A DNA stretch of 60,805 nt, counting the filler, from Globobulimina sp. (taxonomy: Eukaryota), in NCBI GenBank assembly GCA_003354225.1. It is 8 parts of 8 records of this genome, joined end to end, with 100 filler letters (N's around TTAATTAATTAA, not from the genome) between each part and the next. Parts side by side here need not be neighbours in the genome. Positions count along the whole stretch, not along the records: positions 45,725 to 53,215 come from PIVH01000150.1; 7 more parts are not named here. One strand, given 5' to 3'. Below are positions 1 to 60,805 of the stretch, one piece after another (positions within the stretch are counted from its first letter, which is position 1; each line of letters begins with the position of its first letter). Position numbers and translations under genes: made by a program. Under the pieces are notes generated by a model. That model saw only the letters and a list, made by a program, of their open reading frames with translations, was not told where the DNA came from and did not search any database.

Positions 1-167
1 ATTTTACTAATTTATAATACAAAGTTTTCTTCTTTTGCTAATTTAAAACTTAACTCTAGCACTCCTACCTCACAGGATTGCTTGATATTTAGGCAATCTG
101 TGAGCATAGAGCCAGATTTGGACCTTGGCGGCATGTCTCACATCAAGCGCGTGTTGCCAGTAATTTT

Positions 168-3100
168 ATGAAGAGCTTTGCTAATTTCCGAAAGCAATTG
201 ATATCTGCTGGACGTAAATCACGCATCCCTGTATTATCACGATTTATTAGTACTAAAGCGCATATTCAATACAATCTTCAAAATACTTGCTGTCCACATC
301 ATAAAACACCATGTTGTTTCTTATCTGATGTTCAAAGCGGAAAAATAAGCACACTCCATAATAAAGACGGCAATAAAAAGGCATTGAATTTTGATATATG
401 GTGTTCATTAATCCCAAGTCGAAGATATAAAATACTGAATTTAGATAAAAAATTCAGGAAAGGACCAAATGATTATGTTAAAGTTGACGGAAATAAGATC
501 TTTTGTTGTGGTAAAATTGCTGGCCATTTTATTCCGTGGGAGACTGTAATATATTGTAATACAATGGTATTTGACAAAGAAGATACAACAATAGGTTTTT
601 ATATTTATATAACTATCATATTCCTTTATATATCAATCTGTTTCTACAATATTTGTATTACATTTCTATAATGTAACTAAGATAAATCAATCTGTTTCTA
701 CAATATTTGTATTACATTTCTATAATGTAACTAAGATAAATCAATCTGTATTTGTATTCCATTTATATGTACAATATCGATATTACAATAATAAAAATAT
801 AATATAATATAATATAACTACCGTCAGCTCTGTGGCAAAGTACATTTAAATCAAATTATACAGCAACGTTACAAGGAAACATAGACAGATTCCTTGACAA
901 AGATAACAACAACTATAAATATTCAGAGCCAGACACAAATGACATAACTCAGATAGTTAAAGATGAGATACCACGATATACAGATTTCCAAGCAATATAT
1001 TGGTGGCTATGCAAAATGGAATGGATACCCGCTTCGCATAAATTAAAACAACCCATTTTACGGTTACCGACAAAATTTGTTGCATATGATGTAACATTCG
1101 ATATGGGCTCAAATATATATGACACTGTAGGTGGTATGCGACCGCTGGAATATCCTGAAATATTTCAAAAAATAAAAGAAAATAATCCAATCAATAAAGA
1201 GAATATTCAAAATACAGCAAATACCGATAATAAAGACAATGATAACGATGACAATTTTGTCCCACAAATTAATAATATGATAGATTTAGATGATGCGATA
1301 GAGGATGATATCGATTACAGTTATGAACCTGCACATTTACACCAACCACAAATTGATTTATCATTCAAATCCAAACAAAGTAAAATGTTATTATCGTGGT
1401 TATTAACTGGAAATGATATGGAATTTGTATACGATATTATTCCGCTTCCAGGTTACATATTTATATTACATTTCAAATGTGTCTATCTTCAACAAAATAT
1501 AACAGGCAAAGGCGAGGATCATAAATATTTACTCCCTGTGCTTACTGAATTATTTGAGAATCTATTATTATATCAAAGGGATAAATTAGAATTATTAGTA
1601 TTAAAATGCGATGGTTTATTTAAAAATAGGTATTTATATAAACATATTTTGAAAAGAATAAGCAAAAAATACGAAGAGAGAGGTGGACAGATATGGAGTT
1701 TATGTAGAAGATATTTATATATTATATCAGATTGGCAAGAACACGGACCTTGTAAATTATTAGTTACTTATTGTATATGTCTTGTATATTTCATTTGTAT
1801 ATCTTTATATTTCTTAGCCGGGAGCATGTCCATGGCACAGACAACGGTCTTTGTGGAAAAAAGGTGTTCTTCGGAATTCGCGACGGTGTGCTGAGGATAA
1901 AGAAGCGTATAAAGATAGAATTTGTTTGTCGCATAGGCATGAACTACCACATATAGATATATATATTATTGATGATATTAATATTTTGCCACTAAAATTT
2001 TATTTAGGTCATTCTAAATATAAACATAATTTTTGTGATGTTGAATCGCTACAATCTCTACAGTTGTATGTAAATATAACAACATTGCAAGCATGCACAT
2101 CATTTGAGACAATTGATAAATTATATGATGATGAATCAAAATCAATATATGTTAATATTAATCTGTATAAAATAATCAAGAAATATAATAGAAATATCAC
2201 ATAAATATAAATAAACATACTTTATTTCTATTTTGTTTCTCGAATATTTCTTCATTATATTGACAGTCTGACCACAATCGAATTAAAAATGAAAAATACA
2301 ATCACATTATTGGCCATGCTATGCGTCATATTCCACCGATACAAGTACCAATATTTATGGCTTTGTTGTATAATTTAGTGACTTATAAACAAATAATGAA
2401 TAATTCAACAGTTGATACAAAACCCGATGCAAATGATGATGATTTTAATTTTATAAAATATAAATTTCCTAAATTAGATTGGAAACAAAAAAAATATGAA
2501 AAATTACAATATCTGTCATTTGCTAATGAGGATAAGATATGTCATAAATTGAGATATCGCAATGACAAAAAAATCTATACTGATTATTATCCAGGCATCA
2601 AAGCCCCGCCTTCAACGGTCAATTTGTGGGTACACAGATTAGGTTTACAACACGTTAAATCATTACGCGATGTATGCGAGCAGGTTGGTAATTTCTCACA
2701 TAATGAATTAACTGCCGAATTGCGTGGATTCTATACATTCTGGACTGTTCCGAGGTATTTTCTATATATTAATTGTCTATTACTAACATACAATATAACT
2801 TAGGATGAAAAGTATCGCTGATAAGCGCGATGGTAAACCTGTATTTGATATAACATCTTCAATATATATTGATCATATGGCTATAGAATGCAAACCTTAC
2901 AATAGCGAAATATTATGGAATAATGGATATGCTCCGGGTAAAATACGACCAGGAACTCTTGGAATTGAAGTTAACAATTCATATTTCAATAAGTATGATA
3001 AATATGTCATCTTTCTCTTTTGTTTCTACATTGTTATTACTATATATCATCAATATACATACAATAAATAAATTTTTAGACATGAGTGGTGTCATAAAGG

Positions 3101-3566
3101 TAAACAAAGTTTAGCATTGGTTTATTCGCGAGTTATTATTTCATTTCTTATTTTAAATCGCAATAAATATCTTTTATGGAAGCATTATATACATACCAAC
3201 TATATTGAAATTCACAATGAATTTCGAAATATATTTAACGATTTGGCATTTTTGAGATTGACGAAATTTGCGACAAAGGATATATTATGTCCCTGTATAT
3301 CATATGACAAAGAAGAAATTAACATTTTTGTTTATAAACAAATATTATTAAGAAAATTAAGATTTAAATATGAGAAAACGGAAAAATGGGAACAGAATGA
3401 AAATTATGAATTACTAATTTATTTAGATAGGCACTCAAATGAAAAAGGATGGCGTTTAAATACAAATAATTTAGAGAAAATATATCTGTATTTTAATCAA
3501 ATATATTCACATAATCAAATTAGACGGGCATGTTTTAGATTTGGATACAATTTTGAAGGACAATAA
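168..3566 (+). CDS. Multi-exon hypothetical protein, possibly a degenerate Mutator-like DDE transposase
   Basis: Chain of same-strand ORFs broken by AT-rich GT..AG segments. Candidate catalytic motifs occur in order: LVLKCDGLFK, YIIDD, GTLGIEVNNSYFNK. Apparent frameshift near 1940. Exon boundaries approximate. Confidence 0.35.
632..749. repeat. 54-bp tandem repeat, about 2.2 copies, probably intronic
   Basis: atcaatctgtttctacaatatttgtattacatttctataatgtaactaagataa at 632 and 686, with a partial third copy at 740. Confidence 0.9.
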
Positions 3567-3879
3567 TAGAACAAACCTGTTGTTTTATAGACATTTAAAA
3601 TAATAGGTGCAAATTGACAATGTTGTTTCTATTTTCTTTGCGTTCTTTCTGTGTTGACTGTCCATTAGATGACTAATAATTGTTAATAAATCATTTTTGT
3701 TCACTGTACCAAAGTGACGTTCGCATTAAAAATGTAAAGTTGTCATTATTTAAAGATTAAGTAACTAAAAACTTTAAAGTATTTTCCAAACACCTCCTCT
3801 CATCCTCATCAGTTTGTACTAAGAAATCACGCAAATCGAAATAGGACGAATCGACAGATTTCTACGTCGTATTTAAAGA

Positions 3880-6422
3880 ATGAGTAGCAAGTCGAATCGA
3901 TCAAATCGAAATCGGAATTCATCAAATTCCAACAACGCCACACCTGAACCATCCCCATCTGCCAAATTTATTCTCGATTTTTTAACGGATGTATGCAAAT
4001 CCAAGGTTGCCGTGAAAGTCGTTCAATTTTTATTTGAGAAATTAGGTGGAGCGGATACTATCGACGGTGGCGTACTTAATATGATTTTGAAAGGCGAGGA
4101 CGAAGAGGGTATTGAAAAATATCTCAAATTATTTTTAGGTAATTGGGCTACCAAATTCCCGGATGCTGATTTTTTAACGCAAATTAATATTAAACGTGCA
4201 TTTTTAGCGTATTTCAGAGCAAATTCAAAACATGAAAATAGCGCAGAAAACTCGCCAACACCAAAACCGCGGAACAGGAATAAAAGAGTATCCGCGGTGG
4301 ATAATAAAAGAGTAACCGCAGTGGATAAGAGCAAAGGCACCAAAACCCGCAACACAAAGACTGGAAGAGGGAAAAAAGTAACTAAGCACAAAGGCGGGAG
4401 CACCAACACTGGTTTACGACGATCGCGTTATCAAAACACGATGAAAAAATACAAAACTCAGACGAAGTATGATGAATCAAGACGTACCTCGCCGCGAAAA
4501 CAAGCAAGAAAAGATTATACTCCGTCAACGGATGAAGACGTTGACAGCATTGAAACAAGTGATGAGCAATATATTCCTTTGCGTATGTTGTATTATACAG
4601 ATTTGTATTATATATCTAACATATATTTATACAATCTATACAGATAAACCTAAGAAAAAAGCCTCAAAAACGGGAAAAAAACGAGCGATATTGCCGAAAA
4701 AAAAAAGACAAACCAAGGCATATGAACTCAAAAAGAAGCAAATGATAAAGCAGAGAATAAGCACGGCCCGATTCGTACAGCGACGGAGGACACAACGAAC
4801 ACGACAAGGAACACGACAAAGAGTACAACGGGCGAAAGGAAAAAAGAAAAAGAGAAGACTTGGATATGGCGAAAAACTGTCGCAGATTAAAATCGCAGTC
4901 CGAAATTCGACGAGTGAAGCAAATCAAACCTTTTATCCTCCATTACAGACGTTAAGTAATACACTTTACTATTCCTTTTACAGCTTTATTAAAACATATT
5001 TTTTTGTGTATACAGATTAAATCCGCCGTGTTTTAATTATTATTTGGATGGTTATACCATCCCTATTAAAGAGGCTTTTATCTCGTTTATTTGCCATCAC
5101 GTTGCCGACGCGTATAATATAACTGATTTTTATGGATTTGTAAATCAAATATTTATGTTGGTATCGGATTATGATCAAATTAAAGATCGCGTAGATTTTG
5201 AGGAAGAAATTGTGAAAATGTTAAGCCTCCCAACTGGTGGCGGATTACCGAAAGTTGATTTATATGTATTATTACATAAATATGTCTGTGATGAAGTAGT
5301 TCCAGCATTGTGTGATGCGAAAGATATTGCCAAATATGGCGCTAAGGCCTTCGTTCGAACTATTATTACGTCTCGAAAATGTGGACAATGTACATTTTGT
5401 GTGGCGCTCGGTGTGCGGCAATTTCAAATGTCTCTTGTTGTTTCCCTCAGTGGAAGAGGTAAACGGTCTGTTGGTTGCTCGCATGTTAAGGGGAAACACC
5501 CAGCATTAGCTGCACATATATCGTATGTCTGTGTTGATTATATAATATAACTTCAATGTATATGTAGTATAACTATTTTGTATTTTATAGTGACCCTGTC
5601 AACAACCCAGTACCTCCAACGCGATTTCAGGCGGCTGATGATACGCCAATGGAAACATGGCGATGGTTTAGCGGAGCTGCGGTAATTAAAATTGAAGACC
5701 CCCAAAAAAACGTTTTATTTAATATGGGTGATATATTGTTTGATTTAACAAATCAGTATACGCGTTATTTCTGGATGAAATTGTGTAAATATGTATTAAA
5801 TGTAAGGAATTCAAAGAGATTTTTACGACTAATATCGACCCCCAAGAAATGTAGCACAGGTAAATATTTTTATTGTGATAAATATAAAGTTACTCCACCC
5901 AAGATATCCCCTTACAAACTAGAAATAATAAAATACAGTAATAAATTTTTAGAATTTGGTATCTATTGTTTTTCTGAATTATTACTAACTTATTTATAAT
6001 ATATTTATTGCATACAGATTATATGGACTCTGATGACAATGACAAGAAATCAAAAAGAAAATCACAAGCAAATAAACCGGAAAAAGGTAGAAATAACAAA
6101 CAAAGATTGGAGAGTGAACAGGATGATGATGAATTGAATGAGAATGATGAGAGTGGCTATTCGGACGGGCATATTTTTGAAGGGAGTGATATTGATCGTT
6201 TAATGGACCAACTAAACGTTAAAACTCGCCGCGGGGTATGTGTTACTTTTACTTTATTTTTCATAAATAAAACTTAGTAATACGCTATATAATACATATA
6301 TATGTCATATATAATGTACAGACCAAAAGGAATTTATCAAATAAAAAATTTCCTCGCACGAAAAAAAGAAAACAGGATTTTGAGGAGGACGAGTACGACG
6401 ACGGAGTGTATGAAGAAGAGGA

Positions 6423-6455
<33 letters not shown>

Positions 6456-7473
6456 GGAAGAGCAATATGAGGACGAAGAGCAATATGAGGACGAAGAGGA
6501 ATATGAGCAAGTGGATGAGGTGCATGAAGATGTTAAACAAGAGGAAGATGTTAAACAAGAGGAAGAAGAGGAAGAAGAGGAAGAAATATTTTTTCCAGAA
6601 TGTACACATCATTACGCCCATCATCGAAGTGCAAAAGCATTACGTCTGGTGTATGATGAAGACGACCATAAGTATTGCCATCGTTGTATAGTAACTCTCA
6701 ACCGAGATGAACACCTTTCAAAGTTGCATCGCAATTATTATTTTTGGATTTGTAATAAATGTCTTCGATCTTTTTGCTGTGGACAATGTGCAAAGGCGCG
6801 AAATAAGCAATATGAGGCAGAAGTTTATTATTTACCCGATGATTATGAAGATATGCCAGAAAGATTACATACGGATGCGGATGTTGAATCAATGGCCCCA
6901 TTGGATACCAATGACATTGATACCAATAAAATGGATTTAGATGAGGATGAGGATGAGAATGAGGGTAAATCTAATAAATTAGCAGAAAATAAACAGAAAC
7001 AAAGTAGAAATGAGATAGAAAATACAGAGAAAGATACGACAAATAACAATGAAATACAAAGAGAAATTAATGAGGTTGCACAGGATGCTCCGGCTAGTCT
7101 TGGAAACGTTTCGAGCGATGAGTCAAATGAAGATGATGATGAAGAGAATGAAGATGATGATATAAGAATGAATGATGCAGAGCAAAATACGCCATTGCAA
7201 AGAAAAAAGAATACGCGGCGACGCACACAAAATAGAAAAAAACACGCCGAGCCAACAGATGATGAAGAGAATGAAGATCCCAATACGAATACAGTGAGAA
7301 AGAAAAGTAAAAATAAGAAACAAAATGATACTGAGAAGGTTGATGAGGAGGTTGATGAAGATGATGATATTACCAAAAAGAAAGAACGAAAAAGAGCACA
7401 AAAAGTAAAAAACAAAAAAGGCCGAAATGATACTGGCACGAATACTAAGAAACGAAAAAAAAAAACAAAATAA
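3880..7473 (+). CDS. Multi-exon hypothetical nuclear protein with Lys/Arg-rich, Cys/His Zn-binding-like and acidic tracts
   Basis: ORFs 3880-4647, 4469-5020, 5044-5550, 5649-5999, 6008-6277 and 6406-7473 are linked by GT..AG introns (e.g. 4583-4643). Motifs include CGQCTFC, YCHRC..CNKC..CCGQC, poly-E and an NLS-like KKRKKK. Confidence 0.55.
6415..6585 (+). repeat. Coding low-complexity repeat (GAG/GAA runs; EEQYED and EDVKQE units)
   Basis: Visible in both DNA and translation. Confidence 0.85.
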
Positions 7474-7527
7474 CTATATAAAATTAATATATTTTATACT
7501 CACACTTTTTTCTTTTTTTTTTTTTTT

Positions 7528-7627
7528 NNNNNNNNNNNNNNNNNNNNNNNNNNNNNNNNNNNNNNNNNNNNTTAATTAATTAANNNNNNNNNNNNNNNNN
7601 NNNNNNNNNNNNNNNNNNNNNNNNNNN
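7528..7627. other. Artificial contig-join spacer
   Basis: 44 N + TTAATTAATTAA + 44 N; the identical block recurs 7 times at about 7.6-kb spacing, and contig lengths decrease from 7527 to 7490. Confidence 0.98.
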
Positions 7628-9056
7628 ATAACATCCTTGATTGCATCAATCAAATCAACTACAAATTTCTGATAGGCATTACAATTTGCACCGGTAACAC
7701 ATAAATGCGTACACGGCGGATTTGTGCAGTTATTTAATGCCCAGCCTTTCCTTTTCATTGCATCACTAAACTGATAAACATGAATATTATATTTTCGCTT
7801 TATTCCTTCTCTAACTTTCCAACATAAAATACTTATTATCGGATCACCCATAATCTCAATATATTTATTTATGTTCTCATTATGAACAATTTCATTTTTT
7901 ATATATTCTGCAGCATGCATAATGTTCATTGTTTCTTTCATATATCCAACTTTGCCAAAATACATCATCGTGGCCCAACAGGCTGCGATCACTGCGCCGT
8001 TCTTTGAACCTAAAATGGTCGGAGTCGAATATAAACCAATTGTACTTTGCGGCACACAGAAATATCCAAAACGCCGTAATTCATTGCTTCGGAACATTAA
8101 CACTGACGTTCCCTTCACAGCATATCCAAATTTATGAGTGTCACAAGATATCGATGAGACGCCGCGATTGCGGAAGTCAAAAGCTTTGATTTTCTTTTCA
8201 TACTTTGCAGTTTTCGCCAGCGTTGAAATTAAAAAACTGCCCAAACAACAGTCCACATGAAAAGGTATGTTATGTTTATAAGCGATCTCGGATAAAATAC
8301 CAATATCATCCATTATACCATGGGCATAATCTGGGGCAGAGCCAACGATACCAATTGTATTTGCATTAATTGCCTGTTCAATATCTGCCGGATCGGGTTT
8401 ATAACTCTTATTATTCACAGTGACTGTAACTGTTTTTATCTCATACATTTCTGCCGCTTTATCTGTGTATACAGTACGTATAGTGATGTGTTACAGGAAC
8501 ATATTGAGGATAACTAACAAAATGCAGCGTGAGCAGTCATTGGTAATATTAGTTCAGGTTTGAACGGTTTATTGTTATTCCATTTAGATTTGGCATAATA
8601 TTTATATGCGCGCACAGCCATTAATATAGATTCAGTGCCACCTGATGTCAGCAAACCTTTTTGTTGGTATGGATCACCATTAAAATATGTGATTGTCATT
8701 GCAACGATTTCTGAGAGCTATGGTTATATTATATATTAGTTTGTAAGTTATGCGTTTGAATGCATTTTATGACAAACCATTTTTCGCACGAAAGGAAACG
8801 TCGATGGATGTAACGGATTGCTTCTAGCAAACAAAGCAATTACTTTGTTTTGTAAATCAATTAAATGGGTAGATCCATGGTATACTGCTCCAGATTCATA
8901 TTGTTTGGCTCCATTCCATAACTCTCTTTCATATTTGCTCCATTTTGAAAGTAATGACAATATATCATCTGCTGATTGACTCGAATCAGGTAACTGCGAA
9001 TGAATTTGGGTATTTCTAGCCGCTCTGTATATTCCTTTCTCGAAACCTGCTTTCAT
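7628..9056 (-). CDS. SGPL1: Sphingosine-1-phosphate lyase (PLP-dependent), multi-exon, 3' truncated by contig end
   Basis: Motifs SGAVYHG, SNPLHP, TSGGTESILMA, AHAAF, HVDCCLG and the PLP lysine motif SISCDTHKFGY, spread across three ORFs separated by short introns. Confidence 0.9.
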
Positions 9057-9390
9057 TATATTTAATAAATTCTGATGTTTAATAATTCCGTTTCTTACTA
9101 ATAAATCGGAATAATTGATACGCGTCTAGACAAGATAGAATATTGAGCGATTTTGATTTTGGTGTACGGTTTGGTGGTGATATTCGATGACAAATGTTTG
9201 TAGGGAAAGTAAGGAATACTAAAATTAATTTAAATAATAAATAACACTGTGTAGGGCCAGAGAATTATTGTGTTAAGCACCCTCTGCCATGAATAATTCC
9301 CAGTCAATAAATGAACACAGAAAAGTTTTTAGATGAAAAGTTTCAAAAAAAAAAGATTAAAAAAACCTCTTGGAAAACTCTAACATCAAT

Positions 9391-10380
9391 ATGGGTACCT
9401 CTCACTCAAGTCTTTTCTCCAAATATTATGATGCAGGTTCACGTATCGGATCCGGCACCTTTGCAATCGTGAAAAGCTGCGCCAGGAGATCTGATAAATC
9501 TGAATGGGCCGTAAAAATTATATATAAAAATCGGTTAACCTCTGAAGAGCTTTGTAAACTTAAAAATGAAATAAATATTTTACAGACGATGAATAAGCAT
9601 AATCATCCGCATATAATTCGCCTCCAAGACGTTTTTGAAAATGGCCGCAAAGTTAAAATAGTGATGGAATTATGCCAACAGAAAAATTTATTAGATATTA
9701 TTTATGAATCACCCAACCATCGTTTGGACGAAACAAAATGTGCCAAAATTGTGCATACAATGGCAAAAACAATCAAATATTTACATGACAGAAATATTGT
9801 TCACCGAGACATTAAGTGCGAAAATATATTATTTGCGAAAGATGGTACGCTTAAAATCGCAGATTTTGGCTTTTCAAAGCAATACGAAACCGATGTAATT
9901 GAGTCTGAATTTGCCATGAAAACCGCGAGTGGCACCCCTTTATATGTCGCACCAGAGATATTAGCAGGTGATGGATATTCACATATGGTGGATTTGTGGT
10001 CGTTGGGGGTTATTTTGTATGTTTGTTTGTGTGGATATCATCCATTCTCATCGTATGCAAATATAATGAATGGTGTATATAAATTCCCAGCGCCGTTATG
10101 GGATGATATTGATGCCGATGCCATGGATTTAGTGGCCAAATTATTGACTGTCGATGCTGATAAACGTATTTCCTGTGAGGAGGTGATGGCACATAAATGG
10201 ATATTTAAACATGTGATATTGCCACAGTTTAAGGTGTACAAACGACCAAAGGATGATACCAGTGATGATGAGAGTGATTCAAGTGATTCGACCGTATATT
10301 ATAAAGTAAATAAAAGACCGATGGACGATTCAAGTGATGATGAGGTTTATGGTGCAGAGGATAATGAATCTGAGAGATAA
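9391..10380 (+). CDS. CAMK-group (CaMKI-like) Ser/Thr protein kinase
   Basis: GSGTFA, AVKII, HRDIKCEN, DFG, GTPLYVAPE and DLWSLG motifs. The MGTSHS start is a possible myristoylation site. Confidence 0.93.
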   Translation: MGTSHSSLFSKYYDAGSRIGSGTFAIVKSCARRSDKSEWAVKIIYKNRLTSEELCKLKNEINILQTMNKHNHPHIIRLQDVFENGRKVKIVMELCQQKNLLDIIYESPNHRLDETKCAKIVHTMAKTIKYLHDRNIVHRDIKCENILFAKDGTLKIADFGFSKQYETDVIESEFAMKTASGTPLYVAPEILAGDGYSHMVDLWSLGVILYVCLCGYHPFSSYANIMNGVYKFPAPLWDDIDADAMDLVAKLLTVDADKRISCEEVMAHKWIFKHVILPQFKVYKRPKDDTSDDESDSSDSTVYYKVNKRPMDDSSDDEVYGAEDNESER

Positions 10381-10654
10381 AGTTTCTTTTTTAGTTTTAA
10401 TTAAGTTTTATAAGTCTTGCGTTTTGCTGTATATGTATTTTAAAATTCTAGTGTTTGTGTCTAAATATTGTGTTCTGAATTGTGATAATTAGTGTGTTTA
10501 TATATTTTTATTTCTCGTTATAATGCTTTTTTTTAAAAGAATGTAACAAATTCTCGATTAATGTTCAGATCGGTTTACTTTTGTATTCGCCGTCAGATAT
10601 TTGTACAGTTTTTCGTTTCTAAGTAATCTAAAGTTTTTGGAATTATTCAAAAAA

Positions 10655-11797
10655 CTATATTTTTTTATTGACAATAGAAGGTCCATCCTGATCATATTCC
10701 TCTTTTGTGATCCACATTTCTTCGAATGTGCTCAACGAAGCCAATATAGAACCACCAATCCATTCACGTACTCGTTTCTCGTCGTTTTGAGATGATACAA
10801 CTTTAATTGTTATTGAGATGATACGCTTTGTCGAAGTCACTAATTTTTCAATCTCTTTTTTTAATCTATTTTCAAATGTTCCTTTTTTAAACATTGTATT
10901 AATTCCACTCACAGCAATATTATGAAAAAGATCTATTCGACTGTCAACATCACATTTCATTATAGATTTATATACTAATTTATGAATGCCATCATATTGT
11001 TGTTTTTCGTTGCTATGAGATAAAGAAGGATTAAATAATAATTCCATTCCATCATTGTCATTATCAGTCTTTTTATAATTAATAACATCTCTTTTTCCTA
11101 AATTTATTTTTGTCCATGAATGTGGCAATAGATATCCTTCATAGATCACTGCAACTTCAGTACAATGATAATCCGATAATAATATTACTCCTAAAGACCG
11201 ACCATTTGCAAGCCATGCTAACGAATTTCGTGCATATACACAAAATTTACAACATTTGAGTTGTTCAAAACAAAATTTTGTAATAATTTCTCTATTTTTT
11301 TTGCCAAACCCTATGCAATCGCCAATTAATAAACCATTTTGTAATGTTAATCTGTTTTTGAATATTCTTTGCAAAATATCTTTTAATGCATTCAGATCCG
11401 AAAGTTCTCCATTTTCAATCGGGTATAATTTTGTTATTCCATATGCTGTTTTTTGTACTTGATATCCAATTAATATATCAATATCATCTGCATTGTTATT
11501 ATAATTATCATAAGCAACAACGTTAGGTATTGAGAGACATGGATGCTCTTCGCCAGCATAACCAACAGATATTGTTCCTGAATTCAATGTCATTACAACT
11601 GCTGGATATTCATCATACTCATGCTGCACATCCACAATTATATTAAGGACATCATTTGTGCCATATTTATCTACGTTCATTATATCAAAATCAAAGGTTG
11701 TATGGAAGTATGCAAGTATAATATTAATAATATCATGTGATATGTCACCCACAGCAATTCTGGTATATCCAAATGTTAATAAAGAATCAGTACTCAT
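10655..11797 (-). CDS. Divergent actin-related protein with N-terminal extension and internal deletion
   Basis: Actin motifs YPIENG, IYEGYLLPHS, SIMKCDVD and WIGGSILASLSTFEEMWITKEEYD. Confidence 0.88.
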   Translation of the reverse strand: MSTDSLLTFGYTRIAVGDISHDIINIILAYFHTTFDFDIMNVDKYGTNDVLNIIVDVQHEYDEYPAVVMTLNSGTISVGYAGEEHPCLSIPNVVAYDNYNNNADDIDILIGYQVQKTAYGITKLYPIENGELSDLNALKDILQRIFKNRLTLQNGLLIGDCIGFGKKNREIITKFCFEQLKCCKFCVYARNSLAWLANGRSLGVILLSDYHCTEVAVIYEGYLLPHSWTKINLGKRDVINYKKTDNDNDGMELLFNPSLSHSNEKQQYDGIHKLVYKSIMKCDVDSRIDLFHNIAVSGINTMFKKGTFENRLKKEIEKLVTSTKRIISITIKVVSSQNDEKRVREWIGGSILASLSTFEEMWITKEEYDQDGPSIVNKKI

Positions 11798-11863
11798 ATT
11801 TATGTCTACTGTCGTCTAGCTCTGATTTATCAAAAAAAAAAGCCAGATTTCTCGTGTTAAAAA

Positions 11864-13288
11864 TTAATTACAATTACTTAATAACAAAAAGGCAACATCA
11901 TGATAGGGAACATTTTCAACTACAAATCCATCAACAGTGCTTCCAATATTTTTATTATTCCAAATATCGAACAGATTACATTGCTTAAAGTGATTCATAT
12001 TTAATTGATTTAAACTAACATTAAATTTATAATTATTTACCATTTGTAAATTAAACATAGCAACAAAATATTGTGAACTTGATAATAAATCCGCATACCA
12101 TACCGATGTGGTAATATATCCTCTAGAATTATATGAGGCCGATATCTGTTTATTATTATTCGAATATGCATTCACATTCAATGCATATTGATTTGTAATT
12201 AGATTTAATGTAAAATTATTAAACGTATTATTTGGATTACTCACAAATTGTGTGAGTAAGCCACCAAACATTAATGATGAGCGTGTAATACACCACAATG
12301 TCATTTCGCATCTTTGTTCACCATAACTTAAACTTGTTGGTACATCTGCTTTATCCCTGTTGTTATGAGATAACATATATCCAAATGCCATAATATCCAA
12401 ATCAATCCATGAACGCCCATCTAATCCACTTGAATTATATAAGCCAGATAAAGCATATTGCGATGATATATTAAATGGTCTTAAAACATTTTTATAATAA
12501 TCCCAATTATCGTCAGTTATTCTATACTGGTTCACATATTCATGAATATGTTGAGCTTCTTGTGATGGTGCAATAGAGGCAAAGCCCGGCGATAAACTAT
12601 AAACTACATTGTGCTCATCATCATCTTTCGTATATTTATTTATTGTATTTGAAACAGCAATGATCTGCGTTGGCGTATAATCTTTGCCAAAGATACAATC
12701 ATTTTTGATAAAACTTATATTCCATTCTCGAATATACTGTGAATATAAACTATCAATGTATTGCTGCGCACCATCTGCACTCATATTAAGTCCATAGAAT
12801 TGATTCCACCACGGACAGACATCACTCATATTTGCAATGTCTTTGGCAAATATCTCATTATTTGTGCCATATACTGGTGTGTTAGCATCAATAGCTGCGA
12901 TTGATATGCCTTTCATGACATGAATGCCCAATTTTAATCCCATTGTTGATAATTTAGCAGATAGTTATTTAAAGCCCTGGTTATTTGTAGATGATGGATA
13001 TCGCAACGGATCGGGTTGCAATCGACCATATTCATCAATTATAAGTCCTTTACCAGTCTCTAAATCTGCATACCATCCTGCATCAATAACTAAATAATCA
13101 TAACCGAATGGTAATAAAAATGATGACATTGCTTCTCCAGTTTGTAATATTTCGGTCTCATTTGGATTGGAATAACATTGATACGAATTCCAGCCTCGTG
13201 GAGGTGTTGATGCTATTGGTTGGAGTAATTCTTTATTGCAATATGCTATTACTAACAAAATATGTAGTGTTACAACTGAAGAATTCAT
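11864..13288 (-). pseudogene. Secreted GH27 alpha-galactosidase-like gene interrupted by one in-frame TAA
   Basis: Signal peptide, TPPRGWNSY, LVIDAGW, GLKLGIH, FIKNDC, YRITDDNWD and DLD. The two ORFs are in the same frame with TAA at 12965-12967 (GFK*LSAKLSTMGLKLGIH). Confidence 0.8.
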
Positions 13289-13426
13289 GATTCAAAACAG
13301 CTCACTGTATATTTGACACAACGTTTTTGAATTTTATGTAATTTATTAACAAGTAAAATAGTGTGGTTAACGCCTCACAAACCGCACTTTATCAACCACT
13401 CAACAGAATAATGAACAAAAACTGAA

Positions 13427-14143
13427 TCAAGATAAAAATTGAAATACTTCATAATTTTTTACAAAGAATGAATATTGTTCTGATTCCCATTTATCTTTGG
13501 ATCCACAAAAAGAACGTGAATCATAAATATTATACGTTGATGTAAATGATTTACAATAACTTTGTTTTTTGACATTACATCCATCGCAAATAAATAAATC
13601 AAATCCAGAACCAAGAGCCGGGCCACTTTTTTTTAAATGTTTGACAGCATATTCCGTGGCCAATCTATCAATCGGATACTTTTTGGGTGGATCCATTATC
13701 GAAAATAAAAACGCTTTTCTATCCTCCACAAATTGCTCATTATTTCCATAACCAACACTCAAATAACAACCAAATATATTTCCATATTTTGACTGAATGA
13801 TAGTAATTAAATTTCGTCGATAATTACAAAATTTATGAAATGATTTGGCATCATATCCATTATCACTTGCACGGTATATCAATTTTATGCCATTTAACAT
13901 ATCTGATTTGGTGTCTGGTTGCGATAACATATCAAATAATAAATCTTTTTGTTGGTCAGTGATTAATATTTTTGAATCAATAAATTCTTGCACTCCTAAA
14001 AAGTTTAAAATTGCATCTTTGATAAAAACTGGAGTATCAGTTTTCTCTTCATATTGGAAACAATATCTTCGAACCCATCCAGTTACAGAATATTCTCTTA
14101 ATTTACTCATCCATCCTTTGTCTTCCTTTTCAATTTCAACCAT
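13427..14143 (-). CDS. TLDc-domain protein with F-box-like N-terminal segment
   Basis: LIYRASDNGYDAKSFHKFC, GNIFGCY, AFLFS, GPALGSGFDL and YEVF. Confidence 0.88.
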   Translation of the reverse strand: MVEIEKEDKGWMSKLREYSVTGWVRRYCFQYEEKTDTPVFIKDAILNFLGVQEFIDSKILITDQQKDLLFDMLSQPDTKSDMLNGIKLIYRASDNGYDAKSFHKFCNYRRNLITIIQSKYGNIFGCYLSVGYGNNEQFVEDRKAFLFSIMDPPKKYPIDRLATEYAVKHLKKSGPALGSGFDLFICDGCNVKKQSYCKSFTSTYNIYDSRSFCGSKDKWESEQYSFFVKNYEVFQFLS

Positions 14144-14288
14144 CTTTTATACAGTGAAAAGCACTTACTTTGTCAATACGTGATTATGATGTAGCCTGTA
14201 GGTGATCGTGTGTTATGGTTTCGGTTGTTAGCAACTTGTATTGTACAAAAAACATACTTTAAAAAACTGCGCAATTCAATTATTTTAC

Positions 14289-15122
14289 ATGGGCACGACA
14301 ATGTCAACAATGCTGGGAACATTTTGCATCTCTACATTGTGTGTCTTGACATTATGCGAAAATATTAATTGTAATGGCGTAGCAACATGTGGCCCGTGTC
14401 TCCTCACTGACACATGTGTCTTAGATTGCTCTCCCAACCGTGCATGCAGATATAATAAATTAATATGCGGAGACAATGCTCCATGCGAAGTCGACTGTGG
14501 TGGCTATGATGCGTGCAATTCTGTGACAATCATTGGTCCCATTGGCTATTCGCTATTTGTCCAGGCTGGGACTACCTCTTTGTCGATGCGAGTACTTAAT
14601 ATTTCTGCTCCAATGGCAACTAATGTTGCGACAACATGTCTGGGAGAAGATCAATGCGATAGTATGTATATGCGATGTGGTACAGGCTCATGTGATATCA
14701 CTTGTTTTTCTACTCGATCGCCATGTTCATATGTTACAGTCGATGCAACACTATCAACAAGCTACCAATGTCTTGGTGGTGATGATTGCGGTGATATACA
14801 AACTGTACTGACTGCGCAACCAACCAATGCTCCAACCACTGCTTCCCCAACAACAACATCTCCAACATCTTCCCCAACCACATTTGCTCCAACTACCGCA
14901 ACTCCAACAACGTTTCCGCCAACAACGAGGCAACCAACCACAAAAACACCAACAACAGCAATACCAACAACGTTATCTCCAACTACTATATCACCGACAA
15001 CTATATCTCCAACAACTACAACGCCGACCGTATCAGAAACGGAGATTATACCTCCGAGCATAGCAGAAACATCAATTATAGAGACAAGTATGTATATATT
15101 TATATTTATGCGCAAAGATTGA
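14289..15122 (+). CDS. Secreted Cys-rich protein with PTxxPT mucin-like stalk, 3' partial
   Basis: Hydrophobic leader, periodic Cys repeats and a Pro/Thr repeat at about 14818-15030. Probable intron donor at about 15088 before the contig end. Confidence 0.75.
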   Translation: MGTTMSTMLGTFCISTLCVLTLCENINCNGVATCGPCLLTDTCVLDCSPNRACRYNKLICGDNAPCEVDCGGYDACNSVTIIGPIGYSLFVQAGTTSLSMRVLNISAPMATNVATTCLGEDQCDSMYMRCGTGSCDITCFSTRSPCSYVTVDATLSTSYQCLGGDDCGDIQTVLTAQPTNAPTTASPTTTSPTSSPTTFAPTTATPTTFPPTTRQPTTKTPTTAIPTTLSPTTISPTTISPTTTTPTVSETEIIPPSIAETSIIETSMYIFIFMRKD

Positions 15123-15150
15123 TGATATTGAATGAGAATGATATTAAACA

Positions 15151-15250
15151 NNNNNNNNNNNNNNNNNNNNNNNNNNNNNNNNNNNNNNNNNNNNTTAATT
15201 AATTAANNNNNNNNNNNNNNNNNNNNNNNNNNNNNNNNNNNNNNNNNNNN
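15151..15250. other. Artificial contig-join spacer
   Basis: N44-TTAATTAATTAA-N44. Confidence 0.98.
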
Positions 15251-15616
15251 AAATGCATTGTTCCATAATTTATGATTGTGAGCTATTTGACTTAGTAGCA
15301 ATAAATGATTATGATCTCTCGGTACTGTATATAGCGGTGATTTTGATCTGTTTTCATAAATGAATTGTTGAACATGTCTCAAATCATCAAATATTAGTTG
15401 TTCATTATTGTTGTCCTTTGGTAATTTATTTAATATTTCATCGTTCAACTTATCAAACAACACTGCATTATTTACATTGACTTCCTTTTCAATGATTTTA
15501 TTGTTTTCGAAATGAGAATAGAGTTGTTTTTCCAAATCAGTCAGTTCATTACCAGTGAATGATGGTGATTCCTGCATTTGTGATTTCTTTTCATCCATTT
15601 GACAAGCTTCTGCCAT
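15251..15616 (-). CDS. Hypothetical protein, 5' fragment
   Basis: ATG-initiated ORF that runs into the contig end. Confidence 0.5.
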
Positions 15617-15665
15617 GGATTAATTAATGTGATTTTAAAGTAACTGAACTGGTCAAGTGGTCACC

Positions 15666-18600
15666 ATGTCAGCGCTGGAGAGTAAGCAAAATAATATTGA
15701 TTTTCTACGCAAAGTGTATCATCATACAATTATAATATTAGAATGTTGCATTAAATCCGAGCAAATGAAAAAGAAATGCATCAAAATAAAACTAACCACA
15801 CCATATGATTTAGGTGAAAATTTATCATCGATATTATATCGAATACCAAAGAAATTTAAATTTTTAGCAGATAAAAATACAAATGAATGGGGATTATGTA
15901 TTCATGGTATATTTATTGATAAAAAAGATACGTATACATTTGGTAAATTACTGGCATCCGTCAAACCAATCCCAACCATCAAAATTATAGAGATTGTTAA
16001 GTAAATTATAGCCATACAAAAATATATAATATGTCAACTATTTTATATACAGAAACAGAAGCAATTTGGCATTGAATATGGTGATTCCACGTTGGTTTGG
16101 AGTCCATCAAAAACAGAGGCTGCAGAATGGGAGAATAATTATTTACAGTTATTACACGAAATAATGACAACATATAAATTAAAAGAAGAAAGTTTTGACA
16201 TTAAAGATGAAGATGAATGTCAAATTGATTGTGGTGACGATCTAAAACCTGTTTGGAATTCGTTAATAATTAATCAAAATTCAAATATTGCAATTCTAAA
16301 AATTATAATTATAAATGAGCAAAATATAAACGATGCGATGAATCTTTTGATCGATGATATGTCGGAAAACGAGATAAATAATCTTCGAGCTATTGTTATT
16401 ACACCCGATGTCTCACAAATATCACAAGAAGACGCACCAAGCCAAATGCTAGAAATTGAAAGAAATATCAAAATATATCACGATGAATTTGCCAGATATT
16501 GTTTGGATATGGTGAATCATGATATTTTTAGCTCATTTCCACTGCCAACCACTGCCAACACGTCACTTGAAGATATGAAAGAATTTGAAATGTATTCTAC
16601 TGATTTGGTAAAATATGATATTTATAATTTACAAATTATATCCAATTTTATCCGTAATGCTCCGTGTTGTTTATTATTTGATTTATTTCAGCCATATTTT
16701 AACAAATTATTGACGGTGAATACACAAAATAAATTAGAAAATGGTTTGTTATCAAATGGTATAAATGGACAAACACTTATTTTTGTTGATAAATGTTGTT
16801 TAAATGAAATGGGTATATTTGGAAATAGAACACAAAATATTATATTAAATGCAATCAATCAAATTTATTTTATATTCAATACCGGTCATGATTTTACTTT
16901 TGATTTAATAGATAAATATTTAACAAATAAATTATATAAAAGTGTAACACAAAAGAAATTACAAAATGCTTTGAAATCATATCGTGTTAATGGCGAAACA
17001 CTGATGTTTATTGGCTGTAAATGGCTGCAAAAGTATGCAAATATAACCATTGCATGGACCCAAAATGATATCTTGAATGCAATTGATGAGATATTTAATT
17101 ATCACACATTTTCCGCATACATTTCAACGTATCCTCTATTAAGACCTTATCAGCACTTATTTATTCGCCATAAAATTGATTTAAAAAAATTCAAAAATAA
17201 TTGTAATTTTGTTAAATTTTATAATCGGATTGGTATAACAAACAGATACATTATAAACCAATTTAAACAAATATTTCCAATGTCATTTAAATGCAGAACT
17301 CAGTGTTGTGATTGTAAACAAGTTATTGTATTAGGTGCAAAATACGAATCTCTCCGAAAAACCGTATATTACAAAGCAAATACACATGCATTAAACAGCA
17401 AATATAAACACACAAAATATCAACTCATTTATGGTGAATATGTACGACTGTTTTGTGCATGGTGTATACAAAAATCCCACTTTGTTTTTACAAAAAAATG
17501 TCGAGTTATAAGTTGCCAAAATATTGATGTCGAAACAATTTGTTTTAATCATGCACAATGTACGCATTGTGAAAAAAGAGGCATTACAAACAAATGTGGC
17601 ATATGCAAATTAGAGTTATGTGGAAATTGTTTATTTGATTTGGATGGATTTGCAGCAGCAAAATGCGAAGCATGTATAGAGAAACAAGAGAGAAATGAGT
17701 TAAACAATATTTTATCCACTGCGTTTTACTGGGAACACATTGCATTAATAGTGGCGGAGTATGGTGTCGGAGTTATTGTGAATTGTTGTAATATGGCCTG
17801 TAATGAAGAAATTGCGTTTGATAATAAGGTACAATATCACATACAAAAGGATTACAAACAGGATGAGATTTATTATTATGAACCAACCTATTTTTCAGAG
17901 AATCGACAAACTGTACGAGTCAACAATGCACAAATTAGAATATTTTGTGCTGATTGTACTACACATTATGTTCATATATGTAAATGGTGTGAGTCTAAAG
18001 ATATTGATAAATATTGTGGACATCATCCAGGTTGTGATAAATGTCAAAAGTCAGCAAAATATGCTTCTCGGTTTGTTAAATGCAGCAAATGCCATCAACT
18101 GTTCTGTAAACAATGTTGTATTTGTATGGAAGAGTCAAGCAATGAATGTTATTGCGAAGAATGTGTTGTTAACAATGAATATCAGAGTTTACGTAAATCA
18201 TTATCAAATATAATAAGTTTGCCGGAGTCCGTTATTCGCGTTTTAATAGAATTCTGTATTGGATATGCAATACGATGCTGTAATGCCGAGAAGGTGGTAA
18301 TACGAGGCTGTAATTCTGTATTGGATTTGCAATACGAAGAATGTGGTAATTTGGTTGAATTAGCGAATATGTTTCAATTTAAAAATAAAAAAGACAATAA
18401 TAGTGATAAAATATATTATTATGAACCTCAATATTCAAAACCAAATAAGCCGACGGCATTTATTGATGGTAAACAATTACGAATATTTTGTAACCAGTGC
18501 ACTTTATTTAAATTAACAAAATGTAAATGCCTCCAAAACCAGGAAACTGGAAATAGTGAATGTGGAAATCACCATTTATGTAAGAAGTGTGGCGCTGTAA

Positions 18601-21155
18601 TATGGCGTCACTCCGTTTGTAAAGATTGTAAAGAACATTTTTGTAATGATTGTTTAGTTGAATATCGTGGCAAAAGATGTGAAGATTGTGTCAATAACAA
18701 AGAAGTAAATGAGATGGCTGATATTATACATAATGCATTAAGGTCAATATATATGTTTGAGGTTTTTTTTGTGCCGAATGATAAAATATATTTGATTGCC
18801 AACACAATCGCAAGTTATGGGGTTGGTTATATTGTTAAATGTGGCAATTCCAAGACATGTCCAAGCAATGTTATTATTTTTGATAACAACTCGCAAATGT
18901 ATGCTAAAAAAGATTATAACAACTCACAAATTTACTATTATGAAGGACAATATTTTGATGAAAATAGAACATCCGCATTAATAAATAATCGTCGATTACG
19001 CATATTTTGTAATTATTGTACCACGCATTTAGTCCGCCAATGTTGTGTACCATTCTGTAACAGAAAAGATTCAGTTGCTGTCTGCGCACTGCATCCAGTG
19101 TGTCATAAATGTGCGAGTGGTGTGTCGGAAAAAAACGATGAACTTAAATGTTGTCGTCGTTGTAGGAAATCATTTTGTGCAGATTGTTGCATTACGTCCA
19201 TTGACTATATGAGAATGAGAGTCATGTGCTATTATTGTGAGTCATGTGCGGTTGAAATGGAAAAAAATGAAATAATTGATGTGTTGTTGAATGTATTAAA
19301 AAATGTTGTTGATGAATATATTATTGGTGTTGTAACAGATTATTGCATTGGTTATGTGTTTAAATGTGGTAATAATTATGACCAATGCGAGAATGATATA
19401 ATATTTGACAACAGATTTAAATTTAAAAAGGAACATGATAGGAATGACGAAAAAATATATTATTATTCAATTAACTCCAAACATGTAACAGGAAATAAGC
19501 AAACAGTCAACGATCCAACAGAGAAGAATCATAAATTGCGAATATTTTGTTCAAAATGTACAGGTATTCGGCTGTCAGTCTGTCTGAAGAATGCTCAATG
19601 TATCCATAAAGAATGTGGAATGTATCCAATATGTGACAATCATCCAAAATGTAAATCATGTCATAGTAATAGTCGGTATGCATTGTCAAAATGTAATATA
19701 TGTCTCGATTTTTTTTGTAGACACTGCAGATATGAGAATTCATCAACGTGTAAATCATGTGTTACAAAGCAAGAAATCAATGAATTGCGTAATATCATAT
19801 GTGAGGCATTGAAAACATTAAAATATATGCTTGAGAGTTATAATATATCGTTGCTTATTGCTGAATATTGCGTTGGTTTCGTATTTAAATGTGGTAATTT
19901 AAAGGATAACTGTGATACAAAGATAATATTTGATAATAAATTTCAATTTCATTCACGTAAAGACTGTGAGAATCGCGCAATAAACTATTATGAAGTTGAA
20001 TATTTAGCAGCCAACAGACCAACCATTTGTTTGCCAGATAATACTAAAAGACGGTTTCGAATATTTTGTAATGAGTGCTCATCAAATAAGATGGTGCGAT
20101 GTCCTGATTGTTGGCGAAGAGTGGATGTTTTACCGATATGTGGGCGACATCCAATTTGTAGTAACTGTGATAAAAAAGTGTTGCGTTCGGGAATAATAAA
20201 TTGTTGTATCTGCTTTGAATCTTATTGTGAAAGTTGTTGTTATTCGCTTGGCTATGACGAGAATGTTATTTATTGCAAAGTTTGTCTGAAGAACGTTGGT
20301 TATGAGGAGTTATACGGCGCCATTTATGCAATAATACGTAGATTAGGTTTAGGTTTTGATATAAATATTATTGGCATTATGATGGATTATTGCATGGGAT
20401 TTGCCTTTGAATGCGGTAATGTCGAAAGAAAGTGTGAAAATGATATTATTTTTGAAAATATGTTTCAATTTGGAAAAAAACACGATTTTACTATGCAAAA
20501 AGTATATTATTATCAAGTGAAATATGCGCGACATAATAAAGCAACAATATCAATGGATAATAAATTGTATAGAATATTTTGTGTAAACTGTACGAAGAGA
20601 ATTAAAAAATGTCGCGGATGTTATCAAAATAAAGAATCGGGTGAGATATCAGAATGTTGTGATCATCCAATATGTTCAAAATGTAATCAAATTATGTTTG
20701 CTTCGGAGACAAAATGTAAGAGTTGTTTCAAATATTTCTGTTATCCGCAATGTTGTATTGATATTGTTGGAAGATGTTATTGTATGCAATGTGCCATAAA
20801 TAAAGAATTTAACGATTTAATTGAATGTATAGCAAATTCGCAGTTAATATTAAAGGTAAATATGGATAGTGAAATTATAACTGTTTTGGCAGAGTATAGT
20901 GTCGGACTTATATTTCAATGTTGTAATAATATTCAGAAATGTAAGAAGAAAATCATTATTGATAATATTTGGCAATTTAAAAAGAAAATAAATTATGAAA
21001 ATAAAACAATAAAATATCGATATTTATCAAACATAGTTAAACGAAAAAGAAATAAAAGAGTAAAATTAATGAATAATAAACGATTAGTAATTTTATGTAA
21101 TGGTTGTTGTTTGGAATATAGATATATTAATAAACGCGGTGCATTGATTCGGTAA
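15666..21155 (+). CDS. Giant protein (about 1800 aa) with three SAM-like domains and about 8 Cys-rich repeats
   Basis: Exon 15666-15995 joins in frame to 16053 through GTTAAG..ACAG intron 15996-16052. SAM-like segments lie at about 16730-17280. RIFCxxC-containing units of about 170 aa run from about 17280 to the end. Confidence 0.8.
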
Positions 21156-21456
21156 ATTGCTTTACTTAATTTGTTCATTTTGGTTTGACAAAAGTGACCA
21201 ATAAACAGATTACATTTTTTCACAGTTGCAAAATCTATACATATTAATATTAAAATATAATAATAAATTATATGCGCATGCCGCAAGTTTATAGTGCTGG
21301 CTAAATCTATGCATATGTTCATCCCTTTTTTTATCATATGTTTCCAGTTACGTTGAATATGATTCTTATCAATTACTCTTCGTGGGAACTGTTTCAAATA
21401 CAATTATTTACTTTCCTTGATAAAAAAAACCTGTACTTTAATATCGGAGAGCCCTA

Positions 21457-22548
21457 ATGGCATCATTGGAAATTATATTAACACAATATGGTTTGGATGA
21501 CATTGGAAATAAGCTGCAAAGTGCTAGAATATCCATTGACACATTGAAATGGATGGATATAACAAAAGATTTCGATGAATTTGTGGAGGAATTGAGTTTA
21601 AATATAATTCAAAAAATTAAATTACGTGCAGTTATTAATGAATTGCAATCAAAACATACTTTGTTTTTCAATGAAAAGTATAAGAAAATAAATCGAATTT
21701 CAATTGGTTTGGAGAATGAAATAAATGTAAAATTCCAAGAAATTATCAGTAAATTACAAAACAGACAGAATCAACTTTTGCTTGACATTCAACAATGGAA
21801 ATTACAACAAATTAAAAACAATAATCAAGATTCAACACTGTATGAACCAAATATTGATGTTTCATCAGCTATTAATTTACATGAAATATCATCATTTATC
21901 AACATTCAATTTACAAATAACAATAAAAATGACTTTGATAAGGAAGAGAGCAAAGAATTTAATTCATTTTCAAAAATACAAACTAGAGTCCAATTGAACC
22001 CCTTTTGTGCTGATTATGTTGAAATAAAACAGATAGATTTGGAGTACTTTGACCATCGTAAACATTTTATAAATGATGACACGGATAATACGAATCAATA
22101 TCATCCAAAGAATTTATTAGATTTATATTCCAATGATAAATATTACAGCGATAAAATATGTAATTTTCAAATGGATAAAAATAATAAAATTGAGAATGAT
22201 TGGATTATATTTAAAATATTATATGAAAAGCAATATTTTATTCCAACGATATGTGAAATAAAAAACCATTCAAATGAATATGCAGTAAAAATATTATGTT
22301 TATACATTGGAAATGAGAAAGGTGTTTGGCTTCAATTAAATAAAAATAATGTTATTTTATCAAATAATAACATATTTTCGCAAAAAATAAATTTGAATTT
22401 GATGGATAATATCAATAAACAATTAATTATTGATAAAAATTTAAACTGTTTTAAAGTTGAATTAATTGAAAACTATGGCGCTAATTCTGTGGATAAATCA
22501 AAATTCTGTTTGCATTATCTTGCATTGCACGGAAAAACAATAAAATAA
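21457..22548 (+). CDS. SAM-like + coiled-coil + C-terminal discoidin/galactose-binding-like beta-sandwich protein
   Basis: N-terminal SAM-like LTQYGLDDIGNKL..LSLNIIQKIKLRAVI; C-terminal HPKNLL..NDWIIF..FKVELIENYG..LALHG. Confidence 0.6.
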   Translation: MASLEIILTQYGLDDIGNKLQSARISIDTLKWMDITKDFDEFVEELSLNIIQKIKLRAVINELQSKHTLFFNEKYKKINRISIGLENEINVKFQEIISKLQNRQNQLLLDIQQWKLQQIKNNNQDSTLYEPNIDVSSAINLHEISSFINIQFTNNNKNDFDKEESKEFNSFSKIQTRVQLNPFCADYVEIKQIDLEYFDHRKHFINDDTDNTNQYHPKNLLDLYSNDKYYSDKICNFQMDKNNKIENDWIIFKILYEKQYFIPTICEIKNHSNEYAVKILCLYIGNEKGVWLQLNKNNVILSNNNIFSQKINLNLMDNINKQLIIDKNLNCFKVELIENYGANSVDKSKFCLHYLALHGKTIK

Positions 22549-22773
22549 CAGATCTCTCAAGTACATATTTTGCAATTATACTTTTTTTCTTTGTCACAAT
22601 TCAGATTCAGTATACAACCTACAATTCAGATGTAGTGGGGTGGAACCCTGGGGGGAAACTGGAAGTAAGTACTAACTCAAAAACTTCAAAATCTTTCTCA
22701 AAAAATATGCAGGCAAATTTATATTGCTAATTCCATGCATGTATGTTAGTGAAGTACTTTATATAACAATATG

Positions 22774-22873
22774 NNNNNNNNNNNNNNNNNNNNNNNNNNN
22801 NNNNNNNNNNNNNNNNNTTAATTAATTAANNNNNNNNNNNNNNNNNNNNNNNNNNNNNNNNNNNNNNNNNNNN
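22774..22873. other. Artificial contig-join spacer
   Basis: N44-TTAATTAATTAA-N44. Confidence 0.98.
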
Positions 22874-22971
22874 TGTCAAGTTCCGGCAATTCGGTGGAAT
22901 CGGTTCTTATATGATGACAGTACTGCATGCTTTGTGACGTTTGTTTGGAAATTGTTGTTTGGAAATTGAAG

Positions 22972-23078
22972 GAGCCTAGGTTTCCTAAATAGTTGCCTAA
23001 ATAGTTGGAAGCAACTATTTAGGCAACTAATTAGTTGCTTAGCAACTATTTAGGCAACTATTTAGGAAACCTAGGCTC
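22972..23078. mobile_element. 107-bp MITE with perfect 36-bp TIRs and 8-bp TSD
   Basis: 22972-23007 (gagcctaggtttcctaaatagttgcctaaatagttg) is the exact reverse complement of 23043-23078. It is flanked by direct repeat AATTGAAG at 22964-22971 and 23079-23086. Confidence 0.88.
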
Positions 23079-23152
23079 AATTGAAGTTGTCACCAGATGG
23101 AAAAATAAGTATACTTTGAGATTAATGATAAAGAAAACTAAGCGATAAAATA

Positions 23153-24298
23153 ATGGGCGCACTCACCTCATGTGCCTGTGATTCATGTGGCTGTCCAGAC
23201 GACGTACCTCTTTCAAATAAACCAGAAACATATTCAGTCCCAGCTACAGAGTCAAGTGATGATTCATACACAAGGGACCAACTAGAACCACCAAAAAATA
23301 AAAAAAAGAAGAAAAAAAATAAAAAAAATACAGCGGCGCTGCAACACGAAATTATGCAAAAAGCTAAAAACGAAATAAATAAACATGCAGCGAGTACGTC
23401 TCTGTATGATATGGATTCCAAAACCGTAAAATTATTAATGAGCGTAGATTTAAATGCTAGCCAAGACTGCCAAGTACCACAACCTTCCATGCCATCCATA
23501 CCATCTCTTGATTTCGATGTAAGTATACATATAATACATATATATTGCACCAAAATACATATTACATAGAGAGAACCAGAAATATCAGACTTACCAGATA
23601 TGAGCACAGCTTTACGGAGTTATACGTCCAGTCATATGTATGATGATGCCAATGATTTGCCGGATAAGTTTTTAAGCGCAAATAATACATTCCAGCAAGA
23701 CGTGAAAGATGTAAGTTATGAGCGTATAGCCACTATGAAAAATTTGGTAGCTCAAACACCAAAAGAGATGGTAACATTTATTGCAGCACAATATAGCACC
23801 GACAAACATGTGGAAACAGACGAAAGCCAGAGTTCATTGGACGAAGATGAGAGACTTGAAATTGAGCAAAGAAAGGAGGATTTAAATAAGAGCAAACATG
23901 AGAAAACTATGTCAGTTGCACAGGCGAAATTATTTCGTATGGGTACAGTCACACAATGGACTGGCAATGATATGGAGGATATGGGTGGAGCGATAAAAAA
24001 GGAAATAGAAGCTATGAGAAGCGGATATCATTTGGATACGGATATAGATATGGATACGGATGATATTGTAACTGATGAGGATTTTGATGATAAACAGATG
24101 GAAATTGATAGAAAGTCAGAGTTGTATAGAATGAAATCGGCAAGAAAATGGACAACACAACGGGTAGAGAGAGAAAATGAAGACATGCAAGCACAGTTAA
24201 CACATTTGATGCTTTCACATCAATCTTCGATTGAGAGTGATATCGCTGATCCGATGAAACAGGCAAATATGCTGCCTTTGTCTCAAAATAAACAATAA
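23153..24298 (+). CDS. Two-exon hypothetical protein with N-terminal lipidation-like motif
   Basis: Starts MGALTSCACDSCGC (Gly2 plus Cys cluster). A GTAAGT..ACATAG intron at about 23519-23568 links ORFs 23153 and 23600. Confidence 0.65.
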
Positions 24299-24586
24299 TA
24301 TTCAATTTCAATAATTCATTTTTTCTTTCTTCATTCAATTCTTACATATTCTTTTAATTTGAATATAAGATTAGTATAAATTTATTTGAATGAATATTTG
24401 TTCTGTTTGTATTTTTTTGTTGTTATAACATTCTTCCATATAAATATATTCCTAAACCATAAATGAAACAAATTGACAATGTAAACTCGGACAGTTATGA
24501 AAAGTAACGTTTTGCTATATTGGCTCTTTCCACAGAAACGGTACGATTTATATATATTATTTATATTTTTACCCTATCATTATTCA

Positions 24587-26071
24587 TCAATCACAATACA
24601 TTCCGACTGCATCAACACCTCCATCACCATCAAAATCATAATCATCTCTATTTTTTTGATTTTTCTCAGTAATCAAATTTTGAATATGCTTATGTAAATT
24701 GATGGTATCTTCAAAATCCGTAATACCAAATTGTTGCAAAGCTTTTTGATCAATATCAGGAATTACAGAGCCATTCGCATTGACTTGTTTAAATATTAAA
24801 CGTAATTTATTTTCATATTTCTCAAATCGCCCTGCTTCCAAACTAATAATCCAATCTATCACTTCATCGCACGACCACTTTACATAATGCTTCAAACTCA
24901 AATTGCGTAATCGCTTAATTTTACGTAATTCTTTTTTTAACGCAATATTTTCTTTTTTTAAGGTTGCAATTTCTTCTTTATACTCATTCGCCACTCTTTC
25001 GAAATTATCTAATTGTTCATGTAAAACATCGCAGGTTTCACATTGTAGCGATTTCATAATATAATTAATTGTATCTTGATCGGGATCGGGATCGGGATCG
25101 GTGGCGGTGGCGGGAGCGGGGGTATCTTGCTTATCATTTATATTGTTTATAATTTGGAACTCTCCGCAAATGCGCGGCATGCCAACAGAATAATGTTTCA
25201 ATGCACTCTTTATCGGTTCTTGATGATTATTAAATTGCGTAAACAGATGAATGTTGTTATTGTTGCTCGAATCCATGGCCAATACCGCTAAATATCTACT
25301 TTTTAATGGACATTTAATGTGATTTAATTTAATCCATTTATTATTTTTATCATTTAAGTCTAATAAATAAATTTCATCAGAAAAATTATTTCCGGTCCGG
25401 CCTCCGCCAAAAATAATAATATAGTTTTGATAGGTTACAAAGCCAAATCTACTCATTCGTTCCGGTAATTTGTAGTTTGTATGTTCTGTCCACTCATATT
25501 TTAATGCGTTCCTTTTAAGTGGCGAACCGATAAGAAATGTATCGACATGTTTCTTTTTATCGCAATTATATCCACCAAATCTAATGATTGAATCGTTGTA
25601 TTTTAATATAGAAACACTTATCATATTTGATTTTGTCACCAAATCAGTGAATGTACTAATTTTATTCTCTTGTATTGAATATACAAAATATTTACAATTT
25701 GTTTTACCGTGGAATATGTAAATAGCATCGTTCATTGCTAAGCAACATGTACCATATCCAAGTTTTGGTATTACTATAATTTGTTGAAATTGTTTGGTGG
25801 TTATATTAAATGAAATAATTTCTCCATTATAACCATCGACAATGTATATATTATTATCGTGTTCACATATTGAATGGCCGTGGGGTTTAATATTTGGCGG
25901 ATACTGTACAATTTGTTTAATTGTGTTGCTTTTAATGCAATATTCTACCATTCCTTTTTCACCGTATGCATAAGAAACAGAATACCATAACGAATCGCCA
26001 ATATTTATTACTTTTTGTTGTATTGCTGGTGTTTGATGAACAGTGAGATTGTTCCAACTTTCCTCAGACAT
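24587..26071 (-). CDS. Kelch beta-propeller + coiled-coil + C-terminal SAM protein
   Basis: Kelch blades IYIVDG, IYIFHG, IIRFGG and IIIFGG; SAM-like WSCDEVIDWIISLE..YENKL..LQQFGIT. Confidence 0.85.
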   Translation of the reverse strand: MSEESWNNLTVHQTPAIQQKVINIGDSLWYSVSYAYGEKGMVEYCIKSNTIKQIVQYPPNIKPHGHSICEHDNNIYIVDGYNGEIISFNITTKQFQQIIVIPKLGYGTCCLAMNDAIYIFHGKTNCKYFVYSIQENKISTFTDLVTKSNMISVSILKYNDSIIRFGGYNCDKKKHVDTFLIGSPLKRNALKYEWTEHTNYKLPERMSRFGFVTYQNYIIIFGGGRTGNNFSDEIYLLDLNDKNNKWIKLNHIKCPLKSRYLAVLAMDSSNNNNIHLFTQFNNHQEPIKSALKHYSVGMPRICGEFQIINNINDKQDTPAPATATDPDPDPDQDTINYIMKSLQCETCDVLHEQLDNFERVANEYKEEIATLKKENIALKKELRKIKRLRNLSLKHYVKWSCDEVIDWIISLEAGRFEKYENKLRLIFKQVNANGSVIPDIDQKALQQFGITDFEDTINLHKHIQNLITEKNQKNRDDYDFDGDGGVDAVGMYCD

Positions 26072-26246
26072 AACGACCTTGTACTGTTTAAAAAATATGT
26101 TGTAGGTAATATGTATTATGCGATCAGTTTGGACGTTATGTACTCAGTTATAAGTTTTCGCCCAGCCGAGCAAACAAGTAGTTTTTGACAAACATAAAGT
26201 AAATAACATTAGTAGAAGTGGTGTTATTAGTAAATAAGTCAATATT

Positions 26247-28538
26247 TTATTCTTTTGTGGTGGACGGGACTCCCCAGGTACAATCTCGTTCGATTCCTAA
26301 ATTATCCGAATACATCTTTATTCGAAAGAAACCTTCTTCTCCCTATATATCATTCATATTATAATTAACCCACAAAAATATAAACACACTCATACCCAAT
26401 AAGTACCCCATGAATTCCTGACAACCCAATATTCCTCATCCGCAGCAGTAATGCCCCAGCCAATTACAGAAATTTCATGATTTAGTAGTGGAAATACCTT
26501 CCTTTCACTGAATACACCGCCCGTATATTCATCCAATTGCGGCGTTGCATCAATACCGCACGAAATATGCCCACGAGCATATATCTCTTTTTTCATATTA
26601 TCAGCACCATTGACAGCACCATATTCCGTCACCCAATATAATTGAAATGTAGTTTGTGGAAAACAAGTTCCCGGCCAAAAATTCGACGACGAATTTCCAG
26701 AAACACAATTTTCACAAATATTCAAATTTGTATTGTTGCCATGAGGATCATCTTTTGCTTGATATTGTTGACAGGTTTCATCAGCGATACCATTCTCTTT
26801 CACATATCTCATAACATGAACTGCTGCGCCGCCATAACAGGTCCCTCCACCATGCTCATTGATCAATATTTGTGGAGCCAAATTAATCTCAGGCCAAATA
26901 TTACCATTTGCTTTGCTTGTATTACTGTAACCTCTTTGTATCGACAATCTATCTGATAACATACTCGTTGTTGCGAATGCCCAACAACTTCCACAATCTA
27001 ATAAACAAATTCAATCAAATATATATGCTTAATGGCAACAATATATTTCTACGTCATGTACTTAACATTGTGGAATATGTTGATTCCGCACCAATGTCGC
27101 ATAGTTAACTCCCTATAATATTTTGATTGTTAGCAATGTATGTTCAGTGTTTGACATACGTGGAATGGGTTGTTTTCGTATCTAAACGTTACGGAAATAA
27201 CTCATGCCACATATGCAGCATTGGTGGACATAATTAACATTAATATCATTCCAAACCCATTTATCAGGCAAATCCTCAGTCTTTATGTAATTTTGAGGCA
27301 ATGGATTCACAATGTAAGCACCACCATATTTGCTCCAATCATTCTTTGGTGGTCTACCTGGAAACTGCATATATTTCATTTTCTGCACATTAACATTAAC
27401 ATTTGAAGTATTTTGCCAATATGGAGCATCCTCAGGATTCGCATAAACACAATGTTGCTCAATACCCAACATATCGACACCACGAACAATTCGGAAATAG
27501 CCCTAGATATAAAAAATAATTCGAAAGTCAATATACAGCATAATACGAATACAAAACAAACGTGATATCCCCAGTAAGTGCCCCATGAATTGCGACCAAT
27601 CCAATACTTTTCACCTTGTTCACTTTCACCATATCCAACCAGTGAGACAACATGATCAGTAATGGTAAAATTGATTGGCGCGGAATAAATCTCAAACGAT
27701 GACAAATTCTGAAAACCAGCAGCATGCGAATAGATGGAACATGCAATGGGCCCATCCTGTAAAGCTTGTATCATTGGCGTCTCCCTATTACAATAACCAT
27801 GTTCTTTAATTTTCCATATTTGATGAGGAAATTGGGCAAAACAACTTGTATCATTGTCGCCGACTGGGCAATTCTTACAACGCGCTTCGTCATTGCAAAT
27901 ATTGCCGGTGTCGTGTCCGGTGGCTTGATATGGTGCACATGTTTCAGACGTTATTCCGTGTTCTAAAATATATTGATATGCCATGTTGGTATCGCCACCG
28001 CGACATCCATCGTTTTGTAGATCACAATCTAATAATACTTGCGGTGACAAATTCCTTTTTGGTTGTTGAGTGTTTATATGTTTGTGTATCGACAATGAGT
28101 TACGTACCATTCAGGAAACGCATTTTTCTGTTGGATCATTATTCTGTCGGATAATGCCGATGTAGTTGCCATTGCTGCATTGAATAAATATTTTGATTGC
28201 AATTCAATATAAAATAAATATAGTTATTACATACCCCAACATGCACCACAGTAATTGGGAATATCTGTATATTAGAAATTAGAGTTTTAAGTTTAATTAT
28301 TGTTGTTGACTTAACGTTGATTTCGCGTCCACGTTGTGTATCGTTGTTGATCTCGCCATCTCCAATCTATTTCAGTTGGTAATGCTGATAAATCACTATA
28401 TTTATTTTCCGGTCTATTCGCATCATCTAAGAAAAAATCCACTGGATTATCATTTGGATAATAACATGGTATGTGTGGATCAAAGCAAAATACACATTTG
28501 CTCGATGCTAACAGTAATATGGCTAAAGAGTTCATCAT
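26247..28538 (-). CDS. Tandem double-domain cathepsin Z/X-like C1A cysteine protease, multi-exon
   Basis: Signal peptide. Domain 1: TRNQ/IPNYCGACW (30-nt micro-exon 28235-28264), DHVVSLVGYG, GRNSWG. Domain 2: RNQHIPQ/CGSCW, NHEISVIGWG, VRNSWG. The last exon ends CTWGVPSTTKE with stop at 26247-26249. Confidence 0.88.
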
Positions 28539-28600
28539 AAAGTCCCAACAGGCAACGTACAGTGACTCCCAACTTTTTTTTGCAAAACTTTTCCAAATTC

Positions 28601-30373
28601 ATGACCTCAGATTGGAAAGTACCACAAGAACCACACGCTCGAGTACCGCTTAATGTTGCTGACAAAAGCATTAATTACGAGGCTGCAGCATTTACTCAAC
28701 ACGAAAAATTATTGTTAGATAATTTCTGTTCGTTTATAACCAATGCATATATTTTTATAATACAGATGGATATCAGTTGACAGAATAGATAAGTTTTTAG
28801 ACAACAAACAATGGACCGATGCTAATTTAAGTAAACATCGATTATATTATGCGAAATGTCCACCAGTCCGCATGGACGTATATTCACCTGATCCAAAAAC
28901 CGAATTACGACCCTTATTCAACACAGTAATGGAGGAATGCAAATGGACAAACTGTAAAGTTGATGACTCCTTTGGTCCATCATGGAGCTCACATTGGTTT
29001 AAATTGCTATTACAACCAAAAGAATCATGGCCCCACAATGCGGAGGTTCATTTATTATGGAATTCAAAGTTAATTTTATAATTCCCATATCCTCGCACAT
29101 CGTAACATATTTCATGACTCCATATAGCACCGAAGCAACATTATGGAGCGAAAAAGGTGTTTGTTTGCAAGGATTTGCCGGTGGCACAGACCAAATTCGT
29201 GAGGAATACATGTTTGCCGCAGATACCACATTCCCATTGACGGTCTATATAGAAATGGCATGCAATAATCGCTTCGGTGTTGGCGAGGACTTTCTCGGTC
29301 CGCCCCCAGCCAATGAAACATTTAAAGTGGAAACATGCAGTTTAGGTTGGTTTAACCGCAAAGCTTGGGATTTGATGTGGGATTTAAGAGTACTCCTCGA
29401 TTTACAAAAGAAAATGGATAAAGAGTCGCAACCAAGTTTACAAATCTTGCGTGCAACCAATAATATATTAAATAATATCGACCCGTTGGATGAAAGTACA
29501 TATGCAAAAGGCAGGGAGTTAGCTGCTAAAATCATGTATGCCAACACCACAAATGCGGCATATGGCGATGTTCCCGATGCAAAAACAGATGATTGCAATG
29601 ATTATAATTACTGCGGAGCTCATACTGTCTACGCAGTGGGGAACTGCCATATTGATACAGCGTGGTTATGGCCCTACGGCGAGACCAGAAGGAAAGTGGC
29701 AAGGTCCTGGGCGTCGCAGTTGCAATTAATGAAGTTGTATAACACGAAAGAGCTTAATTTGAATTATAATTTCACTGCTTCGCAGGCGCAGCAATTCCAA
29801 TGGTTATTAGAAGATTGTCCAGAATTATTCCAACGGATACAAGCGCAGAGTAACAATAATTCGTTTCATGTGGTGGGCGGAACCTGGGTCGAAATGGATG
29901 GCAATATACCTTCCGGAGAGGGCTTTGTCCGGCAATTTTTATATGGACAGGAATTTTTTTTGAAGCATTTTGGGCGGCGATGCAAAATATTTTGGTTGCC
30001 AGACACGTTTGGATACAGTGGCCAGTTGCCGCAAATCATTCGACAGTCCGGAATCGATTATTTTTTGACACAGAAGCTGTCGTGGAATTTGATTAATAAG
30101 TTCCCGCATCATTCGTTTATCTGGGAAGGTATTGATGGGAGCAGTGTGCTGACACATTTCCCGCCGGCGGATACCTACGTGGCGCAGTGTAATGTTGGCG
30201 ATGTGTTGCAGTCGAGGGATAATTATAAGAATAAGTCGTGTAATCGTGAGAGTATGCTGTTGTTTGGATGGGGTGATGGTGGCGGCGGGCCAACCACCAT
30301 GCATTTAGGTAAAAATTATATAATTATATTTTTCAATCTGTTAAACGCTGTTAAATCTCAGTTGGGAGATTGA
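28601..30373 (+). CDS. MAN2C1: GH38 cytosolic/vacuolar alpha-mannosidase (MAN2C1/Ams1 type), multi-exon, 3' partial
   Basis: FGPSWSSHWF, IEMACN, GNCHIDTAWLWP, GGTWVEMD, WLPDTFGYS and FGWGDGGGGP. Confidence 0.9.
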
Positions 30374-30394
30374 AAAATATAATTATTTGCATGT

Positions 30395-30494
30395 NNNNNN
30401 NNNNNNNNNNNNNNNNNNNNNNNNNNNNNNNNNNNNNNTTAATTAATTAANNNNNNNNNNNNNNNNNNNNNNNNNNNNNNNNNNNNNNNNNNNN
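30395..30494. other. Artificial contig-join spacer
   Basis: N44-TTAATTAATTAA-N44. Confidence 0.98.
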
Positions 30495-33400
30495 TTGTTT
30501 AATAATACATTTTACCCTACTTGGAGATGGTTTTAACTTATAATCTATATTATATTTATTACAACAATTTATAGCGTGTTTTATCCAAGATTTTTTTCCT
30601 GGATTGTTGTAATATGTTATTAATTGTTCGTTAATAGCTAGTTTCACTAAATTATTATTTGTTAATGTTAATAAATGGATCAGATAGTTAATTGTTCTTT
30701 TATCTGCTTCCATTTGCATTGGCATGATGTCAGTTTCTCCATATAATACCGCTCTATGGGTATGTCTGGGAAGTTTAGCAATCATCCTAATGAATTCTCT
30801 TTGATGAACTTCAATTTTCTTAAAAGTGTTATTTGAATATTCTATAGCAGAAATACCATGTAACACTTTAGGTTGTACGTAAGTAGTCCATATTTTGGTG
30901 CCATATACGGCTTGTCGTGCTGTAGCTGATGCAGGTTGAAAGCATTTATATACTTCCTTCCTTGTTTTACCAGCTAATTCTCTTCTATGTTTTGATAGTA
31001 TATCTGCTCCTGATTTTGCAATAGTTATACCTAGATATTTAGCTTCACCTTCTTCTTTGATATTTATTGTTTTAGTCTCAGTTTCAGATATGTACATAGT
31101 TCCTAATTTCCATAATCTATCATTAATTACTTTTCTTCTTAAAGGAATAATCAAGCTTTTTGGCCCTGAAAATTCAATTTTCCATCTTTGCGCATAATTT
31201 CCTACTATTTTTAATAATTTAGTCATATTATATTCCGAAGAAGCAAATAATAACATATCATCCGCAAAAAATATGCCTGATATTATTTTTGAGCATTCAT
31301 CGGAACCTATTTCAATCCCTAAATCACTATTTTCTATTTCCCGTCCTAGGTCTGCTATATATAGCGCCCATAGACTGGGGGACATAGTGCATCCTTGTCG
31401 TAATCCGACTTCCATATCTAATGGTTCTGTTAATTGATCCTGGAACGATATTATTGCTTGAGGATTATGGTAGCTACTTTCAATAGCTCTTACTAATTTA
31501 TCTGGAAATCCATAATCTCTTAATTTTTTCCATAAACCTTTTCGCCATACTCTATCATAAGCTTTGCATATGTCAAGTAATGCTAAGGTACTATTTCTAG
31601 ATTTCGGTAATCTTTTTGCTTTTAAAACTGTATGTTGTATAACTAAAATACAGTCTTCAATTCTCTTATTGGCTCTAAAACCATGTTGAATATTACCTAA
31701 TATATTCTTTTCTTCAGTGATTTTTTCTAATCTTTTTGTAAGAATTGTTAGATACACTTTACATAAATTACATCCTAAACATAAGGTTCTGTAATTTGAT
31801 ATTTTACTTTTTGATCCTTTCTTATGTAATAATGTTACTTCTTGTACTTTTCCAATATCTGGATAGTACCCTGTATTATACCATCTATTGAATAGTAGTA
31901 ATACATTATCTTTCATTTCAGTTGGCCAATTTTTAATAAATTCTGGAGGAATATTAGTGGTTCCTGCAGAAGTGCCATTTTTTAATCTTGATATAGCTTC
32001 ATTTAACTCTTTCATCGTTAGATCTCTTTCTATATCGATTCGATCATTTCCTTTAATTATACCATCTAATCCTACTCTTTTCATTTCGTCATTAGCTTCA
32101 GGCCAAATTCCTAATGTAAAAATATCGTTCCAAAAATTTGATAAATGATTATTAATTTTTTCGGTTCCATTTATTGGTTCATTATTGTTGTCCAAAAGTG
32201 TAACCGGTTCTTTTACTCCTCTTTTTAAATGTTTCATCGTGTCATATAATTGATGAAATCTCCTTCTTGGATTAGCTAACCATTTATTATGCGCTTTTTC
32301 GACTCTAGCCATTTCAGTTTTTTGTCTTAATTCTCTTTGATCTTTTATTAATTCAAATAATTCTTTTAATAAAGCTTTCGAATCTCCATTATTATGTCTG
32401 AGATTCTTTCTTATATCAGTAATTTTGTTTTTTAATTTTTTTGCTCTATTTGATAGTCTTGCCTTTTTATTGGGTTTCTTCTTATACCCTATTGTTTGCT
32501 CGGCTGCAGTTGTCATATGATTTAATATTACATTTTCATCAAGTTCTTCCTCTTTAATTGTAGCTAATTGAATTAATTTGTCCCTATAAGGTTTCCAATT
32601 TAAGTCATCAGTTATATTCCATCTCTTTTTGTTATTATTAATATTTTGATTTGTAGATTTATTTATTTTATTTTGATATATATCAAATTCCGCAAATATG
32701 AAACAGTGATCAGCATTTCCTGTTCCTAATTGGGTATTTGTTTCATCAATATACATAGATTTTATTTTACTATAGGGAGAATTTAAAACCAAATCAAGTA
32801 CCTGAGGTTTTGTATTTTGTTTGTGAAAACCCCAGGTCCATAATCCTTTAGTTTTATTTGAGTCATTTGTTAATGTAAGATTTGAGTTATTTATAAACTC
32901 TCTAATTAGATATCCATTGTCATTTATTTCAATATGATTACCTTTAATGCCATGGATGTCATTTCCTATATGTCCATTAAAATCTCCCACCATAACAATT
33001 TCATAATTTTGTCTCATACACCATTTTATGTGGTTAATTAGTCTGAGACTTAATTCAAAATTAAATGAATGGGTAGTATTATCTCTATTACTTTGATTCT
33101 TGAAATATACAGTACAGATTGCCACTGGGCCTACATTTTGGCATAGTACCCATAAATAGTGGTTGCTTATGTCGTCATTAAAACCATCTATATCTAATTT
33201 AGTTGGTTTAATCTTATTATGACCCCATATGCTAATTCCGCCTGTTTTAGTACCAGTTTGCATCTTATGAAATCCTACATATTCATCGAAATCATGAATG
33301 TCTAACACAGTTTTTAATCTGGTTTCAACAAAACACAACACAGAAGGTTTTAATTTATTAATATTATCATCAATCAGATCAAATTTATTTTTAATAGAAC

Positions 33401-33524
33401 AGATATTATTATACAGTATTGATATATGTTTGAAATCTTTAGATTTTTCATCATTTTGAACATCATCATCTTTTGTTTCATTATCTTTACTATGTTGATC
33501 ATCATCATCATCTTGGCGTTCCAT
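30495..33524 (-). CDS. LINE ORF2: apurinic endonuclease + reverse transcriptase (frame open from 33623), 3' partial
   Basis: APE motifs ILYNN, VET, GDFNGH, LDL and ADH; RT motifs NYRTL, QHGFR, DICKAYDRV, GLRQGC.MSP, FADD and YLG. Confidence 0.95.
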
Positions 33525-33613
33525 TTTTGTTACATAAGGTGTAGAATAATTAATATTATTAATATTATTTACTAAGTTATTATTAATGTATGTTTGGGAT
33601 TTGCCGTCCCTTT

Positions 33614-36600
33614 TTAGTTTTCCTTAGGATCCAATTGTAACGATTTATTCGAAATTCCAAATGTCCATGTTAATAAAGCTTCTCTTACTATTTCAACAGC
33701 TAATACTTTCTTACCATTTTTGGTTAAGTGTATGCCATATAGAAATACTTTTAATATATCTTCTGATGAAGACATGGTTTTTACTTTCTGCAGCTGTCTT
33801 GCAGCTTGCATTATTGCATAAGTTAATTGTATATATCTAATAGGTAATACATTTTCTACTGCATATGAATGCACTTTTTGTGCCATATATCTTTCGATTT
33901 CTAATGATAAATTCATATGTCCCGGATCGTCAATATTGCGCAAATATTCAGATTGTCCACCTCCTTGGATAGGTTGGGTGAAATTTAATAATATAGCACA
34001 ATTTGGATTTTTCTTACTAATATCATGACATATTTCAAAAGCCGTATGTAATATTTTATCGGCATATTTAATACTCCTTTCTTTAATTTGTTTTGGAGTG
34101 ATATTGTCATTAGTCATATCGGATTTCCAGCCATGTATTATGTCGCTGTAATCCATAACATATTTTAATACTATGACTTTTTCGTCACCTTTAATAAGAG
34201 TTTCTACTATCGTATGGGTTTGTCGTAACCGTAGACTTACTGCACCTTTTCCTATAGATTTTACTCCACCATATATTGGTAATCTTCGTAAAAATGTTTC
34301 ACTAAATACTTCTGTAATAGGGTCTTCTAGACCTACAGAGGTAGAGTCACCGATCATGAATATTTTCAGATACGGAAATCTTAATTTTTGGATATTAATG
34401 GATGACTGGAAAGATTCAAAGATTCTTTCTTTTAATTCATTTAATGCTAATCCACTAATAGTACCTCTTTCTCCTTCACTGCCATAAATTCTTAGGCATT
34501 CCGGAGCCCATCCATCCTTTTCATTTCCTAAATCATGATCAGTGTATGGTTTTAATACGTTAGCTTCAAGATTATTAGCTGGTATATATTTCTTTTGATA
34601 AATGATCGTGGTCATAATCGCTCTTATAGCTTCTCGATCTTCTTCTAATTTTGTTTTTCTTTCCTCTATTAATTTCTCCTGTTTACTCTTTTTACTAATA
34701 GTAGAATGTGTCGAAGATGCAGCGCTTTTGACTGAATTCGATCTTGATCTTTGTTCTCCATATGTTGGATCATATTCGTCATTACTGGTTAATTTAGGGG
34801 TTCTTCTTCTTGATGGTCTTGGTTTACTTGATGAGGCATCATAGGAACTTGGGAAATCTGGTGAGATGCTTTTTGCAGATATTCCAGATTCTGATGCCAT
34901 TGATATTACTGATGCCGATCTTGATGATTTAGCTGATGATGTTCTTGGTCTTTTACCACTACTAATTGTTGATATTCCTTGTTCAAGGTCTTTCATATTT
35001 ATATCTCTTGATGAGTCCGTTACTGCTGACCATCCATAATCCGAAATATGAATCGTAGATGTATCATCAAAGCTTTGTGCTGCTGTTAATTTGTCTTCTT
35101 TACTTTTTAATTTTGCTAATTTTTCTTTGACCTTTTTATTTGCATCAGCTAATTTTTGTTTAATCCAAGGAAGATTCGTAATATTGAATTTGGGATTATT
35201 CCTCATATCAAAATGATAAAATCTTGTTTCTCTTAATTTATCAAAATTTCCTTTTGCTAATGGTTGTTTTGATGTGCAATTGCAAATATTTAATTCTAAT
35301 TGTGTTTTAATTTCCTTTTCATTATCTAAATGTTTAATTGTCCAGAGTTGACGTAATTCTTCGAATTCTTTGTCAATTCCTTGTCTTACTATTTTAGGAG
35401 ATTCAGTATATTTGGAAATAAATTGAGAGCAAAAGTTTCCTATTACATTACCAATTAAATTTCCTTCGTAATTTTCTCCTTCTAATTTGTCAATAAATAT
35501 ATTTTTATTTCGGGCATTATATCCGATGCCCAATTCTTTATTTGTTGATAAAAACAAGAATGTCACATCTTCATAATGTCCAATTTTTCCTAATAATGTT
35601 GCGAATTTTTGATCATATTCGATTCTAATTCGTAACCAGTCATTAAATTTTGTTGATTTATACGCTGCATTAATTTCTTCTGAATAATCTTGATAATTTT
35701 TAATAGGAAGATCTTCTAATAGTGATGTATAGATTTCATAAGTCATCCGTTGAGTTAATTTCCATACTAAATCCCAGTCTTTACATGTGATGGCCATTTG
35801 TACTTTTAAGTAATGGTCAAAACATGTATAAGTAACACTACCTTCGTAGTCCCAGGGAAGGGTATCATCTTCATCAATTTTAGATTCAAAAGGGAATACA
35901 CCTTCTGTTAATGATTCATAACCCCATGAAAATGGGTCATTTTTCGTACCTCCTACTAAAAATTCGTTATGTAGTCTTAATGGTTTTTCTTGAATTAGTA
36001 CATTATCTTCAGATCTCTCTTCTGTTGTAGAAGTTGCCGTCGGATATTGTATTGATAAATTTTTTACTAATATTTCTAATTCATTAATACGTCGTTCATA
36101 ATCGTCATTAGTATTATTTGATATTCCCAAATCTCTATTGACTCCTTTTTGGATTTCTTCATCTAATAGAGATTTGTATCCTAATAACTCGTTTGATATT
36201 ATTCTTAATTGATTTTGTAAATTAGTTACTCTTGAATCATCTATTTTACATTCATGATCAGAAGAATCTTGTAAATGTTTTTTTAGATTCTCTTTCGTAG
36301 ATATATTATGAGCTTGTGCTTTACTAGCCATACGCAAATTATTAGTTATGAAAACCGAATTTACTGAAGCAAATTTGGTCAAATTAACCAAGGATTGCAT
36401 AGAAGAGTGGCACGTGGCCGTTAATTTAATACTAATTTCGTAAAACATTTTATGAATTGTCATTAAAGCATTATAAATTTCTGTACCTTTTGGTACATTA
36501 TTTTCACTTTCTAATATTAATTTCATAATCTCACTATGTTCTTGTAACATTTGAGACATGTTTTCTCTAGTTGCATGTGTATTTAATATTAATTCAGATA

Positions 36601-37951
36601 ATTGAAGTCCTGATTGTTCAATAAAGGAATGTCTATCTTTAGCGATACCTTTATTGTTATCACTGACAAACGTATCCTTTAATAAATTTTCATTTTGAGC
36701 AGAGAATTTATAGGTTCTGTTACTCGAAACAGTAATATTTTTATTTTCTGTTAATGTTACTGCTTCATCAATTAATTTTTTGTATTCATCTTCTCTTGGA
36801 GATAAATTAGATGGAACCATAGTTAATCTATCGTCTTCTTGTTGACCTAGTCCCATAGGCGTTGTGCCTTGATTAGGGATTTCGGTCGAAGTACTAATAT
36901 TACTATTATTCAAATTGTCGTTTGGGTCCTGCATATTACCTGAAACAAAAACATTATTAGATGCAGAATTATTCATAGCTAAATCTAATTCATCACATTT
37001 AATCATATCTTTCACACGATCAGCTTCTTGTAAATTTTTCACAATTACTGACGTCGTTCGTTTTTTATTTAGTGATGAATGAGTATTTTCGTACTTTTTA
37101 TACATATTACGAACTTTTTGTTCAGATTTACTATAATATACGGTACTCAATTTCTTATTTCTATGTGGAGTATTACTCATAATAAAATAATAATAAAAAA
37201 ATTTAATAAAATTTAATTTACTTACTAATTTTGATTTCTTAATATTTGGAAATCTTCTTTTACTTGATATTCTTTTATTAAAGCCAGATTCGGAAAACAA
37301 AAAATAAGGCACGATGATTTCACCCGTATTCAATAAATCACCCGTATAATCGCTTTGTTTTCTTCGAGAATGACGAGAAACACGAAAACTTTTTTTGAAG
37401 TGGTGTGTACCGTATCGTCGCTCAGCGTTCGGGTTACTGTATAAATATTTGGTTTTTGGTTTAATGTCAACGTTTTTACTAAGGACGTTACTAACACGAG
37501 CTCCAATTGGTGCACCATTTTCATACAAACAGTGCCCATTTGATTTCGTCGTCGTTTTTGTCCTAATATTCTTTGATAAATATCTCAAAAATTTTGAAAT
37601 TTTTCCCATTTTTTTTTGATTTAAAGTACTTAAATTACTATATTTAACATCTTTGTCATAGGAATTAATAAAATTCTTGATATTCGTAGTGGGAGCTATT
37701 TTTTTGTGTCCCTCCTTACTTTTTTCATGTTGTATTTTGAGCTCCGAAGGAATACATTTTGATGGCTCAGTGCGAACTATTTCTGAGTTTTCATGTAAAC
37801 TGCGCCCATCTGTTCCAGTATTATTAATCGATATATTAATTGAAATATTTTTAGCCTTTAAATTACTAGGTATTTTAATGATTATACTTTCATCCATGTC
37901 TGAAGGTAAGCTATTTGAGATTTTTTCACTTATAGCTTTTGGCCCAACCAA
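33614..37951 (-). CDS. LINE ORF1 (1445 aa or more): coiled coil, NADAR-like domain (about 35420-35965), Ser-rich linker, SGNH-like domain (about 33650-34370)
   Basis: NADAR-like DPFSWGY..TYTCFDHYLKVQMA..ELGIG..GNLIGNVI; SGNH-like IFMIGDS..YGIHLTKNGKKVLA. Confidence 0.85.
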   Translation of the reverse strand: MVGPKAISEKISNSLPSDMDESIIIKIPSNLKAKNISINISINNTGTDGRSLHENSEIVRTEPSKCIPSELKIQHEKSKEGHKKIAPTTNIKNFINSYDKDVKYSNLSTLNQKKMGKISKFLRYLSKNIRTKTTTKSNGHCLYENGAPIGARVSNVLSKNVDIKPKTKYLYSNPNAERRYGTHHFKKSFRVSRHSRRKQSDYTGDLLNTGEIIVPYFLFSESGFNKRISSKRRFPNIKKSKLVSKLNFIKFFYYYFIMSNTPHRNKKLSTVYYSKSEQKVRNMYKKYENTHSSLNKKRTTSVIVKNLQEADRVKDMIKCDELDLAMNNSASNNVFVSGNMQDPNDNLNNSNISTSTEIPNQGTTPMGLGQQEDDRLTMVPSNLSPREDEYKKLIDEAVTLTENKNITVSSNRTYKFSAQNENLLKDTFVSDNNKGIAKDRHSFIEQSGLQLSELILNTHATRENMSQMLQEHSEIMKLILESENNVPKGTEIYNALMTIHKMFYEISIKLTATCHSSMQSLVNLTKFASVNSVFITNNLRMASKAQAHNISTKENLKKHLQDSSDHECKIDDSRVTNLQNQLRIISNELLGYKSLLDEEIQKGVNRDLGISNNTNDDYERRINELEILVKNLSIQYPTATSTTEERSEDNVLIQEKPLRLHNEFLVGGTKNDPFSWGYESLTEGVFPFESKIDEDDTLPWDYEGSVTYTCFDHYLKVQMAITCKDWDLVWKLTQRMTYEIYTSLLEDLPIKNYQDYSEEINAAYKSTKFNDWLRIRIEYDQKFATLLGKIGHYEDVTFLFLSTNKELGIGYNARNKNIFIDKLEGENYEGNLIGNVIGNFCSQFISKYTESPKIVRQGIDKEFEELRQLWTIKHLDNEKEIKTQLELNICNCTSKQPLAKGNFDKLRETRFYHFDMRNNPKFNITNLPWIKQKLADANKKVKEKLAKLKSKEDKLTAAQSFDDTSTIHISDYGWSAVTDSSRDINMKDLEQGISTISSGKRPRTSSAKSSRSASVISMASESGISAKSISPDFPSSYDASSSKPRPSRRRTPKLTSNDEYDPTYGEQRSRSNSVKSAASSTHSTISKKSKQEKLIEERKTKLEEDREAIRAIMTTIIYQKKYIPANNLEANVLKPYTDHDLGNEKDGWAPECLRIYGSEGERGTISGLALNELKERIFESFQSSINIQKLRFPYLKIFMIGDSTSVGLEDPITEVFSETFLRRLPIYGGVKSIGKGAVSLRLRQTHTIVETLIKGDEKVIVLKYVMDYSDIIHGWKSDMTNDNITPKQIKERSIKYADKILHTAFEICHDISKKNPNCAILLNFTQPIQGGGQSEYLRNIDDPGHMNLSLEIERYMAQKVHSYAVENVLPIRYIQLTYAIMQAARQLQKVKTMSSSEDILKVFLYGIHLTKNGKKVLAVEIVREALLTWTFGISNKSLQLDPKEN

Positions 37952-38011
37952 ATTTTGGGTAGGATCCGTATTCCCTGTATTATTTAGGGTTGGTAATGGT
38001 CGAGCTACTGG

Positions 38012-38111
38012 NNNNNNNNNNNNNNNNNNNNNNNNNNNNNNNNNNNNNNNNNNNNTTAATTAATTAANNNNNNNNNNNNNNNNNNNNNNNNNNNNNNNNN
38101 NNNNNNNNNNN
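38012..38111. other. Artificial contig-join spacer
   Basis: N44-TTAATTAATTAA-N44. Confidence 0.98.
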
Positions 38112-40753
38112 TCAAATCCGACTCTAATTTCTCATTCAATTGCTTCAAACCATTTATTTCATATTTCAAATCATTAATTTTTACATTAAATTGCGAGATT
38201 ATGTTTGCTTCCCTCTCCGCAATGGATTTGCTTAATTGTTTATTTAATTCTTTTAAGTTTTCAATTTCCACCAATTTATGCTCTAACTGGGTCTGTGTAT
38301 TATTTGTATGATTGCTATCAATATCGGATTGTTGTCGACTGAGTAATAATTCAGATTGCAATTCGTCAATGATTTCATTTTCAGGCCGTCGTAATGTCTC
38401 CAATTCGTCGCGGAGCTCATCCCTTTCTTCGCGGAGCTGATGATACTGACTCTCAAATAGTCGTTTTTCATCATCACTTTCCTCCCATTTTTGTTGCAAA
38501 ACAGCCAATTTATTCTTTATAAAATCATTATAAAACACCAATTTCTTATCACATTCATTCTTAAACGAGATAAATTTCGACTTTTCATTTTCAAATATCT
38601 GATTGATGGACAATCGATCATTTTTAATCAGGATTAGCTTCGATTGCAATTTATGCAAATTCATCTGTAATAAGACATTGTTATTGCTTTCCTCGCAAAC
38701 ACCGCCCACTGAGGGCTCCAACGACGACGCTTTGAACGATTCCGTGATCTTATTTTGCTGTTCAATGTTCAATCGCAACTCTTGTATTTGCTGTTGTAAC
38801 TGGTCGATGGTAACACGCGATTCTTGCAGCTCGCGACTCAATTTATGAGCGGCGTCGCTTTCTGCTCTCTGCTTATATGCTAACAATTGATTATTTAATG
38901 CATTTACGGTGATGGATAACTGCTGATTTTCCATCAACACATCGCGAGCGTTGTTATTTAGCGACGACTCATAAAACTCGATCTTCTGCGCAAACATCTT
39001 ATTCTCCTCACTCAACCGATCGATCTCTGTTTGCATGGAATGGAAGTCTTTGTGCTTTGCATTCAATTCTTGCTGCAAACTCTTGGATATATGCGTGGCT
39101 TTGCGTAGTTTGCATGCAATCACTTCGTTTTCGCACTTAATTTTATTCATTGGCGTCGAAAAACTCTGCAGTGCATAATATAGGTATATTACACGCATAT
39201 CATTCTGGTCTATGTGCGTATTACTTAACGGAGTGTCGAGTACGAGGCAAATTGTGAATGATTGCCGTTTTCATCCGCTTCCTGGCGGGCGACCCATTCA
39301 ACTCAATGGCCACGGAATGCCTCCGTCTTTTGCCCAACACGCTGTTCTTCGGTCGCCTATTACTGATATTATTATCTTCCTCTTCTTTCATATCGACATT
39401 CATATTGTCATTGACAGCGCCTTTATTCATACAAATAGCTTTTAAATGTCGTATCTCCCGCTCATACTTAGCTCGTTCGGCCGCAAAGTCGCTGTTAACA
39501 TTATTCCCGTCGCGCTTAAGAGTGAGACCATTGTCACCGCCCACAGCGCTTTGCGTTAATTGCCGCTGCAACTCTTGGATATAATTCTTCTGCCGTTTGA
39601 TGACCACGGCGTCGTCGACGATCTCCGTCACAGTGGCACAGTTCTTCACTTCCTTGGCTCTGGAAGCAAAGCCCAGCGTCGACACAGACTCTTCACTGTG
39701 TATATCCGCCGGGGTGATGGTGCAGATCACCACGGTCTTGCTATTGCCGCCCAGCGCAGGCTCTAAAATGTGCGTCAACTTACTGTCTCGATATGGAATG
39801 TGCTCGTTTGGGCTCTTGGTGCCGGTGCTGATTTCGGCCAACTTCTTGATCACAATGCCCAAAGTCAACAGGGATTTGTTTATATGGCCGCCTTCTTTCA
39901 GCCTCTTGCCGCTGGCATCCGTTTTTTTGGCCCGTTCGCTGCCTGCTAAGTCCACTATGTTTAGTATGGAGGACAGGACCGCACCGTCATAGTCTTGCGA
40001 GTTGGTCGTGTTTTTCTTGCGAGATTCCAATTGGATTTTAAATATTGTGTGCGAACGGGACGACTGATCGTTCATTTTGGTGGCACCCATGTTCCTGTTC
40101 GACATGCCTTGCTTTAATATGTCGAAGATTTTGGAGGCGTCGGTGATGGATTCCGTGGTCAGGCCGTGGACTATGGGCCGGTGGAAATTGTCCATGGATA
40201 TCTTCAAATGGATGTTAGTTGGCGATAAGAGGTCTTTTATGGATTCATTGTAGATTTCTAGATAAGATACGCTTAAATTGAATTCGCGGTCGGTTTGCTG
40301 GGAAATGTGGTTAAAAAAACAGTGGATATTCGGCATTTATGCGCTTTATTTGGTTGCTTTTTTAACTTTGGAAAGCGAGCGAAAAATGAATTTGATCGCA
40401 CGATGGATGATACCGTCGTCGTTGCCGGAACCCATCATCGTGAAGGTTTTGCCAGAGGAGGTTTGGCCGTATGCAAAGATGGTGCCGTTGAAGCCATCCA
40501 TGAAGGAATGGATGACCTGCGACACTGAGTCATTGTATATGTCTTTGGTGGTTTGATGCGGTGCGTAGACACGATCAAAGGAGTATTTTTTTGAGGAGGT
40601 TTGATTCATTGAATGGATCACGTTGTTTTGGTGATCGATTGTCCATACAATTTGACTGTTGGCTTCGATTTCTTTTGAATTTAACGGCCGAACACGAATC
40701 ACAACCTTTAATGTCGTTTGTACGGTGTTTTCTTTGCTTTCCACGCTAGACAT
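38112..40753 (-). CDS. Kinesin motor protein, CENP-E/kinesin-7-like, multi-exon, 3' partial
   Basis: VVIRVRP, FAYGQTSSGKT, SYLEIYNE, SSRSH, VDLAGSER, HIPYRDSKLT and LGGNSKT, followed by a long coiled coil. Confidence 0.92.
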
Positions 40754-40821
40754 GGCTACGTCCAAAATGTAAAAGGCTGAAAACTTCAAAAAAAACTTTT
40801 TGTAAATTTTCTTAATTGATT

Positions 40822-41700
40822 ATGGCACAAACGTGTGTTGGTGATTCCATATTTAGCTTCTTTTGGGAGCCCGACGATAATTATGGAACATTTGAAGTGT
40901 CATTAGCCTCGAAGAATACTTCATTTTCTGCATCAAGAGCAACATTCAATGATGAAAAAGCAGACACCGAGTCATCATTGTCGTCATCATATGAATATGG
41001 CACAGAAACCATCGCATTGACAACTACAAATTATGAAACACCAATATTAGATATCAGCACGTCGCGATTTGAAAAAAAAGGAATATCGTTAGCAGCATCA
41101 TTACAACAACCAAATGTATCATTGGATGCATCCTATTACGCACAAAAAAAATATTATTTCAATATCCATACATCATTAAATGCTATGACACAAAAAGATA
41201 ATTCCTTATCAATTTCAGCATCTTATGATATATTAAAAGAAAGAAATTTATTATTTTGTGCCGATTGGAATTTGGAAGAATTAGGTAATGAAAAAGCAAA
41301 TAAATCGTCATTTAATGTCGGCTGTGAATATAATAAATCAAATCGAATATTTGCCGTAAAATCAAAAGATAATTTTAGTGGCTTTGGTGTCGGTGTGATG
41401 TACGGAAGAGGCGATAATACATTTTATGCGCAAGCTGGACTTGAACATGATGAGAATGGTCAGGAGAAAAAGAAATTTATTGGTTTATGTGGAATGAGTA
41501 GGAAAGTGGATGATAATTCGTCTGTTGATGTGATGCTTAATAATGAATATTTTGGTGCGGTTCGCTATAATTCCGAAATAAAAGGTATTCAAAGTGGAGT
41601 AAATGTAAATGGAAGTATTGGTGCTAATTTTGATTTTAATCCAGAAAATAATGGAATTGCTACAAAATTACGATATTCAGTATCTTTGGGATTAGACTGA
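40822..41700 (+). CDS. Divergent eukaryotic porin (VDAC-like beta-barrel)
   Basis: About 292 aa of alternating amphipathic strands. The C-terminal pattern RKVDDNSSVDVMLNN..Y..GV..ANFD..TKLRYSVSLG resembles the VDAC tail. Confidence 0.65.
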   Translation: MAQTCVGDSIFSFFWEPDDNYGTFEVSLASKNTSFSASRATFNDEKADTESSLSSSYEYGTETIALTTTNYETPILDISTSRFEKKGISLAASLQQPNVSLDASYYAQKKYYFNIHTSLNAMTQKDNSLSISASYDILKERNLLFCADWNLEELGNEKANKSSFNVGCEYNKSNRIFAVKSKDNFSGFGVGVMYGRGDNTFYAQAGLEHDENGQEKKKFIGLCGMSRKVDDNSSVDVMLNNEYFGAVRYNSEIKGIQSGVNVNGSIGANFDFNPENNGIATKLRYSVSLGLD

Positions 41701-41776
41701 CATATAATATATAGACCAACCAAAGACTATAAATATAAGTATCATATAATTTTTCACTCTAACTTTTCTCGCAGAA

Positions 41777-42831
41777 ATGCAGACAATGCTCTTGTTTTTA
41801 GCAATATACCACATTGCCACAGTCTTTAGTGCATGTAAAGATGGCGACGATTTAACGTGTTCATTAGGTGGGAAATGCGTAAATTCCGCTTGTCGCTGTG
41901 ATCCAACCTGGAAAGGAGAATATTGCGACGAATTAGATTTATTAAAATCAAACACCTACAAAGCATTCTATCGTTCGTATGAAAGCTCATGGGGCGGATC
42001 TGTAGTACACGACGGTTCAACATATCACATGTTCGCTGCAGACATGGCATACAATTGTTCATTAAATGAATGGCAAACAAATTCACGCGTGGTCCATACA
42101 ACAAGCAGCAAACCTGAGGGTCCATATAACTTTCAAGCCGTTACATTAAAAATATTTTCACATAATTATAATCCAACTGTGCATGCAATAGCGGGCAAAT
42201 CTGGTTATTTTATGTATCATTTAGGCGAAGCGAATGCAAATTCGGGTTGGAAGAATTGTTCTAAATCGTTTTCTGCATTCCAAATGAAGGCATTCCAAAT
42301 GAAGCGCATACCACAAATCTGAATGGTAATTGGGAGAATACGGTATCTCCGGGAGGCAAATATGCATATAATAATCCAGCAGCATTTGTATATTCGAACG
42401 GTACAATCTTATTAGTTTATAAATATAACACAGCGGACAATTCGAGAGCGTTGGGCTTAGCTACAGCGCCGGCCTGGAATGCGAATTTTAAAAACATCAA
42501 ACATTTGCCAGAGTTACAAGGGGAGGATCCGTATATATATCGTGATCCAAATGGCTATTTTCATATTTTATTCCATACTCTGCCACACAAACATGGTGCA
42601 ACTGCGTACAGTAAGGACGGCTTTGATTGGTATTATAATAATAATGTTGCGTGGCCAAATTATTTTACATTGGAGAATGGTGATCAGGTTAAACTTGCAC
42701 GAAGGGAAAGGCATCAATTATTGCTTGATTCTGATGGTTGGCCAATATATTTATTCAATGGTGTTGAGCCTTCGGGTGAATCAAATATGTTTACATATAC
42801 TGGTGTTCAACCGATAAACAGTACGAAATGA
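41777..42831 (+). CDS. Secreted EGF-like + five-bladed propeller glycoside hydrolase-like protein, frame break at about 42260-42290
   Basis: CSLGGKC..CRCDPTWKGEYC, SSWGGSV, HNYNP, NNPAA, GEDPYIY and RRERHQL. The second half is in another frame, which opens at 42265. Confidence 0.75.
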
Positions 42832-42974
42832 CTTTAAATAGTTATAATTATTATACTTTACTTGAAAGGTTTTCACAGAAAAAAACTGTAATCTTGTCTT
42901 ACTCAATGTTCATTCCAACGGTGAAGAATTCCGGGTGATTCAGTGCTGTTCCGCTCTTATATCATTTCTATTCT

Positions 42975-43667
42975 ATGGATGGTCCTTGTGGTGTTTTTGT
43001 AACATTTTTATATTCAGCACTGAAAATTATTAGTAAATTTATAATAATATTATCTTTGTGGACAGTATCTATTTTTTATGATATTGTGGCCACAGAACAA
43101 GACAAAGAATGTAAAACTTTATTATTATGTGATGATTTGATGAGACATATGGTTAAATATTTATCATTTTATGATATAAATTCATGTCAATTTGTAAAAA
43201 AAAGATGGAATGTATTATTTTCTTATAAAATATCAAAATTAAATGAAGTTCTGTGGTTTGAATCGCTTAATAAATCATTTCAAAATTATCCAATCTATAT
43301 CTCATACAATCTGTTGTTGACGCCATGTTCTTATGATATTCAAATATTTGGTAGCAATAATCATCAATTTATTAAAATGTTAATTATGTTTATTGATGCG
43401 GTCAAAGCAAAAAATGCTAAATTGGCATATAAAATTATTAAAAGATTTGTTGAATTAAATGTACAAATTGCTGTTCGATGGTGTTTACATTATACACTTA
43501 AAGCAAATGAAACTAATTTTGGTTGGAATTGGTTGGATTTCAACATAAAACAGTTAGAGGTATTAAAGTTACACTTTGGCTGTACACCAAATTGCAAACA
43601 ATCGCATTTAGAAATATGTAATATGGTGGATTGGATGTGGAAACAAAAGAGAATTCTTAATAATTAA
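42975..43667 (+). CDS. F-box-containing protein with N-terminal hydrophobic segment
   Basis: F-box-like LCDDLMRHMVKYLSFYDINSCQFVKKRWN. Confidence 0.6.
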   Translation: MDGPCGVFVTFLYSALKIISKFIIILSLWTVSIFYDIVATEQDKECKTLLLCDDLMRHMVKYLSFYDINSCQFVKKRWNVLFSYKISKLNEVLWFESLNKSFQNYPIYISYNLLLTPCSYDIQIFGSNNHQFIKMLIMFIDAVKAKNAKLAYKIIKRFVELNVQIAVRWCLHYTLKANETNFGWNWLDFNIKQLEVLKLHFGCTPNCKQSHLEICNMVDWMWKQKRILNN

Positions 43668-43799
43668 AACACCAACTCTGTATGACAATTTATTATGCAA
43701 TGTTTAATTAAATGTTGCAAGACCGCCAATGCCTGGACTGGAGTGACTGTCCAATAAATTGATTCTTGATTATATTGATTTGCATATAATTTCATCAAA

Positions 43800-44864
43800 T
43801 TAATTTTCGTACAGCTTTCCAATCAACGATATGTTCCAAAAGATTACCATCAGATTCAACATATCATTCAAATCCATCGGATTCAACATATCCTGCAACA
43901 CACCGGCCCATCCCGCAAATATTCCACCTCCGAGCCCTCCGATAATGCCAACAATCACTGCATCAGCACAAGTGAACAAATTCTTTAATTCATAAACAAA
44001 ATCAACAACATGCGCCAAAAATGATATCTTTGCAATTTGCTCAGTTTTGGCCTGCGACAAAGACGAAGTCATCGAAAGCGAGTCTAATTTTTGAAAACGT
44101 TCCATATCATCATTAACATTTTGATATTTGATTGGCGATTTGTTGGGGATGGCATGCAAAGCTTGTTTGGCAGCCATGGAAGGTAATTTATTTGGTGCAT
44201 TTGGGAAATAGCACCATGACAAAATGAATGGGACTGCAGCTAACAAGGCATCAAAGTACAATAATTTTGGAAGATCGCTGCCCTTTTTAGCCAGTAAAGG
44301 ACCTAAAATGAAAGCTAAACAGGTGCCAAATGTATTCATTCCTGCGCCAATCCCGGTGGCTAAAACGCGTTGATTCTCTCCGAACCATATCACGGACAGT
44401 TTGGACGGCGGCGATAAGACTAATGGACCAGAGCAGGAATTGATTATTTGTGCGATATGAATGAATATTAAACAGTGCCAGAAGTTATTTGTTATTTTAT
44501 AATTGAAAAATGCAATTTGAGACAATACGGTTGGAATTAAACGAATTAGGGTGGCTATCAAAGTCAGTGTGCCACCTAAACGCATTGCATATTTTAAACC
44601 AGTAATGGGGAATAATAATATATAGCCGGCAAAGGGCGCGATTGCTAAGAAAAGTAATGGTGCCCAGTTTAACCATAAATCGACGGTCGCATTAACTTGG
44701 CTGTTATCCGCTGGTTTATGCAAATGGCGACTGCATCGGGGACGGAGGAGTAGCATCGAAAATACCAGCAATATGTACCACCTTTTCTTCTCCGGAGGGC
44801 CAAACTCTGTGAAAACTCGCAAGCGCTCAAAACTAAAACAATGAATGTAAAAATAAATAAACAA
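43800..44864 (-). CDS. MFS transporter, SLC49 (FLVCR/DIRC2)-like, apparently C-terminally truncated
   Basis: Multiple TM helices; LWLNWAP, AQIINS..GP..PSKLSVIWFGENQRVLATGIG and PP-like PNKLPS. Confidence 0.75.
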   Translation of the reverse strand: MFIYFYIHCFSFERLRVFTEFGPPEKKRWYILLVFSMLLLRPRCSRHLHKPADNSQVNATVDLWLNWAPLLFLAIAPFAGYILLFPITGLKYAMRLGGTLTLIATLIRLIPTVLSQIAFFNYKITNNFWHCLIFIHIAQIINSCSGPLVLSPPSKLSVIWFGENQRVLATGIGAGMNTFGTCLAFILGPLLAKKGSDLPKLLYFDALLAAVPFILSWCYFPNAPNKLPSMAAKQALHAIPNKSPIKYQNVNDDMERFQKLDSLSMTSSLSQAKTEQIAKISFLAHVVDFVYELKNLFTCADAVIVGIIGGLGGGIFAGWAGVLQDMLNPMDLNDMLNLMVIFWNISLIGKLYEN

Positions 44865-44891
44865 TAAGTAAAAATAGACAATGACTTCAAA

Positions 44892-45624
44892 TTATAAATC
44901 AACAAAATCCCAATCTTCATGTTCAGAGTCGACGTCACTTTCTTTCGGCGATATTACGACATCAGACTCAGAATTGTTAATCGCTGTCGATTCCGAAAAT
45001 GAGCGCGATTCATTCGACGCCGACTGCTCTCCAATTAAATGCATATTGGAGTCATAATTATTTATGATATGCAGCGGTTCGATTTTCGCTTTCCTAACAA
45101 TTTTCTTTTTGATTTTTTGACTTTTCGTCTGCAATTCGTTGCTATCCATTCGCTGCCGTTGCCGCTGCAAATGCTCAACCAACGTATTCAAATTGGCAAT
45201 GAACTGCAAGTACTTCAATCGCGACGATTTGACGCCGCATTTGACACACAAATGATTGACATTTTCCTGCAATAAATGTAAGCCAACCTCAAACTCCTCC
45301 TTTTCCATTGTATTCATCCAATATAACCGAAAATATTTCCCTTTCCGCTTGATATGTGTATGAATGACGAACTTTCCGCGCCGATTCTTCTTATACAATG
45401 CCATCGGATACAACAGCAAAATATTTAAGTATTTGCTCACGTGCAGTGCATACGACACAATGTACTGCAAAGCCGCACAAATTCCGTGCTCAATATGCGG
45501 GCCATGCTGCCACAACTGACCGGCACCGCAGTCTCCAGCGTCCAACGAGTGGCTCCGGCCGCGGCCAAATAACTTGTCCTCCTTCAAAAAAGTCGGCGGC
45601 AAAACCAGTTCGTCCAATGTCTGG
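44892..45624 (-). CDS. Hypothetical protein, 3' fragment
   Basis: ORF of 241 aa or more, open from the contig edge. Confidence 0.5.
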
Positions 45625-45724
45625 NNNNNNNNNNNNNNNNNNNNNNNNNNNNNNNNNNNNNNNNNNNNTTAATTAATTAANNNNNNNNNNNNNNNNNNNN
45701 NNNNNNNNNNNNNNNNNNNNNNNN
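45625..45724. other. Artificial contig-join spacer
   Basis: N44-TTAATTAATTAA-N44. Confidence 0.98.
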
Positions 45725-45746
45725 TAAATTAAATAATAAATTTGAA

Positions 45747-48700
45747 ATGATATATCTGGAGCGTCAAATTAATAAATCTGAAGTGCTGCCTTTTAGACAA
45801 GACCAAATGTTACACAAACCAGAAAACGTAAAAACCTACAGTAATATTAGAGGAGTAAATACGGTAGAAATCAATACTTTGGTCCGTGTATACCTTCAAA
45901 AATTAAAAGGCAAAATAGAAAGTTCTGGAAAGAAAGGAGAATTTTGGGCTGACGACGGACACAAACAGCACGAAAAAAGGAAAAATCCACAAAAATTGCA
46001 AAGAAAACAGGAATCAAAAGAGCGAATAGGAAGAAGCGAAGCAGTAAGTATATTAATTTTTTTAAATTCCAAATTTATATGTTGTCAAAATCATCAATAT
46101 ATGCGTGTATGTAAGATGAGTAAATCTGAGACGAAAAATAAATTAGGCAATAATAGAAATGATAGATATTCAAGTAGATCAAGTAGTAGAAAAGGATATT
46201 CGTCCGTACGAAAAACGACGGTAAAAACTAAGTCAAAATTAATATTAAAATTTGAAAATGCCGAAAAAGTCAAGACGGAAAACGGTACTCTATCCGTTTC
46301 CAGTCAAGACTCAAAAGCTAACATAGGTTATATAAAAACGATGAGAAAATCATTAAAAAGGCAACGATATGCAGATAATAAAACTATTAAAAATGTAGTA
46401 GAAAATTTATTAGACAACGTTGAGGATAAGTTAAATTCTTCCGAAGGAGATGTAGGGAATAACGTAGAACTTATAGAAGAAATAATAAATATAACTCCAA
46501 TAGGAGCGCGTCCGTATCAAAGTACACCGAATACAATCTCAAGTATATTAATAGGTAGTCGTACAGTAGATCATAATTCGTTAGGTATTAGAGACCTTAT
46601 ACCGAATACGGTATGGACACCGTATATAGTAGATTATAATGCAGATAAATCAAATCAGAATATAAACTGTACGCCGAATACGGTAAGTACATCGAATATG
46701 GTAGATTATAATGTAGATACATTAAATCAGAATATAAATGTTACGACGAATATGATAGACAATATAAACCGTACGTCAAAAATAGTATGTACACCGAATA
46801 AGGTACGTACGCTGAATACGGTAGATGATAATAATCTAAGTCAAATTGACGTGACGGTAGATAATATGTCATATGTATTAAATAATATTAGTGATACATC
46901 ACATATATATGACGATATATTAGAATTGCCATGCACACCAGATAATACTATTATACAGATTGAAGCAGATACACCAAGAAAAGGACCACAGAGACAAATA
47001 AGAATGTATCATTTAGTAATTAATAAATTAGCGGCAATAGAAATTGAATTGAAGTTGAAGCCAGAAACAGAAATAGACAAAGTTACAGATCAAATCATTA
47101 GAGACACACTAATAGAAATAGATGCAATATATAGAAATGTAGAATTATTTGATATAGAAAATAGTATAATACTGTGTAAACAAATAAATAATAAACTAAA
47201 TAAGTTAGACGACATAATATACGGTATATTAGAGAAAATAGGAGTTAAAACTAAAAATCATATATGTGATGAATTAGGTAACATGAATCTTTCATTTTGT
47301 GAACTTAAAAATTTAAATATTTCAGGTATGGATAAGGAGAAAGATCCAAATTTGGAGACAACAACATCAAGCGGTACGGCAGCTGTCGGAGACCCAGAAC
47401 TTACTGAGGCGACCAATAGCATGTCGACCGCGGCAATTACTACAGAATCACAGAAAAATGTAGATAAAAATGTAGAAAATTTAACCACAGACAATACTAC
47501 AGAATCAGAAATGACAGATGAAACGGCGACAGAAGACACAAATAATTTTGATAAATCTGCGTCAATTAGAGCTATACCAGAAAATCCACATATGTACCCA
47601 GACTTTCTGGAGAGATACGTATATCCAACGAGCTTAACAGAATTCTTAGATGATATAAATACAGGTAAAGATTATATTTATGAAACTGATGAGGGAAAGA
47701 AATATAGAATGAAAAATAACACCCCTCCTATAGATATATTAGATATGTCAGTTAAAGATAAAGAATTGAATGATCTTAGAGCCCACTTTATAACCCAAGT
47801 AGCTTGGCTAATGGGATATGAAAGTGAAGAAGGTAGAATTCATATCAATAATAATACTGCAATCATAAGGAAAATTAGAACTTTTATTGATGAATGCTGT
47901 GAGAAATCTACATTACCAGTACAGGGGACTCACATGGCAGCCATCTTAAAAACAATAGAAGACCATCAAATATTATCCATGAGCAAATCTATGGACACAG
48001 ACGAAACTTTGTTGAAAACTATCAAAGAATTAACACAAATGATATTAAGAAATAATGAATCAGTTTTTACAATAAATAAAGCAATTAGAACTACGATATC
48101 AAATCAGAAAAAAGTTGAAAATAATATTAAGGCTGTGTCAACTTCAGTAAGTGTAGAACATAGTGAACAGAAAAAGAAAAACGACGTATTTACGTTAAAT
48201 TTCACAAAAATGTCTAAACAACTTGAACAATTAAATTTAGACAATATCAAATACAAGAAAGAAAATGTGGAATTAAAAGCGGAAGTAGAAAAAAATAAAT
48301 CGGAATTGGGTAAGATAAAGGTGCTGATCGGTCAGTTAAGCGGAACCTCCATCCAGCAACAACGACCTGTATCTGCACCAACAACACCCTCGGTACATAC
48401 AAAGAATATTGAAGATTTAAAAATTGAAATAGAAAAAAATAGAACTGAAATGGGTAATATAAGGATGATGATCGGTCAGTTAAGTGGAGTCCAACAACAA
48501 CGACCTGAACCCACACCTATAATACCTCCTGTTGAAGAAATGCCACAATTAAGAGACAAAAAAGATATTTTAATTGGAGGATGTAAAGGATGTCCTTTCA
48601 ACTTCGATTATTTAACAGAAATTAGAATTGTAACTAAAATGACAGAAGATGCTAAAGATGAATTTGTATCATATCATAGCTTTAACCACTATATTATGAT

Positions 48701-51011
48701 GCAAATGGCTATTGCTTGTTTAGACAAACAATTAATTAGACGATTAGCAGTTATAAAAAATAAATTATATTTCGAATATATACTGCAAAGATGTCCTATA
48801 GAAAAATATCAAGAAAATAAAGACCAATTTACAGCCCAATGGATAGCTGAACATTATAAACAATTCATATTATGTATAATGAGGAGAAATTTAGCCATGA
48901 GTGCTTTATGTGGTAAAATTGGCGCTGAAGAACTAACCCCAAAATTTTTAATCTCTGATAAAAATTTGGGTATTGGTTATGACGCTAATACAGAAAATAT
49001 ATATTTAAATCAATTAGAAATAAATTCAGCTGGCTCAAATTTACTAGGCAAAATTGTACATGATTTATGTGCAGATTCAAAAGATAATTATTTAAAATTA
49101 GACAAAAATAATAAAGATCAAACAGATATAGAATTTAAGCAATATTGTGAATATTGGAGTATTATGGATACTAAAGATAATGAAATAATAAGTAATGCTA
49201 GATTAGCAGCAATCAGAAATAATATATGGATTAAAAGCGTTACGTTAGTAGGCGATTACGACAATATAAGAAAAGAAAGATTATCGTTCGCAGATAAACA
49301 ATTTGAACCAAATATGAAATTAATAGAAGCTCCTTGGATAACAAAAATATCAAGATCGGAATTGAAAGAAGTCCAAAAAGGGGTTAGAAAGAAATATAGA
49401 GAAAATTCAAATGAATATAAAAAAGAATTAGAAATACAATTGCAACTGTTACGAAAAGAAAAAATCGAACATGATGCAATTAAATTATCAGAATCAGATA
49501 CAAGTAGTACGGATTTATTTAATCCAATGTCAGTAATATTAGGTAAAAGTTCTGCAACAGATTTAGATCCTGATATAGAAATATTAGATAAAGTAGATGA
49601 TGATAATTCAGGACAAAATTTAGATTTAGATAGAAATGTTCTAAGTGCAGCTTCATCTGCAAGTTATGATGGAGAGGATGTATTTAGAAAACCAGAGCCA
49701 TGGGAATTTCAGAGAAAATCACGAGGTCTAAGAAGAGGTGGGAGATATCCTAGAGGAAACGATAGGATCTCGCCTCCTTTTCGACCACCTCCACAAGATC
49801 AAGATGATAGAAGATCAACATCACGAGATAGATATGATTCAGAAAAACCTGCTTATTCCTTTGTAAATAGAGGTGGACATCAAGTACAATGGTCTGCAGC
49901 AAAAATTTTTGGTTTATCCAAACGAAAGACATATGGATCACAAGATAGTATAACCTCAGATGAACATAAATTTCAGAAAATTATGAGTGCAACAGAAAAA
50001 TTAGATATAGCTAAAGGCAGATGCAGAAAAATTCCATATAAAAGAGAGTTCAATGAAGACTTTCAATATCATAACAAAACATTCTTAGATATAACAGCAT
50101 TTTATATAGATAAAGATGTACACGGTGATAAATGCAAAAATATAGACGGAGCAGATATAAAAGGGATACCTATAATCCCTTTACCATTAGAAATTATGGC
50201 AGATAGAAAAGGTATTAATAAATTTGGACCTAGATATGATACAAGAATAACATATAAAATGCCAGGTAATTTGCAATTATCAATAATAGGAGATTCAACA
50301 ACATATGGATTAGAATATGTTCTAGATCTTACAGCAAAAGAATCTGAAGTAAAACCCAATGTACATTATTTAGGCATGAAATCATCAGGAAGTGCCTTAT
50401 TAAGTTGTAGAGTCAGACAAATGGCACCCGTTATCCCTGCATTAACAATGGGAGACGAGGATGTCATTGTGATAAAAGGCATATTAGATTTAGCAGATAT
50501 TGTACATACATATTATGGTGCAGGTAAAGTCCAAGATTCTTGGAAACCTTTTGTAGATGAAATGGCAGCAGATATATCTAGAATTACACACAATATACAT
50601 GGTATACATAACAATGTATTAATGCTGATTAATTTTACAACACCAATATTATCAAATAAAAATTATATGACAGATAATAATGATCCTGGATTTTTGATAT
50701 TAATCCAGGAAATAGAAAATTATTTAGCAGATAGAGTAAATGAATTATCAAGACAATTTAAAATTCCAGTTAGATATATTATGCTTGCTTCAGCAATTAT
50801 AGAACAAACCTATAAATTAAAAAAAGAAGCTGAAAAGGAAGCACAAGAACTAATTTCAATAGAAGATTCCTTAGGTAAATTTGTATCAGGTATTAAATTG
50901 ACAAGAAATGGAAACAAGATTTTGGCCAATGAAATATTTAGAGAAATGGTCACTGGTTGGACCTCTTTTGTTGATGCGAAGATTTTATCCGGAAAGAAGT
51001 CGGAAAACTAG
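45747..51011 (+). CDS. LINE ORF1 (1754 aa): repeats, coiled coil, NADAR-like domain (about 48560-49080), SGNH-like domain (about 50270-50960)
   Basis: NADAR-like CPFNFDY..SYHSFNHYIMMQMA..DKNLGIG..GSNLLGKIVHDL; SGNH-like SIIGDST..SGIKLTRNGNKILANEI. Confidence 0.85.
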   Translation: MIYLERQINKSEVLPFRQDQMLHKPENVKTYSNIRGVNTVEINTLVRVYLQKLKGKIESSGKKGEFWADDGHKQHEKRKNPQKLQRKQESKERIGRSEAVSILIFLNSKFICCQNHQYMRVCKMSKSETKNKLGNNRNDRYSSRSSSRKGYSSVRKTTVKTKSKLILKFENAEKVKTENGTLSVSSQDSKANIGYIKTMRKSLKRQRYADNKTIKNVVENLLDNVEDKLNSSEGDVGNNVELIEEIINITPIGARPYQSTPNTISSILIGSRTVDHNSLGIRDLIPNTVWTPYIVDYNADKSNQNINCTPNTVSTSNMVDYNVDTLNQNINVTTNMIDNINRTSKIVCTPNKVRTLNTVDDNNLSQIDVTVDNMSYVLNNISDTSHIYDDILELPCTPDNTIIQIEADTPRKGPQRQIRMYHLVINKLAAIEIELKLKPETEIDKVTDQIIRDTLIEIDAIYRNVELFDIENSIILCKQINNKLNKLDDIIYGILEKIGVKTKNHICDELGNMNLSFCELKNLNISGMDKEKDPNLETTTSSGTAAVGDPELTEATNSMSTAAITTESQKNVDKNVENLTTDNTTESEMTDETATEDTNNFDKSASIRAIPENPHMYPDFLERYVYPTSLTEFLDDINTGKDYIYETDEGKKYRMKNNTPPIDILDMSVKDKELNDLRAHFITQVAWLMGYESEEGRIHINNNTAIIRKIRTFIDECCEKSTLPVQGTHMAAILKTIEDHQILSMSKSMDTDETLLKTIKELTQMILRNNESVFTINKAIRTTISNQKKVENNIKAVSTSVSVEHSEQKKKNDVFTLNFTKMSKQLEQLNLDNIKYKKENVELKAEVEKNKSELGKIKVLIGQLSGTSIQQQRPVSAPTTPSVHTKNIEDLKIEIEKNRTEMGNIRMMIGQLSGVQQQRPEPTPIIPPVEEMPQLRDKKDILIGGCKGCPFNFDYLTEIRIVTKMTEDAKDEFVSYHSFNHYIMMQMAIACLDKQLIRRLAVIKNKLYFEYILQRCPIEKYQENKDQFTAQWIAEHYKQFILCIMRRNLAMSALCGKIGAEELTPKFLISDKNLGIGYDANTENIYLNQLEINSAGSNLLGKIVHDLCADSKDNYLKLDKNNKDQTDIEFKQYCEYWSIMDTKDNEIISNARLAAIRNNIWIKSVTLVGDYDNIRKERLSFADKQFEPNMKLIEAPWITKISRSELKEVQKGVRKKYRENSNEYKKELEIQLQLLRKEKIEHDAIKLSESDTSSTDLFNPMSVILGKSSATDLDPDIEILDKVDDDNSGQNLDLDRNVLSAASSASYDGEDVFRKPEPWEFQRKSRGLRRGGRYPRGNDRISPPFRPPPQDQDDRRSTSRDRYDSEKPAYSFVNRGGHQVQWSAAKIFGLSKRKTYGSQDSITSDEHKFQKIMSATEKLDIAKGRCRKIPYKREFNEDFQYHNKTFLDITAFYIDKDVHGDKCKNIDGADIKGIPIIPLPLEIMADRKGINKFGPRYDTRITYKMPGNLQLSIIGDSTTYGLEYVLDLTAKESEVKPNVHYLGMKSSGSALLSCRVRQMAPVIPALTMGDEDVIVIKGILDLADIVHTYYGAGKVQDSWKPFVDEMAADISRITHNIHGIHNNVLMLINFTTPILSNKNYMTDNNDPGFLILIQEIENYLADRVNELSRQFKIPVRYIMLASAIIEQTYKLKKEAEKEAQELISIEDSLGKFVSGIKLTRNGNKILANEIFREMVTGWTSFVDAKILSGKKSEN
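46527..46860 (+). repeat. Degenerate coding repeats (about 72-75 bp unit) in ORF1
   Basis: ccgaata starts at 46527, 46602, 46674 and 46794; PNTV..VDYN..NQNIN peptide units. Confidence 0.75.
48260..48540 (+). repeat. About 144-bp internal duplication in ORF1 coiled coil
   Basis: EKNKSELGKIKVLIGQLSG..QQQRP vs EKNRTEMGNIRMMIGQLSG.QQQRP. Confidence 0.8.
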
Positions 51012-53215
51012 ATAAGGTCAGTACAATAACTAGTTTTCACAATAATCGAAACATTAATAATACTCATATTTCAGATGCTCAGAATATAAACAAACCACAA
51101 AGATGGTTCAAAGAAAAAAGATCCAAAGATAAGAAATTATATTTGGATCAAAATATTGATATATTATATAATAATGTATTATCTATGAATTCTAAAATAG
51201 ATATTATAAATGAACATTTAAAAGAAATAAATATAGATATTATATGTTGTGTTGAAACAAGATACAAAAACATACTAGACACACATAAAATACAGGGATA
51301 TGATAGTTTCCACAAAATGCAACCTGATTGCAAAACAGGAGGTATTAGTGTATGGGCAAAAGTAGATTCTAAATCTACTAGATTAGATATCGATGATATA
51401 GACGACGAAATTGCGACAAATTATTTATGGATATTATGTCAAAATAGAAATATGACTGCTATATGTACTGTATATTTAAGAAACCAAGGAGATAAAAAGG
51501 CTATGGATACAAATACTAAAATATGTCAAAGACTAGCACAGCATATTAACTGGTGCAAAATTAGGAATTATAATATTATAATAATAGGTGATTTCAATGG
51601 ACATATCGGAAACGATGATTTAGGAATTAGTAATAATCATGAAGCAATAAATAGTAATGGCCATATTGTACGTAATTTTATTAAAAATACAAATATGATA
51701 TTGGCAAATAACGATAAAGAAACCTCAGGTACATGGACTTGGGGATATCGTAGAAAGAACACTAAACCTCAAATACTAGACTTAATATTAAGGAGCGAAA
51801 AAGTCATAAATTTCGACACTATTATAGACGAAGAAAATATTAGATATGGAAATGGAAATAAAGACCATTGTTTTATATATGGAAAATTTAGAGTAAAATT
51901 TAAACCTCTAGATGAAACCATTAAAAGTAAAAAACAAAGATGGAATATTAAAGATGACACAGATTGGATCCCTTTTAAAGAGAATATTAAAATAAACTTA
52001 GAAAATAGACAAAAACTAAACGATATTGATGAGACTGAAATAATAGATATTATAGGAAAATCGGGAGAAGATACAATAGGATATAAAAGTGATAAAATAA
52101 AAAAACCTAGAGAATCAAAACAAATCCAACAAATTTCTCTGGAGATTAGAAATATTAGAAAGAAATTACGCCATAAATTAGAATTTAAAGGGAATTTAAT
52201 TAATGAATTATTTATGAAAATAAGAGAAAAAAAACAAATAATAATGAGGGCAGAAATGGCTAGAATAGAAAAAGCACATGATAAATGGATTAAAAACCCT
52301 AAAAGAAAATTTCATCAATTATACGATACTATGAAAACTCTAAAACGAGGAGTAGTAGAAAAAGTTACATTGATAGATGAAGATAAGAATCCAATTATAG
52401 GTGAAGAGAAGATTAAAACTCATATAGCAGAATTTTGGACTGATATATTTACTCTAGGTATATGGCCTGAGGCCAATGATAATATGAAAAGATTAGGACT
52501 CAGTAATATTATCAATGGTGCAGATAAATTAGATTTAGAAAATGAAATAACAACTAAAGAATTAAAAGAAGCAATCAATAAATTAAAAAATAATACATCA
52601 TCCGGTTCAACGAATTTACCACCAGAATTTCTCAAAAATTGGCCAATAGAAATGATAGAAACAGTAAAAGTATTATTTAATAAATGGTATGATACAAGCT
52701 ATTTTCCAGATATAGGTAAAACCCAAGAAGTGACATTATTACACAAAAAAGGTTCAAAAAGTAAAATTAAAAATTACAGAACCCTAAGTTTAGGATGTAA
52801 TCTCTGTAAATTATATTTACATATATTAACGAAGAGATTGGAGTCAATTACAGAAAAGAAAAATATATTAGGATATATCCAACATGGATTTAGAGCAAAT
52901 AAGAGAATTGAAGATTGTATATTGGTTATTCAACATACAATACAAAGAGCTAGAAAATTAAGAGCATCAGAATCTCCAACTATAGCATTATTAGATATAT
53001 GTAAAGCATATGATAGAGTTTGGAGAGAAGGATTATGGAAAAAATTAAGAGAATATGGCTTTCCAGATAAATTAGTAGATGCAATCAAGAGTAGCTACCA
53101 AAATCCAGGAGCTACTATAACATTCCAAGGTATAAAAACTGACAGACTAAAAATGCCAGTAGGATTAAGACAAGGTTGTACAATGTCTCCAACCTTATGG
53201 GCATTATATATATCA
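51002..53215 (+). CDS. LINE ORF2 (APE + RT), no ATG upstream of the endonuclease, 3' partial
   Basis: Frame open from 50975; ILYNN, VETR, GDFNGH, KDH, DICKAYDRV and GLRQGCTMSP. Confidence 0.92.
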
Positions 53216-53315
53216 NNNNNNNNNNNNNNNNNNNNNNNNNNNNNNNNNNNNNNNNNNNNTTAATTAATTAANNNNNNNNNNNNNNNNNNNNNNNNNNNNN
53301 NNNNNNNNNNNNNNN
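53216..53315. other. Artificial contig-join spacer
   Basis: N44-TTAATTAATTAA-N44. Confidence 0.98.
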
Positions 53316-53427
53316 AGCCAATTGGTCAACCAGTCAATGGTCACTCAACACCAATTGGTCCATCTCAAAGGGCGATAGCCAGTCATTTCCTGTTCAGAGT
53401 GACCAGCGACTGGTTGACCAATTGGCT
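53316..53427. repeat. 31-bp inverted repeat (29/31 match) with 50-nt loop
   Basis: 53316-53346 agccaattggtcaaccagtcaatggtcactc vs the reverse complement of 53397-53427. Confidence 0.85.
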
Positions 53428-53504
53428 TGCACGTTTCGATTGCCCTCGGGCTATTGATTGTGGGTATATAAAATCATGTTTTCTATAATATATTGATTAT
53501 CGAG

Positions 53505-53948
53505 ATGACTTCGATGGAAACGTTTACTAGCTGTGTCAATAATATAGTTCTAAATTTGTACAGCGATTGTGACGATATTTTATCGCACCTGGAGATACTA
53601 CAAACTGTAAATAATAAAGGTAGTACTTGTAAATAGTCATAAATAATTTTCATTTTACTTATTTTAGAAAATTCATTGTTTGTACAATTGGAATCAAAAT
53701 TAAATTTTATTAAAGAAATTGAAACAATCAGAATCGCTATAAGAAAACTGAAAAATGATTTGGCCTTGGATTATGTTGTAATTTATTATGAAATCGAAGG
53801 CCGATATGAATTAATTTTGAGCAGGACAGATAATGACAGATACTTGATGGAAAGCAATCATCAATACTTGGATGATAAGATTATGGTTACAAATTTAGAT
53901 GATTTAGAAAAGCTATTTAATGACCTTGAACAATATATTTCATGTTAA
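53505..53948 (+). CDS. Two-exon hypothetical protein (131 aa) of the Polinton-like element
   Basis: TATATAAAA at 53465 and ATG at 53505. A stop-containing GT..TTTTAG intron at 53620-53667 joins in frame to ORF 53676. Confidence 0.6.
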
Positions 53949-53949
53949 T

Positions 53950-54393
53950 CTAATTATATAACCAATTACAAACAACCTCAGAAAATTTTTGATCGCTGTT
54001 TCGATGAGACAATAAAATTATTTTGAATTCATTTTGCCAACTGCTGTCATGATTCAAACGAGTAAACGGATCAAAATCTCTAAAAAAATCGATAACCAAT
54101 TTGAAATCTATATTTTTTTCTTCGATTTTCAATACGAACTCATCCATCACTCGGCGTCGAGGAACTGCTTCTACAATTTCTGGTAAATAATGATTCAAAA
54201 TTTCGTTGAGAGGAGTTGACAAGCAAAGGTCATGGTCGCGCTGCGATAATCTGTTGTAGATGCAACCCGGACAGTTTTGTCGAACCACAGATATTATAGA
54301 AATTTTGCTTTCTACAGATGCAAAGAATAGATCTTTAACAGTTAGTTCCATTGGTTCGTTCTCACTGAGAGCAGCGCTAGCAGCCATTGTCAT
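53950..54393 (-). CDS. Small hypothetical protein with CxxC..HxxC Zn-binding-like motif
   Basis: CPGCIYNRLSQRDHDLC; TATATATA about 42 nt upstream (54435-54442). Confidence 0.7.
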   Translation of the reverse strand: MTMAASAALSENEPMELTVKDLFFASVESKISIISVVRQNCPGCIYNRLSQRDHDLCLSTPLNEILNHYLPEIVEAVPRRRVMDEFVLKIEEKNIDFKLVIDFFRDFDPFTRLNHDSSWQNEFKIILLSHRNSDQKFSEVVCNWLYN

Positions 54394-54470
54394 AGATACA
54401 GAGACAATAATTGAATACCATCACAGGAAGCAACTATATATACATGTTCATACCCTATGGCTAAGTTTTT

Positions 54471-55244
54471 CTAAGTTCGCATATTTATAATATCTTTTTC
54501 ACGAAAATATATACTCGATCTGGCAAAAGTATGATCATAATCGCTCATCATTACACATTCTTGTAAATATGTGTTATCAATTGCTAATTGCTTTGGCAAA
54601 ACTTCTCTGCACAAAGAAGTTAATGTAGGAAAAGATACGCTTGGCTGGAAATGATATTCTTTCATTTGACCCGTTATCATTATGTGCATATAAGTATTCT
54701 TTCTCAAATATCCATGTACTGAATTATGTATTTTGGTTTGTAACCTATATATGGCAGGGATGGGACTATCATCACACTCTTGCACAAAATAAAGACTTAA
54801 ATTATTATCTTTAACGCCATAACCTATAGAGAAACGGATATTCGAATTGATAGTTATTGGAGTGAAGCAGTTATTTAGCAGCCAGTTCGCTACTATACCT
54901 CCATACTGCTCATTGACAATTAGTCGAGAATTAGCATCGTTTTCATCGGATACCAATCGAAAAGTTTGTAAAAATGGCTTGCTATCGCATATGATAGGCT
55001 GGTGGATAAATGCTTCTCTCAAGGGTAAAATTTTATATGGGAATTTTTTTACATTTGTAATGCCAATATCTAAATCTCCACAATAATTTGTTTCAAAGGT
55101 ATACAACTGTCCAGGCAATATTATTTCTTTTGAATTTATCACAGCCCAAGTATTAGAAAGTAGATTCGTAGGGCAAAATGTTGTATCACCATTTTCTTTT
55201 TTTACTATAGAAACATAACGAGGAATGCCCGGAACAAAATCCAT
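54471..55244 (-). CDS. Beta-rich protein with C-terminal BC/SOCS-box-like motif (paralog A)
   Basis: VSFPTLTSLCREVLP; paralogous to 55346-56338. Confidence 0.7.
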   Translation of the reverse strand: MDFVPGIPRYVSIVKKENGDTTFCPTNLLSNTWAVINSKEIILPGQLYTFETNYCGDLDIGITNVKKFPYKILPLREAFIHQPIICDSKPFLQTFRLVSDENDANSRLIVNEQYGGIVANWLLNNCFTPITINSNIRFSIGYGVKDNNLSLYFVQECDDSPIPAIYRLQTKIHNSVHGYLRKNTYMHIMITGQMKEYHFQPSVSFPTLTSLCREVLPKQLAIDNTYLQECVMMSDYDHTFARSSIYFREKDIINMRT

Positions 55245-55280
55245 GGAGAAATAAAAATTGCAACCCCCAGGGGCTTTTGC

Positions 55281-55290
55281 TATATATATA
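55281..55290. promoter_or_regulatory. Palindromic TATA element between divergent paralogs
   Basis: TATATATATA between ATGs at 55244(-) and 55346(+). Confidence 0.6.
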
Positions 55291-55345
55291 ATAACCAAGC
55301 AGCGCGCGCACCAAGCAGATGCTGCAATGGCGTTAAAGTGACAAG

Positions 55346-56338
55346 ATGGAGTTTATATGTACAAATCCTCAGGCTGTCTGTATCACTAAGGACAATGAGG
55401 GTACGACCAAATTTATACCTATCCCAAGACCTCAGAATTGTTTTGGAAGGTTTTGTCAAATAAAAGCAACGACGCCAATGGTCGAAGGAGTGCTGTATCA
55501 TTTTCGTACAAAAAATATAAGTTTAAACTTATCTATTACTAATGAAGTAGGGGAAATGAAAAGGTGTAGGTCATCATATTGTGATCGAGACATGGTAGCG
55601 AAGTACTGGATTCCAACCACAAAATTTACACTTTCATTTCGAGTACTTTTATGTCCCTATCATAAAAGACCTATTATTGTATCTAATACTAGGTATGGCA
55701 AAATGCGTGTAATGGATTCTTGTCGTACACATGTATACGATATTCCAATTAATAGAGATGTGGAAAATAGATATGCTGTAGGTTATTGCATTGATGATCA
55801 CAATTTGTATTATTATTTTATTTTGGAAAACAATATAGAAAATACAGTTGTGTATAGAATAAATGTAGGACTGAACCGATATATGGTTGATGTATTGAAA
55901 AATGACCCTCCTCAAATATATCTATTTATGGGATTTTTTGAACAACGTGAATCTATAGAAATGCTGGCTATTGAAGTACCCTTCCCTTCTTTGACTAGTT
56001 TGGCACTGAAATCGGTACCAGAAAAACTTAAAGAGTGTTTGAAGGAAACGGTTTTTCGTAGCATATTAAAAACTGGGATGGATTGCGCTTTTTCTAAATC
56101 TAACTATTACATACCAGAAAAAGATATTAAATATAGATTTAGAGGAAAGACAAGAACTGAAGGATTTTATAACTTATGTTATTACTGTCATCAAGAAGAA
56201 CACGCCTTTACAGACGAAGAGGGTGACAATGAATTTATTCCCAGCAAGTTAAAATCTACACTTCGGAACAGACGTATGAAACGTTGGCACCCCGATCGTC
56301 CTAGGGCATTTAATTCTCACTACGGTCCTGTTTACTGA
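55346..56338 (+). CDS. Beta-rich protein with BC/SOCS-box-like motif (paralog B)
   Basis: VPFPSLTSLALKSVP; shares blocks with paralog A. Confidence 0.7.
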   Translation: MEFICTNPQAVCITKDNEGTTKFIPIPRPQNCFGRFCQIKATTPMVEGVLYHFRTKNISLNLSITNEVGEMKRCRSSYCDRDMVAKYWIPTTKFTLSFRVLLCPYHKRPIIVSNTRYGKMRVMDSCRTHVYDIPINRDVENRYAVGYCIDDHNLYYYFILENNIENTVVYRINVGLNRYMVDVLKNDPPQIYLFMGFFEQRESIEMLAIEVPFPSLTSLALKSVPEKLKECLKETVFRSILKTGMDCAFSKSNYYIPEKDIKYRFRGKTRTEGFYNLCYYCHQEEHAFTDEEGDNEFIPSKLKSTLRNRRMKRWHPDRPRAFNSHYGPVY

Positions 56339-56842
56339 TTACATTATTGTACATTTTTTCTCATAATTAAAAGTTTGTCGTTGTATTTCATCAAACGAGC
56401 CATTTGACTGAATCCACTCCATCAGTTTCGTATTAATACATACACAAACGGAATCTACAATAATTCCAATTAACTGGGGCATACATTCATAAACGCAATG
56501 AAGTGAAACATATCCGGCCACCGAGAATAATACAACAATTCGCCCCCACGTTATTTTCTCTTCAATTAATGAATCCACAAATCCAAACAAATTTAAACGC
56601 ACAGTGTTATCTGTAAAATCGAGTGTTTTTACAAATTCATCCAATTCTTTTGTATGAGCTAATTCGAAATCATAAGCAAGTTTACGAAATCTTAAATGGG
56701 TTGGTGTGATTGGACCAATTTGTTGATATCCTTCCCATTCGTATTCAATAAGACTCAACCGCCACTTGACATAATCAGTAACCAATGACACCCCCTCATC
56801 TATGTAGCCATCTAACTCATCATCACTTTTAGTACCTTCCAT
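56339..56842 (-). CDS. Bcl-2 family protein with C-terminal CaaX motif
   Basis: BH4 LVTDYVKWRL, BH3 LRFRKLAYDFE, BH1 ITWGRIVVLFSVAG and BH2 EWIQSNGSF; ends KKCTIM-stop. Likely ATG at 56842. Confidence 0.88.
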   Translation of the reverse strand: MEGTKSDDELDGYIDEGVSLVTDYVKWRLSLIEYEWEGYQQIGPITPTHLRFRKLAYDFELAHTKELDEFVKTLDFTDNTVRLNLFGFVDSLIEEKITWGRIVVLFSVAGYVSLHCVYECMPQLIGIIVDSVCVCINTKLMEWIQSNGSFDEIQRQTFNYEKKCTIM

Positions 56843-56889
56843 GGCGACTAATTTGTCATGTAATGGCAAAATGTAGTGGGAGATGATGG

Positions 56890-56897
56890 TATATATA
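56890..56897. promoter_or_regulatory. Palindromic TATA element between divergent Bcl-2 and integrase genes
   Basis: TATATATA roughly midway between ATGs at 56842(-) and 56937(+). Confidence 0.55.
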
Positions 56898-56936
56898 GCT
56901 GAATTGAAGCAACATGACATAAGTGAAACTGTCAAA

Positions 56937-57932
56937 ATGTTGAATCAAGAAAAAATAGAATTACTTAAAAAATCCTATTACAACGATAAATATGGCTTTA
57001 CTACCCCAGAGAAGCTCTGGTTCATAGTCAGAAAATTAAACGAAAATATCAGTTTGTCGGATGTGAAAAAATACCTAAGCACAATACCTGCATATGCCCG
57101 ACACAAACTCATCCCTCGGCCGCGAACCTCTATTTGGAATAGATGGATTCGGTGCTCCTTTCCTGGCGAACTGGTAGCTATAGATATATGGTTTCTTGGT
57201 ACTGGAACTAAATCGCAGTTTGCTCATGCACTAGTTGCTGTGGATTGCTTGAGTAAATTTGCTGCAGTTGCAGCTGTTCAGAAAATTACTGCAAAAAATA
57301 CTGCAAATGCCATGACTAAAATTATCGACAATTTTAAATTTAAAATCCACAAAACTTTCTCAGATAGAGGCTCAGAATTTATAGGACAAGCGTTTCGTTC
57401 CGCGATGCAAAGTAGAGGTATTGAAATGGTTTTCACGAGTGGATCGAATCCATCAAAAACAGGCTTGGCGGAATCGCTCATTCGTACCCTACGTCTGATA
57501 CAGGGGCGGGTTATTACATCAGGACAATACAAGACAGGCTGGGACGCTGTAAAAAAAGCTTTGGAAATATATAACAATTCTCCACACAGCAATCTTGATA
57601 ACAGAACTCCCAACAGTGTAACCATGGATAATGCTGGCCAGATTTTAAAAAAAGTGATCGAAAAACGGAGAGATTTTATGGGAAAAAATTCAAAAATGTT
57701 GTTAGATAAGCCAAAATTTCAAAAAGGTGACGCTGTTCGAAAACTCATTATAGAAAAATCTGGAGCATTTGACAAAATTAATTTACCGCGCTGGTCCGAC
57801 GAAATCTATCGAGTATATAAGGTCATAAATGAGATACCTAGGCCTAAATATTACCTTGCCAATCCTTTGAACGGAGCTGTCCTACCTGGTACGTATACCG
57901 AAAAAGCTCTGCAACTACGACATAATGTCTGA
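56937..57932 (+). CDS. Polinton-type retroviral-like DDE integrase
   Basis: VAIDIW, VDCLSKF, SDRGSEF, AESLIRTL, YNNSPHS, KFQKGDAVR and RWSDEIY; no chromodomain tail. Confidence 0.93.
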   Translation: MLNQEKIELLKKSYYNDKYGFTTPEKLWFIVRKLNENISLSDVKKYLSTIPAYARHKLIPRPRTSIWNRWIRCSFPGELVAIDIWFLGTGTKSQFAHALVAVDCLSKFAAVAAVQKITAKNTANAMTKIIDNFKFKIHKTFSDRGSEFIGQAFRSAMQSRGIEMVFTSGSNPSKTGLAESLIRTLRLIQGRVITSGQYKTGWDAVKKALEIYNNSPHSNLDNRTPNSVTMDNAGQILKKVIEKRRDFMGKNSKMLLDKPKFQKGDAVRKLIIEKSGAFDKINLPRWSDEIYRVYKVINEIPRPKYYLANPLNGAVLPGTYTEKALQLRHNV

Positions 57933-58812
57933 CATTATCAGCTTGTATATATCTGCAGCGAAGCTACCAGTGAGTGATGAAAAAAATCCTAAAAAAACCC
58001 AGTGGCTATATAGAGTACCTCAAAGTATATTGAATCGACTAAGCCAATACCCGAAATGGAATATAACTTGTGACTATGTTTCCTTGGCCTCAAATATATC
58101 TACAGTTGAAGAATGTACAATAGCCTTCTATAATGATCAGACTAAAACCAAATACATTTACGAATTTCCGTCCAGTGTCGACACCGATGTTGATGAAATA
58201 CAAAACAAAATCCAAACTGCTTGCGACTATCCACAAGTTTCTACATTAGCTGGCATTGTGTCACCAAGAGCACGAATTTGGCTATTTCAATTCAATGCCA
58301 ATGCTAACAAATTCGAATTTGGAAAAGCAACTGGAACGAATGCGAGAGTGCCAGTCCAAACTCTCCATAATAGACTTTATGTATTTTTTAGTAGCAAGCT
58401 GGCTTCGAAAATTGGCTTTTCTGAAGCCCAATCTACTGTGCAATATTCAGATATTCAGGAAAACAATATAGTTGCTGATGATTTTCCAGATTTTTTGAAA
58501 GATTTACAACGACTGTATTTAACCATAGATTGTTTGAAGTCTTCATATCTGAATACATCTCTTCACAATATTTTATGCGATTTTAATTATCCATTTTTCT
58601 TCAATAGCACAACTGTACGTGGAGACTATGGTTTTACAGATTGTGTGGAAATCGATCGATCAAAATATAATCACTGGGTTCCTATGAATGGAACGCTGCT
58701 ACCGATTTGGACTATTCAATTAATGAATGAAAATGGGCAAACTTTGACAGTATCTGACCGCCATACACTACACATGCGCCTTAGAATTCGTCCAGCCGGT
58801 ATCGAAGAATGA
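57925..58812 (+). CDS. Minor capsid (penton-like single jelly-roll) protein
   Basis: Position between integrase and MCP. C-terminal LYLTIDCL..WVPM..IQLMNENGQ..MRLRIRP pattern is typical of Polinton mCP. Confidence 0.75.
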   Translation: MSDIISLYISAAKLPVSDEKNPKKTQWLYRVPQSILNRLSQYPKWNITCDYVSLASNISTVEECTIAFYNDQTKTKYIYEFPSSVDTDVDEIQNKIQTACDYPQVSTLAGIVSPRARIWLFQFNANANKFEFGKATGTNARVPVQTLHNRLYVFFSSKLASKIGFSEAQSTVQYSDIQENNIVADDFPDFLKDLQRLYLTIDCLKSSYLNTSLHNILCDFNYPFFFNSTTVRGDYGFTDCVEIDRSKYNHWVPMNGTLLPIWTIQLMNENGQTLTVSDRHTLHMRLRIRPAGIEE

Positions 58813-58896
58813 AAAAAAGTATATAAAGAAAAAAGTGATCATTGTTTATATTGTATTACTAATGGAAGGTTGTATAATAAGAAAAATTATTTTCTC

Positions 58897-59208
58897 ATGG
58901 CAGGAATGTTAGGAAGTGTGTCGGAGCCTAATCGCCCTGATGTGATACAAAATATTTTGGGTCCAGCTTCTAAAGCCGAAACTGATGCTATTGACTTGGA
59001 GAAGGAAACTTTTATTTCAGAACAATTACAAGCAGAGCCGCCCAAACCGAATAAACGTACATGCTCTAAAAAGCGTACAAGAAAAACAAAAATGAAAACA
59101 AGAAGGAAAAGAAGTGTAGCTAAAAAAAAGACACGTCCTAGACGTAAAAAAGTTGTAAAACGCAAGCGTGTTGTTCGTAGACGCATAATTAAAAAAAGGA
59201 CTAGATAA
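58897..59208 (+). CDS. Small Arg/Lys-rich putative virion core (DNA-condensing) protein
   Basis: C-terminal half is almost entirely K/R. Its stop overlaps the MCP start (TAATG at 59206-59210). Confidence 0.65.
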   Translation: MAGMLGSVSEPNRPDVIQNILGPASKAETDAIDLEKETFISEQLQAEPPKPNKRTCSKKRTRKTKMKTRRKRSVAKKKTRPRRKKVVKRKRVVRRRIIKKRTR

Positions 59209-60557
59209 TGGCAGCTCAAGAATTTACTAATGCGGAAATTCAAATGTTCCGCGATTTGCCGATTAATAATGCGTTTCTAGATGAGAAAATGGATACCATT
59301 TTGCCCACTCACCACGATCTGAACACAGGATTGATAGAATTTCATTTACCTATAACGGATTATTTTATATTGAATAAAATTGGCTTAAAAACTACGATTG
59401 GTGTGAGGAAAGTTGATGCAGCTACTGGGGTGGAAAGTCGAATCAAACCCGATGGTACTGACAATGTAGCCCCATTACCTCTAATAGGACTTATGGCATT
59501 CAAGCAATGTGAACTTTCCATCAATGGGACTACAGTAGAAGGAGTTGGATCGAACTTTCCTTACAAAGCTTGGATTAAAACTATAGGCGGTCATGAACAA
59601 AATATCTTGGAAAACAATAAAAGCTTGAATTTCTTCTACCCAGATATACCCGATGAAATAATTGCTAGTAATCGTGGCCAAACACAGGCCTGGAAAAAAC
59701 GGAATTCTAAGACTATTGGTTCTGATCCAGTGCTATTCTCCTTGCTGCCTTTTGACATTCTGTCAGCTAATAAGCTTTTCCCACCCAGAATAGAAATAGT
59801 AATCCGTTTATATCACTCAAGAAACGAATATAGATTGCAAACTAAGCATACGGATACTACATTTCCATATATATTAAATGTATACAGCGCGGAACTGAAA
59901 ATTTGGCGATATATGCTAAATCCGGACAAATTACGGGATTTCTATCGATGTTACTCCATCGAACACCCTCTTACCTATACATACCCATCATTCGATGTAC
60001 TGGGTCCATATCCACTGCATCAACAATCAGCTATCTTTTCTCAGCGTATTAGATTTGATCGTCGACCCATTTCACTTTATGTATGGTTTGTAAACGCAGC
60101 AGCATCTGCCGGGTCATTTATCACCAACCCGCTGTTTTTCCAAAATTTAGAAACTATTTATTGCCAATGTGAATTTGGAGGTCAGCGCGAACCGATCGAA
60201 GGTTACAAAACGCGCTTTAATCCTCTTAAAAATGAAGGCAGATTGGACGTAACAGATTGCTATAATGCATTAAGAAGAAGCTTGGGAGCATACCAAAACA
60301 ACAAATCCACTTTTCTCGACCTTGAACATTTTGTTAATGGATATACATTATTTACATTCAAATTCAGTCCTATAGACTATTCTACCGAATATCGACCAAA
60401 CGAAATAGACACTAAATCGGATTTGTCTGTAACTTTCAATTTTGCCAAACCTATAGACACTCAAATGAACATGTTTTGTATGGTGAATGAATATAAAAGC
60501 TTGATAATTAGACCAAATAGCACTGCTTCTGTTGTAGTACCTGGTGATACACTATAA
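59208..60557 (+). CDS. Polinton major capsid protein (double jelly-roll)
   Basis: 449 aa; IEFHL, FKQCELSING, NFPYKAWI, KLFPPRIEI, NPLFFQ, GYTLFTF and FNFAKP. Confidence 0.88.
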   Translation: MAAQEFTNAEIQMFRDLPINNAFLDEKMDTILPTHHDLNTGLIEFHLPITDYFILNKIGLKTTIGVRKVDAATGVESRIKPDGTDNVAPLPLIGLMAFKQCELSINGTTVEGVGSNFPYKAWIKTIGGHEQNILENNKSLNFFYPDIPDEIIASNRGQTQAWKKRNSKTIGSDPVLFSLLPFDILSANKLFPPRIEIVIRLYHSRNEYRLQTKHTDTTFPYILNVYSAELKIWRYMLNPDKLRDFYRCYSIEHPLTYTYPSFDVLGPYPLHQQSAIFSQRIRFDRRPISLYVWFVNAAASAGSFITNPLFFQNLETIYCQCEFGGQREPIEGYKTRFNPLKNEGRLDVTDCYNALRRSLGAYQNNKSTFLDLEHFVNGYTLFTFKFSPIDYSTEYRPNEIDTKSDLSVTFNFAKPIDTQMNMFCMVNEYKSLIIRPNSTASVVVPGDTL

Positions 60558-60559
60558 TT

Positions 60560-60805
60560 ATGTTACGTTATTATCAACTCGTAGATTTGTGTTCCAGAAT
60601 AGATTCTGATATAAAACCCAATTTTCGTGGTGTATTTTCGTTGGATAATGTTCCAGATTCCTTATCTATGATTGACCCAAATAAACCCAATTTTCTAATT
60701 TTCAATACAGACCCAAGCACTAAACCTGGTAGTCATTGGGTTGGGGCATTCATTGATTTGCAATCTGATACTGTATTCATAGATTCGTATGATCAATCAC
60801 CTCAC
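60560..60805 (+). CDS. Adenain-like (adenovirus-type) cysteine protease, 5' part only (absent from ORF track)
   Basis: Manual translation MLRYYQ..FRGVFSLD..FNTDPSTKPGSHWVG..FIDSY, containing the catalytic His and Asp. Confidence 0.88.
   Translation, partial: MLRYYQLVDLCSRIDSDIKPNFRGVFSLDNVPDSLSMIDPNKPNFLIFNTDPSTKPGSHWVGAFIDLQSDTVFIDSYDQSPH

Follow-up and report, generated by a model that had tools for sequence, protein, structure and literature searches.

The window, that is, the whole stretch of 60,805 nucleotides of Globobulimina sp. that was analysed, consists of eight unlinked chunks of about 7.5 kb with linkers of the form N44-TTAATTAATTAA-N44. It carries two retrotransposons that are not neighbours: element 1 occupies the chunk at 30495-38011 and element 2 the chunk at 45725-53215. 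Both are cut at each end because the window is made of eight separate chunks. Element 1 lies on the minus strand, where ORF1 (33617..38011, at least 1465 codons) and the ORF2 frame (30495..33623, 1043 codons) are each truncated at a chunk end. The ORF2 frame taken as a stop-to-stop ORF spans 30447..33623 and runs from 33623 to the end of the chunk without a stop; the initial annotation had it open into the endonuclease. Element 2 lies on the plus strand, with ORF1 at 45725..51008 (at least 1761 codons, truncated at the chunk start) and the ORF2 frame at 50975..53215 (747 codons, truncated at the chunk end). Three relatives, L001, L002 and L003, were compared with them, and all five elements have intact ORFs, ranging from 747 to 1913 codons. 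The host is an AT-rich, intron-poor eukaryote.

The elements are APE-type LINE retrotransposons, whose ORF2 starts with an APE-like endonuclease domain and continues with a reverse transcriptase. The ORF2 frame of element 1 encodes both domains; the Pfam families PF03372 and PF14529 were matched in element 2 and PF00078 in both elements, and the relative P0005 matches human L1 ORF2p across endonuclease and reverse transcriptase with an E-value of 1.4e-23. A PDB match of the element 2 endonuclease region was discarded as a chance match to a repeat protein, and it gives no support for aligning the catalytic Asn to the L1 endonuclease. In ORF1 of element 1 the middle domain is conserved and the C-terminal domain is SGNH/GDSL-like, with a GDS motif. 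The AlphaFold model of the ORF1 domain (pLDDT 69.9, pTM 0.76) gave 48 Foldseek matches in PDB at E <= 0.001, and many of these, at target-normalised TM-scores of 0.43-0.63, are GDSL/SGNH esterases or lipases. The domain has no Pfam match, and a PDB sequence search with the ORF1 tail likewise returned none. The block-V His is replaced by Lys in element 2 and L002. SGNH/GDSL hydrolase domains are found in esterase-type LINE ORF1 proteins, as in elements of the CR1/L2 group.

ORF1 of element 1 ends with GAT CCT AAG GAA AAC TAA on the minus strand. The heptamer G_GAA_AAC (33617..33623), the proposed -1 shift site with GAA in the P site and AAC in the A site, adjoins the ORF1 stop TAA (33614..33616), which is followed by A at the +4 position. 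Another TAA (33624..33626) directly upstream of the heptamer closes the -1 frame, which is the frame of ORF2, so that the two ORFs overlap by the seven nucleotides of the heptamer only. Stop, heptamer, upstream TAA and reading frames are all as first described. In element 2 the same heptamer is found in the same position (51002..51008, plus strand) in the context TCG GAA AAC TAG, with the ORF1 stop TAG at 51009..51011 and again A at +4. ORF2 is in the -1 frame here too, but it opens nine codons upstream of the heptamer, at 50975, so the statement that the frame opens exactly on the heptamer is true of element 1 only. The flanks of the two junctions had been called unrelated; they are in fact homologous and highly diverged, with an amino-acid identity between the elements of 27% in ORF1 and 55% in ORF2. 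The junction of L001, CGG GAA AAC TAT TAA, also has the heptamer, with its phase unchanged. Across the window GGAAAACTA[AG] is found at the two ORF1/ORF2 junctions only, and plain GGAAAAC occurs 10 times with both strands counted.

All three elements with ORF2 in the -1 frame have the A-site tetramer A_AAC, in 0-frame phase, inside the ORF1/ORF2 overlap. A P-site triplet with three identical bases was not found in element 1, element 2 or L001, which all have G_GAA. The initial annotation called the heptamer an X_XXY_YYZ site, which is not strictly correct because positions 1-3 are GGA. The heptamer is also non-canonical in that the tRNA for GAA would, once slipped, face GGA with a G.U pair at the middle position.

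The heptamer and its phase are common to 3 of 3 junctions with a -1 ORF2, in elements with pairwise ORF1 identities of only 27-28%; these three are the heptamer-bearing junctions at hand as DNA and are related by descent. L001 was the sole further -1 junction available as DNA when the alignment was extended beyond the window, and it has kept both motif and phase. AAC accounts for fractions of 0.12, 0.14 and 0.36 among the Asn codons of the three elements, and the first G of the heptamer ends a codon that differs between them and is rare each time: AAG (0.12 of Lys), TCG (0.069 of Ser) or CGG (0.042 of Arg). The heptamer is thus held at synonymous positions and is under constraint at the nucleotide level. 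Among 858 aligned columns of the ORF1 tail it is the longest run identical in all three elements (7 nt, the next being 6, 6 and 6), and together with the following TA the identical run extends to 9 nt. The heptamer state is found on both sides of the deepest split in the ORF2 tree.

An exhaustive HMMER search gave seven ORF1 relatives, and a word-indexed protein search with the ORF1-tail profile matched P0130 only. Apart from L001, five further ORF1 relatives have a visible C-terminus, all as protein only; four of them end in -EN (P0128, P0130, P0132 and P0133) and the remaining one in -QGNE. L001 ends in ENY, so EN is not invariably the C-terminus. A metagenome scan with the ORF2 alignment kept 80 loci, none with this junction; their best segments were at most 34% identical, and the loci were assigned to other retroelement families and rejected as copies of this one. 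No relatives were found in viral contigs scanned with the ORF2 and ORF1 alignments, and a search with the ORF1 tail of the genome containing L001 gave nothing beyond the two contigs already known. Among the contigs of four sequencing runs, one from X1 spans the junction and is identical there, with no insertion or deletion; X2 gave a 178-nt piece downstream of the junction, X4 one short piece of low likeness and X3 no match, and no further copies of the junction were found in these runs.

In L002 and L003 the arrangement is different: ORF1 and ORF2 are in one frame with a single stop between them. The boundary reads AAU UGA CUA G in L002 and UAA CAA UUA in L003. UGA_CUAG and stop_CARYYA are described as validated readthrough contexts in PMC4132726, where UAA is given as the least efficient stop codon with CARYYA. 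The same motifs stand directly at the ORF1/ORF2 boundary here, so both relatives combine a single in-frame stop with a known leaky context, and the efficiency in this host is the point at which the analogy may not hold. The +4 base is C in L002 and L003 and a purine in the three -1 elements. L002 and L003 appear to reach an ORF1-ORF2 fusion by stop-codon readthrough, judging from these contexts.

The ORF2 frame opens 0-9 codons before the ORF1 stop, or directly after it, in all five elements. It then remains open through a poorly conserved spacer of at least 55 codons in every one of them, which has a probability by chance of 0.001-0.005 per element. The spacer in element 1 (33420..33616, minus strand) is N-rich, has little conservation and extends from the junction to ILYNN, which is the first endonuclease motif and stands at codon 69 of the ORF2 frame; at this composition the chance that 60 codons stay open is about 0.002. 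The first AUG in the ORF2 frame is at codon 34 in element 1, 71 in element 2 and 44 in L001, and at codons 122 and 64 in the two remaining elements. It precedes the endonuclease domain in element 1, where this spacer ATG is not conserved, and in L001. In element 2 and L003 it lies past the ILYNN motif, inside the endonuclease domain; the ATG of element 2 is eight codons beyond the motif, and position 4 of the PF03372 profile aligns to residue 67 of its ORF2. Element 2, L002 and L003 have no AUG ahead of the conserved endonuclease start. A start codon overlapping the ORF1 stop, or a few nucleotides from it, is absent from all five junctions, with the nearest in-frame AUG at least 34 codons away, and there is no consistent near-cognate start codon at or near the stop. 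The idea that ORF2 starts independently at its own ATG, which had been considered for element 1, does not agree with an AUG that is not conserved and that in two elements is inside the endonuclease domain. The comparison clearly places the entry of translation into the ORF2 frame at the junction, with no need of a conserved AUG.

A downstream RNA structure had been proposed to drive the shift. The GGGA/UCCC hairpin of element 1 (33596..33610, minus strand) is indeed present 6 nt past the heptamer, but it is weak (4 bp, a 7-nt loop, -3.1 kcal/mol) and not conserved, having no counterpart in element 2 or L001, and it is probably not a stimulator. The 120 nt past the heptamer fold no better than shuffled sequences in the three elements (z = -0.51, +0.58 and +1.12), and the first 40 nt have folding energies of -4.6, 0.0 and -0.5 kcal/mol. 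RNAalifold gave a consensus of 0 pairs downstream of the heptamer, these tools being limited to structures other than pseudoknots. No stimulatory structure is therefore predicted by folding.

Low-efficiency -1 frameshifting that gives an ORF1-ORF2 fusion, with readthrough in the relatives, has in our view a somewhat better than even chance of being the mechanism. A minority of the ribosomes on the very long ORF1 would slip back one base at G_GAA_AAC, just before the stop, so that the P-site tRNA-Glu re-pairs from GAA to GGA and the A-site tRNA-Asn from AAC to AAA. These ribosomes would continue with ...E-N-L-K-R-D... into the endonuclease and reverse transcriptase and make a gag-pol-like fusion, and the majority would terminate and release the ORF1 protein alone. 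The efficiency of the shift is probably low because no RNA structure seems to assist it, and a low yield would suit a LINE whose demand for ORF2 protein is small. L002 and L003 may arrive at the same outcome through readthrough of their single leaky in-frame stop. The gag-pol-like fusion of the initial annotation has in its favour the conserved heptamer, its phase and the lack of a conserved AUG, and against it the lack of a predicted stimulator and a heptamer that is non-canonical. Its size estimate of more than 2400 aa is a minimum, since the chunk ends truncate the ORFs; for L001, which is complete, the fusion would have about 3,150 aa. The argument for a fusion is comparative and comes from few sequences.

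A different way to enter ORF2 at the junction would be termination-coupled reinitiation, in which the 40S subunit, or the whole 80S ribosome, remains bound to the RNA and resumes translation, in any frame, from a non-AUG codon within a few codons of the ORF1 stop. ORF2 would then be a separate protein and the conserved motif part of a restart signal. This is the main rival of the fusion and is less likely; in its favour, translation of ORF2 clearly starts at the junction with no need of an AUG, no frameshift-stimulating structure is predicted, and switching between -1 and 0-frame arrangements, both of which are tolerated in the family, is also allowed by a reinitiation that is indifferent to frame. 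Reinitiation is favoured over bypassing for mammalian LINEs in a review (PMC5009743) and is offered as the alternative to frameshifting for LINEs of Paramecium (PMC5405496). Against it, no AUG or consistent near-cognate codon is near the stop in any of the five junctions. It also leaves unexplained why a heptamer with a frameshift-competent A_AAC should be kept in phase through its synonymous positions, why the two in-frame relatives have textbook leaky contexts and why +4 C is confined to them.

The motif might also be no signal at all, with the EN tail kept by descent or for a reason in the protein and ORF2 translated from an internal AUG or IRES, or the elements might be dead copies in which a 1-nt deletion has split an ancestral single ORF. 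The sample is small and all elements are related, and in element 1 and L001 an in-frame AUG does precede the endonuclease domain (codons 34 and 44). These explanations are nevertheless improbable, since rare synonymous codons are retained in three lineages, the tail can be extended as in the ENY of L001, three of the elements have no AUG before the conserved endonuclease start and all five have a spacer that is free of stops from the junction onward, while the long intact ORFs in every element argue against decay. Still less probable is a correction at the RNA level, either by transcriptional slippage, as one A added to the A-run of GGAAAAC would bring ORF1 and ORF2 into frame, or by a spliced subgenomic RNA with another start for ORF2. 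There are AG dinucleotides near the junction, and splice-donor-like sequences follow it in element 2 and L002, but these are missing from element 1 and L001. Known transcriptional slippage sites have runs much longer than four A, which counts against slippage here, and the single contig spanning the junction shows no insertion or deletion at that point.

Retroviruses and LTR retrotransposons recode gag-pol by -1 frameshifting or by stop-codon readthrough. The arrangement described here resembles theirs in having a structural or RNA-binding ORF followed by a polymerase ORF that is in the -1 frame or behind a leaky stop, in the A_AAC tetramer of the A site and in a fusion that is made in a small fixed ratio in gag-pol systems, as is proposed for the LINE. 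It differs in lacking a protease, in its non-canonical P-site triplet, in having no predicted pseudoknot and in being a target-primed LINE and not an LTR element. SART1 is said to translate ORF2 by termination-reinitiation at a UAAUG-type overlap. Like SART1 and human L1, the present elements would have a bicistronic RNA with translation of ORF2 coupled to the end of ORF1, but unlike them they have no AUG at or after the stop; a conserved heptamer or a leaky stop is found instead, and the spacer is open from the junction. According to PMC5009743, the LINEs that have been studied, including human L1, express ORF2 by some form of reinitiation; the same paper mentions PEG10 as a case of -1 frameshifting on G_GGA_AAC.

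Among the LINEs of Paramecium, ORF2 expression has been attributed to frameshifting or reinitiation in groups 1 and 2 and to readthrough of the ORF1 stop in group 3 (PMC5405496). These are also LINEs of a protist with both arrangements among related elements, but as described there the shift is +1 and has no conserved site, in contrast to the -1 shift with a conserved heptamer proposed here. A likeness in sequence is seen to the Fusagraviridae and related dsRNA viruses (FpV2, FpV3, MpRV2, PgV2 and PMeV), for which GGAAAAC directly before the ORF1 stop has been proposed as a -1 site leading into the RdRp (PMC4881467). The sites are predicted, and only the GAAAAAC site of BcRV1 is said in that paper to have been tested, in E. 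coli. The LINE heptamer has the identical sequence at the identical distance from the ORF1 stop, as in the GGAAAAC UAG of element 2; the conserved AAAC core is shared, and the polymerase likewise lies in the -1 frame. The difference is that these are RNA viruses with reported candidate structures downstream, whereas the present element is a LINE with no structure predicted. Our literature search, which covered sources outside subscription journals, found no description of a LINE with a conserved -1 slippery heptamer where ORF1 meets ORF2.

It has long been asked how LINEs obtain ORF2 protein from a bicistronic RNA, and the cases studied point to unconventional reinitiation; a fusion of ORF1 and ORF2 has not been reported for the LINEs studied. 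It is an even matter whether the full statement holds for this lineage, namely that its reverse transcriptase is made in the retroviral way, within a protein of about 3,000 aa that joins ORF1 and ORF2, through a structure-independent -1 shift on G_GAA_AAC beside the ORF1 stop that has been exchanged for readthrough at least once. If it does, LINEs would join retroviruses and LTR elements in gag-pol-type recoding, and a shift site beside a stop that works without structure would bear on the many predicted viral GGAAAAC sites. Recoding rather than reinitiation would be the conserved route to ORF2 in this LINE family, and it would leave the ORF1 and ORF2 proteins physically joined on the RNA that encodes them; such a covalent link would supply a direct mechanism for cis-preference.

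The two LINE copies in the window carry the same heptamer, G_GAA_AAC, directly before the ORF1 stop. In element 1 (30495-38011, minus strand) the junction reads GAT CCT AAG GAA AAC TAA AAA GGG ACG GCA AAT CCC, with the heptamer at 33623-33617 and the stop at 33616-33614. In element 2 (45725-53215, plus strand) it reads TCC GGA AAG AAG TCG GAA AAC TAG ATA AGG, with the heptamer at 51002-51008 and the stop at 51009-51011. ORF2 is in the -1 frame in both, as the initial annotation had read from the sequence. Its further claim, that the ORF2 frame opens exactly on the heptamer, is true of element 1, where a TAA at 33626-33624 (minus strand) closes the -1 frame and the frame is open from 33623 onward, but not of element 2, where it is already open at 50975. 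The ten-letter string GGAAAACTA[AG] occurs twice in the window, at these two junctions only. The flanks of the two copies had been called unrelated; they are homologous but highly diverged, the ORF2s being 55% identical and the last ~800 residues of the ORF1s 27%.

The window is not a single locus. Seven N44-TTAATTAATTAA-N44 linkers (7528-7627, 15151-15250, 22774-22873, 30395-30494, 38012-38111, 45625-45724 and 53216-53315) separate eight pieces of about 7.5 kb, and ORFs that seem to cross them, such as 38056..39270, are join artefacts. Each LINE occupies a whole piece and is cut at both ends, and the two are not genomic neighbours. Long ORFs in other pieces, apparently free of introns, encode a kinesin motor, actin, a GH38 glycosidase and a Kelch/SAM protein at a G+C content of about 28-40%, so the DNA comes from an AT-rich eukaryote. 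A 1716-codon open frame at 16005-21155 (plus strand) matches nothing in Pfam and does not resemble the LINE proteins. Positions 33367-33544, within ORF2, show 1 difference in 178 nt to a contig from a marine-sediment metagenome run, so a near-identical copy is present in an independent data set.

Both ORF2s have a Pfam match to RVT_1, and that of element 2 also has one to Exo_endo_phos. The ORF2 of a close relative aligns with human L1 ORF2p over both the endonuclease and the RT (E 1.4e-23); by sequence, both elements are APE-type LINEs. A scan of species-representative genomes gave four contigs (L001-L004), all of one record, which judged from their content are eukaryotic but were binned into a bacterial MAG. 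The metagenome and viral scans gave distant retroelements only. L001 is a full-length element with ORF1 at 657-6395 (1913 codons stop to stop, first in-frame ATG noticed at about 672) and ORF2 at 6380-10126. Its junction, CGG GAA AAC TAT TAA, has the identical heptamer in the identical phase, one codon ahead of the stop, and the -1 frame opens two codons upstream. Heptamer and phase are kept in this further copy but not in L002 and L003, where ORF1 and ORF2 share one frame with a single stop codon between them (AAU UGA CUA GAC and UUA UAA CAA UUA CAG, respectively); L004 contains no junction. In the ORF2 tree, L002, L003, element 2 and the relative P0006 form a well-supported clade (100/99) in which L003 is sister to element 2 (93/94), and element 1 and L001 fall outside. 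Elements with the heptamer thus occur on either side of the family's deepest split, and the in-frame arrangement evolved within the family at least once.

A single TAG also splits a long upstream ORF from an in-frame EN/RT ORF in distant metagenome LINE families that are 24-29% identical in ORF2 (L008 2759-2761, L045 5588-5590 and L085 892-894, the last two with identical sequence at the junction), and this arrangement may be widespread among environmental LINEs. Upstream of ORF1 in L001, at about 150-520, several copies of a motif of about 45 nt (ggttattgaccctcc...gataacgccct) were spotted by eye; they could represent a 5'UTR or promoter made of repeats.

ORF1 is unusually long for a LINE. 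In L001 it encodes about 1,908 aa, and in elements 1 and 2 it is open to the chunk ends over at least 1465 and at least 1761 codons, respectively. Its N-terminal half is open yet unconserved between copies (L001 657-6395; 33617-38011, minus; 45725-51008, plus). The last ~250 residues contain a GDS motif, and the tail (33617-34516, minus; 50109-51008, plus; L001 5496-6395; L002 3-599) is SGNH/GDSL-like by predicted fold. The model, built from an eight-sequence alignment (pLDDT 69.9, pTM 0.76), had 48 PDB matches at E <= 0.001 and resembles GDSL/SGNH esterases, a likeness that Pfam and PDB sequence searches did not detect. ORF1 proteins with an esterase domain are known from other LINEs. Lysine (GIKLT / GIKLN) takes the place of the block-V histidine (GIHLT) in element 2 and L002, which means that this domain may lack catalytic activity in some members. 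The upstream ORF of L003 is a repeat- and coiled-coil-rich protein without this tail.

The junction sample comprises three DNA junctions with the heptamer, two with in-frame stops and four C-termini known from protein only. At 27-28% ORF1 identity synonymous sites should be saturated, and of the 62 columns in which the three heptamer elements agree in amino acid, just 22 also agree in codon. AAC makes up only 0.12, 0.14 and 0.36 of their Asn codons, and the leading G comes via rare codons of three amino acids: AAG (0.12 of Lys), TCG (0.069 of Ser) and CGG (0.042 of Arg). The product of these fractions is about 2e-6 by our own arithmetic, which ignores shared descent. When the last 300 ORF1 codons were aligned (858 ungapped columns, 269 identical throughout), the longest three-way identical run was the heptamer itself, or 9 nt with the following TA, located where the proteins align poorly; the runners-up were three runs of 6 nt in the conserved NEIxRE region. 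When 1.84 billion representative proteins were searched exhaustively with HMMER, the ORF1 tail matched only seven relatives, one being L001 ORF1 and one a fragment lacking the C-terminus. Four of the remaining five, known as protein, end in -EN (...ILSEN, ...NETEN, ...AYTEN, ...LMPEN), and the fifth ends in ...YQGNE, which at a guess is compatible with CAG GGA AAC GAA, holding the canonical G_GGA_AAC. Codon usage, run length and the protein-only C-termini lead us to say that the heptamer is more than chance or descent. The protein relative P0128 shows the middle domain, lacks an esterase-like one and still ends in ...KILSEN (compare ...KILSGKKSEN in element 2); this may be a variant with an internal deletion, or one without the esterase, in which the junction motif was kept.

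The ORF2 frame of each of the five elements begins close to the ORF1 stop, 0-9 codons ahead of it or immediately behind it, and stays open through an N- and K-rich, little conserved spacer of at least 55 codons up to the endonuclease. The probability of a 60-codon open stretch in this composition is 0.001-0.005. Counted in the ORF2 frame, the first AUG is codon 34 in element 1, 71 in element 2, 44 in L001, 122 in L002 and 64 in L003. In element 2 and L003 it lies beyond the ILYNN motif at the endonuclease start, and the Exo_endo_phos profile alignment begins at residue 67 of element 2 ORF2. A start at the first AUG of element 2 would probably remove the N-terminal catalytic Asn, a residue whose importance in another LINE is seen in the Zorro3 N17A mutant (PMC1965478). 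The independent AUG start of ORF2 that had been named as a possible refutation is not found family-wide, and the open spacer and AUG positions suggest that ribosomes enter the ORF2 frame at the junction, using no conserved AUG.

How they would do so is a choice in which we lean towards -1 frameshifting. Tandem slippage on the heptamer would give ...LQLDPKEN-LKRDGKSQT... in element 1 and, by our own arithmetic, a fusion of about 3,150 aa in L001. The apparently selection-held motif is by its A-site tetramer, A_AAC, frameshift-competent; coronaviruses, astroviruses and PEG10 use the same tetramer. The base after the stop is C in both in-frame elements and a purine in all three -1 elements, a difference that is expected if the former need readthrough and the latter do not, as C in this position is a weak termination context. 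Fusagraviruses and their relatives have the same GGAAAAC directly ahead of the ORF1 stop as their proposed shift site, with AAAC as conserved core (PMC4881467). Recoding is also favoured by the stop contexts of the in-frame relatives, UGA_CUAG (L002) and stop_CAAUUA (L003), which are the two best-known leaky ones (PMC4132726).

Frame-agnostic, non-AUG termination-reinitiation at the ORF1 stop would also account for the open spacer, the missing AUG and the frame switches among relatives. It leaves unexplained the synonymous conservation of this exact heptamer and these leaky contexts, and we consider it rather unlikely; all other readings jointly are less probable still. Counting against frameshifting, the P-site triplet of G_GAA_AAC is not homopolymeric. 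The GGGA/UCCC hairpin that the initial annotation had noted downstream of the heptamer has just -3.1 kcal/mol and no counterpart in element 2 or L001. In pseudoknot-free predictions, the 120 nt that follow the heptamer are no more stably folded than shuffled sequence (z = -0.51, +0.58, +1.12), and RNAalifold found no downstream pair common to the three elements. Slippage without a stimulator would be inefficient, which on our assumption may be acceptable for a LINE.

The recoding review by Atkins and colleagues lists frameshifting inside the HeT-A gag gene and puts the expression of LINE ORF2 down to reinitiation of some form (PMC5009743). For Paramecium LINEs, +1 frameshifting or reinitiation, and also readthrough, have been inferred from the ORF arrangement (PMC5405496). 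No paper in the searched open-access literature, main texts only, reports a LINE with a conserved -1 slippery heptamer where ORF1 meets ORF2. The putative use of -1 frameshifting in the bicistronic translation of a LINE would thus combine mechanisms of known kinds in a new way.

Follow-up and report, generated by a model that had tools for sequence, protein, structure and literature searches.

A predicted NADAR-fold module in the ORF1 proteins of two diverged APE-type LINEs from Globobulimina sp.

Two diverged non-LTR retrotransposons (LINEs) of the APE plus reverse transcriptase (RT) type are present in the 60,805-nucleotide stretch of Globobulimina sp. DNA (assembly GCA_003354225.1) that was analysed here and is referred to as the window. 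Their first open reading frames (ORF1) share a domain that is predicted by structural modelling to have the NADAR/YbiA fold, and its interpretation as a conserved module of this ORF1 family is supported by the two window elements and five relatives. The reading that we lean towards, at a little better than even, is that this domain was acquired once, has been kept by selection, and acts as a non-catalytic ORF1 module rather than as an ADP-ribose glycohydrolase.

To our knowledge, no other part of LINEs, which are themselves very common genome parasites, is as poorly understood as the ORF1 proteins, and we know of no RNA-binding or other accessory domain in ORF1 proteins of the esterase type. 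A NADAR-fold module that is located beside a GDS domain and kept across deeply diverged elements would represent a new ORF1 building block, and would tie retrotransposons to the NAD/ADP-ribose conflict toolkit of phages and RNA viruses. An inactive domain, the option that its residues suggest, would mean that an enzyme fold has been reused structurally in a transposon particle; an active one would suggest that invertebrate-like eukaryotes use ADP-ribosylation to defend themselves against retrotransposition.

The two elements and the layout of ORF1

The window comprises eight contigs of approximately 7.5 kb each with N spacers between them, and the fifth (piece 5, 30495-38011) and seventh (piece 7) of these carry the two LINEs. 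In piece 5, ORF1 occupies the minus strand at 33614..38011 (ORF 33614..37951, 1445 aa); the reading frame is open up to the contig edge at 38011, so the protein is at least 1445 aa in length and its N-terminus may be missing. The accompanying ORF2 (30495..33524, minus strand) encodes an RT (RVT_1, E 1.4e-28) and is cut by the contig end. Piece 7 carries an ORF1 of 1754 aa on the plus strand (45747..51011), followed by an ORF2 (51143..53215, plus strand), likewise cut by the contig end, with an APE endonuclease domain at its N-terminus (Exo_endo_phos_2, E 3.3e-7) and an RT domain (RVT_1, E 1.1e-18). The presence of an APE/RT-bearing ORF2 downstream of ORF1 on the same strand is the arrangement that defines APE-type LINEs, and the two ORF2 products are 56% identical over 696 aa in an alignment that starts at the piece-5 N-terminus. 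The host genome of both LINEs is that of a eukaryote and is compact. In one sequencing run, probably from the source sample, piece-5 ORF2 was covered by many diverged contigs (summed depth 35-197), and piece-5 ORF1 solely by the element's own contigs (depth approximately 9-15, with one difference per contig).

ORF1 is modular, consisting of a variable N-terminal part, a helix-rich stretch that is probably a coiled coil judging from its sequence, the NADAR fold and its extension, a basic Ser/Arg-rich linker, and a GDS domain; the search for domains in ORF1 revealed no further globular one. The NADAR-fold core spans residues 663-844 of the piece-5 protein (35420..35965, minus strand), and structure comparison places the fold at residues 659-850 (model residues 11-202; 35402..35977, minus strand). 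Its partner in piece 7 lies at residues 935-1116 (48549..49094, plus strand). Residues 851-935 (35147..35401, minus strand) form a conserved helical extension (BLASTP against piece 7, E 1e-6) that was modelled as four helices (model residues 205-286) in a single unit with the NADAR fold and was covered by no structural match among the PDB chains compared with VIA-align. Two residues, W222 and Y200, are invariant in all seven family sequences. The linker that follows (residues 936-1139; 34535..35146, minus strand) is basic, Ser/Thr-rich (pI 9.6, S+T 26%, K+R 18%; pI 8.9 in the piece-7 element) and unconserved (BLASTP against the piece-7 linker, E 0.65).

The C-terminal domain (residues 1140-1445; 33617..34534, minus strand) is conserved between the elements (BLASTP, E 6.6e-42) and is probably SGNH/GDSL-like. 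Its G-D-S block is invariant in the four C-terminal domains that could be aligned, three of which also carry a GIH motif that reads GIK in piece 7, with Lys in place of His; an Asp three residues ahead of the last-block His is absent from this four-sequence alignment. Searches with the domain returned no match in Pfam and nothing meaningful, including no SGNH esterase, among PDB sequences. Its structural model is of low confidence (pLDDT 48.5), and a GDSL esterase heads the VIA matches of that model at Z 7.9 but is not set apart from numerous other alpha/beta folds, which score Z 6-7.5; ESM Atlas searches led to GDSL clusters with scores of 0.93-0.94.

Conservation and predicted fold of the shared domain

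An earlier note on this DNA had proposed, from the sequence, that piece 5 encodes a second, diverged copy of a NADAR-like domain seen in piece 7. All of the strings it quoted (DPFSWGY, VTYTCFDHYLKVQMAITCKD, PIKNYQ, LLGKIG, NKELGIGYNA, and GNLIGNVI) are found in the piece-5 ORF1 translation, and pairwise alignment with the piece-7 domain reproduces the block-by-block correspondence, with invariant columns GG, PF, HY, QMAI.C.D, PI..YQ, GKIG, LGIGY.A, and NL.G. BLASTP with the domains alone gave 94.7 bits at 31% identity across 180 aa (E 9.2e-30), whereas the piece-5 domain, when shuffled 200 times, scored 13.4 bits on average and 21.2 at most. The N-terminal halves are dissimilar, as the note had also stated (best BLASTP E = 3.0), and the alignment begins no earlier than residue 653 in piece 5 and residue 929 in piece 7. 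At 31% identity the domain is better conserved than either the N-terminal half or the linker, and about as well conserved as the C-terminal domain (32-34%). It is also well under the 56% identity of ORF2.

A profile search of 1.84 billion protein representatives returned six proteins at E <= 0.001, five of which are true relatives (domain identity 24-40%), making the family very rare in public protein sets. Together with the two window elements these give seven sequences, in which the domain sits within proteins of 1445 to 1900 aa and, in all four cases where the sequence extends far enough, upstream of the same C-terminal domain. A word-indexed protein search with the domain region produced 929 candidates and none at E <= 0.01, and no relative was found in the viral contigs, prokaryote genome contigs, and JGI metagenome contigs that were scanned.

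The claim that the copies reveal selection on the domain stood in kind and not in measure. Identities at the three codon positions of the two domains are 0.51/0.65/0.43, compared with 0.28/0.29/0.36 for shuffled pairs, and dN is 0.63 in the domain against approximately 1.05 in unalignable parts. Synonymous sites are saturated to the random level (NG86 dS 1.44, against 1.14 for shuffled codon pairs; maximum-likelihood dS 29, range 8-36), so dN/dS between the two domains is not measurable. Retention of protein similarity despite random-level synonymous sites nevertheless requires long-term purifying selection.

An AF2 model of the piece-5 domain, built from the shallow alignment of seven sequences, reached a pLDDT of 82.1 and a pTM of 0.83. 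When it was compared with 48,161 PDB representatives using VIA-align, the first three ranks were all NADARs, namely 8bau (chain A; Z 10.3, rmsd 3.2, 161/189 aa), 2b3w (Z 8.9, 153/168 aa), and 8bat (Z 3.7), and the best unrelated chain had a Z of 3.6; 8bau and 2b3w thus lie at least 5 Z units above every unrelated chain and are matched over 85-91% of the target. The same two chains took ranks 1-2 in a Foldseek search of the PDB, with weak E-values (0.41 and 0.56). In BFVD, an independent viral library, 13 of the best 20 rows are named NADAR, and one piece of a nido-like polyprotein appears at rank 34 (E 0.91); the third-ranked ESM Atlas match is a cluster in which 57% of the members carry NADAR. 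These results bear out the NADAR-like description at the level of fold.

At the level of sequence the link is weak, with an identity to YbiA-family NADARs of 12-13%; cellular, phage, and nidovirus NADARs, at 12-14% identity, cannot be aligned reliably enough for a tree. The Pfam NADAR profile (PF08719) matches the piece-7 domain at 19.8 bits (E 9.9e-4), under its gathering score of 35.1, and matches none of the other six family members, including that of piece 5, at E <= 1. PDB sequence searches with two- and seven-sequence domain profiles returned no NADAR and only saposin (E 0.5), and a narrow YbiA-only HMM gave scores near zero with inconsistent local alignments in which only the G.N.LG block recurred. 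Alignment by hhalign with a 30-sequence YbiA-like alignment (E 0.16, probability 0.36) is not significant alone, and its range (query 11-214, template columns 10-184) broadly matches that of the structure comparison (model 11-209, YbiA 12-168).

Active-site residues and possible functions

The earlier note had called the domain a conserved functional module, of which the conserved ORF1-family module stands; the canonical catalytic and ADP-ribose-binding residues are seemingly gone, so the domain is probably no working NADAR enzyme. A Glu, a Lys, and a Glu in the last strand have been named as essential or family-defining in NADARs (in passages of PMC11543638 and PMC11125620). The weak hhalign alignment (E 0.16) pairs the DHY of the domain with the EHY of YbiA, and in this register there is no match to the catalytic Glu with which the first core helix begins in studied NADARs (E48 in YbiA, E43 in Phytophthora nicotianae, E88 in E. 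coli C7), the column reading D, N, A, and D in the four sequences that span it. Seven positions further on, where other NADARs carry the phosphate-coordinating Lys (YbiA K55, P. nicotianae K50, C7 K95), the same weak alignment places Met in all four spanning sequences and M and L in two fragments that start there. The last core strand (model 149-154) reads TFLFLS, TPKFLI, TILFLN, EVLFLS, IILFLH, and DMKYVS and holds a conserved charge in neither register; in that of hhalign (E 0.16) the position is occupied by an invariant Gly. Counterparts of the pyrophosphate-holding basic residues of 8BAU also seem to be missing from the family. Judged by this profile alignment, which is of low confidence, and by the register of the modelled strands, the residues with which studied NADARs catalyse the reaction and hold the phosphates of ADP-ribose appear to have been replaced, and it is for this reason that the module is taken as non-catalytic. 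Several NADAR signature positions are retained (HY, Q, P..[YW], GK, and N.[LI]G), so the domain may still bind a ligand to some extent or have its active site elsewhere, and one section of PMC11543638 reports that changing Glu to Ala in the C7 NADAR of E. coli cost the enzyme little of its in vitro activity.

In the favoured reading of a non-catalytic module, the YbiA-type NADAR-fold domain with its family-specific four-helix extension, which lies inside the first ORF of an APE- and RT-bearing non-LTR retrotransposon, would have been gained once, by a common ancestor of the LINEs in this lineage. The module would have been kept by selection on the element as the N-terminal and linker flanks diverged past recognition, and the module may form a non-catalytic part of the ORF1 particle. 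A role as a folded scaffold or as a protein- or ligand-binding unit is what we infer for it.

Considerably less probable, and the strongest of the alternatives, is that the domain is a working glycohydrolase of the NADAR type whose active site has been remodelled, and which might strip ADP-ribose from retrotransposon RNA, cDNA, target DNA, or proteins and so counter host ADP-ribosylation, in parallel with the Macro and NADAR domains carried by RNA-virus polyproteins and with phage AdfN. Such activity would be in keeping with the NADAR fold, with the long-term conservation of the module, and with the conserved polar residues that are left (H65, Y66, D77, K141, Y163, E176, and N183 in domain-alignment numbering). 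NADARs in invertebrate RNA-virus polyproteins are proposed to remove ADP-ribose in an account within PMC9503650, and every NADAR tested so far hydrolyses guanine-ADP-ribose according to a statement in PMC11125620. The variable Glu column, the Met in the Lys column, the last strand lacking a conserved charge, the unmatched pyrophosphate-holding positions, and the domain pI (4.7 and acidic in piece 5, 7.0 and neutral in piece 7) argue against it. We regard as somewhat more doubtful still a wider version, in which the module is a working ADP-ribosylation eraser, or a decoy or sensor, that would shield LINE RNA, cDNA, or the integration site from host ADP-ribosyltransferases by means of an active site newly built from residues that the known families do not use; by analogy, the LINE might then have taken up a counter-defence tool that phages (AdfN) and RNA viruses of invertebrates also employ.

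It is improbable that the domain is a nucleic-acid-binding part of the ORF1 protein, standing in for the RRM or zinc-knuckle that is missing from ORF1 proteins of the esterase type. Those in RepBase are without a known RNA-binding domain in the description given by part of PMC3905857, modified DNA is listed among known NADAR substrates in a portion of PMC11543638, and the domain shares ORF1 with no other detected globular candidate; yet its acidic to neutral character is unfavourable for such a role, and the basic Ser/Arg-rich linker is the likelier RNA binder, a role that one section of PMC3905857 proposes for arginine-rich motifs. Least probable is that the fold assignment is an artefact, with a helical domain of independent origin merely made NADAR-like by a seven-sequence model: the sub-threshold Pfam match in one of seven sequences, the empty PDB-sequence profile search, and the weak hhalign and Foldseek E-values would allow this, but the Z-score gap and coverage of the two NADAR chains, the NADAR-dominated list from a separate viral library, the convergence of the Pfam and ESM Atlas leads on the same family, and the broad agreement of the hhalign and structural ranges oppose it.

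Comparison with known systems

With the YbiA-family enzymes, represented by E. coli YbiA (2B3W) and the P. nicotianae NADAR (8BAU), the window family shares its predicted fold (Z 8.9 and 10.3, respectively) and motif remnants, namely HY after a strand, P..[WY], GK, and N.[LI]G at the last helix. It differs in its low sequence identity and sub-cut-off Pfam score, in the seeming absence of the first-helix Glu, of the Lys and the Glu of the last strand, and of the basic residues that bind phosphate, and in having an additional four-helix extension and being embedded in a large protein. A cellular parallel is provided by SNA-3 of Caenorhabditis elegans, a nuclear RNA-processing protein with three NADAR domains; as described in part of PMC9303266, the residues critical in YbiA are unconserved in its first domain and its chemistry is open. 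The likeness is one of description, and SNA-3 is a trans-splicing factor of the cell and not a transposon protein.

A similar layout is seen in ORF1 proteins of the esterase type from CR1, RTE, RTEX, and Penelope-like elements (e.g., ZfL2-1), as set out in sections of PMC3905857: a region that is helical or a coiled coil, then a basic linker of low conservation, and a C-terminal domain with a GDS block. The C-terminal domain of the window family differs from theirs in its lack of a Pfam or PDB SGNH match, its weakly supported fold, the absent Asp three residues before the last-block His, and the Lys for His in piece 7, and the window ORF1 proteins add a NADAR-fold domain that does not figure in those sections of PMC3905857.

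Among the closest known counterparts are other LINEs. NADAR domains have been reported in ORF1 of Tx1 LINEs from the oyster Crassostrea gigas and in Gypsy Pol of Ectocarpus, in a passage of a 2025 Genome Biology article (PMC12477816). The sole clue to the clade of the window elements, and their only hint of Tx1, is a pair of weak zf-RVT matches (E 0.0027 and 0.032) among four full-length ORF2 relatives. As with the oyster elements, a YbiA-type NADAR is located in the first ORF of an APE-type LINE, and that passage likewise gives its role in retrotransposition as unclear; compared by description, the window ORF1 proteins differ in also ending in a GDS/SGNH-like domain and in having seemingly lost the catalytic residues. 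A NADAR in a LINE ORF1 is therefore already on record, and what appears to be new here is its combination with a GDS/SGNH-like C-terminus and with a seemingly degenerate active site.

Retrotransposon context and neighboring genes

Directly downstream of two large reading frames, one on piece 5 of the window (the contig at 30495-38011) and one on piece 7, lie reading frames that each encode a reverse transcriptase (RT), with an APE-type endonuclease additionally present in that of piece 7, and the two downstream products share 56% identity over 696 aa. Each pair thus represents ORF1 and ORF2 of one element, and the two elements are diverged APE-type non-LTR retrotransposons. The piece-7 ORF1 (45747..51011, + strand) encodes 1754 aa; that of piece 5 (33614..37951, - strand; translation 1445 aa) is open up to the contig edge, so its N-terminus may be missing. 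Public full-length relatives of ORF2 are 1128-1202 aa long and 57-64% identical, and weak zf-RVT matches were found in two of the four scanned. The distant ORF2 relatives P0134 and P0136 (24-27% identity), both APE/RT LINE proteins, are filed in NCBI under a bacterial symbiont MAG and are more likely to be host DNA misbinned there.

Contigs from the one public sequencing run found to contain the stretch (X1) include many diverged copies over the piece-5 ORF2 (30495-33500); over the RT part the summed depth reaches 197, and as many as 21 variant contigs overlap at a single place. Over ORF1 they show only the element's own sequence, at a depth of about 9-15. Either the RT is common to a large set of diverged family members, or the majority of copies are truncated at the 5' end.

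On both strands of its other pieces, the window (60,805 bases in eight contigs of about 7.5 kb, arranged by decreasing length with N spacers between them; G+C 28-40%) carries eukaryotic genes that are long and poor in introns, among them those for actin, a protein kinase, a kinesin, a GH38 mannosidase, papain-type proteases, a Bcl-2 family protein, and an EGF/teneurin-like protein. This content marks the source as a compact eukaryotic genome, probably that of an animal. Two papain-family (Peptidase_C1) reading frames stand in tandem on piece 4 (26390-26962 and 27376-28110, -). On piece 3, a Cys-rich 1687-aa reading frame with repeated internal modules (16092-21155, +) is followed by one of 363 aa (21457-22548, +); both are without a Pfam match, and the Cys-rich one is unrelated to the two ORF1 proteins. 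On piece 8, the Bcl-2 family reading frame (56339-56935, -; E 4e-16) overlaps, on the opposite strand, the start of one with a retroviral-type integrase core (56883-57932, +; rve, E 5e-11), which may represent another type of mobile element adjoining a host gene.

Conservation and selection along ORF1

The domain under study (35420-35965, -) corresponds to residues 663-844 of the piece-5 ORF1. All of the sequence strings quoted for it in the earlier note are present in the translation, and every block named there as shared with the piece-7 domain falls on invariant columns of the pairwise alignment. BLASTP aligns the two ORF1 proteins once (27% identity over 866 columns, E 1e-67), from residue 653 in piece 5 and 929 in piece 7 to the C-termini, with no alignment upstream of these residues. 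The domain alone scores 94.7 bits (E 9.2e-30, 31% identity over 180 aa), against a mean of 13.4 and a maximum of 21.2 bits for 200 shuffled versions of the piece-5 domain, which confirms the observation of two matching, diverged ORF1 domains. The 85 residues that follow also align (E 1e-6), as do the C-terminal 300 residues (E 6.6e-42, 34% identity), whereas the linker gives E 0.65 and the N-terminal halves, in which the earlier note had seen no obvious similarity, E 3.0 at best.

Silent sites of the domain pair are fully saturated: NG86 dS is 1.44, compared with 1.14 +/- 0.19 in shuffled codon pairs, maximum-likelihood dS is 29, and identity at third codon positions is 0.43 (chance 0.36). The first two codon positions retain 0.51 and 0.65 (chance 0.28 and 0.29), and dN is 0.63, compared with about 1.05 in the N-terminus and linker, which cannot be aligned. 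Protein likeness that outlasts such saturation across a family of seven sequences speaks for purifying selection acting on the element over a long time. Conservation of the domain exceeds that of the N-terminus and linker, but the C-terminal domain is equally conserved (32-38% identity between full-length family members), and ORF2 far more so (56% vs 31% between the two pieces); by these comparisons the domain is not special in conservation within ORF1. Three scans, of viral contigs, prokaryote genome contigs, and JGI metagenome contigs, found no closer copies of it.

NADAR fold and active-site residues

At the sequence level the link to NADAR is weak. The Pfam NADAR model matches the piece-7 domain below its cut-off (E 9.9e-4, 19.8 bits vs 35.1) and the piece-5 domain not at all; only one of the seven family members is matched. 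A profile of the two domains, searched against 1.84 billion representative proteins at E <= 0.001, retrieved six proteins but no cellular NADAR; five are true relatives (three fragments, a 668-aa partial ORF1, and a 1908-aa ORF1), and the sixth, a Sushi-repeat protein matched over short stretches only, was taken as spurious. Domain profiles found no NADAR among PDB sequences, and an hhalign comparison of the family with an alignment of YbiA-like proteins reached E 0.16.

The AlphaFold2 model built from the seven-sequence alignment (pLDDT 82.1, pTM 0.83) has a clear NADAR fold, predicted to span piece-5 ORF1 residues 659-850. Among 48,161 PDB representatives compared by VIA-align, the top three are NADARs, from P. 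nicotianae (8bau; Z 10.3, rmsd 3.2 Å, 161/189 residues), E. coli (YbiA, 2b3w; Z 8.9, 153/168 residues), and G. lovleyi (8bat; Z 3.7), and the best unrelated chain reaches Z 3.6. Foldseek also places 8bau and 2b3w first, with weak E-values (0.41 and 0.56); in a viral structure library, 13 of the 20 top rows are named NADAR, from giant viruses and phages, and in the ESM Atlas the third-ranked cluster, 57% of whose members are NADARs, serves as a lead only. Four more helices, also confidently modelled, span residues 851-935; they are conserved across the family and have no known match.

The NADAR superfamily is described, in passages of PMC11543638 and PMC11125620, as conserving a Glu where the first core helix begins and, seven positions further on, a Lys, with ADP-ribose held by several basic and aromatic residues. 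Hhalign pairs the family's DHY with EHY of YbiA, over a range (query 11-214, template columns 10-184) that broadly agrees with the structural model (11-209, YbiA 12-168). In this weak alignment (E 0.16), the Glu column holds D, N, A, and D in the four spanning sequences and the Lys column holds Met in all four. The model's last core strand carries no conserved charge in either plausible register, and nothing corresponds to the Arg/Lys-rich segment that precedes the P..W motif of NADARs; what is kept is only the P..[WY] aromatic together with HY, GK, and N.[LI]G. The piece-5 domain is acidic, with a pI of 4.7, and that of piece 7 is neutral. These replacements and absences suggest, with moderate confidence given the weak alignment behind the residue mapping, that canonical catalysis and canonical ADP-ribose binding have been lost. 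The assignment to the NADAR fold is sound, and of the "conserved functional module" proposed earlier, what stands is a module kept throughout a rare family of LINE ORF1 proteins, known from seven sequences, in which the NADAR active site is apparently lost.

Related elements and the layout of ORF1

NADAR domains are reported, in passages of PMC12477816 (2025), from Pol of Ectocarpus Gypsy elements and, as divergent matches, from ORF1 of Pacific oyster Tx1 LINEs; passages of PMC9503650 also place them in invertebrates, within polyproteins of nidovirus-, hepe- and picorna-like type. A full-text search found no other report pairing a NADAR domain with ORF1, and no literature report of DUF1768 with transposable elements was found. 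New here are the pairing of a NADAR-fold domain with a GDS domain in one ORF1, the helical extension on the NADAR fold, and a LINE ORF1 domain whose NADAR active site is apparently lost.

In the C-terminal domain the GDS block is invariant, and the last conserved block reads GIH in three sequences and GIK in piece 7 (ORF1 C-terminus, 50097-51008, +). An SGNH/GDSL esterase-like domain is suggested, though not proven, by leads from the ESM Atlas and by a model of low confidence; if the GIH histidine is the catalytic His of SGNH esterases, the piece-7 copy would be without it. The esterase-type ORF1 proteins of CR1, RTE, RTEX, and Penelope-like elements, which passages of PMC3905857 describe as having no known RNA-binding domain, are there given a layout that matches this ORF1, in which a helical part is followed by a basic linker of low conservation and then by an esterase-like domain at the C-terminus.

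Follow-up and report, generated by a model that had tools for sequence, protein, structure and literature searches.

A short junction shared by diverged LINEs suggests that ORF2 may be translated as a rare, recoded extension of ORF1

Three diverged LINE elements, two of them from an assembly of Globobulimina sp. (GCA_003354225.1), close their first open reading frame on the same heptamer, G_GAA_AAC, at or next to a stop codon, with the second reading frame lying at -1. In two sister elements the second frame instead follows a single in-frame stop that has a leaky context. The shortness of the junction, conservation at its synonymous sites and the leaky stops of the sisters together point to a rare ORF1–ORF2 fusion. 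On balance we think it probable that ORF2 is expressed as such a fusion, by ribosomes that shift to -1 at low frequency next to a 'shifty stop'. What we observe is the arrangement of the frames, the conservation of the junction, its codon choice, the open spacers that follow it and the contexts of the stops. Translation of ORF2 from the bicistronic RNA of a LINE has long posed a question, and the mechanism in mammalian L1 is still termed unknown by Atkins et al. (2016).

The window, that is, the whole 60,805-nt stretch of DNA analysed (filler included), consists of eight separate contigs joined by linkers of the form N44-TTAATTAATTAA-N44 and is not one locus. Two of the contigs each hold one element, here called LINE2 and LINE1 (Table 1), and both terminate within ORF2. 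As LINE2 occupies its entire contig, it is the end of that contig, and not decay, that truncates its ORF2. With an N-terminal APE domain and an RT in ORF2, LINE2 and LINE1 are APE-type non-LTR retrotransposons (LINEs); Pfam matches are to RVT_1 (E = 1e-18 and 1e-28) and, in LINE2 ORF2, to Exo_endo_phos_2 (E = 3.5e-07, 30.5 bits, cut-off 27.4). They were compared with three further elements (n = 5): L001 shares their -1 arrangement, and L002 and L003 carry ORF2 in frame behind a stop. The junctions of these five elements were read as DNA from few assemblies, which are fragmented, and every junction is known from a single contig. The APE region can be aligned across all five, and both frames are open in each (ORF1, 0.2-1.9 thousand codons; ORF2, 0.75-1.25 thousand codons). 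The ORF1 proteins of LINE1 and LINE2 are 27% identical over ~830 aa and their ORF2 proteins 56% identical; among the three -1 elements, ORF2 identity is 54-63%. Along LINE2, the depth of related contigs in one DNA run (at least 80% likeness), which is a summed contig depth and a rough guide only, climbs from ~7-16 in ORF1 through 30-74 in APE to 100-325 in RT, as in a multicopy family whose copies are truncated at the 5' end. LINE2 itself has about single-copy depth in its 5' part.

Table 1. Elements and junction features, in positions along the window
Feature	Position	Strand	Description
LINE2	45725..53215	+	whole 7,491-nt contig; partial non-LTR retrotransposon with ORF1, junction, and APE and N-terminal RT of ORF2
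LINE2 ORF1	45726..51008	+	frame open from contig start, 1,761 codons
LINE2 ORF2, -1 frame	50975..53215	+	APE ~51173-51799, RT from ~52745; open to contig end
LINE2 pre-APE spacer, ORF2 frame	50975..51160	+	62 codons, 0 stops, 0 ATG
Putative -1 slip site G_GAA_AAC	51002..51008	+	in phase with ORF1; counterpart 7-mers in LINE1 and L001
LINE2-specific hairpin	51003..51038	+	arms 51003-51011 and 51030-51038; 5' arm spans most of the heptamer and the whole stop codon
ORF1 stop codon TAG, 'shifty stop' position	51009..51011	+	immediately 3' of the heptamer
First ATG of LINE2 ORF2 frame, codon 71	51185..51187	+	after first APE strand ILYNNVLS; equivalent Met in L003
LINE1	30495..38011	-	whole contig; diverged element of the same family as LINE2; ORF1 38011-33617, ORF2 33623-30495
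LINE1 ATG, codon 34 of ORF2 frame	33522..33524	-	upstream of APE domain
LINE1 junction G_GAA_AAC_TAA	33614..33623	-	-1 frame has TAA directly 5' of GGA

The final codons of LINE2 ORF1 are TCG (51000-51002), GAA (51003-51005) and AAC (51006-51008), followed by TAG (51009-51011); read in the -1 frame, the same stretch gives ...KEVGKLDKV.... The first-pass annotation had located the heptamer at 51002-51008 and the opening of the ORF2 frame at 50975, both correctly. Its further claim, that the G_GAA_AAC-stop junction is shared, is borne out by LINE1 and L001: in all three -1 elements GGAAAAC followed by TA stands in phase at the end of ORF1. The stretch GGAAAACTA is identical in the three, and the bases that flank it are almost unalignable. 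The ORF1 stop follows the heptamer directly in LINE1 and LINE2 and after 3 nt in L001. Judged from this comparison of sequences, the recurrence of heptamer and stop is more than chance; a second in-phase GGAAAAC occurs within the LINE2 ORF1 frame, at 46277. In LINE1 the two frames overlap over 10 nt only, GGAAAACTAA, within which any frameshift must occur.

Codon choice at the junction points the same way. The codon that precedes GAA ends in G in each of the three -1 elements (AAG, TCG and CGG, which supply 12.9% of Lys, 6.4% of Ser and 3.0% of Arg codons, respectively), and G-ending codons make up 10.3% of the 11,179 codons in these elements. The junction Asn is encoded by AAC in all three, as against 22.7% of Asn codons. 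Positions 1 (G) and 7 (C) of the heptamer are held through rare synonymous codons, a pattern that supports constraint at synonymous sites. The A-site part of the heptamer, A_AAC, is canonical. The P-site part, G_GAA, lacks the homopolymeric form, and because re-pairing from GAA to GGA would be imperfect, leaving a G.U pair at the central position, the site departs in this part from X_XXY_YYZ; a site of like shape, G_GAU_UUU, is reported to function (Atkins et al. 2016).

In the model that we favour, ORF2 would lack a start of its own and would be translated in small amounts as an extension of ORF1, as in Gag-Pol. At G_GAA_AAC in LINE2, LINE1 and L001, a minority of ribosomes would step back by one base. 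The tRNA-Asn in the A site would leave AAC and pair with AAA, and the tRNA-Glu in the P site would leave GAA and pair with GGA through the middle-position G.U pair. Decoding would then resume at CUA in the ORF2 frame, with ...KKSEN/LDKVS... as the predicted trans-frame peptide of LINE2 (the slash marks the change of frame). The ORF1 stop, 0 or 3 nt downstream, probably belongs to the signal, and 3' RNA structure is seemingly not required for the slip. The slippage itself, its efficiency, its mode (tandem or single-tRNA) and the fusion as the active protein are what we infer from the observed features. L002 and L003 would arrive at the same outcome by readthrough of an in-frame leaky stop.

The stops of these two elements have the contexts that such a route would use. 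ORF2 lies in the frame of ORF1 behind a single stop in both, TGA-CTA-G in L002 and TAA-CAA-TTA in L003. Firth & Brierley (2012) describe UGA-CUA/CGG as the type II and stop-CAR-YYA as the type I readthrough context, with UAA-CAA-UUA occurring naturally in pomoviruses; the L002 stop fits type II and the L003 stop type I. Of the 2,590 stop triplets that these elements contain, 49 have a type I/II context, and against this background the joint chance that both in-frame elements carry a classical context is ~4e-4. In L002 and L003, readthrough of a leaky stop thus seems to take the place of frameshifting. No extended stem-loop lies downstream of the L002 stop, and in the literature we found no application of type I/II readthrough signals to LINEs. 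A wider proposal, which we advance as a serious but tentative possibility, is that ORF2p would be produced solely as a Gag-Pol-like fusion through three interchangeable junction signals: the structure-independent -1 'shifty-stop' G_GAA_AAC-stop, UGA-CUAG readthrough and UAA-CAA-UUA readthrough.

If this wider proposal is true, comparative data would for the first time pin down the access to ORF2 in a LINE lineage, and the elements would reveal a natural switch between frameshifting and readthrough within one non-LTR family. If the fusion is confirmed, the two would prove exchangeable in LINE evolution. A non-canonical heptamer with an adjacent stop and without RNA structure would join the eukaryotic -1 sites. 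The ORF1 part of the fusion would anchor the enzyme to the ORF1p coat, which would suggest a simple route to cis-preference. The junction signal is compact and easy to mutate and test.

Looking upstream of the junction, the ORF1 tails are conserved well beyond the elements in the window. LINE2 ORF1 has a coiled-coil-like middle and a putative C-terminal SGNH/GDSL-esterase-like domain (~50019-51008). Its alignment with other ORF1 sequences contains GDST... and G-I-[HK]-L-T-x-N-G blocks, the former in every sequence that spans the region; the block-V His is kept in LINE1 and L001, and Lys stands in its place in LINE2 and L002. An AlphaFold model of the LINE1 ORF1 homologue is of medium confidence (pLDDT 67.9, pTM 0.73), and a fold search with this medium-confidence model gave 13 PDB matches to SGNH/GDSL esterases at E<=0.001, with TM 0.33-0.41 on the query. 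ORF1 has no Pfam match and no sequence-level match to any PDB chain, hence none to ZfL2-1 either. Nine tails were compared, four with DNA and five from homologues available as protein only (P0042-P0046, from 1.84 billion representatives). All nine align on an invariant final Asn, preceded by tail of varying length and sequence. The endings are KEN, SEN, RENY, TEN, TEN, PEN, QGNE and SGN, with RPN in the readthrough element; eight of the nine thus end in E-N or G-N, distant homologues included, and most in E-N-stop.

Downstream of the junction, the ORF2 frame stays open ahead of the APE domain. The LINE2 spacer has a chance of only 0.002 of being stop-free (50,000 shuffles), and the remaining two frames hold 3 and 7 stops. 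A stop-free spacer of 55-102 codons is present in the ORF2 frame of all five elements (shuffle P 0.0001-0.002 each; 3-20 stops in the other frames), and translation must therefore enter at the junction. As had been noted earlier, the first ATG of the LINE2 ORF2 frame does fall beyond the first conserved APE strand, at codon 71 after ...DILYNNVLS. The lack of a usable AUG had also been offered as independent support for recoding, and in this it proves weak. About one ATG is expected per spacer (~1.1 in the 62 codons of LINE2, where none is seen), and its absence from LINE2 is not more than chance. ATGs are present in the spacers of two of the five elements, at codon 34 in LINE1 and codons 44 and 48 in L001, with none in LINE2, L002 and L003. 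The pre-APE ATG of LINE1 shows that lacking an AUG does not characterize the family. The 33 codons nearest the ORF1 stop are free of ATG in all five elements, and three of them have none before the APE domain.

The junction could also be read as an obligatory -1 frameshift tuned by a 9-bp hairpin that sequesters the slip site, a reading that we regard as improbable. The hairpin is real, with GAAAACTAG (51003-51011) perfectly complementary to CTAGTTTTC (51030-51038), and it is more stable than most shuffles (MFE -9.9 kcal/mol, z = -3.43; 4 of 200 dinucleotide shuffles at least as stable). At a 9-nt seed, the 7.5-kb contig contains 4 separate-arm inverted repeats, and that one of them should sit exactly on the junction is an estimated ~2% coincidence. 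Counter to this, the hairpin is mildly unusual and not conserved. It has no counterpart in LINE1 (only a 4-bp GGGA/UCCC stem), L001 (no stable stem) or the homologous stretch of L002, and its stem is AU-rich and weak. Because its 5' arm is the slip site plus the stop, the arm would be melted in the decoding centre while the site is decoded and cannot form a 3' roadblock; its position differs from that of known 3' stimulators. The 60-100 nt downstream fold no better than shuffles in any of the three -1 elements (z -1.4 to +2.0), and this folding of local, non-pseudoknotted pairs gave no stimulatory stem-loop ~5-9 nt 3' of the heptamer and no downstream structure in common. Lacking a stimulatory structure, the frameshift may be of very low efficiency. 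The initial proposal of recoding possibly tuned by RNA structure therefore survives in its first part: ORF1s diverged to 27% identity keep the heptamer, with its rare codons, conserved tails, open spacers and leaky sister stops, and the tuning by the hairpin is not supported.

Alternatively, a few ribosomes may resume on a nearby non-AUG codon, in a termination-dependent or AUG-independent manner, and make a separate ORF2p. We judge such reinitiation unlikely, while giving it more credence than the hairpin. It would suit the -1 and in-frame arrangements alike, and no frameshift-stimulating structure was found. In each of the three -1 elements the ORF2 frame opens 7-34 nt from the ORF1 stop, and a weak near-cognate codon (AGG, AAG, AGG) stands at ORF2-frame codon 5; in L002 and L003 the frame opens immediately behind the stop. 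Human L1 ORF2 is reportedly translated independently of its AUG, by an initiation described as unknown (Atkins et al. 2016; PMC1965478). However, reinitiation leaves unexplained the retention of GGAAAAC through rare codons and the E-N/G-N tails of distant homologues, as well as the readthrough contexts of both in-frame elements; the distance to any AUG also counts against it. TGGGA is motif 1 of the calicivirus-type TURBS. All five elements lack it over the 150 nt that precede the ORF1 stop, a further argument against reinitiation, and with no stop-adjacent ATG either, termination-reinitiation of the calicivirus or influenza B type finds no match in any of them. Were reinitiation nevertheless the answer, the conserved 9-mer would be a sequence requirement of that poorly understood process. 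More improbable still, to our minds, is ordinary internal initiation at the first ORF2-frame AUG, which would yield a full APE in LINE1 and L001 and a shortened, possibly dead one in LINE2 as a decaying copy. Arguing for this are the pre-APE ATGs of LINE1 and L001, the database proteins P0005 and P0006, which gene callers begin at such ATGs, and the near single-copy depth of the LINE2 5' part. Against it, the ORF2 frames of LINE2, L002 and L003 reach the first APE strand without an ATG and still run open for 747 to 1,193 codons in 30%-GC DNA; all five elements keep the spacer ahead of any ATG clear of stops, which is unexpected if untranslated; and a ribosome would have to traverse 4-6 kb of ORF1 to reach the AUG. 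That the frames are a functionless accident of decayed or mis-assembled copies we find hardly credible. The fragmented assemblies, with their single contig per junction, would allow it, but five independent elements have both frames open, and the -1 offset and the 9 nt recur across elements only 54-63% identical in ORF2.

The fusion that we prefer has parallels in known systems. The Dictyostelium elements TRE5-A and TRE3-A are APE-type LINEs for which a -1 frameshift into ORF2 has been inferred from sequence (PMC5911963). By their description they resemble the present elements as protist-type, AT-rich, two-ORF APE/RT LINEs in which a -1 ORF2 overlaps the end of ORF1; in the present family ORF1 exceeds theirs 3-4 times in size and is putatively of esterase type, the site is G_GAA_AAC beside a stop, and sister elements have in-frame leaky stops instead. 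As in retroviral and LTR Gag-Pol, the RT gene would be a minor C-terminal extension of an upstream structural gene, and among related Gag-Pol elements both frameshifting and readthrough are described (Ty1/Ty3 versus Tca2; gammaretroviruses in Firth & Brierley 2012). Unlike Gag-Pol, the present elements are non-LTR, and local, non-pseudoknotted folding showed no stem-loop stimulator; they have no protease, and the fusion would thus stay uncleaved. The umbravirus-type site G_GAU_UUU_UGG_UAG, where a nearby stop is described as needed for frameshifting (Atkins et al. 2016), shares the G_GAN_NNN shape, the imperfect P-site re-pairing and, with L001, the 3-nt stop spacing. It comes from a plant RNA virus in which further RNA elements are present, and its A site is U_UUU, as against A_AAC here; in LINE1 and LINE2 the stop is adjacent. 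The boundary stops of L003 and L002 match the consensus and natural examples of type I and II signals in Firth & Brierley (2012), signals described for viruses and a small number of cellular genes, as opposed to the LINEs here.

Human L1 and SART1 likewise have two ORFs, need far less ORF2p than ORF1p and have an ORF2 without a conventional start. SART1 uses UAAUG translational coupling; unlike SART1, no ATG overlaps the ORF1 stop in the elements compared here. In L1 a stop-containing spacer separates the ORFs and ORF2p is a separate protein, whereas the frames of the present family abut or overlap, with signals of the recoding type. Bench-studied LINEs such as human L1 are described as making ORF2p by AUG-independent (re)initiation and not as a fusion (Atkins et al. 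2016; PMC1965478). LINEs with an esterase-type ORF1p (ZfL2-1; CR1, RTEX and Penelope groups) are described as having an SGNH-type domain after a coiled coil (PMC3905857). The ORF1 proteins studied here seem to resemble the ZfL2-1 type in a putative C-terminal SGNH-type esterase-like domain behind a coiled-coil-like region, as indicated by the fold match and the GDS block, and they are far longer, with 1,465 to 1,913 or more codons against ~300 aa in the ZfL2-1 constructs (PMC3905857).

The ORF1/ORF2 junction was compared as DNA in five elements: LINE1 and LINE2, which lie in the window, and L001, L002 and L003, which are relatives on genome contigs outside it. The first-pass annotation had placed the end of the LINE2 ORF1 at a G_GAA_AAC heptamer followed by a stop, and the endonuclease-bearing ORF2 in the -1 frame, open from upstream of that stop. 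Both readings hold (see table), and that frame carries the reverse transcriptase as well. GGAAAAC+TA is identical in all three elements with a -1 ORF2 (LINE1, LINE2 and L001), and in a heptamer-anchored alignment the 36-nt flanks agree at scattered positions only. The residue before Glu varies (K, S or R), but all three elements encode it with a codon that has G in third position. G-ending codons make up only 10.3% of the 11,179 codons in these elements, and the three used here are AAG (12.9% of Lys codons), TCG (6.4% of Ser) and CGG (3.0% of Arg); the Asn codon of the heptamer is AAC (22.7% of Asn codons), not AAT, in 3/3. This codon usage indicates that conservation of the heptamer acts at the RNA level.

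Coordinates of the junctions and other features (window positions unless an element name is given)
Feature	Position	Strand	Details
Linkers	7528-7627, 15151-15250, 22774-22873, 30395-30494, 38012-38111, 45625-45724, 53216-53315		N44-TTAATTAATTAA-N44
ORF ends at assembly ends	45725, 53215, 38011, 30495		not biological ends
LINE2 junction	heptamer G_GAA_AAC 51002-51008; stop 51009-51011	+	TCG GAA AAC TAG; ORF2 in -1 frame
LINE2 ORF2 frame	open from 50975	+	
LINE2 ORF2-frame first ATG	51185-51187	+	codon 71
LINE2 hairpin, 5' arm	51003-51011	+	GAAAACTAG
LINE2 hairpin, 3' arm	51030-51038	+	CTAGTTTTC
LINE1 junction		-	AAG GAA AAC TAA; ORF2 in -1 frame; overlap only 10 nt, as GGA is immediately preceded by a stop in that frame
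L001 junction			CGG GAA AAC TAT TAA; ORF2 in -1 frame; stop 3 nt past heptamer
L002 junction			...AAT TGA CTA GAC...; ORF2 in ORF1's frame
L003 junction			...TTA TAA CAA TTA CAG...; ORF2 in ORF1's frame
TA...A.GG.C, LINE2	51009-51020	+	
TA...A.GG.C, LINE1	33603-33614	-	
TA...A.GG.C, L001	L001:6393-6404		
Second in-phase GGAAAAC, LINE2 ORF1	46277-46283	+	no adjacent stop
3-nt deletion in another contig of run X1	about 50998-51000		in frame, just 5' of heptamer
Block-V comparison, LINE2	50019-51008	+	Lys replaces His
Block-V comparison, L002	L002:3-599		Lys replaces His
Block-V comparison, LINE1	33617-34606	-	
Block-V comparison, L001	L001:5406-6395		
L003 ORF1	L003:177-1496		439 aa
Cys-rich repeat frame	16005-21155	+	1,716 codons

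In L002 and L003 the two ORFs are separated by a stop codon alone. Firth & Brierley (2012) class TGA-CTA as a type II and TAA-CAA-TTA as a type I readthrough context, and describe CAR-YYA as effective on UAA too, UAA-CAA-UUA being a natural pomovirus site. The five elements contain 2,590 stop triplets, of which 7 precede CARYYA, 42 precede CTA or CGG and 4 precede CTAG. The chance that contexts of this kind occur at both junction stops is about 4e-4. Two different leaky stops, at the place where sister elements have a slippery heptamer, provide what we see as the strongest argument for a shared goal, which would be the continuation of ORF1 into ORF2.

The protein sequences upstream of the junction point in the same direction. 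We aligned nine ORF1 C-termini, four from elements with DNA and five from homologues known as protein only (P0042-P0046). Past the last conserved Trp the tails differ in length and sequence, and the final Asn is invariant (KEN, SEN, RENY, TEN, TEN, PEN, QGNE, SGN, and RPN in the readthrough element L002). Such E-N and G-N tails are what a heptamer of the G_GAA_AAC or G_GGA_AAC type would encode. For the residue before E/G-N an NNG codon is possible in 8/8, a weakly significant result (P = 0.04).

Downstream, the ORF2-frame spacer that leads from the junction to the first APE strand is stop-free in all five elements (68, 62, 67, 102 and 55 codons), with a shuffle probability of 0.0001-0.002 per element and 3-20 stops in the other two frames; three of the spacers are ~46-49% A. 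This openness implies that ribosomes come into ORF2 at the junction or very close to it. In the spacer, LINE1 has one ATG (codon 34), L001 has two (codons 44 and 48), and LINE2, L002 and L003 have none. We consider internal AUG initiation unlikely. The first ATG of the LINE2 ORF2 frame does fall past ...DILYNNVLS, the first conserved APE strand, as the first-pass annotation had observed. As independent support for recoding, however, the missing ATG adds little, because only ~0.9-1.1 ATG is expected per spacer.

The -1 junctions are best read as sites of -1 ribosomal frameshifting of low efficiency, with G_GAA_AAC as the slip sequence. In such a slip the Asn-tRNA in the A site would re-pair from AAC to AAA, and the Glu-tRNA in the P site from GAA to GGA, leaving a G.U pair in the middle. 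The signal would include the ORF1 stop, 0-3 nt 3' of the heptamer. Atkins et al. (2016) report that a similarly shaped site, G_GAU_UUU_UGG_UAG, needs its nearby stop independently of structure. The one sense codon that separates heptamer and stop in L001 argues for tandem slippage; a slip confined to the P site, with the stop in the A site, fits the data as well. The product of frameshifting would be an ORF1p-ORF2p fusion of ~3,000 aa, with no protease to cleave it, and through its ORF1 portion the enzyme might stay attached to ORF1p-coated RNA.

Tuning by RNA structure, which had been proposed from a 9-bp hairpin in LINE2, is not supported. The two arms are indeed perfectly complementary, and the hairpin folds at -9.9 kcal/mol (MFE; z = -3.43), with 4/200 dinucleotide shuffles folding at least as well. 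However, it is specific to LINE2, and the contig contains three more inverted repeats of the separate-arm type, 4 in all. Over the 60-100 nt 3' of the heptamer, local folding is no better than that of shuffles in LINE1, LINE2 or L001 (z -1.4 to +2.0); a 4-bp GGGA/UCCC stem is all that LINE1 shows there, and L001 shows no stable structure. Furthermore, the 5' arm consists of the slip site and the stop codon, so it must be open at decoding and does not lie where known 3' stimulators sit. For these reasons we take the hairpin to be incidental, with a minor modulating role at best.

The main rival to recoding is L1-type AUG-independent reinitiation on ORF2. This would fit both the close juxtaposition of stop and ORF2 and the lack of RNA structure. 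Counter to this, reinitiation leaves unexplained the synonymous-site conservation, the E-N tails and the leaky-stop contexts of L002 and L003, and the junctions contain neither a nearby start codon nor TGGGA, the calicivirus-type TURBS motif 1. We regard reinitiation as doubtful. Transcriptional slippage is unlikely with an A run of only 4 nt, as is a 2A 'StopGo' peptide, since NPGP does not occur near the junction. A micro-intron that would join the frames is unlikely because, by inspection, excision of no GT..AG would both eliminate the stop and bring the frames together, and LINE1 has no conserved counterpart. Reassignment of a stop codon is unlikely too, as all three stop codons occur at the junctions. 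Decay of the copies or an assembly artefact is also an unlikely source of the frame arrangement.

Two further sequence features touch on the heptamer. Past it, the three -1 elements have TA...A.GG.C in common, which reads L-x-[RK]-[DV] in the ORF2 frame (L002 counterpart, L-D-V-S) and may be a conserved trans-frame peptide start or part of the RNA signal. The LINE2 ORF1 frame also contains a second in-phase GGAAAAC, where the -1 frame closes after 14 codons, so a slip there would abort just a few ribosomes.

Gag-Pol production by frameshifting or readthrough is standard in retroviruses and LTR elements, so recoding of this kind is already known. What would be new is the particular signal, a non-canonical heptamer with an adjacent stop and without structure, along with its conservation across very diverged LINEs of putative esterase type and the fact that, in a single family, two different readthrough signals appear to have taken the place of frameshifting. 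In the main text of openly accessible papers, we found no description of G_GAA_AAC or of readthrough contexts at LINE ORF1/ORF2 junctions.

The relatives were reached through ORF2, a search with which returned two close proteins (64% and 57% identity); a scan of genome contigs then gave the DNA of both and of a third element. By ORF2 identity, LINE1 groups with L001 (63%) and LINE2 with L002 and L003 (63-66%), with 54-57% between groups, and the ORF1 of LINE1 and LINE2 are only 27% identical. No further junction elements were found in a metagenome collection scanned with alignments A1 and A2, and a viral collection scanned with A1 gave no matches. The genome with the three relatives (G001, 3.1 Mb) has 9 ORF2 matches, 3 of them full length, and 2 ORF1-tail matches, with no junctions beyond these three. 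A distant LINE, L004 (21% identity), has too little upstream DNA and was left out of the comparison. For ORF1, word search gave no homologues in the 814-2,592 aa range, a profile search with A3 returned P0046 alone, and a profile of the C-terminal domain, run exhaustively against 1.84 billion representative proteins, found 6, one being L001's own ORF1. The record that contains the L001-L003 contigs bears the title of a Gammaproteobacteria MAG, yet these contigs code for eukaryote-type APE/RT LINEs and look mis-binned.

ORF1 is very large (1,761 codons or more in LINE2, 1,465 or more in LINE1 and 1,913 in L001) and matched 0 Pfam families and 0 PDB sequences at E<=1. Two blocks, GDST and G-I-H-L-T-x-N-G, lie within its last ~250 residues. 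A structural model of medium confidence (pLDDT 67.9, pTM 0.73) resembles SGNH/GDSL esterases in the PDB (13 matches at E<=0.001), the family assignment coming from this fold search only. The predicted fold would fit the esterase-type ORF1p architecture, as described for ZfL2-1 and for CR1, RTEX and Penelope group elements (PMC3905857, PMC13343379), although ORF1 is much larger here. In SGNH block V (G-I-H-L-T-x-N-G), the replacement of His by Lys in LINE2 and L002, compared with LINE1 and L001, suggests that the domain may be catalytically inactive in this subgroup. The short L003 ORF1 has neither the middle nor the esterase-like domain; what it retains is a coiled-coil-like region, 31% identical to LINE2 ORF1 across 54 aa. 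Behind this ORF1, in the same frame, come TAA-CAA-TTA and a full ORF2. L003 may have arisen by deletion, or it may represent a separate lineage with a short ORF1.

Seven linkers divide the 60,805-nt window into 8 whole contigs in descending order of length (7,527 down to 7,490 nt), joined end to end, so features on different pieces are not genomic neighbours; LINE2, on the plus strand of piece 45725-53215, and LINE1, on the minus strand of piece 30495-38011, both run off their contigs. The LINE2 ORF2 matches Pfam RVT_1 and Exo_endo_phos. Summed contig depth on LINE2 in DNA run X1 (at least 80% likeness) is ~7-16 over ORF1, 30-74 over APE and 100-325 over RT, and such a rise towards the 3' end is typical of a multicopy LINE family whose copies are 5'-truncated. 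Another X1 contig (depth 8.85 of 19.1) crosses the LINE2 junction with a 3-nt deletion and is presumably a second, related copy. Elsewhere in the window, the long Cys-rich frame contains many repeats of a ~170-aa module, in which Cys residues form C-x2-C pairs and the pattern '...IYYYE...LRIFC..C...' recurs. On other pieces there are an intron-poor kinase, a gene resembling actin and one resembling alpha-mannosidase, as would fit an AT-rich microbial eukaryote.

Follow-up and report, generated by a model that had tools for sequence, protein, structure and literature searches.

A Bcl-2 homolog ending in a candidate CaaX box among the virus-type genes of a probable adintovirus/Polinton-like element

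The window analyzed here is a stretch of 60,805 bases from a Globobulimina sp. assembly in which eight unrelated contigs (7527, 7523, 7523, 7521, 7517, 7513, 7491, and 7490 bases, in descending order) are joined by seven N44-TTAATTAATTAA-N44 spacers, located at positions 7528–7627, 15151–15250, 22774–22873, 30395–30494, 38012–38111, 45625–45724, and 53216–53315. The gene that concerns us, a member of the Bcl-2 family, lies on the last of these contigs, a 7.5-kb segment at positions 53316–60805. Kinase, actin, kinesin, GH38, cathepsin, and LINE genes occur on the other seven; because these cellular genes are on separate contigs, they are unlinked to the Bcl-2 gene and give no direct information on its host, which the initial annotation had taken to be an animal. 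The other contigs also hold two very long ORFs without a Pfam match, one of 1427 amino acids in the region 30447–37897 (minus strand) and one of 1754 amino acids in the region 45747–53215 (plus strand). Both adjoin reverse-transcriptase ORFs (RVT_1, with an EEP endonuclease in one case), a combination that resembles large non-LTR retroelements whose first ORF is unusually long.

The contig at 53316–60805 is a compact array in which all ORFs are intact and some stop codons abut. It begins (53316–53427) with a 31-nt inverted repeat whose arms, at 53316–53346 and 53397–53427, are 94% complementary and enclose a 50-nt loop; this structure could be the terminus of an element or an assembly fold-back, and around 53396–53454 several of the Logan contigs from run X1 depart from the contig sequence. 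At most one end of the contig could be terminal, and the contig carries neither a second terminus nor a junction with host DNA. Two short ORFs at 53505–53948 (plus strand) fall in frame once a 48-nt GT..AG interval at 53620–53667 is removed, a GTATATAAA box stands 41 nt upstream of the first ATG, and the pair may represent a spliced gene on the element with a very short intron. Next come two divergently arranged paralogs (BLASTP E 8e-15, 23% identity), a 257-amino-acid ORF at 54471–55244 (minus strand) and a 330-amino-acid accessory ORF at 55346–56338 (plus strand), the latter without a match in Pfam, the PDB, or the ESM Atlas and the pair as a whole lacking any database match. Both contain the motifs FP(T/S)LTSL(C/A)xxxxP and (I/V)GY..D.NL..YF, the first of which we take to resemble an Elongin-B/C (BC-box/SOCS-box) site and the second the core of a SPRY domain; the two proteins could serve the virus as adaptors to cullin ligases of the host.

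The Bcl-2 gene occupies positions 56339–56842 on the minus strand and is intact from ATG to TAA, encoding 167 amino acids; the start methionine is the same in its closest homolog, P0002 (62–64% identity). Its TAA lies directly against the stop codon with which the convergent 330-amino-acid ORF ends at 56338. On its other side, 40–95 bp separate its start from that of a divergently transcribed integrase of the retroviral type (rve) at 56937–57932 (plus strand; alternative start 56883), which matches Pfam PF00665 with an E value of 5.4e-11 and the catalytic core of HIV-1 integrase with an E value of 2.3e-6, and which found only three short, weak matches (L003–L005) in IMG/VR. The gap between the two starts contains a TATA-like element, GTATATATA, at 56889–56897, which may act as a shared or bidirectional promoter. 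The pattern GTATATAWA has nine matches in the window against a shuffle mean of 3.97 (none of 100 shuffles reached nine), and four of the nine are in this contig, each about 40–70 nt upstream of an ORF start.

Beyond the integrase, the plus strand encodes a 295-amino-acid ORF (57925–58812) with no Pfam match at E ≤ 10, a candidate penton by its position only in the Beta-adintovirus map, and a 103-amino-acid ORF (58897–59208), likewise without a Pfam match, whose translated C-terminal half is almost entirely lysine and arginine. The latter may be a core or DNA-condensing protein, judging by this composition; its location, flanked by the penton and hexon candidates, recalls core or pX-like proteins of the adenovirus type. 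A 449-amino-acid ORF at 59208–60557 (plus strand) occupies the Hexon position and is a candidate major capsid protein on the basis of ESM Atlas features. These link it at 0.97–0.98 to clusters with DJR-like_dom, Capsid_N, and Sputnik MCP families, in which Preplasmiviricota is the commonest phylum, at a recognition of 1960, which is under the 2300 mark and hence weak. No sequence homolog of this ORF was found by protein search at E ≤ 1e-5, among PDB sequences, or in IMG/VR (0 relatives), and its single-sequence AF2 model, with a pLDDT of 27.9, was too poor to use. The final ORF, at 60560–60805 (plus strand), is the N-terminal 82 amino acids of a putative adenain-like cysteine protease, cut by the contig end; its match to Peptidase_C5 (adenovirus endoprotease) has an E value of 0.0066 and 16.6 bits, below the cut-off of 21.3.

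The order of genes along the contig is that of the published Beta-adintovirus row Bcl2-Integrase-Penton-Hexon-Adenain, as given in machine-read text of Supplementary Fig S2 of PMC8502044, in which column positions are approximate. The same figure places PolB beyond the protease. Pfam found no PolB among the ORFs of the contig, which ends inside the protease gene, and no ATPase is present on its 7.5 kb. An adintovirus/Polinton-like context for the Bcl-2 gene is probable but fragmentary. The initial annotation had called the gene Polinton-encoded, which overstates what can be read from a 7.5-kb fragment with an integrase, a weak adenain match, and candidate capsid genes, and without PolB, ATPase, or host junction.

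That the encoded protein is a Bcl-2 homolog with several BH regions and no transmembrane helix, as had been read from the DNA at the outset, was borne out by each comparison. Residues 53–149 match the Pfam Bcl-2 family (PF00452) with an E value of 2.8e-16 and 60.3 bits against a cut-off of 31.4, and the top sequence match in the PDB is Bcl-xL (1.8e-12, residues 19–152), with Bcl-2 chains weaker. An AF2 model built from a 73-row alignment has seven helices, a mean pLDDT of 89, and a pTM of 0.83, with low confidence in the tail (residues 156–167; pLDDT about 58 in the last block). Foldseek aligned this model with human Bcl-2 and Bcl-xL at a probability of 1.00, with TM scores of 0.77 (query) and 0.86–0.90 (target), an rmsd of 1.9–2.4, and 25–28% identity.

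Four BH motifs had originally been reported, and three of the regions were recovered. BH1 is present as T98-W99-G100-R101; BH2 is present as W143..N147-G148-S149-F150, with F150 replacing the terminal tryptophan of the signature; and a helix at residues 16–30 aligns with the BH4/alpha-1 helix of Bcl-xL. The BH3 signature L-x3-G-D, however, is absent. The aligned residues are F52..A56-Y57 (within the stretch L50..F59), alanine or cysteine followed by tyrosine stands at the G-D position throughout the clade of CaaX-bearing relatives described below, and the BH3 of this protein is positional only. The L-x3-G-D signature is not a requirement in pro-survival members of the family. Because the BH3 G-D is missing and a helix is present at the BH4 position, we favor an anti-apoptotic role for the protein over one like that of Bax. 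Within the same clade, a subgroup (P0008, P0025, P0152, and P0157) has lysine for the BH1 glycine (TWKR instead of TWGR); in Bcl-2 and Bcl-xL this glycine is regarded as critical to the binding of Bax, and the substitution may signify an altered groove function.

After BH2 the protein continues for 17 hydrophilic residues, DEIQRQTFNYEKKCTIM, and stops. The highest 17-residue Kyte-Doolittle mean in its last 40 residues is 1.18 and falls in helix 7, as compared with about 1.8–2.7 in relatives that bear a transmembrane segment. Among 151 representative homologs, 141 have a recognizable BH2, and 56 of these have a KD18 of at least 1.8; the range is −0.89 to 0.19 for tails of at least 18 residues in the CaaX-bearing clade, with P0159 at 0.99. 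The last four codons and the TAA stop (56339–56353, minus strand) specify C164-T-I-M167, an end that fits the rule we applied for CaaX substrates: a cysteine four residues from the end, an aliphatic residue at a2, and M, S, Q, or A (farnesyltransferase) or L, I, or M (GGTase-I) at X. In the available text of PMC11152559, the CxIM series was fully modified in a yeast reporter, and CTII was fully prenylated, near-completely by GGTase-I; CTIM, CIII, and CNYM were not among the reporter sequences in the portion searched. Prenylation of Cys164 would thus be a well-founded expectation from its sequence.

The initial annotation would have been refuted had the CaaX box not been conserved in homologs, and it is conserved. 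An exhaustive HMMER search returned 225 homologs at E ≤ 0.001, and 10 of the 11 full-length members of the clade to which the protein belongs end in Cys-x-(I/Y)-(M/I). (P0152 and P0153 were added by a profile search and P0154–P0159 from 90% clusters; the count excludes P0153 and P0158, both of them truncated.) The ends are CTIM in P0001, P0002, P0154, P0155, P0156, and P0157, CTII in P0152, CIII in P0008 and P0025, and CNYM, a non-canonical CaaX box, in P0003. The remaining full-length member, P0159, diverges after GLEKC and has no CaaX box. Read one residue further upstream, P0002, P0154, P0155, and P0156 end in FCTIM, P0003 in ICNYM, P0008 and P0025 in CCIII, P0152 in CCTII, and P0157 in CCTIM; the double cysteine (CC-x-I-x) of the last four suggests anchoring by prenyl and palmitoyl groups together. 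The cysteine at exactly −4 is the sole invariant position in the ten boxes, and the stop codon always follows three residues after it, while the linker before the cysteine varies from 11 to 24 residues. The basic residues that had been counted as part of the farnesyltransferase pattern did not hold up, since the KK found here is not conserved and the residues before the cysteine elsewhere in the clade are NTF, NRF, NNC, SC, or SI.

Chance is an unlikely source of the cysteine at −4, because outside the clade it occurs in only 4 of 146 representative homologs (3 of these 4 tails start with V, the intron signature discussed below), as against both of the nearest relatives, P0002 and P0003 (43% identity). 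We also computed a maximum-likelihood tree by a "quick" method from 73 rows and 136 core columns, leaving the tail columns out. The six CaaX rows included fall on one side of a branch with an SH-aLRT of 94, and none of 500 label shuffles gave a value as low as that observed for the CaaX grouping; the tree neighbors of these rows are P0004, P0007, P0039, P0047, and P0053, mostly of the intron-bearing type. A single origin of the CaaX clade is likely on this evidence rather than proven, because the tree is a "quick" one on few columns.

The best-supported account of the C-terminus is, in our judgment, the CaaX reading, to which we assign a probability of roughly 60%, and we give the same weight to its fuller form, in which a pro-survival-type protein with the Bcl-2 fold is carried on an adintovirus/Polinton-like double-stranded DNA element and a prenyl group replaces the tail anchor. 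Under this account, host farnesyltransferase (or GGTase-I for ends in –I) would prenylate Cys164, and Rce1 and ICMT would then process the prenylated end at the endoplasmic reticulum. The lipid would take the place of the tail anchor and set the BH3-binding groove on the cytosolic faces of organelle membranes, where the protein could sequester BH3-only or Bax/Bak-like host proteins and delay the death of the infected cell.

The distribution of the gene raises a different possibility. Run X1 (organism coded A) contains 0.90 of the sampled words and spans the contig in full, with a word depth of about 10–24; its matching pieces fall into identity bands of 14 (99% or more), 10 (95–99%), 10 (90–95%), and 9 (under 90%), which suggests several diverged copies or strains in the sample. 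In X2, a marine metagenome run from a single study, 264 nt of the Bcl-2 gene are present with 6 differences, and 234 nt of the 295-amino-acid ORF are present without any. The relatives themselves are on contigs of 602–1583 bp, and an alignment of the CaaX clade gave 29 pattern matches and 0 relatives in IMG/VR. Two of these contigs, L001 (1.6 kb) and L002 (1.1 kb), come from one WGS project and show no integrase or capsid gene beside the Bcl-2 relative, so the clade could be partly cellular. Directly downstream of P0003, L001 has an ORF (1240–1581, plus strand) whose product combines a single C2H2 finger (E 0.0021) with a long acidic tract, and there are three TATA-like boxes in the 118-bp gap before it.

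It is accordingly conceivable, though in our view unlikely, that the CaaX-bearing Bcl-2 proteins are in essence a cellular, intronless family of one lineage of marine invertebrates and that the copy here was captured recently or lies in a decayed endogenous element. Besides the absence of viral hallmark genes from L001 and L002, this explanation can call on the protein's 25–28% identity to cellular Bcl-2 and Bcl-xL as against 17% or less to the viral Bcl-2 models in BFVD, which were much poorer matches (best E 1.3e-4); on the two paralogous lineages, P0003 and P0025, found in one WGS project; and on the 14/10/10/9 identity bands of X1, which are as expected of a multi-copy genomic family. It has more difficulty with the locus itself, where virus-type genes hem the gene in, the next ORF at a distance of 0 bp and the integrase start at 40–95 bp, in the very position of Bcl2 in the published Beta-adintovirus map (PMC8502044), on a contig whose ORFs are all intact; and L001 has a compact TATA-then-ATG layout like that of the window contig. 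Were the family cellular, the exchange of tails would be an innovation of the host instead of the virus.

A conserved C-terminus need not be conserved for prenylation. It could serve as a PDZ ligand (T/I-x-M/I at the end), as a cysteine for palmitoylation, redox chemistry, or metal binding, or as a degradation signal, in a protein that is soluble and cytosolic, as some poxviral Bcl-2 folds are. By the C-terminal motif rules for PDZ ligands, –TIM and –TII fit class I and –III fits class II; moreover, CNYM is a poor canonical CaaX box, and a second cysteine lies just upstream in several relatives (CC-x-I-x). A PDZ ligand, however, has no need of the cysteine that is invariant at exactly −4 in ten boxes, the residues at the next three positions differ only in ways that CaaX rules allow, and the stop stays three residues past it despite linkers of 11–24 residues. 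CxIM and CTII, furthermore, are efficient reporter substrates in the available text of PMC11152559. We judge these other uses improbable, and the CaaX reading remains the one we prefer.

Finally, the CTIM end would be misleading if the mRNA were spliced to a downstream exon encoding a transmembrane anchor. An intron at BH2 is conserved among cellular Bcl-2 genes, and in 55 of the 141 representatives the residue after BH2 is V, the signature of reading through the GT of that intron. At this position the present ORF has GAT GAA and no splice donor; after BH2 the CaaX clade continues as a conserved coding helix, D/E-E-L/I-x-R-Q, and the helix-8-like stretch is kept in the nearest relative (DEIQRQTFN versus DELLRQNFN). 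A scan that paired each of the 5 GT donors in the ORF's final 90 nt with all AG acceptors 25–3000 nt downstream, on the same strand and to the contig end, yielded no transmembrane-like tail among products of 18–60 residues, and the downstream exon that would have overturned the original reading was thus not found. Short introns may exist on this contig, as the 48-nt GT..AG interval at 53620–53667 indicates, but with the downstream DNA filled by the intact convergent 330-amino-acid ORF and with a CaaX end shared by 10 of the 11 relatives, a conservation for which intron read-through would not account, we consider such an annotation artefact very improbable. The argument from the nucleotide sequence is that the CTIM end is probably genuine.

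The protein shares with cellular Bcl-2 and Bcl-xL the helical bundle, the WGR of BH1, the tryptophan of BH2, and the helix at the BH4 position. It differs from them in its short alpha1-alpha2 loop, in lacking both the BH3 G-D and the BH2 intron, and in ending with a 17-residue hydrophilic tail and CTIM where they have a C-terminal transmembrane anchor. Among proteins with unrelated folds, K-Ras4B (CVIM), lamin B (CAIM), and prelamin A (CSIM) also have Cys-x-Ile-Met at the exact end after a flexible linker (in part from PMC11152559); K-Ras4B has upstream lysines as well, whereas here there are only two, and they are not conserved in relatives.

Two elements of this picture are already known. 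Bcl2 and IAP homologs have been observed in adintoviruses (PMC8502044, section 3.2), which are midsize, integrase-bearing double-stranded DNA viruses of animals; in Adintoc5:Bcl2 (Starrett et al. 2021, PMC8502044) Bcl2 stands beside Integrase, followed by Penton, Hexon, and Adenain as here. The Bcl2 of a Branchiostoma lancelet adintovirus (BFVD, 197 amino acids) is a weak match to our model, with an E value of 0.3 and TM scores of 0.45/0.39. The other element is a viral Bcl-2 with a CaaX end. The Bcl-2 homolog A179L of ASFV, a large cytoplasmic DNA virus, ends in CNLI, and this box was modified by human farnesyltransferase and GGTase-I when it was placed on the yeast reporter (PMC11152559). 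The novelty of a lipid-anchored viral Bcl-2 is accordingly smaller than the initial annotation implied, both adintovirus Bcl2 genes and the CNLI of A179L having preceded it. A179L has 15% identity to the present protein and TM scores of 0.60/0.56, and we infer that the CaaX box of this clade arose independently of it. In full-text literature searches, no Bcl-2 subfamily with a conserved CaaX box as its defining feature came up, and in the available text of a 2024 review of viral Bcl-2 proteins (PMC11209288) the terms "prenyl," "adintovirus," and "polinton" do not occur.

The broader proposition, that an adintovirus-like Bcl-2 clade of marine animals swapped its tail anchor for a prenyl anchor independently of ASFV A179L, is to our minds evenly balanced. 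If it is true, lipid anchoring would be a recurrent way for viruses to place an apoptosis inhibitor on host membranes, reversibly and in dependence on prenyltransferases, and no earlier Bcl-2 subfamily would have had a conserved CaaX box as its defining feature. Targeting by a C-terminal transmembrane helix is treated as near-universal among functional Bcl-2 proteins. A conserved, prenyl-anchored subfamily would make that anchor exchangeable; it would predict a localization and dynamics of a different kind, with processing at the endoplasmic reticulum, reversible membrane binding, and sensitivity to inhibitors of prenylation, and it would give weight to the CaaX box of A179L. In a larger context, the CaaX-bearing Bcl-2 adds a variant to the accessory genes of the adintovirus/Polinton group, which has been little studied.
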